A model generated the notes under the pieces. That model was not told the origin of the DNA. It did no database searches and saw nothing but the letters and a program-made list of their open reading frames with translations. The position numbers and the translations under genes were made by a program. From NCBI GenBank assembly GCA_000004985.1, contig GG738850.1: DNA of 64,000 bases. One strand, given 5' to 3'. This document shows, in pieces, positions 1 to 64,000 of this stretch. How positions within the stretch are numbered: position 1 is the first letter of the stretch; each line of letters opens with the position of its first letter. Source of the DNA: Naegleria gruberi. Taxonomy: Eukaryota.

Positions 1-1
1 A

Positions 2-128
2 TTGTAACTCTTGCCATGGTAATTTAACTCCTGCACGTTTCCAGGGTAAAGTTGTTAAGAAGACTGAATTGATATTTGCCAAAAAGCCAGAAACCGTCAA
101 CTCCAGCAATCCTTTCCAACCACATTAA
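2..128 (+). CDS. Possible 3' end of a gene entering from the left edge (Cys/His-containing C-terminus CNSCHGNLTPARFQGKVVKK...)
   Basis: Open frame from the window edge to TAA at 126-128. A second short in-frame stretch, 130-237, with a basic KKRK motif follows in another frame. Insufficient for assignment. Confidence 0.2.
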   Translation, partial: CNSCHGNLTPARFQGKVVKKTELIFAKKPETVNSSNPFQPH

Positions 129-1006
129 TGGTGATAACAGTTCAAAGAAGAGAAAATCTGAATCTCCAATAACTCTTGACAATCATATCAATGAAGCTTC
201 TATTGAATTCCCTGATAGTAAAAAGTTGAAACAATAAATAAGCTTAATTGTGTGGAAACTATTTATTAACAAACTGTGGTCACAAGTCTTCACAATTTGA
301 AATTATTGGTGGTGTCAGTCATACTTCCTTAACTAAACCTGATATGTGTAAACATTCCATTTACTTGGTAAATCTTAGCTACTTAAACTGGTTTCAATAA
401 AGTTGAATAAATAGGAAATAAATTCTTGGAGTATTATTCTAGAAGTTCTTGAAGATTTCATTCCCTGGAAAATATTATTGGTTCATCATGATTTTGAATA
501 ATGACAAAATATATAAAAGTAATATTGAATTTGCTCCACTCCTTTTCAACAAATTTCATAGAAGTCCGATGTTACTAATAGTTGTTATTAATCCCAAAAG
601 CTTAAGAGAAGACACGCCACTCAACTCTCTCAATCACCAATTCAAAATATTGCCAAAAGACGATCAGTGTAACAAAGTGATTAAAGTGAGAAAATAATTG
701 TAGATGAATTAATTCTTAGTTGCTATTATCGATCATTGCTGTTTTGTGTGTTAATTGCTCCATCATAAGACTGTTGTAATAATGAACACAGCCAAGAAAT
801 ATTATTCATGTTGTTGTTTTGGTGATTGAAGAAGACGTTCGAGGGTTGAAGTTTGCTGAATTTTTCACTTCCTTGTTTTTCAACCACAGAAATTATCAAC
901 AAGCCAAAAATGCCCTCTCAAACTTTTGTTGTAAAATGTGTTTTACTAGGTTTACTCCAACAAAATTTTAAAAAACTTGTTGAAAAAAAATACGTCACAC
1001 TAGAAA

Positions 1007-1705
1007 ATGACTGCCGGCAAAAATAAGAGAGTTGTCAAGGGTAAGAAGACTAAGAAGATTACCGATCCATTCGCCAAGAAGGAATGGTTCGACGTCTTTG
1101 CTCCTCACCCATTCAACAAGAAGAAGACTGAACCATTCACCAAGACCCCAATCAATAAAACCGCTGGTACTAAAATCTCCACTGAAGCTTTGAAGGGAAG
1201 AGTCTTCGAAATCTCTGCTGCTGATTTGTTGAATGAAGAAGAACAACAACATCAACTCATCAGATTGGCTGTCGGTGATGCCAAGAGTGAAAATAAGAAG
1301 GCTTTGACTGTCTTCAACGGTTTGAGATTCACTGTTGATAAGCTCAGATCTTTGGTCAAGAAGTGGCACACACTCATTACCACCAGAATTAACGTTAAGA
1401 CTGCTGATGGTTTCCAAATGAGAGTTTTCGCTTTAGGTATTACCAAGAGAAGACAATTGCAAACTCACAAGAGAACTTATGCTTACAAGTCTCAAGTCAT
1501 GAGAATCACTGCCAGAATGAAGGATGCTATCAACAAGAAGGCTACTGCTTCTCCAGTCAATGAATTCGTTGAAAAGGTCGTTACTGGTCAATTGGGTAAG
1601 GAAATTGAAAAGTCCTGTGCTTCTATCTTCCCAATGAAGGACGTCTGTATCTGCAAGATTAAGGTCACCAAGACACCAAAGGATCTCGCTTCCGCTCTCC
1701 ACTAA
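1007..1705 (+). CDS. RPS3A: 40S ribosomal protein S3a (eS1), single exon, 232 aa
   Basis: Full-length match to eukaryotic S3Ae along the whole protein (N-term MTAGKNKRVVKGKK...DPFAKKEWFDVFAP, central KGRVFE, LVKKWHTLI, TADG). ATG at 1007, TAA stop. Codon usage is biased to C/G-ending codons, typical of a highly expressed gene. Confidence 0.93.
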   Translation: MTAGKNKRVVKGKKTKKITDPFAKKEWFDVFAPHPFNKKKTEPFTKTPINKTAGTKISTEALKGRVFEISAADLLNEEEQQHQLIRLAVGDAKSENKKALTVFNGLRFTVDKLRSLVKKWHTLITTRINVKTADGFQMRVFALGITKRRQLQTHKRTYAYKSQVMRITARMKDAINKKATASPVNEFVEKVVTGQLGKEIEKSCASIFPMKDVCICKIKVTKTPKDLASALH

Positions 1706-2113
1706 ATAAATTAAATCCCAAAAAATTAAAATTCATTTAAAAATTCAAAATTTTATCTTTTTACAAGATTTTTAATTCTTGTAATCCATAAATATCTATA
1801 AGTTCATAAAGATCTCTCGTATGACTCTATTCCTGATATCAAGACTGATATTTTACTTTAAAGTAAAAGTTGAAACACAAAATTGAAACTCAATTGAGAG
1901 AGATGTAATGATGTGATGTTGGTTGAAGTAGAGATTGAGTTTGACTTTATTTACTTCCATCATCAACACACCACATCACAATGTTATTGAGGGCATTGCC
2001 CAAAAATTGAGAACCGGACTAGGTTTAAGTGGTACACCAGAAAAAAACTACAGCCGTTTGTGTCTTCTATTAAAAAAATATAATAACGTACTGGACTGGA
2101 AATTGAGTCGAAT

Positions 2114-4994
2114 ATGGGCTGTGGCACATTTTCCAAAAATTTGGTAGAGGACAGGCACACCCCAATAATTAGTAACAAAAAGTCATCATCAACGGCGGAT
2201 ATTCCACCAACAACAACAACAAATAATCCTTCAGAAACATCAGGTTCAGTCGATATATCGAATAGAAGAGTGTCCAAACAATCTTCAGTGAGAGCAAGTA
2301 AGGCTTCTACACTAGCCGAACAACTTTCTTCTCAGCAACAACATCAATCACACCAAGAAGAAGAATATTCTTTCGCGGACCACCAAGAAGAGGCTTATGC
2401 TTTTATTCCGTGGCCAGAAGATATAATGATCAGTCTCGCTACTAAGGGATCTAAATTTGAATTAAGAGAAGTATCACTTCTTCTACCATCGGATGAATTA
2501 AATCAAAAACCTCTTCTTAAATATGTAAAGGATAAGAGAAATAATTGTCAACAAAATATAATAGATTGCATGTATACAATCATGAGTAGGGTTCTAAACT
2601 TTGGAACCAATTTACCTTTTCCTGTAAATACTGAAAACCAATTTGATCTTGCCGTTGATTTCATTGCTAATGGCTGTCCAATTGGAAAACAACAATTTAC
2701 CTTCTTTTCTCATAAAGAAATCCTCCTACACAGAAGTGCGTTCTTCAAAGGAGAGTTATCAAAAGATAACGGAGCAGTAGATTCACTAAAAAGAACCCTT
2801 AGTAGTGCTCATGACCTTAGAAAATCGATGGTAAAGGCAGAATTCGCTGATAGAAGAAACACAGCAGGTGATCCATCACAGCTAAAACGAACGTCGAGTC
2901 ATATAACATCTCAAGGTCCTAGATCGAGTCTACCTCCAATGCCCTTACAAAAACGACCTTTTAATACAACAAGCTCTTCCAACCTCCTTCAGGGTATGGG
3001 TGATCTAAGCAAATCTGGATCTTCATCTTCGATAACAAGCGTTGAAGAGGGAGGTAATTCAGAGAAGGAAGAATTATTCTCCTCACAAGGTAGTTTATCA
3101 ACACTTTTACTAACAGAAGATTCTAGGAAAAAAGGACAACGAAAGCCAAACAACCAAAATTTAGCAGTCTCCATTTCTAAGCAAACAAAAGCAAATCTAC
3201 AGCCAAGTAGGTTAGAGGTTGCAATATCTCCTCTTGTAAAAGATCCAGAGATTTTGTTGTTAGTTTTTGAAAATATTTACTCTGGCTATTTCCGACCTGA
3301 ATACGTTCAAAAGATGAAATCTTTGGATATTGAAAGTTTAATTCAGATATTAGCACTAGGTTACCAATTTAAAGTTCATTCATTGAGAGCAGTTTCAAAA
3401 AGTTTAATCAGTCAGTTTTTGTGTACCCACAAGGATAAGTACACATCTTTGGAGGAGCTCATCAATGGAACTTGCAAGAATATAACTGTTGAGGATATTC
3501 AAAAAAACAATATGAGTATAGTTTTAGAATTGAAGAAAATTTTCATGGACTCTAAGAGTAAGTAATTAATCTAGAGAATTTCTAACATGCATTTTAATAG
3601 AATCATTACAAGAAAATTTCATTTCTCTATCACAAGAAAAAAGAACATTCCTTAAGGATCTAGATTTTATGTTTGTACATAGTAATATGAAGAAGAACCA
3701 TATGGACTTCAGTGACATGAAGTTAACAATACAGGTTGAAGAAAAAAAGGAAGAAGAGGAAAAAGAAGATGAATCCCCCAAGAGGTCGTCGTCTTTCAGG
3801 GATACTTATGAAGAAGATGTTCAACCACTAATAAGTCAAAGAAAGAAGAGGACGAGCAAACTTCAGGACAGTGTCGATAAGAGTCAAACTAAGAAAATAT
3901 TTATTCACAACTTTATACTGAAATCAAGAACAGATATTACAAATCCTGAAATATTTAATCTATACAGCACAAATGTTGATGTTGTGAAGACTTTTATTCA
4001 TTACCTGTATACAGATACTATACACAGTGATACATACAATGTGAGTAAGAAGAAGATAATACCTCTTGCTGCTTTGTTCAAGATTGATAGACTGAAATAT
4101 GAATGTTTGGCTCATGCTATTTTCAATTTATCGGATGAAAACATTCTCAGGAAGTTTAAGAAAGCTCAAGATGCTAAGGAGACTGTTCTTGCCCAAGCAA
4201 TTTTCTACACAATGTCACACATGTATCCTAAACTAGTCCAAAAGAACTATGAGGAAGGAACGCCAGAATATAATATTCTCTTCTCAATAGATGAAAAGCT
4301 TAGGCATTTATATCAGAGAATGAGTGGGCAATTCCTTATTAGAAGAAGAATATTTACAGAAAGTAGGTTGGCGGAGATAATACCGAGAGCTGATGTTTCT
4401 AAACTTTCTCCTTCTCAAAAATCTCCAAACCACAAGATTAATGTTCAAATATGTGGCCTTCACGGCTCTGGTCTTAGTACCTTCGTAAATCAAGCCAAAC
4501 CTCTCATCTCTGAACTTCATTCATTTGAAGGAGTTGACAATATTGAACTCAATATTTCTTCCATGTACATATCAGACAGACCATTTACTGCAAATTCTTT
4601 AAAGTCAACAGACGGTGTAATTTTTATATTTTCCATTGATTCAGTAGATTCCTACCAAACAATGAGAGCTAAGTATGACGACTTTAGATTCTATTCCAAA
4701 GTTCCAGCTGTAATAATAGGAAACAAATGCGATTTGATACTTTGTAATTTTGAAACAGAGGACAAGATTGTTGATTCAGACAGAATAGTGAAAGAAGTAA
4801 CTGAAGATATGGCTTGCCCATATCTTGAAATGTCTTCTAAAAATTCAAGTGATGTTAAAAGATCGCTTGAGGAATGCATAAGAGAAGTGTTGTTTTATAG
4901 ACATATCACTTCAAAGATACCAAGTCATTTCTTAAATACTATTGCTAGGGATCAACAAGGATTGGAATCATCAAGTAACATTTCAGAGGAATAA
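2114..4994 (+). CDS. BTB/POZ-domain protein with C-terminal degenerate Ras-like (pseudo)GTPase domain; N-terminal MGCG myristoylation motif; 2 exons (2114-3557, 3601-4994; intron 3558-3600)
   Basis: ORFs 2114..3565 and 3669..4994 are joined in frame by a 43-nt intron (GTAAGT ... TTCTAAC ... AG). Removing it gives ...FMDSKS-K-SLQENF... with no stop. BTB-like segments FTFFSHKEILLHRSAFFKGEL and TFIHYLYTDTI...LFKIDRLKYECL. The C-terminal domain has G4 NKCD and G5 SSK motifs, but the P-loop is GLHGSGLST (no Lys) and DxxG is missing. Confidence 0.55.
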
Positions 4995-5049
4995 TAAATA
5001 TCAAATATTCCATTACGCTTTACAATTGCTTTTAGAAACATGAAAAAAA

Positions 5050-6643
5050 ATGTATCCAAATAGAATGCTGGGGTTTACTTTCCCTAATTTTCCTCTCTTT
5101 CCACCAAGTAAAAATACAACACCACAACGGAATGATTTCAACGATTTATCAATTCTATGTGTTGCAAAAGAAGAACAGAAATCAATAACTGGTACGATCG
5201 ATGATTCGTCTTCTTCCTGTTCCGATCGCATCACAAAGAAACAAACAACAAAAAGAAAGAGATTATTTTGCAAGGAAAGTTACATTACATGTCAAGTAGG
5301 TTTTAAAGAAGATAGTTTCTAATCTAGATTCGGAATAGAGCAACTCTCAATTATATTCAACAATACAAGTTGTGGAGGAGGAAAATATTCTAATTCAACT
5401 GAACAAAATTCTTGATGCCTCCAATGACGAGCAATATTTTGGAATAACAATACTAGGAAACAAATATAATGTTAAAAAGACATCACATTTATACAGATTA
5501 AGATCCAAATTGGAGGTGAGGAGAAGGAAAAGATTAATAGGAGACTCTTTGGAGTTGTTTGATCTTGATCATATTTTACAACAAGTATCACTTCATTCAC
5601 AAAATAATCATTTCAAGCATCACGTTGTGAATAGCGATAGTATTCCTTATGTATTAAAATCTAAAATTCCAGTGATTGATAATTTTTCAAAATCAGAGAA
5701 TGAAATCAAGAAGGAATCAAAACCAGTTCCAATTCTTCCCAAGAAAATACTCCCTAAACCTATTGTAAATCAAAAGCCATCCCCAAAAAAAGGAAATACT
5801 CAAACTCAACAATCACTAGGACTGCCATTTATTGGTGGATATAATAATATCTCATTGCATTCTCCACTCATGTTTTTAACAACATCAAGAGAACTTCCAA
5901 TTACTTCACAAGTTATGCAACCACCCCCAACAAATATTCCTTTCAAAAACACATTTAATACGGACATTCAAATTACAACTCAAGCTTCTTCAAACAATGA
6001 AAAGTCAAAGAGACAAAAGATTGAAACAATAATTCCATTCAGTCAAAAATTACTAGGTTCAACAAAAATTACTGATATACTTTCGACGCATGATATTAGC
6101 TCATGTAATCTTGTAAAGTTATTCAAGGATATCACAAAACACAAGCAGAACATTATTTCTAACATACAATTGTGTAGAATCAAACCAACATTGTTGAAAC
6201 AAATTAATTCGCTCCTACAAAGATGTTTTTGGCCCAACATTGATGTAGAGAAATATCTCGAGCAACCAGATAGAACTATTGTAGCCATGTACAATCATTT
6301 GGTTGTTGGATTCGGAGTTGTGACAAGTGAAGGATATATTCATTACTTGGTTGTTATGCCACAGTTTAGAAATTATGGAATAGGTTCATTACTAATTGAA
6401 CAATTATTGAAATGCAACAGATCTTCTGAATTCACAATTCATATTCCACTGGAAGACAAGAAAACTATTTCATTTATGAAGAAAAGGTTTGGATTTAATT
6501 CTAAAGCTGTACATTGTGATTTCTTTAAAAGTTTGGTAGAATCTCCCAATAATAATATTTCTCTAACACAATATCAAACTAATATTACAGATTTCTTTAA
6601 AGAGAAATCTAGTGATGCATTATTAATGGTACGATCTAATTAA
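5050..6643 (+). CDS. GNAT-family N-acetyltransferase-domain protein (C-terminal acetyl-CoA binding fold); 2 exons (5050-5295, 5339-6643)
   Basis: Real ATG at 5050. A 43-nt intron, 5296-5338 (GTAGGT ... TTCTAATC ... AG), joins frame 1 to frame 2 with no stop. C-terminal GNAT motif region VVGFGVV...YIHYLVVMPQFRNYGIGSLLIEQLL. Start codon and exon 1 are less certain. Confidence 0.5.
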
Positions 6644-6644
6644 A

Positions 6645-7007
6645 TTATGGTGTAGTTTTTTGATGTTTTTCAATATTATTTACAATATATTTAATATCAT
6701 TGTTGATGTGGTTGGCCCAATTTTCAACATCTCCCAATTCCTTTACACATTGATTTAACTGTTGGAAAGTTTGAATCCATTGTGTTGTTTGTTTGTTGAA
6801 TTTTTCTACTTGGGCATGAAGATGTTTGGCTTCATTTTCGATCATTTGTTGATTTTGAAAAACTTTGATGACATCACTATTTGTTTGATCGATCAATTCA
6901 TGACTGACCGATTGCAGACTATCCTTGGCTTTGTGCCTCCTCTTGTCATTTTCCTCTCGGACCTTTTGTTGGCGTTGATTGTGTTCCTTGATGAGATGTG
7001 ATAACAT
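6645..7007 (-). CDS. BLOC1S1: BLOC-1 (biogenesis of lysosome-related organelles complex 1) subunit 1 / GCN5L1 homolog, 119 aa
   Basis: Colinear similarity to BLOS1 over the whole length: MLSxLxKEH...KRR...NQ...E.K.L..Q...F.KQT.QWI...KE.GDVENWA. Single exon. Confidence 0.85.
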   Translation of the reverse strand: MLSHLIKEHNQRQQKVREENDKRRHKAKDSLQSVSHELIDQTNSDVIKVFQNQQMIENEAKHLHAQVEKFNKQTTQWIQTFQQLNQCVKELGDVENWANHINNDIKYIVNNIEKHQKTTP

Positions 7008-7101
7008 TTTTTAATATTTTAAATAAAATCTTTTCGGAATAAAACAACACTACGAATAATTAAACAAAAAATTATTGTGAATGAAAATAATTTAGTTTAA
7101 T

Positions 7102-9500
7102 TTACACATCTGGGATTGTTTGATACAAGGCATCTATTTCGTTTTTGAAAACTTCTTTCAACTTTGGTCGGATAATCTTCATGGTTGGTGTTGTAACTCC
7201 GTATTGTTCAAATTCCTTTGGCAAAAGTTTAAGGCCACGAATAATTTCAAAACCTTTAAGCTTGGCTTGCTTGGCGACTGCGACAATATCAGCAAGTACT
7301 GCCTTAACAATATCTGGATCTTCACACAACTCTTCAATCTTATCAGCCAATTGTTCCTTACCATTATCTTTGGCATATTGTTGCAAAACTGAAATATTAG
7401 CAACAGCAAAACCTATAACACAGCTCTTGAATGAATCTCCATAAACCCAAATGCCAGTAATAAACTTAGATTGACTTAATTTTTGTTCAATATTTTCAGC
7501 AGCAATATATTCACCTTGACTCAATTTGAAAATATTCTTCTTTCTGTCAATAATTGAAATTGTACCATTTTCATTTTCCTTTCCAATGTCACCTGTATGG
7601 AACCATCCTTCAGCATCCCAAGCTTCCTTAGTCTTTTCTTCATCCTTATAATATCCCATTGAGACTGATGGACCACGTACACAAATTTCACCAGACTTAT
7701 TTAGTTCCATACTATAGTTCATTTCAGGCACATCATCCAATTTAACTTCAACTGATGGGACAACACAACCAATATGACTTTCAGAATAGTCATAAGGAAG
7801 TTGAATCAATGCAGCAGCACATGTTTCCTGAAAATTAGTTAGATTAAACAACATTCACAAAAACTTACAGTAAGACCATAACCTTGGACCAAACTACATC
7901 CGAAAATGACTCTCATGTATTGTTGAACTTCAGGACGGATTGGTGCACCACCTGAAAGACAAAATCTGATACGTCCACCAAAGTTCTTTCTGATAACACC
8001 CAAAACAACATCTGAGATTGGAGTAGATTTACCAGAGAGCATACCTTCTTCCTTAGATTTAATGGCCTTACTAATGGCCCATTGCTTTAATTTACCTTCC
8101 TTTGAGATCTTTTCTTTAATACCATCATATAATTTATCAAGAACTCTTGGTACAGCAGGGAAAGCAGTTGGTTTCAAAGCAATCAAATCATCCTTCAAAT
8201 TCTTAATATTACCTTCCCAGAAACCAATACTAGCACCTGCTTGCAAAAAGACAATTTCAACCATACGCTCCAAAATGTGTGCAAGTGGTAAATATGAAAC
8301 AACTTTCAAAAAATGTATCAATTCCAAAATCTACTATACTTACCACAATCATTTTCATTCAAATCAATAATATTGTGGGCAATACCAGCACTAGCAGCAA
8401 TAAAGTTCAAATGGGTAATGACAACACCCTTTGGCATACCAGTGGTTCCTGATGTGTAATTCAAACAAGCAATACTTTGAGGAGTTGGTGGAACATCTTC
8501 AATTGGGTTTTGTTTACCGAGTTCCATAACTTCATTTAAGGTGTATGACTTGATGTTAATCTTTTCCAAAGTTGATTTTTGTTCTTCAGTGATAGCATCA
8601 AAACAGATGACTGATTTAAGGTATTCAGCCTTTGGTGCCAATTTGATGACACTACCAAGGGTTTCTCCAGAACAACAAACTGAAACAACTTCACCATGAT
8701 TCATAATGAAATTTGATGATTCTTCTCCGAGAGTGTCATAGAGAGCAAGACTGACAAGAGATTGCTTATTGCAAGCCTCAACTGAAATTTGCCATTCTCT
8801 TCTATTCTTACTGTAAATAGCAATATGTTGGTTTGGGGAAATACCAATATGTCTCAAACCACAAGCAAGATTTCTGGACATATCATCAACTTCTTTAAAT
8901 GTAATGAATTCATATTCCATTAATAATTTAGATGAATCTGTTGGGTCTCTCATTCTTCTACCCAAGCAAGGTCTATCTGCGAATTTTTCAACACACTTTT
9001 TGAATGAATCATACAATGTGGAAATGTCCTCATATTTCTTAATAATCAAGGCATCTTGGTGGCCATTCTTTCTCTTGATACGAGGATCAGATCCACCAGA
9101 GACAGTTTGATTAGCTACTGGAGGATATGATTTAGATGAAGATGTAGTTGTTTTAATTCCCTTCAATTCCGGAACAAGGAATAAAGAAGCATCGGTCTTT
9201 GGTTCACTCTTTGGAACAGCCTCTACTGGTGGTTCCTCTTCCTTTGGTGGGGTTGTAATTTCTTCAACAAAATTATTAATATCCTTGTTTTCTTGATCTT
9301 TTTTTCTTTTAACCTTTTTCAATTATTAACAATAAAAACTCACCTTCAACTGTTGAAATATTTTCCTCTGTTTTCAAAGTTTCTGTGGTTGCCACTTCTT
9401 CAGTAGTAGTGGTACTACTTTCAATCTTTTCTTCTTGTTGCTTTTGTTCTTGTTCCTCCGTAACAGCAAGGGAATCGGCAAATGCTGAAAAATCACTCAT
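7102..9500 (-). CDS. Long-chain-fatty-acid--CoA ligase (ACSL / yeast Faa-like), 4 exons: 9500-9344, 9297-8344, 8302-7869, 7827-7102
   Basis: AMP-binding motif YTSGTTGMPKGV, SYLPLAHILER and GYGLTE motifs, C-terminal ACSL signature GWFHTGDIG...IDRKKNIFKLSQGEYIA. Introns 9343-9298 (GTGAGT, 46 nt), 8343-8303 (GTAAGT, 41 nt) and 7868-7828 (GTAAGT ... CTAAC ... CAG, 41 nt); phases verified. Exon 1 is an acidic, Thr-rich N-terminal extension starting at ATG 9500. Confidence 0.88.
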
Positions 9501-10084
9501 TTTTTTTTGATTTTAATGTTTGGTTGGGCAGGGGTTGGTGTGCCATTCAAAAGATTTGCTTCGGATTAATGCTCAAACAGCACACTCCACTTCTTGTGTT
9601 GTGGAGGATTAAGAGAGTCACATTAAAGAATCTTTAACAACTGTGTATATCCTGCAAAAAAATAAAATTTAGTAAATGAGGTGGATATTTTGAAGGTTCA
9701 ATGGTTGTAGGTTAGGAAAATTTTGCTTGTTTACAAAGAGTTGGAACTTGAGTGTTCTGCATATTGAGGTAAATGGTTGTATAAACTATTCAAATTATCA
9801 TTGTGACTATTGAGTCGAATTAAGGTGAATGTACCATTCGAGGGATTTCATATTTGAGATAATAAGGACAATATTGAGCGGCAATTTGTTGGCTTTTGGT
9901 TATTTTTTCTACGATCTATTGGTGCGACGTCGATTTTTTGTCCTTCGCACAAATGATTCACTTAAACAAGACATAAGTATTTATTGTAAAGTATTATCTT
10001 TGCTTGAATAATCTACAGTTTATTAATCACACTAGAATTGAATCCAATTCTTAGTTGGAGGTATGGTCAATCAAGTTATACAAT

Positions 10085-11091
10085 TTACCAACAACATCCA
10101 CTACCTCCTTCACTTTCGTTTGGTTCACTAGTTGAAATATTTACATTATCAGTTGGCTTATTTCTGACTGGTTCAGTACTTTCGAGAAGATTAGTTGTGT
10201 TGAGTATTTGATAGACAACTTCCTCAAATGCCTTATCAACATTTTCTTTTGTTTTGGCTGATGTTTCAATATAGACCATATTATTGGATTTGGCAAAGTT
10301 TTGAGCGTCTTGGAGTGAAACTTTTCTTTCTTCCTTCAAATCAATCTTGTTTCCAATCAATAATTTTACACATTCCTCAAATGTTGAATATAAATCACAT
10401 TCCTTAAGCCAATTCTTAATATTATTAAATGTTTCCTCTCTAGTAACATCATAAACAAGAATTATTCCATGAGCATTTCCTAAATATTTTGATTAAAATA
10501 TAAATCTCAAAATACATACTATAATAACTTGATGTAAGAGTTCCTTAAATTTTGTTAGAATTGATCAGTGAATTTTGGAAGCAAACTTACTAAATCTCTC
10601 TTGACCTAATTCAATTCTTTAGAGAATTCTGTTTCTTATTTATACACTTACCTGCAGTATCAAATATCTTTATCAATTATTTAGAAAAATTCAAATCTAT
10701 TATTTTACCTACAGTCAATTTTACTTTCTTCCTATTTACATTCATAAATTTAACCTTGCTATTTATAAAATCGTCATCATCATATTAAATCCAAATTCAA
10801 TAATTATTCATTAAAAACATACAAATCCACACCAATTGTTGGCGACATTTGTTCTTTAAACTCATCCTCAGTAAATTGTGTAATAATACTACTCTATCGG
10901 AATTAATTATCTTCATCAATCTTTAAAAAAACAAACCTTTCCTGTGGCACTATCACCAACAAGCTATTAAATCCCGAACCGAACCAAACCAAAATAATCG
11001 ATTCATCATCATCATCGTCGTTGCAAATACTCTAATAAATTGGAAAACTCACCACAAGTTTGAAATTATGATCAAAAGCCTTTGAAGTCAT
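10085..11091 (-). CDS. Rab-family small GTPase, at least 8 exons including 15-27 nt micro-exons; C-terminal double-Cys prenylation motif
   Basis: Exons reconstructed by hand: MTSKAFDHNFKLV | LVGDSATGK | SSIITQFTEDEFKEQMSPTIGVDF | KVKFMNVNRKKVKLT | IFDTAG | GQERF | RTLTSSYY | RNAHGIILVYDVT...IGNKIDL...ETSAKT...GCCW. All Rab G1-G5 motifs are present, with canonical GT...AG junctions. Confidence 0.7.
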
Positions 11092-11240
11092 TTTTTTATT
11101 TTTAGATTTCTATTAAGAAACACGTTTGCAGTTTTTGTTTGAAAGTTCTTCCCAGTGTCCAAACAATCAATTGAATAATATTGAAAAGAAATTGAAGAAT
11201 TGAATCGATAGCAATGGTTTATTTACAAAATTTAAAAAAA

Positions 11241-12311
11241 TCAATTCAAATTGCAACCAATTGCCTTGTTTGTTTGCACCTTAATTGAATGTAAAATTGG
11301 AGTTAATTTGGCAGTTAACTTGGATGGAACCTTTCCATTGGCCTTTTTTGATTCATCCATCAATAATACCAAGTCAACTGGAATTGCAACTATTGGAATG
11401 GCACTTTTAATCATCAATCCTGTTAAACTCATAATACCTGTGTGGCCATTAGTCAATCCATCAGATTTATCCAAATCTTGATGCTTGTGGCCTGTCAGAG
11501 ATTCAACAAATTGAAGAACGTTGACATTTCTATTACCAATTTTCATAACTCTACTATCAATGTATGGATCAGTCAACCTTTGTTCATAAATCTTTCTAAT
11601 CATTGCATTTACTGCTTGAGTATCCCTTTGTAAGAGTTCTTGAATGGACTTGGCTGATTTCTTGGCATGTTTCCATTCAGCAATTGATGCAGCAACTGTT
11701 GCTGTTGTTCCCACACCAACACAACCAATACCAGCACCTGAGGCAATTAATGAAACACCAAAAGTGAAAGGAGCAGCTACGATACCACCAAGAATCAAGG
11801 AAGCTCCAACAATATTGGTTTTTGTACCTTTCACTTTGGTCTTTGCTGTACTTTGTTGTTTCTTTTCTAATGATTGGATTAAATTGTCCAGCATTTTAAT
11901 GATTTCCAATCGTTGGACAAGCCACTCATTTGCAGATTGTTCAATGACAGCAAATCCACAATTTGGATTATCAAAATTGGTACTTTCAAATGTTGGGGTT
12001 TGAGGAAGAATTACATTGGTCTGGAAATTTGTTTGTTGACCACCTTTTTCATAGCTACTATTACTGGTTGTGGATTGAATTGGTTTAAAGTTATTGGTTA
12101 GTTGTAATGGTTGGGGAGTTATTGGTTGTTGTACAAATTGAGGATTAGAAGTGATAACTGGAAAATATTGAGCGTTTGGTTGTGGATACATGTATTGAGG
12201 AGGATTAGGTGGGTAAAGTTGATATTCTGGTGGTTGATAATTCACTCCAGGTTCTGTAATGTTTGGTTGAGTAGAGAAATGTGGATATTGAGGAGAAACT
12301 TGTTGATGCAT
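11241..12311 (-). CDS. Hypothetical membrane-hairpin protein with N-terminal P/Q/Y-rich region containing PPxY motifs (PPEY, PPQY)
   Basis: Long ORF. The N-terminus is a low-complexity Q/P/Y region with PY motifs. The centre has a glycine-zipper hydrophobic hairpin, IVGASLILGGIVAAPFTFGVSLIASGAGIGCVGVG, reminiscent of ApoL-like or pore-forming helical hairpins. No confident family assignment. Confidence 0.35.
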   Translation of the reverse strand: MHQQVSPQYPHFSTQPNITEPGVNYQPPEYQLYPPNPPQYMYPQPNAQYFPVITSNPQFVQQPITPQPLQLTNNFKPIQSTTSNSSYEKGGQQTNFQTNVILPQTPTFESTNFDNPNCGFAVIEQSANEWLVQRLEIIKMLDNLIQSLEKKQQSTAKTKVKGTKTNIVGASLILGGIVAAPFTFGVSLIASGAGIGCVGVGTTATVAASIAEWKHAKKSAKSIQELLQRDTQAVNAMIRKIYEQRLTDPYIDSRVMKIGNRNVNVLQFVESLTGHKHQDLDKSDGLTNGHTGIMSLTGLMIKSAIPIVAIPVDLVLLMDESKKANGKVPSKLTAKLTPILHSIKVQTNKAIGCNLN

Positions 12312-12603
12312 TTTGTTTAAATTGTATTGAATAGAAAATAGATCATGAGTTTCTGATTTATTCTTTTCCTCAATTCCTTGTTTTGTTTCGAATTGAGGTA
12401 CACCAATGTCAAATCTATAATTCGAAACCCGACTTCAATTTAGAAGGTTGACTCTCGATTTCAAGGAGAAATAAATTTGAGCGCAAAACAACGACAGCCG
12501 ATATCTCTTTCTAAAACTGCGAACTTCAAATTGTCCACATTTGACTTGCAAGAATCAAATATTGTTTCATCAATGAATGCATGATCATTGCAATTCAGTT
12601 TTA

Positions 12604-13425
12604 TCACAAAATGTTAACAATTTCATATTCAATGCAATTATTTTCTTGTTTTATTTTGTTCATTGTTGAACTAATTGATTTGATATTATGTACATTTGAT
12701 TTTCTTTCTTTACTACCACTAATTATGTCAATAGTTTCAAATTCAGATAATAAACCATGGTAGTTATTTATCTTATCAGTGATTGATTCTTGTTTGATGC
12801 TTTCCACAGTGAATGTTGATTCGTCTTGTTCCGATTCTTCTTCTTGTTCTTCAGAACATTCAGGGAAGCATTCATCAAAGATAGATGATGAAATTGAAAC
12901 ACAACTCAATGGAGTTTCTTCATCATCATCTTCATAGGAATAGACTGAGTAGACATCGGATGAATTATCTTCATCAGATTCTTCGCATTCATCGTATTGT
13001 TCATAAGTAGTAGAACAATCACTATTGTTGTTATCAATCTTTCTTAAACTATCAATGAGCAATTCTCTTCTCATATATTCAGAGTCGAATGAATCACCAA
13101 GATCATTCTTCCAAGACATGATGATATCATCAACTCTTTCAATTTCTTCTTCCATATACCAGAGATCCATTTCTAAGTTGTTTGTTATTAGGAAAGTCCA
13201 AAATTTTCTATGTATATTTGATGATTTTGAACTAGTGTTCGAATATTCTTCTTCATGCAAAAGCCTTGTTATGCTATTTGAGTACAAGTAGACTTGATGT
13301 TGTCTCTTTTTTTTTGATTTGTATCGTTGCTTGAATTTGCAGTGAAACATTTTAAACCTACGCTCTGTTGCATCAATAGCGCGGACGAATGAAATTGTTG
13401 AACGTGCTTTGATGAGCTGCTTCAA
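12604..13425 (-). CDS. Hypothetical acidic (D/E/S-rich) protein
   Basis: 273-aa ORF with ATG at 13425. Strongly acidic C-terminal half and no recognisable domain. May continue in a downstream exon. Confidence 0.3.
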   Translation of the reverse strand: MKQLIKARSTISFVRAIDATERRFKMFHCKFKQRYKSKKKRQHQVYLYSNSITRLLHEEEYSNTSSKSSNIHRKFWTFLITNNLEMDLWYMEEEIERVDDIIMSWKNDLGDSFDSEYMRRELLIDSLRKIDNNNSDCSTTYEQYDECEESDEDNSSDVYSVYSYEDDDEETPLSCVSISSSIFDECFPECSEEQEEESEQDESTFTVESIKQESITDKINNYHGLLSEFETIDIISGSKERKSNVHNIKSISSTMNKIKQENNCIEYEIVNIL

Positions 13426-14029
13426 GTCACATCATCAAACCAAGAGCGCAATTTTCTTTGTTCCTTCCGCACTGTATTTTACCTCGTGAGGAAGCGTTGA
13501 TGGCTCACTTGCTACGTGTTTGCTGAGGTGGATGAAACGTTTGAAAAAACACGATCACGTTCTATTAGAGGTCAAATTGATTGTGCTTGCGCAGCAGTAA
13601 AGGACTTTCTCGTTGGATTCTTAGTTGCATTGGCGATGTTATCTTGGTATGGAAAACGTACGATCATGTCTGAGAATCTCAAATTGATAATCGTTTTGAT
13701 ATGATTGAGGTTAAAGTGTAATAATAGTTTGTAAAATGATCCACCTATTTTGATTAGATGAACTAAGAATCAGTTCAATCAAATTGAATATTGTAGATTT
13801 TCAAATCATAAACAGATGGCAACTTTTGATTGAGCATTTTGATTCTGAAATTAAATCACTTCTTTGTTGAAATTTCCAGCTTGTGATTTATTTTCCAATC
13901 TCCAATTTTTTTGAGTTTGGACAAAGATACTCATTGGAAGGTCAATATTCGAAACTCATCTAATGATACAGAAATTCAAAACGGAATAATTCAAATTGTT
14001 GACTATCTTATTACAATTATTTAAAAAAA

Positions 14030-14883
14030 TGTCGCATGCACCACAAGAAGAAACACTTGTGAACACAAGCAGGAAGGCTACAAATTTTCTCTTCCTTACA
14101 GATTACTTGATTGGAGGAGCTTCTCGAGCCATCGGAAGAACATTAACAGCACCAATTGATCGATTCATGATTCTCCTTCATCACCCAGAAAAACCCAAGT
14201 TTCCGCAAGCTTGTTTCTTGTTTTGGAGAGGAAATTTACTCAACATGATCAAATCATTCTTTCCAAATACTGTGGTTTTTAATTTTGCCATCAAGGATTT
14301 GATAAAGAGGCAGAATTATTTACCATTTCAAGCAGTTGATCAGAGAGGATATGGATTTGTGGTGAATCAGTTTGTGAGTGGTGGTTTGGCAGGTGCTTGT
14401 TGTGAATTTGTGAGATTCCCTTTTGATAATATTATGAAATTTAGGGTGGGTCAATTGGGTAGTGGAATGGAAAAGTATTTCGGATTGTTTAAAGGGGCTG
14501 GTATTTCAGTAATGAGCGCAATGGTTTATCGTTCGTTATATTTTGGATTAAATGATTCATTGAGAGAAGTGAATACTTACAGGAACGATTTGGGAGTGAA
14601 AGGAGTCATATCTAAATATGGGATAGCTCAATTAGCATCAGCAAGTGCTTGGATTATGAACAGTCCAATTAGCACCATACATAGAAGAATGATCATGCAA
14701 CAACAATATTCCCCCAATCAATGGCATTATAATTCCTCAATAGATTGTTTCAAAAAAATACTACGAAACGAAGGAATTTCCTCCTTCTTTAGAGGCTTGA
14801 GATTTTCGAACACTATTGGGCCTGCAGTTATTTTGACTCTCTATGATCAAGCCCATTGTTACTTATTTGAACAGGAGAAGTAG
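14030..14883 (+). CDS. Mitochondrial carrier family protein (divergent ADP/ATP-carrier-like)
   Basis: Three-fold repeat with carrier signatures: GGASRAIGRTLTAPIDRFMILLH (Px[DE]xx[KR] motif), GGLAGACCEFVRFPFDNI, and the SAWIMNSPISTIHRRMIMQ repeat. The first real ATG is at 14030 (MSHAPQEE...). Single exon. Confidence 0.65.
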
Positions 14884-15301
14884 TCCATGTTATTGTCTAG
14901 TAAAGGTTGTCTTCCTGATTATACCAAAAAAGTCCACAATAAGGTGAAATGTATTGAGGAGTTAAGGTACAGTTCGAAGAGTTTGTTCAACTTGAAGGAT
15001 TAGTAAACAATTCTAGGATTTGCCATGTTGAGTAAGTGTCCAAAGAATTCCAGCCAGAGTTGTATTATTATCTAGTTTTTGTGTCAAACCTATAGTTCCA
15101 TTTCCATAGCTAGGTTCTACATCAGGTACAAGTACTCCAATAACTGAACTTCAAAATTGCTGAATACTGTTAACGAAATTTAGTTAAATTGTTACTATAA
15201 TCAGATTTAATCTGGATTGTCTCTGATTATGTAGTTTTTGAAAAGAAGACAAGTTATTGAACTTTCAGAAAGACTGGTTTAAATAAACCAGTCCAATAAA
15301 A

Positions 15302-16282
15302 ATGCCAAGAACACTTTTCTCTGCACTTCCACACGAAACACTTCAACACATATTATCTTTTGGAGTTTGCAATCTATCTTCTTGCAAAAGAGAGGAACTT
15401 TATTCATGTATTCGATTTGTTTCCAATTTTCAATCTTTAAACAAGCAACTTTCTTCCGAAATGCAACGCTATTTTAATGAATTTTGGTGGCTAGTAGTAA
15501 AGAAAACAGTTGGATATAATTTATTATTAGAAACTGAGTATAATCAATTAAAAGAGAAAATGATTGAAATTGGAGAATTAAAAAGGAAGGCATTAATTGC
15601 TAAATATATTACAAGAAATGCTCGTACAAGATATTCAGATGTGAGATTGTTAGTATTTGGCTATAAAAAAGTTGGAAAATCAGCAATTACCATTCAATTC
15701 TTACAAGGAGTTTTCATATCAGAATATTCATCATTATGTGACGATTCCTATCGTAAACCATATGAAGTAGATGGCCATTACGGATTACTAGATATTCTAG
15801 ATTGCTCTACAGATGCTGATCCATCATCTGCATTGAGGGATGGACATGTAATTTCTGGAAATAGTTATTTAATTGTTTGGGATGTTTCCAATACAGAAAA
15901 CTTATTGGAAAAGACTGACACCTTGTTAAGCCAATTATTCGAACTCAGATTCATTAGGAATACTCAGGTTATGAATAACTTTCCAATTGTATTTGCTTTG
16001 AATAAGACGGATTTATTAGAGGATTCCAATGGAAGTAATGTTATAATTGAGAAATGCAGAAATGCAATTAATGAAGTTATCAGAAAGAAAGAGTTGAATA
16101 ATTGTGCAATTATTGAATGTAGTGCTAAAAAAGGAGAAAATATACATTCTTTATTTGAAGAGTGTGTGAGAAGAGAGAGACTAATGACTGACCAAGATCA
16201 TTTATCTTTATTGAAGAATGTTTTGACACATGATTCGAAATGCATTCACCGAAGCACTAACAAATCATGCACCCTTCATTGA
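15302..16282 (+). CDS. F-box-like N-terminal domain fused to a Ras-like small GTPase domain
   Basis: ATG at 15302. N-terminal LFSALPHETLQHILSFGVCNLSSC...LYSCIRFV fits the F-box consensus. GTPase motifs: G1 GYKKVGKS, G4 NKTD, G5 CSAKKG. The switch II region is atypical. Confidence 0.55.
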   Translation: MPRTLFSALPHETLQHILSFGVCNLSSCKREELYSCIRFVSNFQSLNKQLSSEMQRYFNEFWWLVVKKTVGYNLLLETEYNQLKEKMIEIGELKRKALIAKYITRNARTRYSDVRLLVFGYKKVGKSAITIQFLQGVFISEYSSLCDDSYRKPYEVDGHYGLLDILDCSTDADPSSALRDGHVISGNSYLIVWDVSNTENLLEKTDTLLSQLFELRFIRNTQVMNNFPIVFALNKTDLLEDSNGSNVIIEKCRNAINEVIRKKELNNCAIIECSAKKGENIHSLFEECVRRERLMTDQDHLSLLKNVLTHDSKCIHRSTNKSCTLH

Positions 16283-16460
16283 CTTGTACAGAAATAACCT
16301 GTCGTTAACTCATCCTTAATCAATATCAAGATAAGAAAAATCATTGCATCTACCACGACTGTCCAATATTGTGTTTTCAAAATCAAGATTGAATGTTTCA
16401 ACAAGGTATCAATCAACAATCAACATATAAAGTGATTTAGTTGCCTACCACCAAGAAAAA

Positions 16461-17921
16461 ATGTCACAACATCATCACAACAATACTAGACCCAATTTAT
16501 TAGAAAATATTCCTTTGGAAGTTTGGCAGAGTTGTATTTTTGAATATTGGCTCGGACCCATTCATGAAATCAATCAGTGTTTGGATAAATTGAATATTGA
16601 TGAAATTGAAAAGTTTAAAAATGTAATTTATTCAAAGATTATTGATGGATTGGATTTGATGAGTGTGCGGAGTGTTCATAAACTTTGTTATTTGGTTTCT
16701 AGGAGATTTAGAGAATTGTTTATAAAGGAAATGGACGAGTTTTGGTTGAAGGTATCGAATATGTTGGAGATGGCTGTTTATTGGAGAAGGTATGAAACTT
16801 CAAAAGGTGCTACATTAGCACAGGGTGATATTACGGCCATAGATTCTATTCCCTATGTGCAAATGCAAAAATTAATTGAGGCCACTGAAATGAATCTAAA
16901 TAGAGAATATACTGATATTATTGATCCATCCATGTGTAGAGAACACTGGCATAATTCAAATATTAAAAAAAAGAATGATGTAAATACGGAGCTGATGCAT
17001 CAGGAATTTGTAAAGAGATTTGAAAAATTAATCATCTCTCAAGAAAAATACGAAAAGATTAGAAAAGTAACTCAACTCGATAGCTATGATTTGTTTTTAC
17101 ACAAGTCATTTATAATATCATTGGACATGATTTCATATTTCGATAGTGAAAGGTCTAATTCAGGTTATTCTAGTTTTAGCACTGAGACTCAATGTCAATT
17201 ATTCAATAAGGGGCTCTTTTCCTTAAAACCTAACCCTAACTCTCTTGGATTAATTATTTCACATGCAGAAAACTCAGAGGAAGTACTTAACATTGATTCA
17301 AAATTCATAGCTATTTCAATTTCAAACTCTGAATGGGCAGAAAAGCAGTTTACAAACATTCCAAATACTGTACAATATCTATGTCTTGAATTCAATCATC
17401 ACTCCTATTCAGGGTATAAGAGCTTGATAGATAAACGCCTATTTGATGAGAATGATCCTGTATTTCCCAATGTTCGTGATCTAACCATTAGAATCGGATA
17501 TCCTGAAGATGATGACTATTTCCTCCACAATTTAGTCATTGAAAAGAATATTCTTTCTGGAATAACAAGGACGAGATTTCCAAAATTGATAAGAATTTCA
17601 ATTTGTGGCTTTGGATCAATGGAATCTCTGTTAGATTGTGAAATTTTGAGCCAATTACCTTATGTGGAAATTATTCAATTCTCTCATGGATATGATTACG
17701 AATTGACTCGTCATTGGTCAGAAAGAAAAGTTCATGAATTAGTAACAAGACATCAAGATTCATTGATTCATCATTTGGTAGTTCATGCATGTATTAGTAG
17801 AATCAATAATGATGCTGATTATGGTTCAATTAAGGAATATTACAATCTCAGTAAGCCAAAGTTTGTGGCTTCCATTTCTCATTCCTCATTCAATGAATAT
17901 TACGAAAATTGCTTCGAATAA
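16461..17921 (+). CDS. F-box domain protein, hypothetical
   Basis: ATG at 16461. N-terminal LENIPLEVWQSCIFEYW...LDKL matches the F-box pattern. The rest has no assignable domain. Confidence 0.45.
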   Translation: MSQHHHNNTRPNLLENIPLEVWQSCIFEYWLGPIHEINQCLDKLNIDEIEKFKNVIYSKIIDGLDLMSVRSVHKLCYLVSRRFRELFIKEMDEFWLKVSNMLEMAVYWRRYETSKGATLAQGDITAIDSIPYVQMQKLIEATEMNLNREYTDIIDPSMCREHWHNSNIKKKNDVNTELMHQEFVKRFEKLIISQEKYEKIRKVTQLDSYDLFLHKSFIISLDMISYFDSERSNSGYSSFSTETQCQLFNKGLFSLKPNPNSLGLIISHAENSEEVLNIDSKFIAISISNSEWAEKQFTNIPNTVQYLCLEFNHHSYSGYKSLIDKRLFDENDPVFPNVRDLTIRIGYPEDDDYFLHNLVIEKNILSGITRTRFPKLIRISICGFGSMESLLDCEILSQLPYVEIIQFSHGYDYELTRHWSERKVHELVTRHQDSLIHHLVVHACISRINNDADYGSIKEYYNLSKPKFVASISHSSFNEYYENCFE

Positions 17922-18146
17922 ATTAAGTGGCTTGATTAGAATAGTAAAAACTCATATATTTGTATCAGTAAACAATGGTATCCCAATTTTCAATTTTTTG
18001 TTATCCTTCACAAATTAGTAAATTGTGTAATTTTTAATTAAAAAAAATTATCGCTTCACCACCCACTCGCATGATTCTTCATCAATTAGTGTAATTCGGA
18101 ATCAAATAATCTTCACACAAAATTATCATAATCATCGGGTGTAAAA

Positions 18147-21100
18147 ATGGAGCGAACATTATCATCGACAAATTGGAATAGAAAATTTAATTGTTCCGAA
18201 CAACGACAACGATCATCAATTCATATTGTAAATTATTTAATAGTGATAATTATTAGTTTTATTCTCATTAGTCATGGAATTAATTCAGTGATGGGAAAGA
18301 TTAGATATTTTGATACAAATAGTTTATTTGAACAAAATTATGTTCACTCAACGACATCAACAAGTGCTTCTGATGATGATGATACGGATTATTCGGCCCT
18401 ATTTTCAGATACATCACCACAACTTTCACTATTTAATATTCACAAGATTATTTCAGCGAGATTTGTCTTTTCAAAATTTAACGAGTTTATTTATTTACCA
18501 TCGAAATCTAATTCTACAATGGTGTTTTACTTTTTGACAGTTCTTAAAGATGGATTTGTCAAAATTGATTGTGATGGTGTTATTAACACAAAGGATTCAA
18601 CAATTTCAAGTACACTTGTAGTTGGAAAATATAATTTGGAAGAAGAAAAAGTTGTTTGGGCTGCCAAGCAAGAAATTCAATACTTTTTCGGTAAACCATT
18701 TGCATACGTAACAGAAAAAGATGAGATTATTATCAGTTGTAATATCAAAGATGATCAAGGTATTTTCTCAAAAAAGTTCTTTTCAGTGAATGGTGTATCA
18801 ACAAAACAACCTTCATTCGTCAACAAGAATACTGCACGAGAAGTCAACATTGTCATGGAAGGTAGTATTGATCGATTTTCTACTATTGGTAATCAAAGTG
18901 AAGGGTTTTTAGTGTTTGGTGCTAAAAATTTGAGAAAAACAAACTCTCTTTACGATTCTAAAAAGGAGACTTTGCATTTAGAAACATCTGTTATGGCTTC
19001 TTTTTATGCTGATGGATCACCTAGATGGAATGTGAAATTAGGTATGTGTTTAGTTTCATTTTTATATTCATAATACTGATCCAAGTTTATGGAAATATTG
19101 AGTTTTTTGAGCTTCTTTCAGTTAAAGTAGTTAGTTTATCAAATAACACTATACCCATTGTTGCTTGCTTTAATTATCTTGGAAGTGGCAGCCTAAAAAC
19201 TTTTGAGAGCCTTCAGGATACCTTTGTAGCACAAACAGATTCAGGATTCGAAAATACTAATTTCAGACTTTTTTCAAAGTACTTTTCAGCTGGAGTTTAT
19301 AGTATTTCTGAAACAGGGGTGTTTTCAGAACTATTTTCATTAAGAGCTTATCCTACAGGTGATTCAACAAGTGCCAACATTCTTGTTAAAGGGTTTTACT
19401 ATGACAAGGACAAGAAAATCTACATTTTATTAATTTATATGAAAGGATATCTTACTTTTTCTAAAACCAGTCATGGAGGATCCAATATGGAAGGAAATAT
19501 AATTTACACATCTACCAACAGAACTGGAGATTATATTCTTGTGAAATATACTGAGGGAGGTACTCCAGTATGCGTTCCTACATCATACATTGGTGATGAT
19601 CCTATTGTAACTACAAATTATTTTATCAATAAGAGAGTTTCTATTGAATCCTACAATAGTTCAAAGCTGCATTTGGAAGTGATAGATATTGAAACAGGAA
19701 CTATCAGGGATAATTTGGCAATTGACATTCAATCCGAAGACCCGTATGGCATTCAGTACGAATTATTTTATGAAAAGAGAAGATATTTAATTGTAAGAGG
19801 AACAACTCAAAATAATGGAACAATATTAATTAATAACAAGTTTTATGTAAAGCCATCAAAGGGTCAGTCAGAATTGGTATTTGTTCTGTACTTGAATACT
19901 CACCCAGAATATGGTAAACGTGAATTGGAATGTGATCAACAACTCAAATGCAGAGCGGTAAGTTTGAATTTTCAATCATTTTTAATTGTTCGATTAGAAT
20001 GCAAATGACAAGATTTGTCAAGCACATGGTATTTGTAATATGGAACAAAAATGTGAATGTGATGAATTCTATATGGGAGATTTTTGTGAAACATATTATA
20101 GAAATACTTTTATAGCAGTTATGGCAACTGTAGGAGTCATATTGATTACTCTGACAGGAAGTGTTTTAACAGGCATCGGAATGTATGCTTACAGAACAAT
20201 AGCTAAACGTCTAAAGCGTTTGCAGAGCAAGGTTAAGGCTGAACAAGAATTGGAACAAAAATTATTGGAATTTGTTGGACTTAATATTAACGAAACTACG
20301 TTTAATTTCAAAACATGGCTCATTCCATTCGAACAATTAACAATTGACAGAGAAATTGCTAGCTCTAATGGAAGAACAATTTTCCAAGGCTCATGGAAAG
20401 GAACATCTGTTGCCATTAAGAAGGTTAGACTAGAAGATTCCTTTGATTACCATGAGGATACTAAGGAATTGAACCTGGATAAAACATTGGAAAGAGAAGC
20501 AGCCATTTTGAGTAGAGTTAGACATCCTAATATTTTGAGATTCTGGGGTTTGGCATTTACTCAAACTGAACAATTTTTAGTGAGTGAGTTATTTACCTTG
20601 AGTATGGATCAAATTATTGATGAGGCAAAAAGAGGAGATCTCTACATTCCAATCCTTTGTAAACTTCAAATTCTACACGATATTGCATGTTCAATGACCT
20701 ATTTACATGAATTTGATCCTCCAATTCTTCACAGAAATTTAAAACCATCCAATATTATGGTAAGTTTTCAGGAAATTTTATTGATTTTCCTTACAATTTC
20801 AAGTTGAGTGAAGACGTCAGATATGGAAAAATACTTTCTGCTGTAAAGCCAAAAATCGCTGACTTTGGATTGTCTACACACTTGAGAGAAGATAATGTTC
20901 TTACGATGCAAATCGGTAATGTTCTATACTCAGATCCTCTCATCTTTAAGGGTGAAAGATATTCTGAAAAGTGTGATGTTTACAGTTTCTCAATGATAAT
21001 GTACGAAATGTTTTTTGAAACAGAACCATACAAAACTTCAGATAAGGTTGGAGAAATTAAGGAAAATTATAATCAATACTCAGTTCTTCCAAACAAGATA

Positions 21101-21343
21101 TCTGAAGGGTACAGACCAAAGATTCCTTTCACAAAAACTCTTGAATCGATTGGTGATTGGATGGAATCTAATTTAGAGTTAATCAATGAACGAATTACAG
21201 ATCCAGAAAATTTAGCAAAATGCATCCAATCCTATTCTGAACTAATGAAGAAATGTTGGTCTGGTGATCAAGATGAAAGACCTTCTTTCCGTGCCATCCA
21301 AGTTTCTATCCAGCAAATTATCAAAGCTTTGGAAATTAAATAA
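18147..21343 (+). CDS. Receptor-like TKL-type protein (pseudo)kinase: signal/anchor, large ectodomain, EGF-like Cys motif, TM helix, kinase domain; 4 exons (18147-19041, 19122-19957, 19998-20759, 20804-21343)
   Basis: Introns 19042-19121 (GTATGT ... CAG), 19958-19997 (GTAAGT, 40 nt) and 20760-20803 (GTAAGT, 44 nt); phases verified. EGF-like CQAHGICNMEQKCECDEFYMGDFCE. TM helix FIAVMATVGVILITLTGSVLTGIGMYAY. Kinase motifs VAIKKV and IADFGLS are present, but the catalytic loop reads HRNLKPSN (Asn replaces the catalytic Asp) and the Gly-loop is degenerate. Confidence 0.65.
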
Positions 21344-21655
21344 TAATATATTTAACACTCTTACTGTGCCTATTACATACCTTATTATAGCAAGAATACC
21401 AAATTTACCTCATTACAGCTCGTTATCATTAAGGAAGAGATGAAAAACTGAACATGTCTGCTATTTTTATGTAGCAATGATATCAAAAATTAAAAGGGCA
21501 CAAATCAATAAAATATATTTTCTTATCATTTTTTAAAAACAAACGCTAAACACAACAGCACTGCTATTTTTCAGCGACGTCTTGGACTTTTGGAGAGGAT
21601 CCATCATCATAAAAGCAGCAACAACAACAATAACAACAGTATATAATAATTGAAG

Positions 21656-24166
21656 ATGCAGGCATTGTTGAAAAGGAAGAAAGTTGCCAAGTTTAATTTT
21701 AAAATAACAATTCTCCACTTGATGAAATTACCAAAGAGTGGAGTTATATTGTATATAACATGGAAGAGAGGAAAGAAACATAAAGGAGAAACAAAAAAAG
21801 CCTTTGCCAAAGATAAAACAGCATCATGGGAAGAAGAAATTGAATTTAAAGGAACATTGTTTAAAAATTCTAAAGGAAAATATAAGAAGAAGTTTTTGGA
21901 ATTACATCTTCACCAAGTAGGAGATAAAAAGAAGAAGAGTGAGATTGGACACTTATCTATTAATTTAGCAGATTATTCATCTTTGCAAATGGAAAGTCGA
22001 TCCGAAACTAGAACATTTACTGTACCTATGTGGGGAGGATCATCAAATGGTGAATTGAAAATCAAGATTGAAAGTAATCCAAGATTGAAATCCGATCCAA
22101 ATGATTTAACAACATTTACTGATAATACCACCATGACTGATGCTACTGAAGATAGTGAAGAAGATAATCAAGGAGGTTTTAGATCGAAAGGATTTAGAGA
22201 ATATGGTGAGGATGATGATGATCATTTCGGAGAGCATGATGATGAAGAAATTGTAGAAAATGAAGACTTTGATATGGAAGATGATGATAATAGATTTAAT
22301 CGTGAAGATGATGATGTAAGAAGTGGTGGAAGTAATGACCAAGCTAGTGATAGGGAGGATTTCAATAATTCACCTCCTAGAGGTTCTTCTTCAAGAGTGA
22401 CCAGGAGCAGAGATGATTTGAGTGATGGTTTGGATGACGACATGGATGAAGACTTTAATAGTGGAGATGAAGAATTGGATGAAGAACCAGTTGCCAAGAA
22501 ACCAGAACCAAAACCACTTTCAGGTGTTAGTGCCTTTGAAAGAAGAGGTGTTATTGGATCAAGAAATAAGGACAGAAGACGTCAAAATATGAGTTTAACG
22601 AATGAACTTGATTCTGATGCCTTCTTGAAGAATTTGGAAAAAACCAATGAATCAATTCAACAAAGACAGAAGAGAAAAGTCATTGAAGAACCTGTTAAAA
22701 CAAATACTAATAATAATAATGCTTCTGATGATGAAAACAGTATGACTGGAGACGACCAATCAAGTAGCCACAATGAAGAATTGGAAAAAGCCAAGAAGGA
22801 ATTGGAGAAACTTGAAATTAATAGACGAGTAACTGAAGAAAAATTAGCAAAGGCTCAAAAAGAAAACAACGAGAAGAACCTTGTTTTTTATCTAATTACA
22901 GACAAATTACCTGAATATTCACGTGAAATTCCAGTTTCTGCTCCATTGATTTATAAGGCTCTCAAACATTGGGATTCTTTCAAGCCAGAAAATAATTCAT
23001 TAATTTCCAAGATTATTACTGCCCTGACTTCTGTCATTAGAAGTAATGACACTAAATTTGATACATTATGCTATTGGTTATCTGTCATGTTAAGTTTACT
23101 CACCCTTTTACAAAAAGACTTCCCAATTACTCATTCCCACGAACAAGGTGTTCAAGTTGACTTACTCAAGGATTTAGATTTGTCTTCAATCAATGTTGGT
23201 AGTAGAGGTATCCTAGATGATGTTTTGCCATCAAAGGAAACAACTGTTGGATATATTGAAATGTTAGAAGCAGTTGTTAAAACAGTATTAGAATTGGATA
23301 AGGAAAAGGGTATAAGAACAACTAGCATTTCACTTGTTGCTTCAGATAATGGTAATGATGATGACAACTCATTTGCTTTTGAGGGTCCTGTTTCTCAATT
23401 CAAAAAGGATTTATTGGAGTTAATTCATAAGATTTTTGTGATTCTGTACCAAGATGTGATTCGTAAATTACTTCCACTTCTTTTTGAAGGTTTATTTGGT
23501 AAGAATGGGCAACCATCTTCAAATGCTGATGCAAACAAAATTGGAAAAGTACTTGATGAAACATTCAAGCTATTCAAGAATAACTTTATACCAAAGACAT
23601 TCAGAGAACAATTTTTCGGACAAGTATTCTACTTTATTAATTGCTTTGCTTTCAATGCAGTGTATTCACATAAGAGAAATTACTGCAATATGAGTTCTGG
23701 TATTATGTTAAAGATGAGCGTCTCTATATTGGAACTATGGGCTGAAGAAAGAAACTTTGAGTTTTGTACTTCCAAACAATTCACACAAGGAGTTGTTATT
23801 ACAGGAATAGGGATGCTTTTCTTGAGACAAACAGCTGACGTGATGATTACTGCCAAGTCTTCACTTGTTGATAAATCCTCAAGACAATTGGTTTGTCCAT
23901 TGCTTTCTGATACTCAATTGAAAAGAGCTTTGGAAAATTACAAGAAGGACGATTTTGATAATGTTGTTCCTTCATCAGTGCTGAATAATATTCACTCTGA
24001 TAAGAGTAAGCCAAAATATTTATTGAATGGATCCCTTATCTTTAAACCAAACCTCGAGTACCTTTCACAAAATTCCTCATCTCTTAATATTATGAACGAT
24101 GCTATCTTCCAAAACAATATACCTGCACAATTACAGGACGAGGAATTCGATTTCCTCACCAAATAA
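21656..24166 (+). CDS. NT-C2 (N-terminal C2) domain + acidic linker + C-terminal Dilute (DIL, myosin-V cargo-binding-like) domain protein
   Basis: Real ATG at 21656 (the track start at 21650 is TTG). N-terminal KFNFKITILHLMKLPKSG...ITWKRG resembles the EHBP1/EEIG1-type NT-C2 domain. C-terminal region LIYKALKHWDSFKPENNSLISKIITALTSVIRSN...FDTLCYWLSVMLSLLTLLQKDFP resembles a DIL domain. Confidence 0.6.
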   Translation: MQALLKRKKVAKFNFKITILHLMKLPKSGVILYITWKRGKKHKGETKKAFAKDKTASWEEEIEFKGTLFKNSKGKYKKKFLELHLHQVGDKKKKSEIGHLSINLADYSSLQMESRSETRTFTVPMWGGSSNGELKIKIESNPRLKSDPNDLTTFTDNTTMTDATEDSEEDNQGGFRSKGFREYGEDDDDHFGEHDDEEIVENEDFDMEDDDNRFNREDDDVRSGGSNDQASDREDFNNSPPRGSSSRVTRSRDDLSDGLDDDMDEDFNSGDEELDEEPVAKKPEPKPLSGVSAFERRGVIGSRNKDRRRQNMSLTNELDSDAFLKNLEKTNESIQQRQKRKVIEEPVKTNTNNNNASDDENSMTGDDQSSSHNEELEKAKKELEKLEINRRVTEEKLAKAQKENNEKNLVFYLITDKLPEYSREIPVSAPLIYKALKHWDSFKPENNSLISKIITALTSVIRSNDTKFDTLCYWLSVMLSLLTLLQKDFPITHSHEQGVQVDLLKDLDLSSINVGSRGILDDVLPSKETTVGYIEMLEAVVKTVLELDKEKGIRTTSISLVASDNGNDDDNSFAFEGPVSQFKKDLLELIHKIFVILYQDVIRKLLPLLFEGLFGKNGQPSSNADANKIGKVLDETFKLFKNNFIPKTFREQFFGQVFYFINCFAFNAVYSHKRNYCNMSSGIMLKMSVSILELWAEERNFEFCTSKQFTQGVVITGIGMLFLRQTADVMITAKSSLVDKSSRQLVCPLLSDTQLKRALENYKKDDFDNVVPSSVLNNIHSDKSKPKYLLNGSLIFKPNLEYLSQNSSSLNIMNDAIFQNNIPAQLQDEEFDFLTK

Positions 24167-24391
24167 TTGTTGTAATCAACAACAAACAATGTATAAACTA
24201 TAATTTATAATAATCTATTAATAGATGTTTAAATTGTAAATCACAAGAATAAAGTTAATATTGGAAATTGCTTTTAATGATATAAATTATTTCAATGAAT
24301 TAATCAACGACCAAAGATTGATGAGAGCACAGTGTTGTTTCTTCCTTGCTAGGCATTTAGAATAGTTTTATTTTGTAATTTACAATCATGT

Positions 24392-25695
24392 TTAGAGAGA
24401 GTATGATGAACAAACCTTCTCGCACAAGTCAACCAATTCATTATATAGCTCCTTATTTTTGGTAATTGGCAATGGTTCTTTAACTGCACATTGATCAAAG
24501 AATTTACCAGAAATTCCAGAAACATCTTTAGAACAAGCCAAATGGAGGGTGTTTTGACTACCAATTTCCAAATCTACAAAGAAAAAATATTGAATCAATG
24601 AAATCAAAGATTGGAGACCATAAGGAACCTCTCTCGATAATTCTGATTTGATAGCTCCTGGATGGCAAGCATTTACAGTAACTTTGCAATTTGGAGTATT
24701 CTTGATACGTTCATTAAAGTAATAGGTTTGATAAATATTACACAACTTGGTAAAACCATATTGCTTATTCTGGTTGACCAAGAAAAAATTAGAGAATGGT
24801 GTGACTGGCTTTTGTACACGATTCATCAATGTATGAACCTTCTTCTCAGTATTATAAAACTCATAATCCTTAATAAACATGTGAGCATATGAGGAAACAA
24901 TCACAATTCTAGCTCCATTAGGATTACCATTCATATTATTCCACAACAAGTCAACCAACAAATGATGACCCAATACATTCGATTGAAACATCTCCTCATA
25001 TCCTTGAACTGAATACCTTTCCCCTTTTATGAAATTAATTTACCATAAATTCAATTATTAACAAACCTACCTCCTACAGCACATCCTGCATTATTGATAA
25101 GAACATCCAATACTAAACCACCGTGTAAAAATTCCCTAGCACATTCTCTAACACTTTCCAAATTATTGAAATCCAATTTAATGAAATTCAAAGATCCTCC
25201 CTCATAGTTTACTTTCTTTTTCTTAATTTGTGAAATTACCTTTTGTGTCTTTTCTTCATTCCTACAAGCCATATAAACTGTAGCTCCCTGTCTATACAAT
25301 GCCTCAGCAGTATAGGAGCCAATACCTGCACTTGCACCTCTACAATATTTCAAATTATTCACAATGATGACAAATTGACCAAAAATTTAAATCATCACAA
25401 TTACCAGCAGATTTTAAATTCCCAATCAATCAATATTATTATTACTCCATCACCACACAAATAAAACAACGTACGTTATCAAGCAAACCTTTCCTCTCAT
25501 ATCTTCCTTCTCTCCATTAGTTCTCACTCCTCTCGTCATGAAATATTTCAGGAGCATGAGTGAGGATCCGACAATTCCTACTGCTGCTGCTGCTGTGCAA
25601 CCAATGGCAAACTGATGCTTTTCGAGTAGGGCAGAGTAGTAACCACCAGTAGTACTAGCGGCGCCTAGAAGATTGGAAAAATTGAAGAGCGGCAT
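24392..25695 (-). CDS. Short-chain dehydrogenase/reductase (RDH11/12- or WWOX-like SDR) with N-terminal membrane anchor; 3 exons (25695-25475, 25339-25071, 25023-24392)
   Basis: Splicing reconstitutes the canonical SDR motif GKVCLIT|GASAGIG across a 135-nt intron (GTACGT ... AG). A second intron, 25064-25024, has a GTAGGT donor (41 nt). NNAG and the FQSNVLGHHLL region are present. Confidence 0.8.
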
Positions 25696-25775
25696 TTTTT
25701 TTCTAAATGCGCTCGAAAAATTGCCGCTCCAATAATTGATTTCAGAAATATGAAAACTTTATTGTGTCAAACTAA

Positions 25776-26615
25776 CTAAACAACAGGATTTTCTTTGGAT
25801 TTGATTCTCCTTCTCAAAACCAACACGATTACAACAACTGAAATGACAACAATCACCATCAAGCCACTAAATCCAAGAACTGAACCAACTATTGCTCCAG
25901 AAATTACCTCATTTTGGTCATGTGTTGAAAATTCCAACAAACACTGACTGTCCCATGCTTTACATTCAATTTGCAAATAGACAGGAACATGCTTTTCACT
26001 CTTTTTACTTTGTGGAATGTCAATATATTGAGAAATGGTATCAAATCTTGAGATTACCTTTGTTTCCAACTTTGGATCATCTTGCTTATTAAAAGTATAT
26101 CCAATGTTGAGTTTAATTGGTTCATATGGATAGTCATTCTTCACATCAATATATGTTTGTGAATCACCCTTAATTATATTTGAAAAATCCAATCTCAACA
26201 TGCAATTTTCACACATTAGATACGGAGAATTAAATTGAGGTATCTCAAAAACAGGACTGATGGTGCAATTGACACTAAATTCCACATCTGAAGAGAAAAT
26301 CAAATACCACGGTCCTCTATGCAACTTGAGGGAAAAATTGTTGACACTATCTCTATTCTCAATAATGGATTCCCAATTAAATGTCTCATTATTAAAGACA
26401 TTGTGAGAGCTGTACAAATTAACACGAGTACTAGCATTGAAATTTAACAAGTAGGATCCACCACTAATACCCTCCTCCTTTTCACTATTGATTAATTTAT
26501 AGAACATGTTGGAGCGTGTGGAGGAAGCAGCTACTCCGATAGATGATGAGCATACACACAACAGTAATAGAATGGTCAGCAGTAATAAAGAAGTGGTGCA
26601 GTTCAGTGATTTCAT
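25776..26615 (-). CDS. Hypothetical type I membrane glycoprotein (signal peptide, ectodomain, single TM, short basic tail)
   Basis: ATG at 26615. N-terminal LLLLTILLLLCVCSS signal. C-terminal TM AIVGSVLGFSGLMVIVVISVVVIVLVL followed by RRRIKSK. Several N-glycosylation sequons. No family assigned. Confidence 0.4.
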   Translation of the reverse strand: MKSLNCTTSLLLLTILLLLCVCSSSIGVAASSTRSNMFYKLINSEKEEGISGGSYLLNFNASTRVNLYSSHNVFNNETFNWESIIENRDSVNNFSLKLHRGPWYLIFSSDVEFSVNCTISPVFEIPQFNSPYLMCENCMLRLDFSNIIKGDSQTYIDVKNDYPYEPIKLNIGYTFNKQDDPKLETKVISRFDTISQYIDIPQSKKSEKHVPVYLQIECKAWDSQCLLEFSTHDQNEVISGAIVGSVLGFSGLMVIVVISVVVIVLVLRRRIKSKENPVV

Positions 26616-27040
26616 TTTCTTTGGTTAGGAGTTGTGATGTGAAATTTTGCTATTTAAGGCGGAACTTTAATTTTCACTCCAACTCCAACGATTAATTGTA
26701 TCTCACCAACGTTGTTACTGTAAAGGAGAGTTGTTGTTGTTATTGTTGGATTCCATTACAATTCATTGGGGTCTGGATATAGGAGATGACTCATATATAC
26801 ATTAATTCATTATTATAATAACAGCATCTAAAACAACAATTACCAAGTGAAAAAAAAAGAATTGAAATCTATGCAACAACTACACTTGTTGTGGAGTTGG
26901 ATTTATTTGAGGGATTATGAAAATCAAATATTGAATTATAAAAATTGACAACTATTTGTTTATGTGCTCTTTCCACTTAATATGTTGTTTTTCAACTTTA
27001 ACCAATTTCTCTAAAATGGCCGATTTATAGGGTTAGATAG

Positions 27041-28729
27041 ATGGGAACCCCAGATTGGGGTAATGATTTAACACTCAACTATGACACTTGCAATATTATG
27101 TCACTCACACAAAAACAATCAAAAAAAATGAGTAAACGAAATAGACAAGATTTGGAAAATCAATTAATTAATTATTCGGAGGAAAATAATATGGACGAGA
27201 AAGCAAAAAAGGTTTCAATGCAACGACAAGAAATATTTTCAGATGATGTTTGTTTTGAAATAATTTGCATGCTCGATGATTCGTGGTTTATTTTGAATAA
27301 TTGTTCATTGATTTCAAAACAATTCTTTAATGTGATCAAGGAACGTTCAAAACTTGTTATTCAATTTAATCAAAAATTTACAGAAACAAGAATTGAATTA
27401 TTCATGAAAAGTCAATTTATGAATAGTATTGTTCATCTTAAATTTTATAGAAGCTCGCTTGACTCTATAGAACAAGTCAAATTAATAAGTGAAATGAAAC
27501 AATTAAAATTACTTGATATTCGTGGAATTCAAATAGGAGATGAAGGAGCCAAATTTATAAGTGAAATGAAACAATTGAGATCACTTAGTATTTATAACAA
27601 TCAAATTGGTGTAGCAGGAGTCAAATCAATAAGTGAAATGAAACAATTAACATCACTTGCAATTTGTAACAATCGAATTGGTGATGAAGGAGTCAAATTT
27701 ATAAGTGAAATGAAACAATTAACGTCACTTACTATATGTTACAATCAAATTGGTGTTGAAGGAGTAAAATCCATAATTGAAATGAACCAATTAAAATCAC
27801 TTAATATATCTTACAATGAAATTGGAGATGAAGGCGCGAAATCAATATGTGAAATGAAACAATTAACATCACTTAATATATGTGACAATCGAATTGGTGT
27901 AGAAGGAATCAAATCAATATGTGAAATGAAACAATTAACATTACTTAATATATCTAAGAATCAAATTGGTGATGAAGGAGTCAAATTCATAATTGAAATG
28001 AAGCAATTAACGTCACTTGACATATGTTACAATCGAATTGGTGATGAAGGAGCCAAATCCATAAGTGAAATGAAACAATTGAAATCACTTGATATTTATA
28101 ATAATCAAATTAGTGATGAAGGAGTCAAATTTATAAGTGAAATGAAACAATTAACATCACTTGATATTAGTGCAAATGAAATTGGTGTAGAAGGAACCAA
28201 ATCAATATGTGAAATGAAACAATTAACATTACTTAATATATCTAAGAATCAAATTGGTGATGAAGGAGTCAAATTCATAATTGAAATGAAGCAATTAACG
28301 TCACTTGACATATGTTACAATCGAATTGGTGATGAAGGAGCCAAATCCATAAGTGAAATGAAACAATTGAAATCACTTGATATTTATAATAATCAAATTA
28401 GTGATGAAGGAGTCAAATTTATAAGTGAAATGAAACAATTAACATCACTTGATATTAGTGCAAATGAAATTGGCGTTGAAGGAGTCAAATCAATAAGTGA
28501 AATGAAACAATTAACATCACTTAATATTAATAACAATGAAATTGGTGATGAAGGAGCCAAATTTATAAGTGAAATGAAACAATTAACATCACTTAATATA
28601 TGTTACAATCGAATTGGTGTTGAAGGAGTCAAATTAATAGGTGAAATGAAACAATTGAAATCACTTAATATTAATTACCAAAAGACGAAATCTAAGGATT
28701 TGGTATGGATTACAAATGAGACTGCTTAA
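27041..28729 (+). CDS. F-box / RNI-like leucine-rich-repeat protein (about 18 tandem 24-aa LRRs)
   Basis: F-box region IFSDDVCFEIICMLDDSWFILNNCSLISKQFFNVI, followed by 72-nt (24-aa) repeats of consensus SEMKQLTSLDIxxNxIGDEGxKxI. The first ATG, at 27041, may not be the true start. Confidence 0.7.
   Translation: MGTPDWGNDLTLNYDTCNIMSLTQKQSKKMSKRNRQDLENQLINYSEENNMDEKAKKVSMQRQEIFSDDVCFEIICMLDDSWFILNNCSLISKQFFNVIKERSKLVIQFNQKFTETRIELFMKSQFMNSIVHLKFYRSSLDSIEQVKLISEMKQLKLLDIRGIQIGDEGAKFISEMKQLRSLSIYNNQIGVAGVKSISEMKQLTSLAICNNRIGDEGVKFISEMKQLTSLTICYNQIGVEGVKSIIEMNQLKSLNISYNEIGDEGAKSICEMKQLTSLNICDNRIGVEGIKSICEMKQLTLLNISKNQIGDEGVKFIIEMKQLTSLDICYNRIGDEGAKSISEMKQLKSLDIYNNQISDEGVKFISEMKQLTSLDISANEIGVEGTKSICEMKQLTLLNISKNQIGDEGVKFIIEMKQLTSLDICYNRIGDEGAKSISEMKQLKSLDIYNNQISDEGVKFISEMKQLTSLDISANEIGVEGVKSISEMKQLTSLNINNNEIGDEGAKFISEMKQLTSLNICYNRIGVEGVKLIGEMKQLKSLNINYQKTKSKDLVWITNETA
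27890..28470 (+). repeat. Near-perfect 288-bp tandem duplication (4 LRR units, 96 codons) inside the F-box/LRR gene
   Basis: The sequence at about 27913-28200 is repeated identically at 28201-28488 (offset exactly 288 bp). Identity decays only at the flanks. Confidence 0.85.
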
Positions 28730-28860
28730 TCAACCTCACACTTAAAATAACTATTAACATTCTTCCCAATATCTACGGTCAGGTTCTCGACGGAATTGCA
28801 ACCGATTGTGAATTATTTACATTGAGTAAGGTTTGAGGTTAATGAGAGGCTAATAATAAT

Positions 28861-28910
28861 AAAATAATAAAAATAGATTAGAATTATAAAATAATAAAAA
28901 TAGATTAGAA
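28861..28910. repeat. 23-bp direct repeat x2 (AAAATAATAAAAATAGATTAGAA) with 4-bp spacer, immediately upstream of the RCC1-like gene ATG
   Basis: Exact copies at 28861-28883 and 28888-28910. Confidence 0.7.
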
Positions 28911-28914
28911 AAAA

Positions 28915-30231
28915 ATGTCTGATGATCAACAAGAGGACCTTTCACCTTCCCGTCCGACTGAAAAAGAAGTAAAACCACCACCCCTTCGAAAATATGGCAA
29001 TTTGAATGATGTGAGAGAGGCTCATTCGTTCTATGCTGTAGGAAATATGGCAACAATCTTTGTTTTTATGGCACAGAATAATGCAGATAGTTTTGAATTG
29101 ATTGCGTTGGAGGGAGAACAATTTCCTGACGAGGTACGTGATAAGCGTGTGTCGTTGATCTTATCTGGTGGGAGAGCAAGTGGAGTTTATTCAATATTTA
29201 TGATTAGAGGATTGGAAAAGAAAGGTTTCTTGTTGGGAAAGGGAGTTGTGAAATATTTTACATACGAAAGGTTGATGAATGATGTGGATAGTTCAAAATC
29301 GAGGAGATTTAATCGATGTTTGGCTTGTTGTGAGGGATATGTAATTTTAGAGATGGAGGATGAGGAATTGTATATATTTGAAATTGTGGATGAAGTTTTA
29401 AAACCATTTAAATTGGAAAAAAAAGTGAAACTAATTGCTCACAATATGATGTCTAGCACTGTTGCTGTGTATTTTACAGATCATACTTTGAGGATTGTAG
29501 ATTTGACAAATGACAACAAGTTGGGAAATGAAATTGAGTTAATTAATAATTCTCCAATCAAAGTCTTGGCGAAATATGCAGCAGATTTATTTATTTTCGT
29601 TCATCAGGATGATTCCATGTATATTTATAGAAATGATGAGGAAAGTGATGGGTTTGTTAGTATTCCAGACAATGTCACTACTCAAATCAAAACTGAGTTT
29701 TCATCTCCAATCAAACAATTGGTTGCTGGTTATTCACATTTTGTTGTTCTACTTGAAGATGGAAAATGTTATACCAGGTAGGTTATTTTGTAAATGATAT
29801 AGTTGAATTGAATGCTAATTCTCTTTTAATAACCAAGAGGGATGAACAATTATGGTCAAATAGATGGTAAAATGGGTGGTGAGGGCTCTACAGTGACTCA
29901 TTTTCATCCAATTCTTCACAATATTGGAACAGTGCTCTCTGTGAATTGTTCTTCATTATCCACAACTTTGGAAACAGAAAGTGAAATAGTTCTTGTCGGA
30001 GAAGTTTCTCAAACATTCCAAAAGTTAAGTTATCCTTATTGTCAGGGAATGAATAGCTTTTGGGTTCATAGAAAAGAATTCTCAGATGAAACAACTAGCT
30101 TTGGACCTTGGCATGGATTTATTTATAGAGCTAGTTTCCATAATTTACCTTGTAAGACATTACAATATTTCAAAAATAATTTGAGAATGTTGGTAAAGGT
30201 TCCTAAACTTTCTGATATTTCCATTCAATAA
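28915..30231 (+). CDS. RCC1-repeat (regulator of chromosome condensation-like) protein; 2 exons (28915-29780, 29838-30231)
   Basis: A 57-nt intron (GTAGGT ... GCTAAT ... AAG) joins ...DGKCYT|R|GMNNYGQIDGKMGG, which is an RCC1 blade signature. ATG at 28915. Confidence 0.65.
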
Positions 30232-30380
30232 TTGCCTATTAAATTAATTTTACAGCTCCATAAATTTCAAAACTCAAATATTGCGGAAGAACTGTTAAGG
30301 TAAACAACTTACTAACCTCACTCTAACCATGCAAAAAGAGTTTTATTTTATTGTTGTTTTATTGATCATTCCAAAGAAAA

Positions 30381-32681
30381 TCATTCTTCATTGAGGTAAT
30401 TCCAATTGTGAGGATCTGAATTTGGACATTGTGAATTCAGGACAATCTTATCAAACTTTAAGGTGATCAATTGCTGATTAGAGTTAATGACATGCATGAT
30501 ATTTGGTTTAGTACAGAAAGATCCAAGTACCCATCCAACTGTTTGATTGGCCTTTTTGAAGGATAGTTCGTTGTGATCGAAAAGAAGAACGTGGCCCTTT
30601 CCTTCATCTCCAAATCCAAGAATGGCCACAGTTGAGTCATTGATTTCACAAGCTGATTGAGGTGTTGGATGAATTCTAAAGTTCTTTGCCTCAAATGCCA
30701 AAGTAGGAATTGATTTGTCTGGATAGATTATTTTCCATGTCTTTTTCTTTAAATCAAAACAATGAACTTTTGAAAATGATTTCGTAGAGTCACTACCACC
30801 AATTATCAAAAGTGAATTCTTTTCTGGCAAATGAATGGCTGAATGCTGAGAGAGGGGATCAGGTAAATCGTTATGATCCTCTTGTTTAATTTTCTCCCAT
30901 GAAAAAGATGATAAATTCAATAGATACATGTCGTTGAAATATTCGTAAGGACCTCCCTTACAGACTTGTCCACCAAATATCAATATACTATTCAACTTTG
31001 CTATGTAAGTTGCAGAGTGGAAGGCACGTGCAGATGGAACTTCTCCTTTGGTTTTCACATTAATGAGAGAGGCAGCATTGATATCATAGCAAATGACATC
31101 ATTGTACTGATATTGAGAATCAAAACCACCAAATATGAAAACCATATCATTGACACATGTGGCAGAGTGTCCCCACTTGGTTTCTGTGACAAATTTCCCA
31201 CTCGTATTCTTCAACTTTGGCACAGAAACATTTCCAGTATTTACATCAATGAATTGAATCATTTGTCCTGCGGTAGCTCTTGGTCCTCCAATTACAATAA
31301 TTGTATCTTTCCATTGACAAGTGCTTGAGAATATTCTATCACCAATGGCTGCATTATTTACAGAGCTAACAGAAGAAACGAGCTTTTGATTTCTTTGCTT
31401 GGTAGTTGGCAATCTCATAACTCCTCGTACTTTAGGTTGTCTAATATAGAATTCATCATCGCTTGGACATACATTTGTGGTATGATATCTGGACTTACAT
31501 GAACCACATTCCTTAATGGAGTAATAGTTTCTTGTTTGGCCACAAACCAAGTAATAATATTTGAAGAATTCAGGAGGTACTGGATAGAGTGTTTGTTTGG
31601 AACCATAAAATCCACCACCAGTTTCCAAAGTCCTTGGTAGATCGTCCAAAGATTTGATTTCTCCAACTGGTTCAGTACAATACAATGAAGATGGTCTACC
31701 AAATAAACCAACAGTGTATGAATCAGAATCATCAGAATCATCTCCAATCCACCAATAATTTAGAGAAATAGAATTTCCATCTGAGAGTACCATGTGTGGC
31801 CATCCTTTTGGGATGAACATAACATCACCAGGATTCAGTGTGACACGAACAGGATTTGATTTGAAAAAGTTAGGGAAATTCAGTGCGATTTCAGAAGGTT
31901 CCTTAGTGAGATCGATACGTGTTTGTCTATCACTGGTTGGATGATCTTCCTCATTGAGATAGAGTAAGGATTTTTCCTTTGGCTCCCATAAAATCATGTG
32001 TTTCTTTCCAAATATTTGAACGAATAAATTATCTGAATTATCATAGTGAATTGGTGTCAATGATTGATCAGAAGAAATCCACATATTTCTATAAAATTGT
32101 GAACTGCCAATCAATTGACTTTGTAAATTTTCCACATTTCCCAATTTTGATTTGGTTTGTTGTAATTGCCAAAATGCATCTCCCAACACCCGAGTGTCCA
32201 TTTGATAAATGTAGTGTTTCTCATTGGGAGAGAGGAGAAACATTGGTTCCTTTTGTAGCTGTCCTCTCGTTCCAAAGACAAACGAGAGAGCTTGTTCCAA
32301 ACTCATTGAAACAACCTTCCTTTGTGGCGATTGGACATTCTTATATCCATGTCCACCAGGAAACACACCATCAGTGGCAACATATAAATCAACTGTCTGT
32401 CCACCCACTTGTGATCCATAATCCTTCACCAAATCCATAAAATCCTTCATAAAACCATCAACATTAACCAATCCATCAGTCGACTGCTGATCAATCACAT
32501 GTGGTACAGCATGTAAGACCAATCTTTGCAAATTGATATTCTCTCCCCTTTTCTGTTCGGAATTGAAGGGATGAACAGAGAGTGGTTTGGCAGAACATTC
32601 GAGACCTTGCCCGGTGAATTGTTCTAAAAGCCATTTGGAGAGTGAGCTACTACCAGTAACACCTTGATTGGTTTGAACCAT
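30381..32681 (-). CDS. JmjC-domain (Fe(II)/2-oxoglutarate oxygenase) protein with C-terminal Kelch beta-propeller; TYW4/TYW5-like architecture
   Basis: 766-aa single ORF. The JmjC core, TPIHYDNSDNLFVQIFGKKHMILWEP ... NPGDVMFIPKGWPHMV, carries the HxD...H iron ligands. The C-terminal roughly 330 aa has Kelch-like blades (IFGG, VIGGP, LIIGG repeats). The N-terminal roughly 200 aa is unassigned. Confidence 0.65.
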   Translation of the reverse strand: MVQTNQGVTGSSSLSKWLLEQFTGQGLECSAKPLSVHPFNSEQKRGENINLQRLVLHAVPHVIDQQSTDGLVNVDGFMKDFMDLVKDYGSQVGGQTVDLYVATDGVFPGGHGYKNVQSPQRKVVSMSLEQALSFVFGTRGQLQKEPMFLLSPNEKHYIYQMDTRVLGDAFWQLQQTKSKLGNVENLQSQLIGSSQFYRNMWISSDQSLTPIHYDNSDNLFVQIFGKKHMILWEPKEKSLLYLNEEDHPTSDRQTRIDLTKEPSEIALNFPNFFKSNPVRVTLNPGDVMFIPKGWPHMVLSDGNSISLNYWWIGDDSDDSDSYTVGLFGRPSSLYCTEPVGEIKSLDDLPRTLETGGGFYGSKQTLYPVPPEFFKYYYLVCGQTRNYYSIKECGSCKSRYHTTNVCPSDDEFYIRQPKVRGVMRLPTTKQRNQKLVSSVSSVNNAAIGDRIFSSTCQWKDTIIVIGGPRATAGQMIQFIDVNTGNVSVPKLKNTSGKFVTETKWGHSATCVNDMVFIFGGFDSQYQYNDVICYDINAASLINVKTKGEVPSARAFHSATYIAKLNSILIFGGQVCKGGPYEYFNDMYLLNLSSFSWEKIKQEDHNDLPDPLSQHSAIHLPEKNSLLIIGGSDSTKSFSKVHCFDLKKKTWKIIYPDKSIPTLAFEAKNFRIHPTPQSACEINDSTVAILGFGDEGKGHVLLFDHNELSFKKANQTVGWVLGSFCTKPNIMHVINSNQQLITLKFDKIVLNSQCPNSDPHNWNYLNEE

Positions 32682-32839
32682 TTTTTTATTATTTAAAATT
32701 ATGTTGATCTTTGGCTATGAGAAAGATTTCGCAATGAAATTCTGCAAAAACGAATCACAGATTGGAACCAAGTTGGAAAAAGTTCACCGAGTCAGTGACG
32801 TGGTTGTTCTGTATTCATATCAATGGTTAATAATCTTTA

Positions 32840-33547
32840 TTACAAATTCTTTTGAATGGCTTCTCTCATAACCTTGATGGTTTGTTGAGGTTGAGGAGAT
32901 TTGAAAATTGCAGAACCAGAAACAACAACGTTAGCTCCTGCTTCAGCTGCTGGAACAATGGTTGTTTCAGTAACACCACCATCAACTTGAATATTCAAAT
33001 GTGGATACTTTTCACGTAAAATCTTGACTTTTTCCATTTGATCAGCCATAAAAGATTGTCCACCAAATCCAGGTTCAACACTCATAATTAAAATCATATA
33101 AATGGATTCAGTATGATTATCCAAAATAGGGAATAAAACATCAACTGGAGTCTTTGGTTTGATAGTAATTGAAGTTTTGCATTGTTTTCCTTGTTTTTCA
33201 TTTTCTTCTTTAATTAAATTCATAACTTTTAATGTAGATTCCAAATCACCATTTTCCGATTCGTAATGGAAAGTAATATTATCAGCTCCTGCTTCAATAA
33301 AATCATGAATCCATTTACTTGGATGAGAAACCATCAAGTGGCAATCCAAAAATCCCTTGGTATGTTTTCTCAATGATTTAACTACTGGTGCTCCGATAGT
33401 AATATTATTAACAAAATGACCATCCATCACATCAACGTGTAACCAATCGGCTCCGAAATCTAACATTTGATTGGAATCGGCAGCGAGAGTGGCAAAGTCA
33501 GCACTAAGAATTGATGGACAAATAATGGCTTGGAGTTGTTGAGACAT
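32840..33547 (-). CDS. RPE: Ribulose-phosphate 3-epimerase
   Basis: Colinear with RPE: PSILSADFA, LHVDVMDGHFVNNIT, MVSHP, VEPGFGGQSF, VDGG, and SGSAIF. Confidence 0.92.
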   Translation of the reverse strand: MSQQLQAIICPSILSADFATLAADSNQMLDFGADWLHVDVMDGHFVNNITIGAPVVKSLRKHTKGFLDCHLMVSHPSKWIHDFIEAGADNITFHYESENGDLESTLKVMNLIKEENEKQGKQCKTSITIKPKTPVDVLFPILDNHTESIYMILIMSVEPGFGGQSFMADQMEKVKILREKYPHLNIQVDGGVTETTIVPAAEAGANVVVSGSAIFKSPQPQQTIKVMREAIQKNL

Positions 33548-33681
33548 TTTTTTAGAATTAATTTATTAATTTATTAGAATATTGTGTTTAATTTGTTTAA
33601 TTTTAGAAGGCGAATTAGTAAACATTTTAGTAAATATTGTCGGTACGGGAAATAATTGTACAGTGTGATTTATTAATGAAA

Positions 33682-36359
33682 TTACAGTTTGTCGGATTGC
33701 AATGTGAAACGAGGGAAGTTAATTCTAGGATAAGGTGTTTGAGAGAGTTTGACTTTGGAGGCCTTCTTATTGGCAAGGAGTAGTGAGGCAACTTCCTTTT
33801 TCCAGTTGTCTGCTTCTTTTTGTAATCCTTCAAATTCTTCTAAAGCTATTGAGACATAGATAATTAAATCTTTTGGAATGTCGAGGGATGGATTGTCGCG
33901 TACGAGATCATTAAATGATTTGGAATCTGCCTGAACTGATTTAAGTGTTTGAATAAATGTTTCAACCTTGCTCTTCAAAACTCTAAAATAATTTTGTTTA
34001 AGGATATATTGAATTAAATTCTCAATACTTACAAATCAATTGATTCTTCAACTCTTTGGAATTCACTATCAACGGCCTCTTCAGCTTGTGCTTCCTTCTT
34101 CTTCTTTTTCAATATTGAGGATGATCTAATCTTTGATACAGAGCTGTAGGAAACAATAGACTCAATACTTGGACGAGTTCCAGATATTGAAGTTCTTCTT
34201 GGTTCCATATCCAAACTACGACGTATGCCTGTATCTTCAACTGAAACTATTGTTCTCTTCTTTTCATAGGCTGGTGGCGTAAGTGAGTTACTGTTAGATC
34301 TGTCTCTTCCAACTATTGGAGAACTTGGTTTATCCTTCTTAGGTTTGTCTTGAGGAATGGCAGAGAGTGGTGCAAATTCTGAAAATACTGACGAAGAGTA
34401 TCTTTGCAATTTGAAAAGAATAATTCTTTGGAAGATGCTTCTAATGTCTGCACTCCAATGAAGGAACAAGTGATAGAATCTATCTCTCAACAAGTCATGC
34501 CCAATAAATTTCATTCTTGCCCTTCCGTTGAACAAGTCCAGAATATTATACACGAAAATTAAAGTTCTCGAAACAATTTGGAAATGGTCTGTTTCAAGAA
34601 GTCTCGAAATTGCTGTTTCAAAGAACTCGAAATTGAAGCTATATCACAAATTAATTCTTGATTAAATTTTCTAGTATACTTACTTCTCAGGTAGTGAACC
34701 AATAAATAGTTCAATATTAGAGTCATTAGATTCCAAGTAGAAATAGGTATGTTGATGTTTTTGATTTCTGTACAGTAAATATTGTTGGAATTGGTGTTCC
34801 AAGTGTCTCACTTCTTCGAACCACTTGTCCGTCCAATCTAGAGTGTAGAAAACTTGATCGGGGTTATATCCGTTAGTGTTTGAGAAGAAAATTTCCATCA
34901 AAATGTTAATCACTCTAGGGTTACGAAGAGCAATCAGGGAGCATGACAACCATTGCTTAAATGCGATGGATTCGTGGCCATCCTCACCTCTTGCTGATTC
35001 TTCTAATCTTTGAATTTTTTGTTCTTGTTTGTTAGTTGTATCAGTTGATGAAACAATAGCATCGCTAAAGTTAATATTGATATGTTGTTTCAAATAAATT
35101 TCACCCAATTGAGTAAAATGAGTTACAAGAGTAGTATATCCGGGCACTAGTTGCCAATGTTTGTTTGATGTATCATGTTTCATAATCTTACTGATTTGAT
35201 CCACAAATTCTGAGAAGAAATAATTGAAAAAGTCGGCTGAAACCTTTGATGTTGGTACCCACACAGATGCATTCTTCATCCATTCACTCATCTTGATTAG
35301 AATAGACTTGGTATTTGGATCATTGAGTGGATCAATTTCAAAGAAGAATTTAAAGTAGCACAGAGCTGTCTTGAGTACGAATAATTTTTCCTCATCCTCA
35401 GCTGGCTCTTCTTTTGTCTTTTCTTCTTCATCTGAGTCATATTGTCCTAGAAGGGTCGAGAGACTGGTCATTGAAGGGACATACTTTAAGTTTTTAAAAG
35501 ACTTTTTCTTAATGTCCAAGTTAGTGTTCACAATATCAACAGTTTCAGGTTCCACAAAATCGGAATCAAATTGTTTCAAACAAAGGCTAGCAACAAACAT
35601 CTCAATTTGATCGACCGATAATAATCGGAAACAGTTTACGGCCAGAACAGAAGCACAAAATCTCATCAATTCAACAACGATATTTTCATGCTTCTTCGTC
35701 TTTAGTACTTGGTTGATGACGAAATCTTGAGTTCTCACCAGTAATTCCTTGTATTCCAATAGGACCTTCTTTGATAGTTCATCATTACCGTCGGATTTCT
35801 TCATAGATCCTAGTAAAGAGCTTAGGAAACCTTTCTTTTGTGGTTGGTTGTTAGGATTAAATGTTGGACTAATTTTCAAGAATGATAGATCTGTTTCTGT
35901 AGATGATGAGAGATCGGCACCAGTGTGTGATGGAGAGACCTCCTTTGTTATTTGATTCAAAATTAGGTTTTGGAAATACTTTGGGTGAAATTCTCTTCTC
36001 TTGATCAACAATAAAATTAACTTGTAGCAAGGTAATCTATAATTAATGCTGATCATATCTATTCTAATAATCAAATACTTCCACACATCCAGGAATAGCT
36101 GTGATGCTTGGAGTCTCTTCTTTGTAATGTTGTGTGTTTCTTCCAATCCAATAACTCCCACATTGTTATCAATTGTTAAACCTCCGAAATCAAATCTTGG
36201 ATCTTCTTGAAACATTTCCAAGAGTTGAGATAATACATTCTCTTGGATCGTTTGTGATGACAGTAATTGTTTACACAATTTCTCTTGCTTTCCTGTCCAC
36301 TTTACCAGAAAATCCCTTCTGCTGGTAAATTGTTGTGTAGGGTCTTCTATAGCGCTCAT
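33682..36359 (-). CDS. Large conserved hypothetical protein (about 860 aa), 3 exons (36359-34684, 34638-34033, 33982-33682)
   Basis: Real ATG at 36359 (MSAIEDPT...). Introns 34683-34639 (GTAAGT, 45 nt) and 34032-33983 (GTAAGT, 50 nt) link three ORFs in phase. Helical-repeat-like composition; no domain recognised. Confidence 0.45.
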
Positions 36360-36845
36360 CAAATTTAAAATTGACTAATATAAATATTAAAATATGATGA
36401 TGATTAGTCAAGATTGCCAAAGCTGCCTGATGATAGCAAATCTGATGATATGAAAAGAAAGGCTTTTTTTTATTTTTGGAATTTTGAAAATATAGGCCTT
36501 ATTTGTGAGTATGAAATGACTTCAACCTTCTCCGACCAGCCGTGATGCAACGGCTCTTTGGCATAATTATGGAAGACATTGATCCAATTTTAAATAGTGG
36601 TGTTTCATCAATCTTCCAAAGATTTTTGTATTGTCGCTAAAACCTTGTTGGCTGATATATATTGGTAGGAAATCATTCTTGTTATCAATTTACAAAGACA
36701 ACAATATCTCTGTTTGTGTAGAACGTTTGTTGGTATGAATTATATTGAATGTTTAGAAACCAATTAATTTCCCTTATCTCGGAACATTAACGAGGTCTGG
36801 GGTTGAAATTTTCTTCTTGAAATGCTTGAGTGATTAATTTGGTGC

Positions 36846-37874
36846 TTACAGTTGTTGATTGGTATTATTCATTCGTTGTAAATATTCGTTCAATCTGAGC
36901 TGAATGACAAACTTATTGAGATGATAGACAAAATATTCGTCAGAGTTTTCCATTTTGATTTCGTGAAGATCTTTGAGTTGAATCCAAGGTTTGGACTTTT
37001 CTATTGAGCTGAGCTTGTTCATGATCAGTTGATGGTATTCACTTCGTTTCTCTTCAGAGGGAAGATGATTTCTCACCTTCATTAATTGATCTCTTTCCTC
37101 AGAGCCATTTTCAAACCAGATACGTGGGGGTTTTCCTTGAATTAATCTCTCAGTTTCGTAACACAATCTTAGTGAGTGGTAGTAATTCTTTTGGTAACCT
37201 CGTTTGATTTTACCCTCTCCTTGTTGTAATTGTCTTTTAGCAAATGCACAATGAGATGAAATAACCTTCTTATTTAAGAATTGAATGTTTAACTTTTTCA
37301 AAGGTTCCCATTCTCTTGATTGATATTTATATGGGAAGAAATCTGGAACGAATAATGTTTGAAATACGAAAGGATTTCCATGTAGACACAATTCCAAATA
37401 TTTTCCAATTTCTAATTAATTATTAGATTAATCCAAATAATATAAATATTAATATTATTATTTTGTTGTAATTAATAGTAATAAATTAATAATAATTATT
37501 ATAATAAATAATGATCTGATCAAAGTACACAACCTACCAAAACATGAAATATCATTTCCATCCTTTGTTACGGTACAAATTCCCTTATCAGCCAAATTCA
37601 ACACCTTTGCCTTGGCACTTCCAATGCTACTAATATCAACATATGATAATTTTGGTTCATCAATAGAAAAAGAAGGCATTGATAGGAATTGCTCACACGG
37701 TAACATGTAAATCATGACAAAATCAAAATCACTCTTATTTTCATTCTTTAAATTGTAGAGTGTTGATCCGACAGCTGTGATGAACAGTAATTTAGCCTTT
37801 GGTGAAACATTTTCCTTCAGGAAATCCTCACCCATCAATTTGATAGAATTTTCATCGAATTGTTTGTTGTTCAT
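36846..37874 (-). CDS. Minimal nucleotidyltransferase-fold (Pol-beta superfamily) protein, 2 exons (37874-37538, 37411-36846)
   Basis: N-terminal LLFITAVGSTLYNL...SDFDFVMIYMLP matches the GS...[DE]h[DE]h nucleotidyltransferase signature. A 126-nt AT-rich intron, 37537-37412, has a GTAGGT donor and AG acceptor; phase verified (...DISCF|E|IGKYLELCLHG...). Confidence 0.45.
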
Positions 37875-37879
37875 TTTTT

Positions 37880-39480
37880 TTAATCAAATACCTAAACAGA
37901 AAAACCTTAGAGTACTTGGCCATTACCCTTGGGATGATACTTTGGTAACACAAGACATCCAATCCAAGATAGACAAATTCACAAAATCATTAAGATTTTT
38001 ACCATTATTCAAATTACAGCCAACAAACCTTAAAATAATTATGCATGCTAAAGCAATCAGCCTATTCACTCACCTCTCAAAAATCAATATAATCCCTTTA
38101 AAGAAAGCTCAGGAAATAGATCGTGCAATTAGAGGTGCAATCAGACGTAAATTATTAATGGACAGAGCAACTCCAACAAGTTTCTTTCACCTGCCATTAG
38201 AAGAAGGTGGATTAGGATTACCATCAATTGAGGAATTCTCTGAAAGAATGAATTTAAGAACTATGAATTTAATCGCCAATAATAAGAATAAGTTAATAAG
38301 AAAAGCTTTCAAACATGGTATCAAACATTGTGAGGAAACTAAAGATAATATTTATGCTAAATGGTTATCTGTACTTAAAGAATATAATCTCACATTTGTG
38401 CAGAATGATACGAAATTTAGAATAGCCAAAATTAAAACAGGGAATAGTTTCGATATCCATACAGATGGATCTAGAATTAATCAAAAGACAGGAATGGGTA
38501 TTAATATTTATGATACCTCAAATAGATCAGTTCCTTGTAAAACTTTATCCCTCAGAATCAATAATCATTATTCAAATAATATAGCCGAAATATGCTCTAT
38601 AATAACTTCTATTAATGTAATCCCACGAAACTCTAAAGTTACCATTCATACTGATAGTGAAGTTGCAATAGAAGTTCTCAAAGATAGATACAAAGGAGAT
38701 TTTCTAACATTAAAAGAAGCCTTCTTTAGAACAACCAAAAATAGAAAAATAGAATATGAAATTAAGAAAGTTGAAGCACACAAAGATAGCGAGAATATCA
38801 AGGTTGATTTAATAGCAAAGAATGCTACAACCAGAGATGATATTTTTGATATTCGTAATTTACTCAAGAATCAACACCTCCTTGTTAAGGATGGTGTTGT
38901 CATCTTCAATCATAAGAAGATGACCATAACAAGACATTTAAGTGTAAGACATAATAAGATGAATGAAAACCCTAACTTTATTCTAAACCAAAGTTGGTAT
39001 TCTCTTAATGTGCAATACCTTAAAACTCGTCTTACTCCTAAAACTAAATACTTTATATGGAGAAATTCCATCAATGCCCATATCAATTTTGGTAAGGGTA
39101 AAAGTTTCTGTTACGATTGTGGTACAGAATCTGATTTATTCCATTACATTCATGAGTGCCCTGGCTTGGATAGTGCCAGGTATTTTTGTCAGTCAAAGAT
39201 ATCTGATATTCTTGAAGGGAGAGAGTGCTTACTTTCTCATTTTCAATTCAAACCAGAAAAGCATCACCATGCATTACATTTCCATCATAACGGAATCACC
39301 TCTTTCGAAGATGGATACATGCAATTCCATAAAGACATCGCTAAGAAGTGGCCAGAGATCCAAGGTGCCATTTCTAACTTTGTCGGCCGTTCCTATTCTA
39401 ACTATTATATTGACTCCAAATAATTTATATAACCTATGAGAATCTGAATAGATTCGTTATTGTCGTAATAAAAGATTTTT
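37880..39480 (+). mobile_element. 5'-truncated non-LTR (LINE) retrotransposon remnant: ORF2 tail with RT thumb, RNase H and zf-RVT (CCHC-like) domains
   Basis: RT C-terminal/thumb region (KNLRVLGHYPWDD...LPLEEGGLGLP). RNase H motifs (HTDGS ... AEICS ... IHTDSE ... KVEAHKDSENIKVDLIAKNA). zf-RVT-like motif (PKTKYFIWRNSIN...CYDCGTESDLFHYIHEC). No catalytic RT motifs or endonuclease upstream, so the copy is truncated. The ORF-track coordinates 37777-37879 are read-through into the neighbouring gene, not element sequence. Confidence 0.65.
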
Positions 39481-39583
39481 TTTAATCAAATTCAACAACG
39501 AATCTTGTTATTTTTGGATTTATTACAAAATCTTGGAAAACCGATGATGTTCATTAAGGATATTCTTAATACTATAACAAGAA

Positions 39584-39654
39584 GCGTCGATGGTTTAGTG
39601 GTAGAATACGGCGTTGCCATCGCCGTGACCCGGGTTCAATTCCCGGTCGACGCA
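39584..39654 (+). tRNA. tRNA-Gly (anticodon GCC)
   Basis: 71-nt cloverleaf: acceptor GCGTCGA/TCGACGC, D-arm TGGTTTAGTGGTAGAATA, anticodon stem CGGCG/CGCCG with loop TTGCCAT, T-arm CCGGGTTCAATTCCCGG. Confidence 0.9.
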
Positions 39655-39662
39655 GCCATTAC

Positions 39663-39673
39663 TTTTTTATTTT
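39663..39673 (+). terminator. Pol III terminator T-run downstream of tRNA-Gly
   Basis: TTTTTTATTTT begins 9 nt after the tRNA 3' end. Confidence 0.45.
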
Positions 39674-40215
39674 ATACTCACAAAACCTCAATAACTCAAC
39701 TTTTTGTACATAAAAGTAGACATGTGCTACTACCTATCACTGAAATTTCATCCTTCCATAATTTGTAATCATCGAGAAAATAATCACAGTTTTGCTGCCA
39801 TTTTTTTAAAAGAAAAAATATTAAATAAAAAATTGAAATCCATCAAAAATAAATAATATGAATAAACATTAAGAGTTCATCAGAGTGGTCTGATGTGTTA
39901 CATGATTTCTTGAGGAGATGAAGGCATGTAAATTAGATTTCCTAACTCCACTCTTGAGTAAGATTAGAGCTGAAAAGAAGAAGAATATTAAGGAGTGATA
40001 TTGGACTCCAAGTGACAATGCTCAGAACAGTACAGAACAGAGTAGAAGTTTAATCCTTTCTAATCATCTCTAGTGAATGAAAAGTTTCTTCACACTTAGA
40101 AACTTACTCCCATGGTTGCTGTCAATGAAAATTATTGCACTGTACAATTCCTTGCACACAACTTTTTTAATTACTTGTTAATCAATTACGCAATAATAAT
40201 CTATCAAAATTGTGT

Positions 40216-40857
40216 TTATTTCTTTCCACAGAAAGTCATCTTATCGGTACGACATTCATTAAGTCTTTCCAAATTAATGAATTGAACATCTTGCTTACAT
40301 GAATTGGTTTGCCAAATACGTTTCTCTGACCAGGTTGAATTACATGAGATGGAGTAACTTTCAGCACCATTAGAAATGCATGTATTCAATGGAGTTGCAG
40401 CAATTGATCTAACAACATCATTTTTACAATCAACCTTTCCATTGAAATTAACATGTCTGAAAGTCCACAACATTGCTGGATAATCATTGAAATTGAAAGA
40501 ACCACATTCGATGGTGTAAGGTTGCTCTGGATCACTACAAGTTTCATCTGGAGTATAAATATTATCACCTTCGGTTTCACAATTAGAACAATTACTATTG
40601 CACGATGTTCCCCAGGTGTATCTGACCTTACCTGGAGCAATTTGTGTGCATTGGGAGATTGAATAGCCATAGGTTGGATCACTAGAAGGAACACACAGAT
40701 TCGTCTTCTCAGCATAGATAGATTGGACGGTCCCAATGCATGAAGAACTACCTTTAGCATAATATTTGAATTTCACATATTGATTGTCTTGGTGAGAGTG
40801 GCAGATGGTGATGGCCAAGAAGAGGGTGAGGAGCAAAAGGGAATTGAATAATTTCAT
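40216..40857 (-). CDS. Secreted Cys-rich protein (signal peptide MKLFNSLLLLTLFLAITICHS); pattern reminiscent of ponticulin-like Cys-rich proteins
   Basis: ATG at 40857, hydrophobic signal, more than 20 Cys, repeated Y..Y...C.G...C spacing. No C-terminal GPI or TM signal. Confidence 0.5.
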   Translation of the reverse strand: MKLFNSLLLLTLFLAITICHSHQDNQYVKFKYYAKGSSSCIGTVQSIYAEKTNLCVPSSDPTYGYSISQCTQIAPGKVRYTWGTSCNSNCSNCETEGDNIYTPDETCSDPEQPYTIECGSFNFNDYPAMLWTFRHVNFNGKVDCKNDVVRSIAATPLNTCISNGAESYSISCNSTWSEKRIWQTNSCKQDVQFINLERLNECRTDKMTFCGKK

Positions 40858-41150
40858 TGTTTTTGTTTTTTTTAACGAAGAGAATGCAAAGATAAGATTC
40901 GGCCAGTTTCGAACCGGCAAGAGCTGTTCCCTTCAGACTCTTTTGGCTGCCTAAAGCAGATAGAATTTTGTGTAGTGGAAGATAAGTTTGACAGCCCCTA
41001 TCTATTTCAAATTTGACTAGGTTACAGAGAAACACCACGCTTGCTAAGTGTTCACCACAACTTTACAATATTCGAATTTGTGGCTGTAGACACTTCCATT
41101 AATAAACAAGTCCATTGGCTGCATTTCAAATTAACTTAGCAACATGATGT

Positions 41151-41417
41151 TTGTTCTTTTGCTTTGTATACTTCTTGGTTGCAAGTGCATTGCTACTCGA
41201 TACTTCATATGGTGCTTTGAGAACTCAATATTTGTATCAGGGCACTGGATGTCATTCAGGTGATTATTTCATGAAGTCCATTCGTGGTAGTGTTGCAGGA
41301 TGTAATGTAACTGAGTGTGCTCCATATGTTGCCGAACCAACTGTTCTCTCAAGTATGAATGTCCAACTTCATATCCAAGTAATCCAGAGCTTGCATTTGG
41401 TGGAATTCAACATCTGA
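41151..41417 (+). CDS. Cys-rich ponticulin-like domain fragment (YLYQGTGCHSGDYF...GCNVTEC) lacking an in-frame ATG; unresolved 5' exon or pseudogene
   Basis: The track start is TTG. A signal-peptide-like ATG, ATGATGTTTGTTCTTTTGCTTTGTATACTTCTTGG at 41144, lies in another frame. I could not find a canonical intron that joins them. Confidence 0.25.
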   Translation: MFFCFVYFLVASALLLDTSYGALRTQYLYQGTGCHSGDYFMKSIRGSVAGCNVTECAPYVAEPTVLSSMNVQLHIQVIQSLHLVEFNI

Positions 41418-41436
41418 TGATCATATCAGAGAGTTA

Positions 41437-43104
41437 TTGACACGAGCAGGATACGACTCACCACAAAAGATTAACAGCACTGGAGCATTTGGTACTATAT
41501 TCAGGGTAGAAGATTCCATTCTAAAAGTTCTAAACTATTATAATTTAATGTCAAGTTTGCGAAAGATTCTAATTAAGGAGTATTATTTGGGAAGAAATGT
41601 TAGGGAGGAGGGAGTTCGGTACTATGGACTCATGTATAATGATGTCAAGAAATCTATTGTTGATATTAAGAGGATTATCATTCTCTCCAAAAACTTTGTT
41701 GCTCTCGAAATGAAATATTACAAATTTGGAGATTTGAGAAATTTGGTTTCTCCAAAATTGGCACTTCCACTTTCTACTCATATTTCCAGAAAGATTCTTA
41801 AAGATGTTTCGAAAGGATTGCTAAAATTGAAGGAGAATAACATTGTCCATTGTGATGTCAAGTTGGAAAATATTTTCATTGAGAAACTCGATCAACAAGA
41901 GGCAAGAATTAGAGTTATTTTAGGAGATTTTGGTGTTTCTACATTCGGAACTGATGATGAAACTCATCTTAAAGGTACAATGAAATATTTATCTCCTGAA
42001 GCTCAATATGAACATGATTATTCATCCAAGTCTGACGTTTATGCCCTTGGTGTTGTAATGAAATGTTTAACTCAAAACGATCCACATGTCAATAGAGAAT
42101 TTCTTGACAAGATGACACATCCAATTAAGGGTGAACGTTATGATATTGAGGATGTTAGAAAAAATCTTGATGATATCATCCTAATCAAGAGACATCCAAT
42201 AGATGTTCTTTCAACAATCAATGATGAATGTGAAATCATAGGCACATCAATTGTCTTGAATGGTTTCAGATATTCTGCCACTGAATACTTGGAAATCACC
42301 AATTTACAAACTGGAGAAACTTCTATGCGTTACTTCAATGAGTATATCAAATTAGCCAATTGGTGTCGCAGTAGAGATAGTGATATGTTCAATGCAAGTG
42401 ATTACTGTGGTGCCTTGTTCATCTTTCAAAACAGTAAGAATGTAATAATCCTATTCCAATCCGCCTATGACAAGGGTTTTGCTGTTTTTAATTTGAATTT
42501 TGCATTGACTCAAATTATTGTCTACCCGACATACTTTCCAAATACTATACTCGATATGAAAGTGCAGGAAGAAACCGTTTCAATTAAGACAAAGGAGGAA
42601 GATGGTGATGAAGAGTGGGTTGAATATCCACATCCGTGGTGGAATTCTGAAATGAGAGAAACTATTTTCAGTAATGAGGATGACAATTACAACGAGAACA
42701 GTGATTACACATATAGGCATCAAGTTGAAAAATTAGAAACCTATCTCACAACAAGTCATGATGAACCTCCAAAATCCTTTGCAGATGAGCTCAAACTATT
42801 CTCAAATTTTCCTTACAAAATTGAAAAACTTGAAAAGGAAACATCATATGGAGTCAATATCTATTCATTCCCATTAGAAAACTGTTTTGCAGGAGTGTGC
42901 ATCCTTTCAAAGAGATACAAAATATTTGAATACGTTGTGAACAATGTGAATGTTGATCATTTTAGTGATCCTGCTTTCCATCAAGCTCTAGAAAGAAAGA
43001 AAGCTGTTGTTGCTTGGGAATTCCTGTCTGATTACATTGTTATGATTTCAAATGTCCAAAAGATGACTCAAATAGCCGAAACCAATGAAACTTTGATTTT
43101 TTGA
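41437..43104 (+). CDS. Ser/Thr protein kinase with about 250-aa C-terminal extension; 5' end unresolved (no in-frame ATG before the Gly-loop)
   Basis: Kinase motifs: Gly-loop STGAFGT, catalytic loop HCDVKLEN, DFG (GDFGVS), and the GTMKYLSPE activation segment. The frame is open from 41419 with no ATG, so an upstream exon is required. It may be spliced from the 41144-41417 region. Confidence 0.65.
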   Translation: MTRAGYDSPQKINSTGAFGTIFRVEDSILKVLNYYNLMSSLRKILIKEYYLGRNVREEGVRYYGLMYNDVKKSIVDIKRIIILSKNFVALEMKYYKFGDLRNLVSPKLALPLSTHISRKILKDVSKGLLKLKENNIVHCDVKLENIFIEKLDQQEARIRVILGDFGVSTFGTDDETHLKGTMKYLSPEAQYEHDYSSKSDVYALGVVMKCLTQNDPHVNREFLDKMTHPIKGERYDIEDVRKNLDDIILIKRHPIDVLSTINDECEIIGTSIVLNGFRYSATEYLEITNLQTGETSMRYFNEYIKLANWCRSRDSDMFNASDYCGALFIFQNSKNVIILFQSAYDKGFAVFNLNFALTQIIVYPTYFPNTILDMKVQEETVSIKTKEEDGDEEWVEYPHPWWNSEMRETIFSNEDDNYNENSDYTYRHQVEKLETYLTTSHDEPPKSFADELKLFSNFPYKIEKLEKETSYGVNIYSFPLENCFAGVCILSKRYKIFEYVVNNVNVDHFSDPAFHQALERKKAVVAWEFLSDYIVMISNVQKMTQIAETNETLIF

Positions 43105-43288
43105 AAAATTTATTGGAAAGTATGAATTATACCTCTAAGGGTGTGTTTTCATCTTCATTTGGAGGTTCTTTATATCAATGTGCAAATAATGATGGAGATG
43201 ATAATGAATCATCAAATAGGTGGAATGACGTATAAATATTTATAATTTTAAATATATTGATTTTTTTTCAAAATAAAAATTAAAAAAA

Positions 43289-44020
43289 ATGGGAATTTTA
43301 TTTGGAAAGATGTGGGAGCGATTGTTCGGGGATGAACAAGTAAAAATTTGTATTGTTGGATTGGACAATGCAGGTAAAACAACAACTCTCTATAAATTGT
43401 ATGTTGTTTATTTGTGTGATTGTGTGGATTGAAAAATTTTGAATGATCATCGTGATGATTAAATTACTGATGATTATTTTCAATAATTTAATATTAAATA
43501 TTAAATTATTATTGTGGATATTTGTGATGATCGGAATTTAATCATCAACATTTTTAATTTACTGATGAATTATAGACATTTGGGTGAAATTGTAGAAACT
43601 CAACCAACGATCGGAAGTAATGTCGAAGAAGTCAACTATAAAAACATCAAAATGCAAATGTGGGATTTAGGAGGACAAAGTTCACTGAGAGCTAGTTGGC
43701 AAATATACTTTTCCAATTCACAAGGAATTATTCTAGTAGTTGACAGTACAGATAGAAATAGAATTTCAATTGTAAAGGAAGAATTATTCAGAATTTTGGA
43801 ATGTGCAGAATTGAAAGGAGCTTCAATTCTGGTTTTTGCAAACAAACAAGATGTTAAAGGGGCCATGACAGCAACAGAAGTGTCAAAAGCTCTCAATTTA
43901 CAAAATATCAAGAGTCATGATTGGCATATTCAATCATGTTGTGCCTTAACAGGTGATGGTCTTGGTCCTGGAATGGATTGGTTAACAGAAAGAATTTCCA
44001 GCCACAAGACATCCAAATAA
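43289..44020 (+). CDS. ARL5: ADP-ribosylation factor-like GTPase 5 (ARL5), 2 exons (43289-43398, 43576-44020), 184 aa
   Basis: [37 protein letters not shown]|[19 protein letters not shown]...WDLGGQ...ANKQDV...[14 protein letters not shown] is colinear with ARL5. The intron is 43399-43575 (GTATGT ... TTATAG, 177 nt); phase verified. Confidence 0.88.
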
Positions 44021-44255
44021 TTCACTCTCAAATAATGTACATATAAAAAATAACTCTTATTTCAACAATTTATTAAAATTATTTATTAATTATAAATTAG
44101 CCGTTAAATTTTTCGCCAATTTTTTTCCACGACAAATTTTCGCCGCTGTTATTTTGGCTTATTTGTTGTTTGAGGTTTTTTGATGGTTTTTTCTTAAAGA
44201 GCGCAAAGAATCAAAGTTTCATTCCATACAATCATAAAACAAATACAACAAAACA

Positions 44256-44498
44256 ATGTGTTATCAAACTACTTGCAGGTAAGTTGTACCAAGAGAGTAC
44301 TTGTAGTACTATTATTGCTTAGTAAATGTGGAAAAAAAACCTGGGCAGGTAAGTCATCGAGCTCGGAACAATTCGTATTGAATTAATTTTAATTTTGATG
44401 ATTTGATGATGATTTATAAATTAGGATGTGGAATGCACAAGGAAAGTGTCATGTCTCAAATTAAACCAGAAGAAAGATGTGCTTGTCCTAGAAATTAA
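44256..44498 (+). CDS. Predicted spliced micro-gene encoding a 40-aa Cys-rich peptide (MCYQTTCSKCGKKTWAGCGMHKESVMSQIKPEERCACPRN); 3 exons (44256-44278, 44323-44348, 44425-44498)
   Basis: Two canonical introns, 44279-44322 (GTAAGT ... TTAG, 44 nt) and 44349-44424 (GTAAGT ... AATTAG, 76 nt), with exactly compatible phases give a stop-free 123-nt CDS. No homolog recognised. Confidence 0.35.
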
Positions 44499-45235
44499 TT
44501 TACATCATCACCAGTAATAATAGATTAATTTTGAATTAATTATTACTGTTTTTACCTAGTTTTGTAAATAAAGATATGTTTTTTGAAATAAAGTAGCAGT
44601 ATATTCATCGGAATTGGTTCAATAATTAGATACTGATCCAGGGAAGATGGTTATGATGGTTTTCAATGAATACTTGCTAGTAGATTTGAACAAAGTACCA
44701 CTAAAAGAGTTGACATTCGAATAGGATTTGATTATGAAGAGGTAAATGACAAGAGATTGCTTGTTAACTGACTCTCAGTTGAATTTCTTTTCCGTCTGGA
44801 TTGGATTCTTTCGTTAATGAAAGCGGACGAAATACAGATATTGATCTAGGTGATTTGAATAATTATTCACCTGTAGTTCGAAAACACAATAAGAGTAACC
44901 TCTTAAAAAGAGCATACGTGTATCCAACGCATTACCATATCATTATCCAGTGTTTATTATCGAGAAGATAAATCAAATCCTTTGAATAGTTGTATTACGT
45001 CATTTTTTTTAAAAATTTAAAAATTTAATTAATTATCTAATTTTCATCATTTGAAAAAAATAGCATAAATATCTTCTTGTGTTATTGTTGTGTTTCCGGC
45101 GTTCATCATCACAATATTAAATCGATTCTATCAAGGCTTTTGCTCAATAAGAATCGAGTAGAATAATAATACACGGATATTTTGGATTTTTTTCAAATTC
45201 TAGAACAATTTTGATATAAACTGGTTGATCGGAGA

Positions 45236-48200
45236 ATGATCAATACAAATTTAAAAGGCAACAGCACCTCTTCGTTTGCTGAATCACCTACTGTTGCAAC
45301 AACGAGCAGTAATATGTATAATTCATCGAGAGAAATGGCTGGATTTCCTCTTCAAAAATTAGTTTTAGGAGAAGTAAATTCTCTCATTCTAGCCATGAGA
45401 AATATTCATTCAATGAGATATTCTAATAGATATAGATTTGTATGTATTGTTATTAGTTACAGCTTTGAATAATATTTTAAAAGCAATATGAAAACTTACC
45501 AAGACAAGGAGGAAATGAAAGTCCTGTCCTTGTGGGAATGAGAGCTTTACGAGAAAAAATCTGTAGTAACATTGGATGGCAATCCATGACTAGTTTGGAT
45601 ATTCTTCAACCTTTCTTTTCAATTATTAAATCGGAAGATACTGAAGGAAGAATAACATCAATGGCCTTACGATCCATTCAAAAATTATTGGAATCACCAA
45701 GTTTTATTTGTAGGTTTTATTGTTTTATAGTATTATTCTTAAGGTAAAAAAGCTCCTTTATCTAATTTAGAAGAAGCCAAGACGGCCATTCAAGAAATTG
45801 TTTCTGCTGTTCAACAATGTCAATTCGAGTTTAACTCTACTGATTCTACTTCATTGTCAGAATCGGGAGGACCTATTATTTTGGATCATTCTCTTGGAAG
45901 TGGACTTGGTTCTATAGCATCAGTTGTATCGGAGACTACACTTTTGGAATCTGTACTCATTCAAATAATTAATACATTCATGTGTTGCATTAAATGTGAA
46001 GCTGGATTTTTAATACCAGAAGAGATGATTCTTGAAATCTTAAAGAGTGTTTTGAGAATTGGAAGAGAAACAAGACCATGCACTGATTCCTTGAGAAAAA
46101 TAGCAGAAATGACAATGCAAGAAATTGTTAAAATTGTCTTTACAAGATATAAGAATATGGCTACCTCATCATCTCAGGCAGTCTATGGAGGAGAAAAGAT
46201 TTTTGAATTTATTTGCGACATGTGTGATATTTCTTCTAATACTTCAACTGAATCACCATCAACAGCAGCCATCAAATTAACTTCTCCTTCAACAGGACCT
46301 AATTCTGCTGGAGTAAATAGTATTGGTACTAGATATTTGGGAATTAGTCTTGCTTGTCATGCGATTGAGCTTATTGGAGATACCATTTCCAAAGATAAGA
46401 ATAACAAGATACTGAACATGATTTGTGATCAACTTTTTAGAGCCCTTTTGAGAAACACCAACATTTCCTATCAGACAATACTCTTTATGGCCAATGGTGA
46501 AATGATGTTCAGTCCAACTGTCCAATCTGGTATGGGGTCCTCCTCACCAATCACTTCTGCAGTTTTAATTGCTGCAAATGGTGGTAATTTACAACCAACC
46601 CATGCAAACTATGGCAATAACTTGATGCTCCTTTCTGCTGTTCTCAAATGTACCATATCCTACTTGGCAAGCTTACCTAATCTGAGATATTATTTGCATG
46701 AACAAATTGCTTCTATTCTCCTCACATTATTACAACATTTACCATCACCACAACAACAATACGGATCAAACAAGAAGAATTTTTCCAATTCTCCAATTTT
46801 AGGAAGTAATAGTAATATTTTCCTTCCATTCGAATTACAAGAATTAATTTTGGAATATTTGGTAGAAGTTTGTAGAGATTCAAACTTTATTACCTTCTTG
46901 TATAGAAACTATGATTGTTATGGATGCTTTGTAAAAAATAAGGATAACTTTATCGTCAATGTAAATACTATACCGAACCTTTTCGAACACATTTACCTCT
47001 ATTTGAATAGTTATATTGGACTAAACTCAAATTCAAACTCATCAAACAATAGCCAAAATAACTTCCATAATAGTGCTTCTATGGGAAATACATCAAGCCA
47101 ATTCAATAACTTTTCCAATCCTTCCTCATCTGGCTCTGGTAATTTGCATACTTTGCACGTGTTGGCATGGGTTGGCCTTTTGAGTGTTGTAAGGTGTCTT
47201 GCCGAACGATGCCAAGAACAACAAGAAAGTAGACAAACTTTGGACATGCAAATTGTTCACACTAAAATGTCAGAATTGAAAACTTTCAAAAAACAAAAGC
47301 ACAAGTATATGGAAATTGTTGCCCTTTTCAATAGTAGTCCACAAGAAGCCATAACACAATTATTGCAATTACACAATATTAGCATTCCAAAAGATTTGAC
47401 TCAATTCATCAAGAGTGACAGCTCAAACGAACAAGAAAGCACAACTGTCGACTGGAATGAGGCTATAGTTTTATTGCAAAGAGCTGCTGAAAAAATTTCT
47501 AAATTCCTTCTCGACTATAATATGTGGCTAGATAAGCAAAAAATTGTTGATTACTTTAATAGCTTCTCTTCTCCACCTAGTACAGTAGTGGATATTAAAG
47601 TAAATATGGGATCCATAGTAATACCAGAAGATCAACTCAATCACAACACTTATCTGATTCCAATTTTGAGTAAGACAAGAAAAGACCATCTCAGAAATGC
47701 CCTTCCTTTGGAAGTAATGAGACAATTTATGGATGGGTTTGATTTTTATGGAATGAGAATGGAAGAATGTATGAGATATTTCATTAATAGATGTAAGATT
47801 TCAGGAGAAGGACAACAAGTAGAAAGAATCATTAAACTCCTCGGTGAAAGTTACTACAGAGACAACAATACCCACTTTGCTTTGGAGAGAAATGATTCAA
47901 GCAAAAATCGTACCATACCAGCCATTCCTTACATTGACAATGGAGAACAAGCTTGGATTTTAGCTGTAGCTTTAATGCTCTTACACACAGATCTTCACCA
48001 TCAAAACAATAGAAACAGAATGAATTTGGCCGATTTTATGAAAACCATTGGATATCACGATGAGTTAAAGGGTATTCCTCAAGAAGAACTTCACAAAGTC
48101 TATCACTACTTATTGGCTAATGAATTTGAAGTCATGACAGGAATGACCGATGCCTACAAGACTGAAGCAATTTGGAAAGAAGTTATTGTTGACAAATCCT

Positions 48201-51200
48201 TTGCATATTATGATGAACATTTGAGTAACAAATCAGAAACCTCTGAAAATATCATTTCCTATGTTTATGATATGGACATGTTCCAAAGTATGTTTGGTCA
48301 TGTAATTCTTGCAACTACGACCATATTGGAACATACTGACGATATACAATTACTTGAATTGGCAATTAGAGGATTTTTGGATAGTGCTCGTGTTGCTGCA
48401 AGCTATCACTTGCATCATGTTTTTGATAACTTGGTCATTACTCTCTGCAAATTTACCACACTTATGGACGGTGTAACTCCACCTTCCATCTCTGCTGTTA
48501 GCTGTCCGAATACAAGTGAAAATACCACTTCACCACCAACATGGCCTCTCAATGCCAGTACTGCAACCTCAATTATGACTCATGATGGTGTTGTTATTTC
48601 AACAGTTAACAGTTCTGATCCTAACAGTTCAGCTTCTTCACCTTCTACAGCTCAAAGCTCTATTTCATCTAACAATAAGGGTGATGTTTCTCGTAACGAT
48701 AAGAATAGATCAATTCTCATGTTTGGCCACAATGAAAAGGCTAAATTAGCTTGTCGTACCGTGTTTGCCATCACTAGAAAATATGGTGATAATCTCAGAG
48801 AAGGTTGGAAGAATATTTTAGATCTTATCTGTAGAATGAGAGAATTGGAACTTTTACCAGAATCTATTGTTGAATCAAGACTTGTTCGTCAATTAAGAGA
48901 ATTCCAATTCCCATCTTCTAGTGCTGATTCTGCTAAACTTTCCTCTCCAAGAAAGGATAGTAATGATTCAACCATTTCCAGTGTTGCAACCAATCAACTT
49001 TTAACATCTGGTTCTTCCCTTTATAATCAAGTTATATCCAGTCTTTCAAAGAGTAGTACCAAGAAATCCAAGCCAAAATCTCAAAATGGAAGCAATGCTC
49101 CAATGAAGAGTGCAACATTCTCACTTCTCTCAACCATGTTTGGCGGCTTTTATGGCAGTGCTGACGACTCGAATAATGAAAAGAAGAAGAACTTGGACGA
49201 GGAATCTGATGATGAGGAAGAATATGAACAAGGACATGTCTCACAAAACTCTGAGGATGCCCACTTCTCTATTGAAATTAAACATGCTCTCGATGAATCA
49301 AGAAAGTGCATTGAACAATGTCGTATTGTAGAGTTATTAATGATGGATGCCAAGGAATTGAGTGGCAATTCATTGGAATACTTGTTGAGTGCCCTCATCA
49401 GAAATGGTAAGCCAGCAGGTATTTTAATGACCATGCACATTCCTGCTCCTCACTTGTTCACATTGAAAACAACCAAACAACAACAAAATGCAACTACCTC
49501 AACCTATTACTATTATGAAAGAGACTTAGATACTTCCCTCTTCTGTTTGGATTTATTGTGTGATGTTTTGATTAATAATAATTTGAATAGAAATACTGGT
49601 TGCGAAAGATTGAAACTTATTTGGAATTATGTTTACAGCCACGTTTACAAATTAATGATTTCCATTTTGCAATTATACCAACCAATCAGCACCATTCAAT
49701 CCATTTACCAAGTTAATAATGGACCTAATAGTGCTCCACCATCTGTAGGTTCATCCAATCCTTTCGGTACTAGTTCTGGTAGCGATAGAAACAGCCCACT
49801 CCCAGTAACAAATAATCAACCACTCAGAACAAGAATGACCAAGCAACATTACCACGTCTTGCAAAGATGTTTGACTTGTATTTGGAGATTGTGTATGGAT
49901 CTTTCTACACCATCTACCCAATTCAATAGTGTTGAAAATCAAGCAGAATGGGAGATTGTTCAAAAAGAAATGCTCTCTGTCCTTATTGATAACCTTGGTA
50001 AGCAATGGAGTGAAACTATGTTGGGTGTTTTCCATAATAGTTTACTTCCTATGATTCACATGTTCTTGTCGAGACAAGGTGAAACTCTACTCTCACCAAT
50101 GGCTACCAAATTCATTCAAGATCGTACAAATGCTACCAATCTTAATCCTTCCACAATATTTACTGATAGCTCATCAAGACTCATTGTAGATTTGTGGGAT
50201 CATTTAGTTTTCAAGATTTTGAGAAGTATTTCCAACGTTTCCTCCTCATGGATAAATAATAATCCTAATAGCTCACTCTTCACATCCATCAAACCTTCAC
50301 AACAATTACAATTAATTACCAGATCATTAGATGTACTTACTCTCAGTTTACAATACTCTACATTACAGGATGATACTACTCATTTCGGGTTATGGTTTGT
50401 TGTTCCTGATAATATCCCAACATTTGTCCAAAGTATCTTGTCCGTTTTGAGTTCTTCCATTACAACAAATGTAAATATTCAAAACACCTCCAATGGAAGC
50501 AATAGCTCCCAACAATTTGTATCCACCCTTAAAAAGCTTATGGCTCTCACAATGGACATTTTAATCATTTTGGAAAATTTGGTTATGGAAATTTTGAAGA
50601 GAATTGTATCCATTGCCTATTCATCTGCTAACTCATCCCAAAACGTCATCAAATTGGATAACAAGTGGATCAATGCTTGGCTTTCAATTCTTGAAGGTAT
50701 AGCAGTATTGTGTTGCACTGGTGGCATTAACACTAGTGGACCGGTCAATGTTCTGAACTTACTAATGTCACAATTGAATAATAGTCAAATTCAAATGTTG
50801 AGCCACCTCCAAAGAGATATTAGAACCCAAGCACTTTCAACCTTACAAAGATCTCTTGTTTATAGTTGTGATTTCAGATATTCATTCACTGCCAACCAAG
50901 AAGACTCACAAAATCTAAAATATCTCCTCAATGATCAACTCTTAATGATGTGTATGGATCGTGTATTGCTCAAGACATTTTTCCAAACTCTTCTCACACT
51001 CAAACCAAAGACAACTGAATATCAAACCAATCACAATACAGAAATGGATATTTCCTCTTTAGAAGAGCTTAGGGTCAGAGCCAACAACTTACTTGCTAGA
51101 ATATTCCTGCACTTTTTACCAAGAATGTTCCCTGTGAATAATACTGAAAGTCAACAAGATAATGGTTTCTCTTCATTGTGGCTCACCATTCTTCAAGTTA

Positions 51201-51577
51201 TGTACAACTTTTTACTCGTCAAACCAAAGAGTGATCATTTGAGGGAGGCTCTTCCAGAATTGTTGAAGAATATGATACTTGTAATGAATAATATTGAAGT
51301 ATTCAGACTTTCTCCAAAGTTGTGGGAGTTAACAGAGAAGGAACTTTCTCAATCTATTCCAACCCTTTTGGAAGATGTCAAACCCAGGATAATCAATACC
51401 ATGACACAACCTGCTGCTAACACTAACATTACAACACCTGTTGATAGTAGTGCCACAAGCAGTTCACAATCCAATGCAACTGCAAATTATACAACTGAAT
51501 CAACAGCCACCACAGCTGTTGCACAAGATGATAACCCAACAACATCAACCGAAACACCATTTAATTCACAACAATAA
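45236..51577 (+). CDS. GBF1/Gea-type large Sec7-domain ARF guanine-nucleotide exchange factor; 3 exons (45236-45439, 45484-45709, 45753-51577), about 2080 aa
   Basis: The N-terminal DCB region matches GBF1 (LVLGEVNSLILAMRN ... PFFSIIKSEDTEGRITSMALRSIQKLL). Sec7 core FYGMRMEECMRYFINRCKISGEGQQVERII...LAVALMLLHTDLHH. Introns 45440-45483 (GTATGT, 44 nt) and 45710-45752 (GTAGGT, 43 nt); phases verified. Confidence 0.85.
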
Positions 51578-51703
51578 AAGGAGTTCACACCTTAGGATAG
51601 AATGGGCAGAGATTTATAAATTGAGTAAAAAAAAAGAGTAGAATCTTAACAGTTATTATAATGAGTGTGAGGCAGAGTCTGGCCAAATCCTTTTTTTTGG
51701 ATT

Positions 51704-53323
51704 TTACTTAAACATCTGTTGGTTATGAATACTAAGTGATTTTAATTGTTTCATTTCACTTATTGATTTGACTCCTTCACCACCAATTTCATTGTAACAT
51801 ATATCAAGTGATGTTAATTGTTTCATTTCACTTATGAATTTGGATCCTTCAGCACCAATTCGATTCTTAGATATATTAAGTGATGTTAATTGTTTCATTT
51901 CACTTATTGATTTGACTCCTTCATCACCAATTCCATTTCCACCAATATTAAGTGATATTAATTGTTTCATTTCACTTATAAATTTGACTCCTTTATCACC
52001 AATTTCATTGTAACATATATTAAGTGATTTTAATTGTTTCATTTCACTTATTGATTTGACTCCTTCAACACCAATTTGATTGTTATAAATATAAAGTGAT
52101 GTTAATTGTTTCATTTCACTTATTGATTTGACTCCTTCAACACCAATTTCATTGTTATAAATATTAAGTGATGTTAACTGTTTCATTTCACTTATATATT
52201 TGGATCCTTCATCACCAATTTCATTTCCACCAATATCAAGTAATTTTAATTGTTTCATTTCACTTATAAATTTGGCTCCTTCATCACCAATTCCATTTCC
52301 ACTAATATCAAGTGATGTTAATTGTTTCATTTCACTTATTGATTTGACTCCTTTATCACCAATTCCATTTCCACTAATATCAAGTGATGTTAACTGTTTC
52401 ATTTCACTTATTGATTTGGCTCCTTCATCACCAATTCGATTGTTATAAATACTAAGTGATGTTAATTGTTTCATTTCACTTATTGATTTGACTCCTTCAT
52501 CACCAATTCGATTTTCACCAATATTAAGTGATGTTAACTGTTTCATTTCACTTATATATTTGGATCCTTCATCACCAATTTCATTTCCACCAATATCAAG
52601 TAATTTTAATTGTTTCATTTCACTTATAAATTTGACTCCTTTATCACCAATTCCATTTCCACTAATATCAAGTGATGTTAACTGTTTCATTTCACTTATT
52701 GATTTGGCTCCTTCAACACCAATTTCATTGTTATTAATACTAAGTGATGTTAATTGTTTCATTTCACTTATTGATTTGGCTCCTTCATCACCAATTCGAT
52801 TGTTATCAATATTAAGTGATGTTAATTGTTTCATTTCACTTATATATTTGGATCCTTCATCACCAATTTCATTTCCACCAATATCAAGTGATGTTAATTG
52901 TTTCATTTCACTTATGAATTTGGCTCCTTCAGCACCAATTCGACTGTAACATATATCAAGTGATGTTAATTGTTTCATTTCACTTATTGATTTGGCTCCT
53001 TCATCACCAATTTGATTTTCACCAATATCAAGTAATTTTAATTGTTTCATTTCAGTTATGAATTTTACTTGTTTAGAGTCAAGCAACCTTCTCGAAAATT
53101 TAAGATGAACAATACTATTCATAAATTGACTTTTCATGAATAATTCAATTCTTGTTTCTGTAAATTTTTGATTAAATTGAATAACAAGTTTTGAACGTTC
53201 CTTGATTACATTAAACCATTGTTTTGAAATCAATGAACAATTATTTAAAATAAACCACGCATCATCGAGCATGCAAATTATTTCAAAACAAACATCATCT
53301 GAAAATATTTCCCTCTCCTCCAT
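51704..53323 (-). CDS. F-box / RNI-like leucine-rich-repeat protein, paralog of 27041-28729 in inverted orientation
   Basis: ATG at 53323. The first roughly 100 aa (MEEREIFSDDVCFEIICMLDDAWFILNNCSLISKQWFNVIKERSKLVIQFNQKFTETRIELFMKSQFMNSIVHLKF...) are nearly identical to the + strand paralog at both protein and DNA level. Followed by about 19 x 24-aa LRRs with internal multi-repeat duplications. Confidence 0.75.
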   Translation of the reverse strand: MEEREIFSDDVCFEIICMLDDAWFILNNCSLISKQWFNVIKERSKLVIQFNQKFTETRIELFMKSQFMNSIVHLKFSRRLLDSKQVKFITEMKQLKLLDIGENQIGDEGAKSISEMKQLTSLDICYSRIGAEGAKFISEMKQLTSLDIGGNEIGDEGSKYISEMKQLTSLNIDNNRIGDEGAKSISEMKQLTSLSINNNEIGVEGAKSISEMKQLTSLDISGNGIGDKGVKFISEMKQLKLLDIGGNEIGDEGSKYISEMKQLTSLNIGENRIGDEGVKSISEMKQLTSLSIYNNRIGDEGAKSISEMKQLTSLDISGNGIGDKGVKSISEMKQLTSLDISGNGIGDEGAKFISEMKQLKLLDIGGNEIGDEGSKYISEMKQLTSLNIYNNEIGVEGVKSISEMKQLTSLYIYNNQIGVEGVKSISEMKQLKSLNICYNEIGDKGVKFISEMKQLISLNIGGNGIGDEGVKSISEMKQLTSLNISKNRIGAEGSKFISEMKQLTSLDICYNEIGGEGVKSISEMKQLKSLSIHNQQMFK

Positions 53324-53557
53324 ATGTATTACTATTGATCACAATTATTTTAATAATATTATTATTATTATTAGTATTCTTATTTGATAGTTTGTTGCTT
53401 TTAGACTTGACACCTTCTTGATATTTGCTTTTAAATATTTTTTTTAATGAAACAAAACTAATCAATGGATTGGATGATGTGAAGTTGGCAGCTAACTTAC
53501 GACGTTTGATGCTAACTTTACAACAAAAGAAAGACTAATAATTTATTGAGTGCTAAT

Positions 53558-56437
53558 TTACAATGTTTGTGGTGGATACTTTTCAGTAAGATAGGTATTG
53601 ATAGCAGGTAAATGTTTAGAAAGGAATTTGGCATTCTTTTCAATAGCTTCCAAAGTATTCGAATAATGCTTCATGCTCAATTTTTCAATATTTGGAGCAA
53701 AAAATTGAATCAATTCATCCCTTTCAAAGATATTAGTGAATAGAGAACCAACCCCATATACTAATCTATTACTGACTTGATCTTGTCCGCATTTTGAGAG
53801 AATGGCATCATATCTAGTTCTGACAAAATTCCAAGCAACGTTTGGTCCACTTGGTACATTTCTTGCAACTTCTCTAATAAGGAAGATACTATCTTGTGGC
53901 TTAACATGTGGAGAAAGGGCCAAATCCAAAGTCGTTTGCAAGAGTGGAATTTGTTGAGTGTATGCAAGTGCATACATTAACTTGGTTCTTTCCACAGAAT
54001 CTTGCTCAGCTTTGAATTGATTCAAAATTTGATAATATTCACGTTCTCCACCATTAGAAACAACAGCTCTATAAACAGCATTACGAAGAATTGGAGGAAT
54101 AATGGTTGAGTTTCTTTCTTGATAACGTTTAAAGGCTTCAGTGACACATTCAGTGAGACCAAAACGACAGGCCAAATTGAGAACAAATGGACGTAACTCA
54201 TCAAGATTTTCCTCATCTTCATCTGCTCCTGGTACATTGGTCCATCCAATTGATTCATACTTGTTTTTAACCAAATCTTTTACCATTCTAGAGAATGAGT
54301 TTGAAACACTTTCGGCGGCCAACAATTGATGAAGTTTGAGAATGGATTGATACATATTTTCCCACAAAATACTAGTGTCATCATTCTTCAAAGCAAGAAG
54401 CATTTCAAACATTAAAGAGGAATCAATATTTTCAACAGTTGATGTGGCAATAGAAAAAATGTCATTGAAAAGATCAAATCTATCCTCAGTGTCAAAATCT
54501 TCAATCTTGGCAATTAAATTCTTCCACATCTTGGTTGAGTAATTGACACGGTAGAAACCAGTCTTGTGATAGTTAAACTTGTAAACCTTATCAGTAATCT
54601 TCAATGATGGAACCTTACTGGACATTTCAACCTTTTTAACATCTCCATCAGCAGAGGTTACATATGTTAATGGAATCCACCATGTTGAATTTTTAAATTG
54701 GTCAACTTGTGTTGCATTTGCATATGAAAAGAATCTGTTTTGTGAGAGAGAAATAGTGCCATCAGCATTTTCATTGACTTGAACGATTGGCATACCTGGT
54801 TGATGTAACCATGTACCAAAGTTGGTAGCAGTTTCTTGAACATTTTGTACAGGAAGAAGTTCCAATAATTGCTTAGTTTCAGCATTTTGATTCTTGTACT
54901 TGGCAAAGTAGGAACGAATCCATTGCACGAACTTGTCTTCTCCCAAATAATTGAAGAACATACTCAATACAGCACCACCCTTGTCGTAGGTAATGGAATT
55001 GAACAAGGAATCAATTTCATCCTTAGATTGAATCTTGTCATATAATCTCACAATAGGATCAGCACTTGGAACAGAATCAGCATCAGCAGCATAAATAACA
55101 CTATTGGTGAGCTTTTTCAAACCTCTCTTCCAATCAGGATAGGTCTTATCCAAGGCGTATGTTTCCATGAATGTGGCAAAACCTTCATTCAACCAGAGGT
55201 GAGTCCAAAATGCACAAGTGATAATATTTCCATTGAATTGGTGAGAAATTTCATGACTCACAACTTCAATACCATTTTCCTTATCGAGTTGTGAAGCTGT
55301 AGCATTATCGAAAATAATATAAGTTTCACGATAGGTAATTAATCCAAAATTTTCCATAGCACCACTTGCAAAGGATGGAATTGAAATGTGATCCATCTTG
55401 TTAATTGGGTATTCAACTTGATAGAGATCTTGGAAGAATTTGGTGACCTTGATGGAAGCTTCAAGAGCAGCTCTACCTTGTTCTGATTTACCAACAGGTG
55501 TATAAATTCTATGTCTAATCTTTCCATCAGTTTTTTCAATATAATCATATTGTCCAATAATGAAAGCAATCAAATAGGTAGACATGAGTGGAGTCTTGTC
55601 AAATTTAACTTTAACTCTTCCATCAGGGAGGTTTGTTCTTTCAATTTCATCAGTGTTAAATAAAACTCTTGTTTTTTCATCCTTCAATTTTGTGGTAATT
55701 GTCATTTGATAGGTAGCTTTGAATTTTGGTTCATCAAATAAAGGAATAGCAGCTCTACCATCTTCACTTTCAAATTGAGTTGACAATACAGTAGATCCAT
55801 CTGCTGCCTTACTAGAATAAAATCCTCTCATATCAGTTCTAATTGGAGCTTGATATTCAATTCTCAAAATATAAAAAGCTCCCTTTTCAAGATTATTCTT
55901 TGTATGAACTTGAATCTTTCTATACTTTTCCAAAACTGCAGTTGAAAATCCACTTAATACTACTTCTGAAGATGTCTTTTCACTCTTAATAGAAATACCT
56001 GCTAATTTACCATCTACTGCTGGAAGAACACCATTTTTAGCATGTTGCTTCTTTTGATCTTCTGTTGCTTTGATAATTGCCACGAATTGCATTTCCTCAG
56101 CACTCAACTCTACAACATTAGTTTCTGTAGTAACTTCCAATCTAATAGAAACCACTCCATTAAAAGTAGTAGCACCATCCAACAATGCTTCAATTTCAAT
56201 ATCATAATGACGAGGAAGAATAGTATCGGGTAATCTGTATGGATAAGTCTTTACACCATCATCTTCTATAACTCCATCCCATCCACGAATTAAATAGGTT
56301 GCCCAAATGGTTACACCAGCCACAATTATAGTCAGGATGGCCACCACTACAATGGAAATAATGGTCAATCTCCTCTTCTCTGCTACATTTTCCTGTCCAA
56401 TACGAGTCGCATCGTGATGACCCGAAGAACTCAACAT
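53558..56437 (-). CDS. Membrane-anchored aminopeptidase N (M1 zinc metallopeptidase), 959 aa, single exon
   Basis: N-terminal signal-anchor RLTIISIVVVAILTIIVAGVTIWATYLI. Exopeptidase motif GAMEN (FASGAMENFGL). Zinc-binding HEISHQFNGN...WLNEGFATF (HExxH-x18-E). ERAP-like C-terminal domain. Confidence 0.9.
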   Translation of the reverse strand: MLSSSGHHDATRIGQENVAEKRRLTIISIVVVAILTIIVAGVTIWATYLIRGWDGVIEDDGVKTYPYRLPDTILPRHYDIEIEALLDGATTFNGVVSIRLEVTTETNVVELSAEEMQFVAIIKATEDQKKQHAKNGVLPAVDGKLAGISIKSEKTSSEVVLSGFSTAVLEKYRKIQVHTKNNLEKGAFYILRIEYQAPIRTDMRGFYSSKAADGSTVLSTQFESEDGRAAIPLFDEPKFKATYQMTITTKLKDEKTRVLFNTDEIERTNLPDGRVKVKFDKTPLMSTYLIAFIIGQYDYIEKTDGKIRHRIYTPVGKSEQGRAALEASIKVTKFFQDLYQVEYPINKMDHISIPSFASGAMENFGLITYRETYIIFDNATASQLDKENGIEVVSHEISHQFNGNIITCAFWTHLWLNEGFATFMETYALDKTYPDWKRGLKKLTNSVIYAADADSVPSADPIVRLYDKIQSKDEIDSLFNSITYDKGGAVLSMFFNYLGEDKFVQWIRSYFAKYKNQNAETKQLLELLPVQNVQETATNFGTWLHQPGMPIVQVNENADGTISLSQNRFFSYANATQVDQFKNSTWWIPLTYVTSADGDVKKVEMSSKVPSLKITDKVYKFNYHKTGFYRVNYSTKMWKNLIAKIEDFDTEDRFDLFNDIFSIATSTVENIDSSLMFEMLLALKNDDTSILWENMYQSILKLHQLLAAESVSNSFSRMVKDLVKNKYESIGWTNVPGADEDEENLDELRPFVLNLACRFGLTECVTEAFKRYQERNSTIIPPILRNAVYRAVVSNGGEREYYQILNQFKAEQDSVERTKLMYALAYTQQIPLLQTTLDLALSPHVKPQDSIFLIREVARNVPSGPNVAWNFVRTRYDAILSKCGQDQVSNRLVYGVGSLFTNIFERDELIQFFAPNIEKLSMKHYSNTLEAIEKNAKFLSKHLPAINTYLTEKYPPQTL

Positions 56438-56770
56438 ATTGTTGTTTATGTTTATATTATTAAAAAAAACTATATGTGATCAATGATGATCAAGATTAAC
56501 TTTCCAATGTTAATTATTTAAATGGCGATGGATGAAAATTAGCGACTCAACAACTAGAGATCTTGTTACGATCGGAATAAAAGAATAAAAGGTGATCGGT
56601 AAGAGTTGGAGAATTTTTTTTGTAAATTTTTTTTGGATTTTGAGAATCGATAAGCAGCCGAGTAACGAAATTTGTGGATTGAATCAATCTGAGGTATGCA
56701 ATAAGTTTCGTATTGCTATAAATAACAAAAATTGTGTAAATTGTGTAAATTCAAACATGTATCCATGTAT

Positions 56771-58333
56771 TTAAAGTTTCAAAATGGCATTTTTCAAATC
56801 AGTAATGAGATCTTTAGGTGATTCCAATCCAATACTTAAACGGAGAAGGGATGGTGGAGAGAAATTATCCCATTGGAATCTGTAATCAATGGATGATTCA
56901 ACTCCTCCTAATGAAGTTGCATTCTCAATGATGTTTAAGAGTTTAGGTAATTTTCTGGCTTCCAACGGATCAGATAATTCGAAAGAGAGAATTCCTGGAC
57001 CTTTTCCATCCATTTGCTTTTCACAAATTTCATAATTGGTGAGTTTTCTTTCATTGTTGGATGGTTCAGAAGTTTCCTCAATTGGTTCTTCTGCAGATTT
57101 TAGTTTAGGATAGTGAACTTTGGTTACTTTCATTCTAGTTTCCTCATTTCCAATTTGAGATTGCAACCAATTGGCAACAATTTCAGCAGATTGTGATTGA
57201 TAATTCACTCTCACATTCAAAGTCCTCAAAGATCTCATCAGTAGATAAGCTTCCAAATTTCCCATCACTCCTCCCATCACTGATCGATACGATTTCACGC
57301 TGCTAATCAATCCATTCGATTTTCCAGTAATCATTCCACCCAATAAATCACTATGGCCTCCCATGAATTTAGTTGCACTGTGTAATGCAAAGTCTGCTCC
57401 CCATTTCAATGGTTGTTGAAGAGCTGGTGAAGCAAAGGTTGAATCAACAACCACAAGAGCACCCATTTGTTTTGCCTTTTTAGAATAATATTCAATATCT
57501 TCCAGGTCACATGTTGGGTTGACTGGAGTTTCCAACCAAATAACATCTCCAACATAGAGTCCACTCTTTTTCTCATCAAGTGGTTCCTTTTCTAAATCCT
57601 CCAAATCATGCAATTCCAAAAACATATTTTCCTTATCAAGTTCTTCATTCAATTTCGTATTTGGATTCGAATTTTCTTCACTTTCCAAATTTTTCTTGAC
57701 TTGTTTTTTCAAAATTCCAGAATAGTGTTTTGCAAATGTTCTCAATAGGTCCATAGCATCACTGGTGCCAGAATATCCAACTGCATCATCACTCTCAGTA
57801 AATTTCTTTCCAAATTCCTTATCATGAGGTTTCATTCGTTTAAAGATTCGTTTCGGTCTGAGTGTGAAAAGAAGTGTGAAAGTTGCAGCTTGTCCACTGG
57901 CAAAGGCAACACTTTTGTATTCTTCACTACCTTCTAGGTTTGCTACGAGGGTTTCTAATCGACTTCTTGTTTTGTTATCTTGTATTTCTTCTAGTTTCGA
58001 ATAATGATTAGTTTACTTACGAACACGTGAATAAATATTTCCATCATTTACATCAGAATCGAGAGAGAAAGTTGTGGAAAGATGAAGAGGAGGTGCCAAA
58101 TCACTAACCTTCTCTACTTTCCTATCGGAACAAATTGCAAGAGTAGAAAAGCTCAATTCGTTTGCATCATTCGAAACTTTGGACGAATCTAGAACTTGTT
58201 TAGGTTCGGAAATTGTAGCAATTGGTGAACTTATCACAGAAGCAGTTGGAATTTGTTGTTGCTGTTTGTGTGCATGATTGCTAGAGGAGCGGTCATCAAC
58301 TTCCTTCTTTTTGAACAACTTGAGAAACGACAT
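56771..58333 (-). CDS. Cys/Met-metabolism PLP-dependent enzyme (cystathionine gamma-lyase / gamma-synthase family), 2 exons (58333-58021, 57978-56771), with about 70-aa N-terminal extension and a low-complexity insertion
   Basis: PLP-lysine motif HSATKFMGGHSDLLGG. The N-terminal family motifs STTF...YSRV|HNKTRSRLE...LEG are reconstituted only when the 42-nt intron 58020-57979 (GTAAGT ... CTAAT ... AG) is removed. Spacing then matches YSRSGNPTRxxLE exactly. Confidence 0.8.
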
Positions 58334-58804
58334 TTTTTTTTTGGATGTTTTTTTACAATTCAAGTTCAATGTTCATTTGATTCAGTTTCACTCAGTGATC
58401 AATTGAAAACTGTAGAATTTTACAACGAACCATTATAGAAGATTCAATGTTGTTTAAGATTTTTTGATAATTTTAATAACTCTTTCGGAAGACTGTTTGG
58501 TGATTGGAAAGCAACAAACTTTCGAATAAAAAGTCTTGAAAGTTTGCCAAGATGTTTTATTGTGAATCTGAATTACCATAAAGATCTCAATAGTGAAAAT
58601 TGGTATTTTAAAAGTGAATGGATAATTTTCATCTCTTTCACAATCAACAATTAATTTCTAAATTTGGAAATTAGACAACATGGGTAATTGAGTTTCATCT
58701 TCACAAATCATTGAATCTCTACCATCCTCATGCTGAAATAGTATAAATACGACCCTCAGAAGAAACATTGACTTTCAAACAAAAACAAAAAAAAACAAAA
58801 CAAA

Positions 58805-59935
58805 ATGTATTCGAATAACAAAACTATCCGAAACACCTTGAGCAACTTGTTGCTCCTCACTCTCCTTTCATTGACATTCATTAACTGTTCCTCAATGCAA
58901 AACAACCTCTTTTCATCCAACTCGAGAGGAATTAACGTTGCTGGAGGCACATCAGTGTCATCTGCCAATGAATTTCCACACATGGTGAGCATTCAATACT
59001 ATTCCAGCTCATCAGTTGCCACAGGAATCCACTTCTGTGCAGGAACCATCATCTCCCCACTCCACATTGTAACTGCCTCTCACTGTGATATTGGTGTCAC
59101 TTTAGATAAATTGAGAATCATTGCTGGTAATTCGAATAATCAATGCACTGCTAGTTCTACCTCATGCACCATTCGTAAAGTAACCAAATTCACCAGACAC
59201 CCAAGCTATGACAGTTCTACCATAAAGAATGATATTGCAATCATTGAATTGGATCAACCAATTCCATTGGATGGAGTTAGAGCAGTTGCCGCCAAAATTG
59301 AAAACTTGACTTTGGATCAGTTTCTGTCATCTAGTACTAGCTCAATGGTTAATATTGCTGGTTGGGGAAGGACTACAACTCAATCGAGTGTTCAAGTGAT
59401 TCAGAAGGCTATGGTTCCAGTTTCGCCAATTTCTGTTTGTAATGCTAAAAATTTGGGAGTTTCTTCTCCAAATCAAATTTGTGCTGGTAATGGAAATGGT
59501 GTTGATACTTGTGGTGGTGATAGTGGTGGTCCACTTTTCAGAATTATTGCTGCAGGAACTGCCAACAATAATTTGCCAATCTTTGTCTTGACAGGTGTCG
59601 TTTCTTATGGACCTCCTGGATGTGGTGGCTCAAATGTTGGTGCCTACACCAATGCAACTCAATATATCTCATTTATAAGAGACCAAGTTGGTTCCTCATA
59701 CACAGTTGAGAAGTACGGAGATAGTTCAAAGCCAATTACTCCAACTCCTGTACCAACTCCTTCTCCAGTTACTCCAGTTGTTCCTGTTCCTTCCAATAAT
59801 AATCAATCTTGTAAATGCAAGTGTTATTGTAAGAAGGTTAGACAAATGAGGGAAATGAGATTGAGAGGTGGAAATAATGTTGATGAAAGTCAGTTTATGA
59901 AATGGATAAAGTTAAATCCATTCAAAGCATTGTAA
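58805..59935 (+). CDS. Secreted trypsin-like S1 serine protease with Pro/Thr-rich linker and C-terminal Cys/Lys-rich tail
   Basis: Signal peptide. Catalytic triad motifs TASHC (His), NDIAIIELD (Asp) and GDSGGPLF (Ser). C-terminal PTPVPTPSPVTPVVPVP linker, then CKCKCYCKK. Confidence 0.85.
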   Translation: MYSNNKTIRNTLSNLLLLTLLSLTFINCSSMQNNLFSSNSRGINVAGGTSVSSANEFPHMVSIQYYSSSSVATGIHFCAGTIISPLHIVTASHCDIGVTLDKLRIIAGNSNNQCTASSTSCTIRKVTKFTRHPSYDSSTIKNDIAIIELDQPIPLDGVRAVAAKIENLTLDQFLSSSTSSMVNIAGWGRTTTQSSVQVIQKAMVPVSPISVCNAKNLGVSSPNQICAGNGNGVDTCGGDSGGPLFRIIAAGTANNNLPIFVLTGVVSYGPPGCGGSNVGAYTNATQYISFIRDQVGSSYTVEKYGDSSKPITPTPVPTPSPVTPVVPVPSNNNQSCKCKCYCKKVRQMREMRLRGGNNVDESQFMKWIKLNPFKAL

Positions 59936-60100
59936 ACCATGAGTTTATAGCATAATATTAGAGTTTTCTACAAAAAGTGTAGAAAACAATTTGTAAATTA
60001 ATAAAACACAATTTTGCCTAAACCTTTACTTAGTGTTATATGTTTCATTTGAAGAAGTCGAACTGTTTATCAATAGTATTTAAAACACTATCAACAGACA

Positions 60101-60325
60101 TTAATGTCCAAAGTTTTTTAAACGCTCCACTTCCTCTGGCGTGAGCGATAATTCTTCTTCTTCTTCATCCTCATCGTTTTGTTCCACCTCTCTTTTTTTG
60201 TTGTTTATAATATCATCCATAAGTTGCACAATTTGTTGTGAGTTAATTTCAGGTTTGGAAGATGGAAAGACAAATGTTGTTGGAGTTATGTTAGGAGAGA
60301 ACGATGGTGAGGGTGAGCATGACAT
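60101..60325 (-). CDS. Hypothetical small acidic protein (74 aa)
   Basis: ORF with a poly-Glu stretch. No homolog recognised. May be an exon of a larger gene. Confidence 0.2.
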   Translation of the reverse strand: MSCSPSPSFSPNITPTTFVFPSSKPEINSQQIVQLMDDIINNKKREVEQNDEDEEEEELSLTPEEVERLKNFGH

Positions 60326-60497
60326 TTTTTATGTAGGAAAGAATAAACGAACAATGGAATCAATAGAATATTACAGATTTAAATATTTGACTTGAAAATT
60401 TATTCATAAATTATATTGCTTAACAATAAGAAAATTCAAGGCATCCTTAATGTTATTCCTTAATAAAATACAACAACTGCCCAAAACCGTTAAAAGA

Positions 60498-60585
60498 TCC
60501 GATGAGACGGAATCGAACCGCCGACCACAGGATTACAGTTGTTTCTTGCTACAGTCCCATGCTCTACCAGCTGAGCTATCATCGG
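60498..60585 (-). tRNA. tRNA-Tyr (anticodon GTA) with 14-nt canonical-position intron
   Basis: The reverse complement gives CCGATGA-TAGCTCAGCTGGTAGAGCA-TGGGA-CTGTAAA-[intron AGCAAGAAACAACTGT region]-TCCTG-TGGTCGGCGGTTCGATTCCGTC-TCATCGG-A. The intron lies 3' of anticodon position 37, as in eukaryotic tRNA-Tyr genes generally. Confidence 0.85.
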
Positions 60586-60984
60586 TTACGTTAGTTTCAT
60601 TAAAAATCTTTTTATCAATAATATTACATGTTGAAGTTATTGAAAAATTAAAACAATTTTTTGTATGTACTGTCGCAACAATTACAACAAGGTTACTACA
60701 GTTCAGGAAAATTCACCTTCCTTTTCTCAATATTCTCTTCCAATTCACGATTCTTCCTAATGCACATCGCCGTTAATTGTCAACAGTCACCAAGTTTAAG
60801 CAAGTTTCTGAACCATTTCAAAAAAAAACGTAATCTTATTTGCAATATCATTGTTGCTCTTATCTTCTTCAACTATTATTGCTTTTCTATCAAATATTTT
60901 CTTCTCTACATCTTGAAGATAATTTGTCTCCATATTTACTGTGAGCGGTCATTATTCGAAACTCTGTCACCTGTCCTTTCAAAA

Positions 60985-63294
60985 ATGATGGTCATTATGA
61001 AAGCAAAACAAAAAATGTTCGAACGAAAGACTGCAACTTCAGTAACCACTTCTTCTGAAGCACACGATTCCAACAGCAATAATAACTATACAACAACAAA
61101 TCAAGCACCATCTCTCTCCATCAATAGTAGTGTAGGCCTTCCAGAACACAACCACCATCAACAACACTTTCCTTCCTCATTATCGTCATCCTCTTCTCAA
61201 CAACATCAACAACCTCTGACTAATTCCCCTTCCAATTTATCAATTTTGCGAGATTATAAACATCATCAACAACAACAAGGTAATACTCACCACAACAATA
61301 CCTCACCACAAACACCACCACACTCTCCCCGCCAAAATTCAAACAACACCACCACCAACGGTAATGCATCACCATCTACGGCTAGTAGCACCACCAACAC
61401 CACAACAAACACAAACAAACGGCTAAGTATCAAGTTAGCCTCCAACTCGAGTAAGCGTCTCTCGGTAAATTTGCTGCTGAACAAGCTGAGCGGCGTAGGA
61501 GGTGGTAATAATGATAATGCTGCTCTTCAGCATCACTTGCAACAATATTCGTCATCCATGATGAGACATGGCTCTGGAACTGGTGGTGGTGCTCAAGGAG
61601 GAGTAGGAGGAGGATCGAATAGTATTGCTCCTGGAGGAGGAGGTATTGGAAGTAGTAATGCATTGATTGGAAATATGGATTCAATGAATAATGCTCTGAT
61701 GAGTAGGGAAGGCTCACAGATACTATTGGGTGTTCCCTATAAGGAGGGATTGGGTTATAGAAAGACTTCTCACTGGCCCTATCGTTATAATAAGAGATAT
61801 TTCGTTCTGAAGAATCATCACTTGAGAATTTATCGAGCCATTAATGACTATCAACAACATCAACAGTATTCATCCATTGTCAAACATGCACTCAAACAGC
61901 AGCAACATGGAGATTCGAATATGAATGGAAATGTTGTGGCCATTAATAACATCATTAATCATGATTTGTATAATTCTAGGGATGACAGTAATAATTTGAG
62001 TAATCATAGTATTGTCTCTCCATATTCTAGTTTTACTTCTAATATGATAACCACTCCATCTGGAGATATGATACCTAAAGTTGATACTTCTTCATTCATG
62101 CTCTACAAGATTCCTCTCAAATACTGTAAAATATTCAAGTTTCATACTACTAATACTAATGAATCGACTAATTTGGACTATAGAAGTAGTGCATCCGAAA
62201 TGAATGCAAAGGATGTACCAAGTAAATCATTTGCTACCACTGATAAAAAGGACGAAAAGAAGGAAGATGACGAGGAAGAAGAATTTGAACTTCATTTCCT
62301 TCCTCCTCCTACATATACTGGACCAGGAGTTACAGGACAAAAAGCTTACAAATTACATGAAAATGAGGAGGGCAATACAAACAATATGTCGTCATCACCT
62401 TCATCGGTAATTCATGGAGATGAAGTGGCTTCTGGCTCTGGAGCTAATTCAGCCATTTTCAAGCTGAAATTTAAAGGAACTGCCAATGATTGGTTCAAAT
62501 TATTGGATAAAGCCATCTTTTTGGCCAGTAAAACTGGAGATAATGAGGAAGAGGATGTTTGGAATCAAGAACAAAAGAAGGATTTCGATGAGGAGGAATG
62601 GTTGTCACAATACAAGAAGGAACAACAACAAGATATGATGGATTTACCAGTCTTTTTGAGACCACTTCAAATGCAAATTAAACAACACAATGATGAAATG
62701 CTAATTGACCACCAAGAAAAACAAAAGCAAATTTCTGCCGAGAAGAACATGTCTCTTAAGAAACGTCTCTCTCAATACTTCTCAGGAAGTGGTGCCAGCA
62801 ATGCTAATTCGAATAACAATAATAAGAGAAATTCAGGCAATTCATATGCATACGTCTCTGAAAAACCATTTGATTTGAAGAGTGATAATCTTGTAGATAG
62901 TATTTCCGAGTCAACAACAAGTCACAACAGTAGTAATGAGAAGAGAAAGAGTGGTTATGTTATTGATGATTCGATACCCGACATTACTGACATGAGTCAG
63001 TTACAGGACTTGATTAGACAACACGACGATGATGATTACTCTCAACCATCTCAACCAAAGTTTGCATCGGATCATAAGACTACTAACCATGCAGTCTCCA
63101 GTTTAAAGACAGAAGAAAAGAAAAATTCTGCTCTCCATCGTTTATCAACAAACCTTAGCGAACTATTTTCGAAAAAGAAGCAACAATCAAACACACAAGT
63201 GCCAGATAACTCTGACACCATCTCAGTCGATGGAAAGAAGGAAAAGAGAAAGAGTGTATTCGGAAGGCTGTTGAACATCAACAAGGAGAAATAA
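60985..63294 (+). CDS. Low-complexity (Q/N/S/H-rich) protein with a PH-like domain
   Basis: The track start at 60661 is TTG. The first plausible ATG is at 60985 (MMVIMKAKQ...); an upstream in-frame ATG near 60760 cannot be excluded. PH-like core LGYRKTSHWPYRYNKRYFVLKNHHLRIYRAIND. Confidence 0.45.
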   Translation: MMVIMKAKQKMFERKTATSVTTSSEAHDSNSNNNYTTTNQAPSLSINSSVGLPEHNHHQQHFPSSLSSSSSQQHQQPLTNSPSNLSILRDYKHHQQQQGNTHHNNTSPQTPPHSPRQNSNNTTTNGNASPSTASSTTNTTTNTNKRLSIKLASNSSKRLSVNLLLNKLSGVGGGNNDNAALQHHLQQYSSSMMRHGSGTGGGAQGGVGGGSNSIAPGGGGIGSSNALIGNMDSMNNALMSREGSQILLGVPYKEGLGYRKTSHWPYRYNKRYFVLKNHHLRIYRAINDYQQHQQYSSIVKHALKQQQHGDSNMNGNVVAINNIINHDLYNSRDDSNNLSNHSIVSPYSSFTSNMITTPSGDMIPKVDTSSFMLYKIPLKYCKIFKFHTTNTNESTNLDYRSSASEMNAKDVPSKSFATTDKKDEKKEDDEEEEFELHFLPPPTYTGPGVTGQKAYKLHENEEGNTNNMSSSPSSVIHGDEVASGSGANSAIFKLKFKGTANDWFKLLDKAIFLASKTGDNEEEDVWNQEQKKDFDEEEWLSQYKKEQQQDMMDLPVFLRPLQMQIKQHNDEMLIDHQEKQKQISAEKNMSLKKRLSQYFSGSGASNANSNNNNKRNSGNSYAYVSEKPFDLKSDNLVDSISESTTSHNSSNEKRKSGYVIDDSIPDITDMSQLQDLIRQHDDDDYSQPSQPKFASDHKTTNHAVSSLKTEEKKNSALHRLSTNLSELFSKKKQQSNTQVPDNSDTISVDGKKEKRKSVFGRLLNINKEK

Positions 63295-63406
63295 ATCCTC
63301 TTCATTCAATAATTTTTCAATAGGATGTTACAAATACAAATATAAATATTGAAGTCTTGTCTAACAATTTTAGAACATAAAAGGTCAAATTGAACAAATC
63401 CTTTAA

Positions 63407-64000
63407 TTAAGAAATATCTCCAACTGAAATCATATCTTCACCTTGATCCAATTCCTCCCAACAAGCATCCTTTGAATTTCTATCGAGAACACTCAAATTG
63501 TTGTGCTTTTCAAAAATAGTGGCATTGAGAACTTGTGGTGTTGCTGAGCCAATACTACTTTGGAATGTAAAATCATCCACCTCTGATCCTATATCATTCT
63601 CAGTGTCCAAGTCAGCTTCCTCATTATCACTTGCAATAACCTCGCCTGGATATGATGAATTGGTGTTAGTCACAGCTGTAAAATTGTGTTCAAAAGTGTC
63701 TGGCACTGATGATGATTCTGAGGCCTCACCCATCAAGTCATTCTCTGTTGGATCTTCAAGGTAAGGGTTTTCATCATCTTCAATTGGCTTGGAAAGAATG
63801 TTACTATTATTTCTCTCGAATTGAGGTGAAAAGGTGTCACTTTGATCCATTAAATGTAAGCTATAAGGGAAAAGTGGCATATTCTTTCTATTATGGAAAT
63901 AGGTATCTGACATTACATCTCTATTGTCATCTGTTGCACTGATTGTATCCTTAACTCCAACTTGCTTATCCTTCTTGTTTTTCTTTTTTGGTTTCTCTGA
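63407..64000 (-). CDS. Hypothetical acidic protein, 3' part only (CDS continues beyond window end)
   Basis: The ORF stays open in frame to position 64000 on the minus strand (...EKPKKKNKKDKQVGVKDTISATDDNRDVMSDTY...). Confidence 0.35.
   Translation of the reverse strand, partial: SEKPKKKNKKDKQVGVKDTISATDDNRDVMSDTYFHNRKNMPLFPYSLHLMDQSDTFSPQFERNNSNILSKPIEDDENPYLEDPTENDLMGEASESSSVPDTFEHNFTAVTNTNSSYPGEVIASDNEEADLDTENDIGSEVDDFTFQSSIGSATPQVLNATIFEKHNNLSVLDRNSKDACWEELDQGEDMISVGDIS

What the first reader, a model, noticed from the sequence alone, without database searches (positions are those of the whole stretch)
30381..32681. JmjC oxygenase fused to a Kelch propeller: possible wybutosine-pathway-type (TYW4/TYW5-like) or novel hydroxylase architecture
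The 766-aa protein combines a clear JmjC Fe(II)/2OG-oxygenase core (HYD...H ligands, TPIHYDNSDNLFVQIFGKKHMILWEP) with a C-terminal Kelch beta-propeller and an unassigned roughly 200-aa N-terminus. Kelch propellers are a hallmark of TYW4, and TYW5 is a JmjC tRNA hydroxylase. A single polypeptide with both modules would be an unusual fusion. Alternatively this is an uncharacterised protein hydroxylase or demethylase that uses a Kelch domain for substrate recruitment.
Basis: partly seen in the sequence, partly recalled or inferred. Interest (0 to 1): 0.6.

Follow-up and report, generated by a model that had tools for sequence, protein, structure and literature searches.

The report
FIH-like JmjC hydroxylase fused to Kelch
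This Naegleria gruberi gene really does join an iron/2-oxoglutarate JmjC hydroxylase to a Kelch propeller, but the enzyme half resembles the protein hydroxylase FIH and bacterial peptide-tailoring enzymes, not the tRNA enzyme TYW5, and the fusion was already listed in a 2010 survey.

Summary
The 766-aa ORF (30381-32681, minus strand) is real. It is identical to an NCBI 'predicted protein' of Naegleria gruberi. Pfam finds Cupin_8/JmjC at residues 51-311 and Kelch from residue 454. The supposed 'unassigned N-terminal 200 aa' is part of the JmjC fold. The truly unassigned piece is a 138-aa linker (313-450).

The wybutosine reading fails:
- Both TYW5-specific arginines essential for tRNA binding are absent (R108->Y159, R149->W201).
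- No C-terminal helix bundle is seen.
- No LCM methyltransferase domain is present.
- The Kelch matches TYW4 weakly (34 bits, against 81 for LZTR1).
- The domain order is the reverse of known TYW4-TYW5 fusions.

The active site is FIH-like. The Fe ligands, the 2OG ligands and the Asn-positioning Arg-Gln pair are all conserved. FIH is the top structural match. It is not an FIH orthologue (62 bits against hsFIH).

Its closest relatives (about 119 bits) are stand-alone bacterial Cupin_8 proteins. Several of these lie beside NRPS-type or other peptide-modifying genes. No orthologue was found anywhere, including N. fowleri, N. lovaniensis and Willaertia.

Iyer et al. [quoted passage not shown]

Most likely function: an active side-chain hydroxylase that uses Kelch to recruit its substrate. 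Modest interest.

The parts
30381..32681 (-). Complete intron-less CDS, 766 aa plus stop codon (30381-30383). Equals NCBI 'predicted protein [Naegleria gruberi]'.
32532..32681 (-). Residues 1-50, the N-terminal lead-in. SSLSKW (residues 12-17) aligns with the N-terminus of bacterial homologues, so the N-terminus is probably complete.
31746..32531 (-). Residues 51-312: JmjC/Cupin_8 double-stranded beta-helix catalytic domain of FIH-like type.
32352..32387 (-). Residues 99-110, LYVATDGVFPGG. This family-specific motif is shared with the bacterial stand-alone Cupin_8 family (VYVSADGTFPGG). It is absent from FIH, TYW5 and JMJD5.
32040..32048 (-). H212-Y213-D214: the HxD pair of Fe(II) ligands (FIH H199/D201).
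   Evidence: invariant in alignments
32001..32003 (-). K227: binds the 2OG C5-carboxylate (FIH K214). The partner residues Y157, T209, N218 and N308 are also conserved.
31923..31928 (-). R252-Q253: equivalents of FIH R238/Q239, which position the target Asn side chain. They are preceded by H247-P248, the 'HP motif' of the FIH1 family.
   Evidence: Criteria from PMC6488082 and PMC2938197.
31794..31796 (-). H296: third Fe(II) ligand (FIH H279).
31332..31745 (-). Residues 313-450: unassigned linker. It starts with an acidic run (GDDSDDSDS) and contains a Cys/His cluster, C380-x12-C393-x2-C396-x4-H401-x4-C406. It has no Pfam hit and no homologue. It occupies the place of the C-terminal dimerisation helices of FIH, TYW5 and the bacterial relatives.
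30384..31331 (-). Residues 451-766: Kelch beta-propeller. Four canonical blades are followed by two degenerate ones.
   Evidence: Pfam; PDB matches; blade register

Best explanation
**What it is.** A lineage-restricted chimeric enzyme, found so far only in N. gruberi. The N-terminal 312 residues form a catalytically competent Fe(II)/2-oxoglutarate JmjC-only hydroxylase. It belongs to the FIH-like branch of the FIH/TYW5/JMJD5/JMJD7 clade.

**Relatives.** Its nearest relatives are stand-alone bacterial Cupin_8 proteins of 290-330 aa. Several of these lie beside NRPS-type or other peptide-modifying genes. The module was therefore probably acquired from bacteria, or it belongs to a sparsely distributed eukaryotic lineage sister to that bacterial family.

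**Architecture.** In place of the C-terminal helical tail (the dimerisation domain in FIH and TYW5) of its relatives it carries a 138-aa linker and a six-bladed Kelch propeller.

**Inferred mechanism.**
1. H212, D214 and H296 bind Fe(II).
2. Y157, T209 and K227 (with N218 and N308) bind 2OG.
3. O2 activation gives an Fe(IV)-oxo species that hydroxylates a C-H bond. The target is probably the beta-carbon of an Asn/Asp-like side chain, held by R252/Q253 as in FIH.
4. The Kelch propeller binds the protein or peptide that carries, or delivers, the substrate.

**Shown:** the domains, the conserved residues, the fold and the relatives. **Inferred:** activity, substrate class and the role of Kelch.

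It is not a wybutosine (TYW4/TYW5) enzyme.
For: - **Domains:** Pfam.
- **Conserved residues:** all FIH iron, 2OG and target-Asn-positioning residues are conserved. The reference sequences were verified against the PDB.
- **Model:** the AF2 model is confident over residues 50-312.
- **Exhaustive phmmer against 1.84 billion representatives:** the best relatives score 2e-29 to 1e-19 and are 288-332-aa stand-alone proteins.
- **Local score table:** 119 bits to the bacterial P0004, against 62 for FIH, 54 for TYW5 and 48.5 for JMJD5.
- **Shared motifs:** DG.FPGG, EK.Y.YQ, RN.WIS, DRQ and SIS.NYWW.
- **NJ tree:** the domain falls inside the bacterial family, and FIH is the next clade out.
- **Bacterial contexts.** Beside NRPS- or PKS-type genes:
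  - NRPS condensation domain, ACPS and racemase.
  - Ketoacyl synthase.
  - Thioesterase and ACPS.
  - Pseudoalteromonas operon NRPS A-PCP-TE -> N-oxygenase -> Cupin_8.
- **Bacterial contexts.** Without them:
  - Gammaproteobacterial MAG, beside FemAB-like and CmcI-like methyltransferase genes.
  - P0004, beside a group II intron reverse transcriptase and unassigned genes.
- **Lineage restriction:**
  - No orthologue turned up.
  - A control with the neighbouring RPE gene recovers N. lovaniensis, N. fowleri and Willaertia orthologues at 77-79% identity.
  - The syntenic loci of N. fowleri and N. lovaniensis lack the gene.
- **Literature:** Iyer et al. 2010 list Kelch fusions in Naegleria under FIH1.
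Against: - No experimental or expression evidence is available.
- Bootstrap support for placement inside the bacterial family is only 165/300. A sequence outside every labelled family ('other') is sister in 129/300.
- Two fragmentary sequences from eukaryote-like contigs, P0067 and P0119, share motifs specific to this protein. A patchy eukaryotic lineage is therefore as possible as recent transfer from bacteria.
- Base composition and GC3 give no sign of recent transfer.
- FIH needs its dimerisation helices for activity (PMC6488082), and they are missing here. Activity without them is an assumption.
- The Kelch ligand is unknown. The full-length structure could not be modelled (pLDDT 31).
Confidence: 0.6

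Rival explanations
1. TYW5-like tRNA-Phe wybutosine hydroxylase that has kept a TYW4-type Kelch domain.
For: - TYW4 contains a Kelch domain, and TYW5-TYW4 fusions exist in other eukaryotes.
- Naegleria has the yW pathway according to Iyer et al. 2010.
Against: - TYW5-essential R108 and R149 are Y159 and W201 here (Kato 2011).
- The residues after the JmjC core (313-450) do not align with the C-terminal helices of FIH, TYW5 or the bacterial relatives, and most of them have pLDDT below 50. In TYW5 that bundle is required for dimerisation, tRNA binding and activity.
- The JmjC domain is acidic (pI 5.9).
- The score against TYW5 is 54 bits. A fragmentary TYW5-like hit (P0109) scores 148, and paralogous families score 57-91 against one another.
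- TYW5 is sister in 2 or fewer of 300 bootstraps.
- TYW4 Kelch scores only 34 bits, ninth among Kelch families in the PDB.
- No LCM domain is present.
- The domain order is reversed.
- Iyer et al. file the Naegleria Kelch fusion under FIH1 and report a separate yW hydroxylase family member in Naegleria.
Confidence: 0.03
2. Small-molecule or carrier-bound peptide/amino-acid hydroxylase that keeps the secondary-metabolism role of its bacterial relatives. On this reading the Kelch domain binds a ligand or partner enzyme rather than a protein substrate.
For: - Several of the nearest relatives sit next to NRPS/PKS-type genes, N-oxygenase genes or CmcI-type methyltransferase genes.
Against: - No biosynthetic genes flank the Naegleria gene. 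The neighbours are RPE, LRR, RCC1-like and DUF1765 genes.
- The R-Q pair and HP motif are those FIH uses on protein Asn residues.
- Kelch propellers in eukaryotes are mostly protein-protein interaction modules (general knowledge).
Confidence: 0.2
3. JmjC histone lysine demethylase that uses Kelch for chromatin targeting.
Against: - PF02373 is below its cut-off of 24, whereas Cupin_8 scores 106 bits.
- The best sequence and structure matches are all JmjC-only hydroxylases: FIH, JMJD5, TYW5 and JMJD7.
- No chromatin-reader domains are present.
- Iyer et al. note that fusions to chromatin domains are rare or absent in this clade.
Confidence: 0.03
4. A young, species-specific gene with no settled function, possibly decaying or an annotation-only gene. 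The fusion would be an evolutionary accident.
For: - No orthologue in three related heterolobosean genomes.
- The gene sits exactly at a synteny break.
- The linker is low-complexity.
- No expression data were available here.
Against: - The 2.3-kb ORF is intact in a genome of about 35% G+C, where stop codons arise easily by chance.
- Every catalytic and cofactor-binding residue is retained.
- Four Kelch blades are well preserved.
Confidence: 0.12

Closest known systems
FIH (HIF1AN, factor inhibiting HIF), asparaginyl beta-hydroxylase; the FIH1 family of Iyer et al. 2010
   Same: - Identical Fe triad (H212/D214/H296).
- Identical 2OG ligands (Y157/T209/K227, plus N218, N308, W310).
- The target-Asn-positioning R252/Q253 and the HP motif are present.
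- Iyer et al. list the Naegleria Kelch fusion in this family.
   Different: - Only 60-62 bits to human FIH, against 180-317 bits for FIH orthologues in the same search and the more-than-200-bit criterion of PMC6488082.
- Lacks the C-terminal dimerisation helices.
- Carries a Kelch propeller.
- Closer to a bacterial family than to FIH.
Bacterial stand-alone Cupin_8/JmjC proteins (P0004-P0018 group). Examples come from Pseudoalteromonas sp. SMS1, P. holothuriae and a gammaproteobacterial MAG. They correspond to the 'bacterial yW hydroxylase/FIH1' group of Iyer et al.
   Same: - Highest sequence similarity: 86-120 bits, 29-36% identity over about 220-290 residues.
- Shared N-terminus.
- Shared motifs DG.FPGG, EK.Y.YQ, RN.WIS, DRQ and SIS.NYWW.
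- The NJ tree nests the Naegleria domain among them.
   Different: - The bacterial proteins are 290-330 aa, single-domain, with a roughly 60-aa helical C-terminal tail.
- Several of the seven examined lie beside NRPS-type or other peptide-modifying genes.
- The Naegleria protein has lost that tail and gained a linker plus Kelch. It sits among ordinary eukaryotic genes.
- None of the bacterial proteins is characterised.
TYW5 (tRNA-yW synthesising protein 5) and TYW4-TYW5 fusion proteins
   Same: Same JmjC clade and same Fe/2OG chemistry. TYW pathway proteins are often fused to Kelch.
   Different: - Lacks R108/R149 equivalents, the helix-bundle dimerisation domain, basic character and an LCM domain.
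- Reverse domain order.
- The Kelch is not TYW4-like.
JMJD5/KDM8 (arginyl C3-hydroxylase) and JMJD7 (lysyl hydroxylase)
   Different: JMJD5 has N/T where FIH and this protein have R/Q. The score is 48-52 bits. No Kelch domain.

Membership tests
TYW5 (wybutosine hydroxylase) | Two strictly conserved active-site arginines (human R108 and R149), essential for tRNA binding and activity (Kato 2011; Iyer 2010 'conserved arginine in strand N-5 and N-1') | tested here: not met
   MAFFT alignment with PDB-verified hTYW5: R108 -> Y159, R149 -> W201. The R149 column lies 11 ungapped residues before the HxD histidine.
TYW5 (wybutosine hydroxylase) | C-terminal two-helix domain forming a four-helix-bundle dimer, required for tRNA binding | tested here: not met
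   After W311 comes the acidic run GDDSDDSDS and then an unalignable linker. AF2 gives pLDDT below 50 for most of residues 316-450, with only short low-confidence helices. Caveat: the alignment used for the model has no coverage of this region.
TYW5 (wybutosine hydroxylase) | Orthologue-level sequence similarity (a slowly evolving family, usually one member per genome) | tested here: not met
   53-55 bits to hTYW5. A TYW5-like fragment scores 148. Cross-family scores are 57-91. TYW5 is sister in 2 or fewer of 300 bootstraps.
TYW5 (wybutosine hydroxylase) | Hydroxylation of yW-72 on tRNA-Phe | not testable with these tools
   Needs an in vitro assay with yW-72 tRNA, as in Kato 2011.
TYW4 (LCMT2) | N-terminal leucine carboxyl methyltransferase (LCM) domain | tested here: not met
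   No LCM hit in Pfam at E <= 1.
TYW4 (LCMT2) | Kelch propeller specifically related to that of TYW4. In fusions the order is LCMT-Kelch-JmjC. | tested here: not met
   Yeast TYW4 (2zw9) scores 34 bits, E 6.9e-8. LZTR1 scores 81, dynein Kelch 74 and KLHDC3 59. The order here is JmjC-linker-Kelch, the opposite.
FIH, strict (criteria of Hampton-Smith et al. 2019, PMC6488082) | Conserved H199, D201, R238, Q239, H279, and at least 2 of Y145, T196, K214 | tested here: met
   H212, D214, R252, Q253, H296; Y157, T209, K227 (criteria).
FIH, strict (criteria of Hampton-Smith et al. 2019, PMC6488082) | Alignment score above 200 bits to human FIH | tested here: not met
   60-62 bits. FIH orthologues in the same hit list score 180-317.
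FIH, strict (criteria of Hampton-Smith et al. 2019, PMC6488082) | C-terminal dimerisation helices, critical for catalysis | tested here: not met
   Replaced by linker plus Kelch.
FIH1 family in the broad sense (Iyer et al. 2010) | [quoted passage not shown] | tested here: met
   H247-P248 precede D251-R252-Q253, aligned to FIH H234-P235...D237-R238-Q239. FIH is the best structural hit. [quoted passage not shown] The accession could not be checked because the supplement is not held.
Bacterial stand-alone Cupin_8 family (P0004 group) | Family motifs (VYVSADGTFPGG, EKYYLYQ, RNxWIS, HDRQS, SISVNYWW) and best reciprocal similarity | tested here: met
   Motifs are present. 119 bits, against 62 or less for the FIH, TYW5 and JMJD5 references. 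Nested in the NJ tree with 55% bootstrap.
Bacterial stand-alone Cupin_8 family (P0004 group) | Single-domain protein of about 300-330 aa with a helical C-terminal tail (RPELR...) | tested here: not met
   The tail is absent and a Kelch fusion replaces it.
JmjC histone demethylases (KDM2-7) | Pfam JmjC PF02373 above cut-off; closest fold to KDMs; chromatin-reader partner domains | tested here: not met
   [not shown]
Kelch beta-propeller | Tandem Kelch repeats above Pfam thresholds | tested here: met
   PF24681 125 bits (cut-off 50). Kelch_4 85.5, Kelch_3 75.6, Kelch_6 68.4, Kelch_1 51.1.

The most novel reading that the evidence does not exclude
The gene is a recent inter-domain chimera. A bacterial peptide-tailoring JmjC hydroxylase was captured by horizontal transfer in the N. 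gruberi lineage. It lost its C-terminal tail and was welded to a eukaryotic Kelch propeller. The result is a new, species-specific protein-hydroxylation (possibly oxygen- or 2OG-sensing) module with FIH-like chemistry but an independent origin from animal FIH.
Probability: 0.2. Interest if true: 0.5.

Novelty: new member of a known kind. Interest (0 to 1): 0.3.

Why it matters
- **Annotation.** The result removes a tempting but wrong wybutosine label. It replaces a 'predicted protein' with a specific, testable one: an FIH-like Fe(II)/2OG side-chain hydroxylase with a Kelch recruitment domain.
- **Enzymology.** FIH-type enzymes are oxygen- and metabolite-sensitive protein modifiers. A version outside animals that swaps the dimerisation helices for a propeller would show how substrate targeting of JmjC-only hydroxylases can be rewired.
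- **Evolution.** If the bacterial origin holds, it would be a clean example of domain capture from bacterial secondary metabolism into eukaryotic protein modification.
- **Limits.** The practical impact is modest. The gene is found in a single species, is uncharacterised, and its architecture was catalogued in 2010.

Tried and rejected
1. **Single-sequence AlphaFold2 of the full protein.** pLDDT was 31, so the model is unusable. The way Kelch docks on the JmjC domain therefore remains unknown.
2. **Word-indexed homologue searches.**
   - The full protein found only itself plus two weak Kelch hits.
   - The 51-sequence JmjC alignment found 6 proteins.
   - Neither supplied named references, so I recalled the human FIH and TYW5 sequences and verified them as identical to PDB chains.
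3. **First NJ run.** It was invalid because the Kimura distances overflowed. It was redone with capped distances and an L-INS-i alignment.
4. **GTDB scan with the 25-sequence alignment.** Repeated with 7 closer sequences.
5. **afdb50 fold library.** Not available.
6. **Viral and metagenome contig scans for close relatives.** None found.
7. **Exact-sequence contig look-up of the protein.** Not on record.
8. **Supplement of Iyer et al.** Not held. The identity of their 'Naegleria kelch fusion' with this protein is therefore inferred. This is the only JmjC-Kelch protein among the 150 best hits, and no long hit has Kelch.
9. **Gene neighbourhood as a functional clue.** Rejected. The neighbours are unrelated eukaryotic genes.
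10. **Compositional test for recent transfer.** Uninformative: GC3 is 0.23-0.32, against 0.19-0.31 in the neighbours.
11. **Cluster look-ups for names of the closest relatives.** No informative names were returned.
Full report
**1. Observation**

The window is about 33-36% G+C. It carries an uninterrupted 766-aa ORF at 30381-32681 on the minus strand. The product is 100% identical over its whole length to NCBI 'predicted protein [Naegleria gruberi]'.

Pfam:
- Cupin_8, residues 51-311: E 3.2e-30, 106 bits.
- Kelch_KLHDC2_KLHL20_DRC7, residues 454-660: E 3.5e-36, 125 bits.
- Five classical Kelch models also score above their cut-offs.

The quoted motif is residues 209-234. The JmjC-plus-Kelch observation is therefore confirmed.

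One detail is wrong. The N-terminal 200 aa are not unassigned. They are the N-terminal half of the Cupin_8/JmjC fold. Bacterial homologues align from about residue 12. AlphaFold2 with an alignment gives pLDDT 80-96 for residues about 50-312. The genuinely unassigned segment is the linker 313-450. It has an acidic start and a C-x12-C-x2-C-x4-H-x4-C cluster, and most of it has pLDDT below 50.

**2. What the JmjC domain is**

Against PDB sequences the domain scores almost equally to three families:
- FIH: 59.5 bits.
- TYW5: 53.2 bits.
- JMJD5: 51.7 bits.

I verified recalled human TYW5 and FIH sequences as identical to 3al5 and 1h2k. Those searches also calibrate what paralogous families score against one another: FIH-JMJD5 91, TYW5-JMJD5 87, FIH-TYW5 57 bits. 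The Naegleria domain is therefore no closer to any of the three than they are to each other.

An exhaustive phmmer search of residues 1-450 against 1.84 billion representative proteins gave these results:
- Nothing but the protein itself below E 1e-30.
- 605 proteins below 1e-10.
- Best hits of 2e-29 to 1e-19: stand-alone proteins of 288-332 aa that align over residues about 88-312.

In a local score table the domain scores 119 bits to the first of these (P0004). It scores 62 to FIH, 54 to TYW5 and 48.5 to JMJD5. In the same table FIH orthologues score 180-317 to FIH, and JMJD5 orthologues score 130-195 to JMJD5.

Alignments show motifs shared only with this group:
- LYVATDGVFPGG / VYVSADGTFPGG
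- EKHYIYQ / EKYYLYQ
- RNMWIS
- DRQ
- SISLNYWW

A neighbour-joining tree (132 sequences, 255 columns) nests the Naegleria domain in this group of 23 sequences. FIH is the next clade out. Bootstrap support for that placement is 165/300. TYW5 is sister in 2 or fewer of 300 replicates, and FIH itself in 1 of 300.

All seven genomic contexts I examined for this group are bacterial. Four lie beside NRPS- or PKS-type genes:
- NRPS condensation/TubC_N, ACPS and Asp/Glu racemase.
- Ketoacyl synthase, MFS and RHS.
- MacB-type ABC transporter, thioesterase and ACPS.
- Pseudoalteromonas sp. SMS1, with a tight operon NRPS A-PCP-TE -> flavin N-oxygenase -> Cupin_8.

The other three:
- A gammaproteobacterial MAG, with FemAB-like and CmcI-like methyltransferase genes.
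- P0004, beside a group II intron reverse transcriptase and unassigned genes, which is uninformative.
- P. holothuriae, whose neighbours were not examined.

This matches the 'bacterial yW hydroxylase/FIH1' group that Iyer et al. 2010 tie to peptide secondary metabolism.

**3. Active site and fold**

In the alignment with the verified references, every FIH residue used by Hampton-Smith et al. 2019 to define FIH is present:
- Fe ligands: H212/D214/H296.
- 2OG ligands: Y157/T209/K227 (plus N218, N308, W310).
- Target-Asn-positioning pair: R252/Q253, preceded by H247-P248. This is the 'HP motif' Iyer et al. give as the FIH1 signature.

TYW5 has K/S at the R/Q positions, and JMJD5 has N/T.

The model of residues 1-450 was compared with solved structures:
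- Foldseek: ranks 1-22 are all FIH (E about 1e-18). JMJD5 follows at 3e-17, TYW5 at 9e-16 and JMJD7 at 6e-15.

The HxD motif is intact, which means a hydroxylase rather than a halogenase. This last point rests on established knowledge of 2OG halogenases.

**4. Test of the wybutosine hypothesis**

Kato et al. 2011 showed two things. R108 and R149 are strictly conserved in TYW5, and their mutation abolishes tRNA binding and activity. [quoted passage not shown]

In this protein:
- The two positions are Y159 and W201.
- The JmjC core is followed by GDDSDDSDS and a low-confidence linker rather than helices.
- The catalytic domain is acidic, pI 5.9.
- There is no LCM methyltransferase domain.
- The Kelch region matches LZTR1 (81 bits), dynein-heavy-chain Kelch (74) and KLHDC3 (59) far better than yeast TYW4 (34 bits).
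- In the published fusions the JmjC domain lies C-terminal to LCMT-Kelch. Here it is N-terminal.

[quoted passage not shown] The TYW4/TYW5 reading is therefore rejected.

The histone-demethylase reading is rejected too. PF02373 scores below its cut-off, and the structural matches to demethylases are much weaker.

**5. Distribution**

No orthologue appeared in any of these searches:
- The 5.8-billion-protein word search.
- The exhaustive search.
- Viral contigs.
- Metagenome contigs.

Among the 150 best JmjC relatives, the long proteins have other partner domains: MYND+SAP, ankyrin, glyoxalase, or a tandem Cupin_8. None has Kelch.

As a control, the adjacent ribulose-phosphate 3-epimerase gene (32840-33547) recovers orthologues from N. 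lovaniensis, N. fowleri and Willaertia magna at 77-79% identity. Those proteomes are therefore in the database.

In N. fowleri and N. lovaniensis the DUF1765-RPE pair is syntenic with window 32840-36396. The gene downstream of RPE is unrelated, and tblastn of the JmjC-Kelch protein against both 20-kb loci finds nothing. The gene sits exactly at a synteny break. Among the sampled genomes it is specific to N. gruberi.

Two short sequences temper the bacterial-origin claim:
- P0067 lies on a contig next to a eukaryote-type amino-acid transporter gene.
- P0119 comes from a 57% G+C NCBI assembly and has an intron-like insertion.

Both share motifs specific to this protein: TPIHYDNSDN, LYLN.ED.P.DRQT.ID, and the 3-residue insertion before FP. 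A sparse eukaryotic lineage therefore cannot be excluded. Composition gives no signal of recent transfer.

**6. Mechanism**

Shown:
- A two-module protein with a complete Fe(II)/2OG catalytic apparatus of FIH type.
- A Kelch propeller of four canonical and two degenerate blades.
- A linker between them in place of the helical C-terminal tail of the relatives.

Inferred:
- The enzyme is active and hydroxylates an amino-acid side chain held by R252/Q253. The most economical guess is the beta-carbon of Asn or Asp, as in FIH.
- The propeller supplies substrate or partner binding, replacing the role of the dimer interface.

I put about 0.6 on this overall picture: higher for the classification, lower for the substrate class. 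The main rival, at about 0.2, is that it keeps a metabolite- or carrier-bound-peptide tailoring role like its bacterial relatives. A functionless young gene gets about 0.1. The TYW5-like and histone-demethylase readings get about 0.03 each.

**7. Novelty and verdict**

The architecture was catalogued in one table line in 2010. The chemistry is that of a known kind. The additions made here are:
- An explicit refutation of the TYW link.
- The affinity to a bacterial family whose members often lie beside NRPS-type or other peptide-modifying genes.
- The loss of the C-terminal helical tail.
- The restriction to N. gruberi at a synteny break.

This is a new, uncharacterised member of a known kind. 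Interest is about 0.3.

Noticed in passing
window 32840-36396 (minus strand); loci L004 and L006: The ribulose-phosphate 3-epimerase gene (32840-33547) and an intron-containing DUF1765 gene (about 33679-36396) are syntenic with N. fowleri and N. lovaniensis. Synteny stops exactly at the 3' end of RPE, where the JmjC-Kelch gene lies. In the other two species a 512-677-aa protein with a weak Zn_clus hit occupies that position.
   Followed up: yes
L012 1652-2164 (P0067); L010 665-1273 and L011 680-1288 (P0119): - Two fragmentary JmjC sequences share motifs otherwise specific to the Naegleria protein: TPIHYDNSDN, LYLNxEDxPxDRQTxID, and the 3-residue insertion EPSEIALNFP ~ APEEIARKFP.
- P0067 lies next to a eukaryote-type Aa_trans gene.
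- P0119 has an intron-like 31-aa insertion and comes from the highly fragmented NCBI assemblies GCA_020064125.1 and GCA_020064105.1.
- They may be fragments of closer, possibly eukaryotic, relatives.
- The contigs end before a Kelch domain could be seen.
   Followed up: partly
L008 77-4845 (Pseudoalteromonas sp. SMS1); L007 3700-10285 (gammaproteobacterial MAG): The bacterial relatives sit in apparent biosynthetic operons. In L008 the order is NRPS A-PCP-TE, then an FMO/Lys-Orn N-oxygenase, then Cupin_8. In L007 FemAB-like and CmcI-like methyltransferase genes flank Cupin_8. This uncharacterised bacterial JmjC family may be worth study in its own right.
   Followed up: partly
window 28915-29781 and 29842-30231 (+): Two adjacent same-strand ORFs, separated by about 60 nt, give a weak RCC1_2 repeat hit (E 1.2e-4). 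They are probably one gene with a short intron. JMJD5's known substrate RCCD1 is an RCC1-domain protein, but adjacency in a eukaryote is probably coincidence.
   Followed up: partly
window 39584-39654 (+): tRNA-Gly(GCC) gene predicted by ARAGORN.
   Followed up: no
window 21650-24166, 27041-28729, 37777-39423, 45854-51577: Ordinary eukaryotic neighbours: an NT-C2+DIL protein, a leucine-rich-repeat protein, an ORF with an RNase H domain (possibly retroelement-derived), and a 1907-aa Sec7/GBF1-like ArfGEF. None is related to wybutosine synthesis.
   Followed up: partly
literature (PMC3045595, section 16): Kato et al. state that TYW5 R108 corresponds to 'Asp148' of FIH. The PDB-verified FIH sequence has Gln at positions 147 and 148, and the alignment here pairs R108 with Q147. 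This is a minor numbering or residue discrepancy. It does not change the result: the Naegleria residue is Tyr (or Gln one position on), not Arg.
   Followed up: yes
window 31332-31745 (residues 313-450): The linker contains a Cys/His cluster (C380, C393, C396, H401, C406) that could be a small zinc knuckle. It has no Pfam match, no homologues and a low-confidence model.
   Followed up: partly
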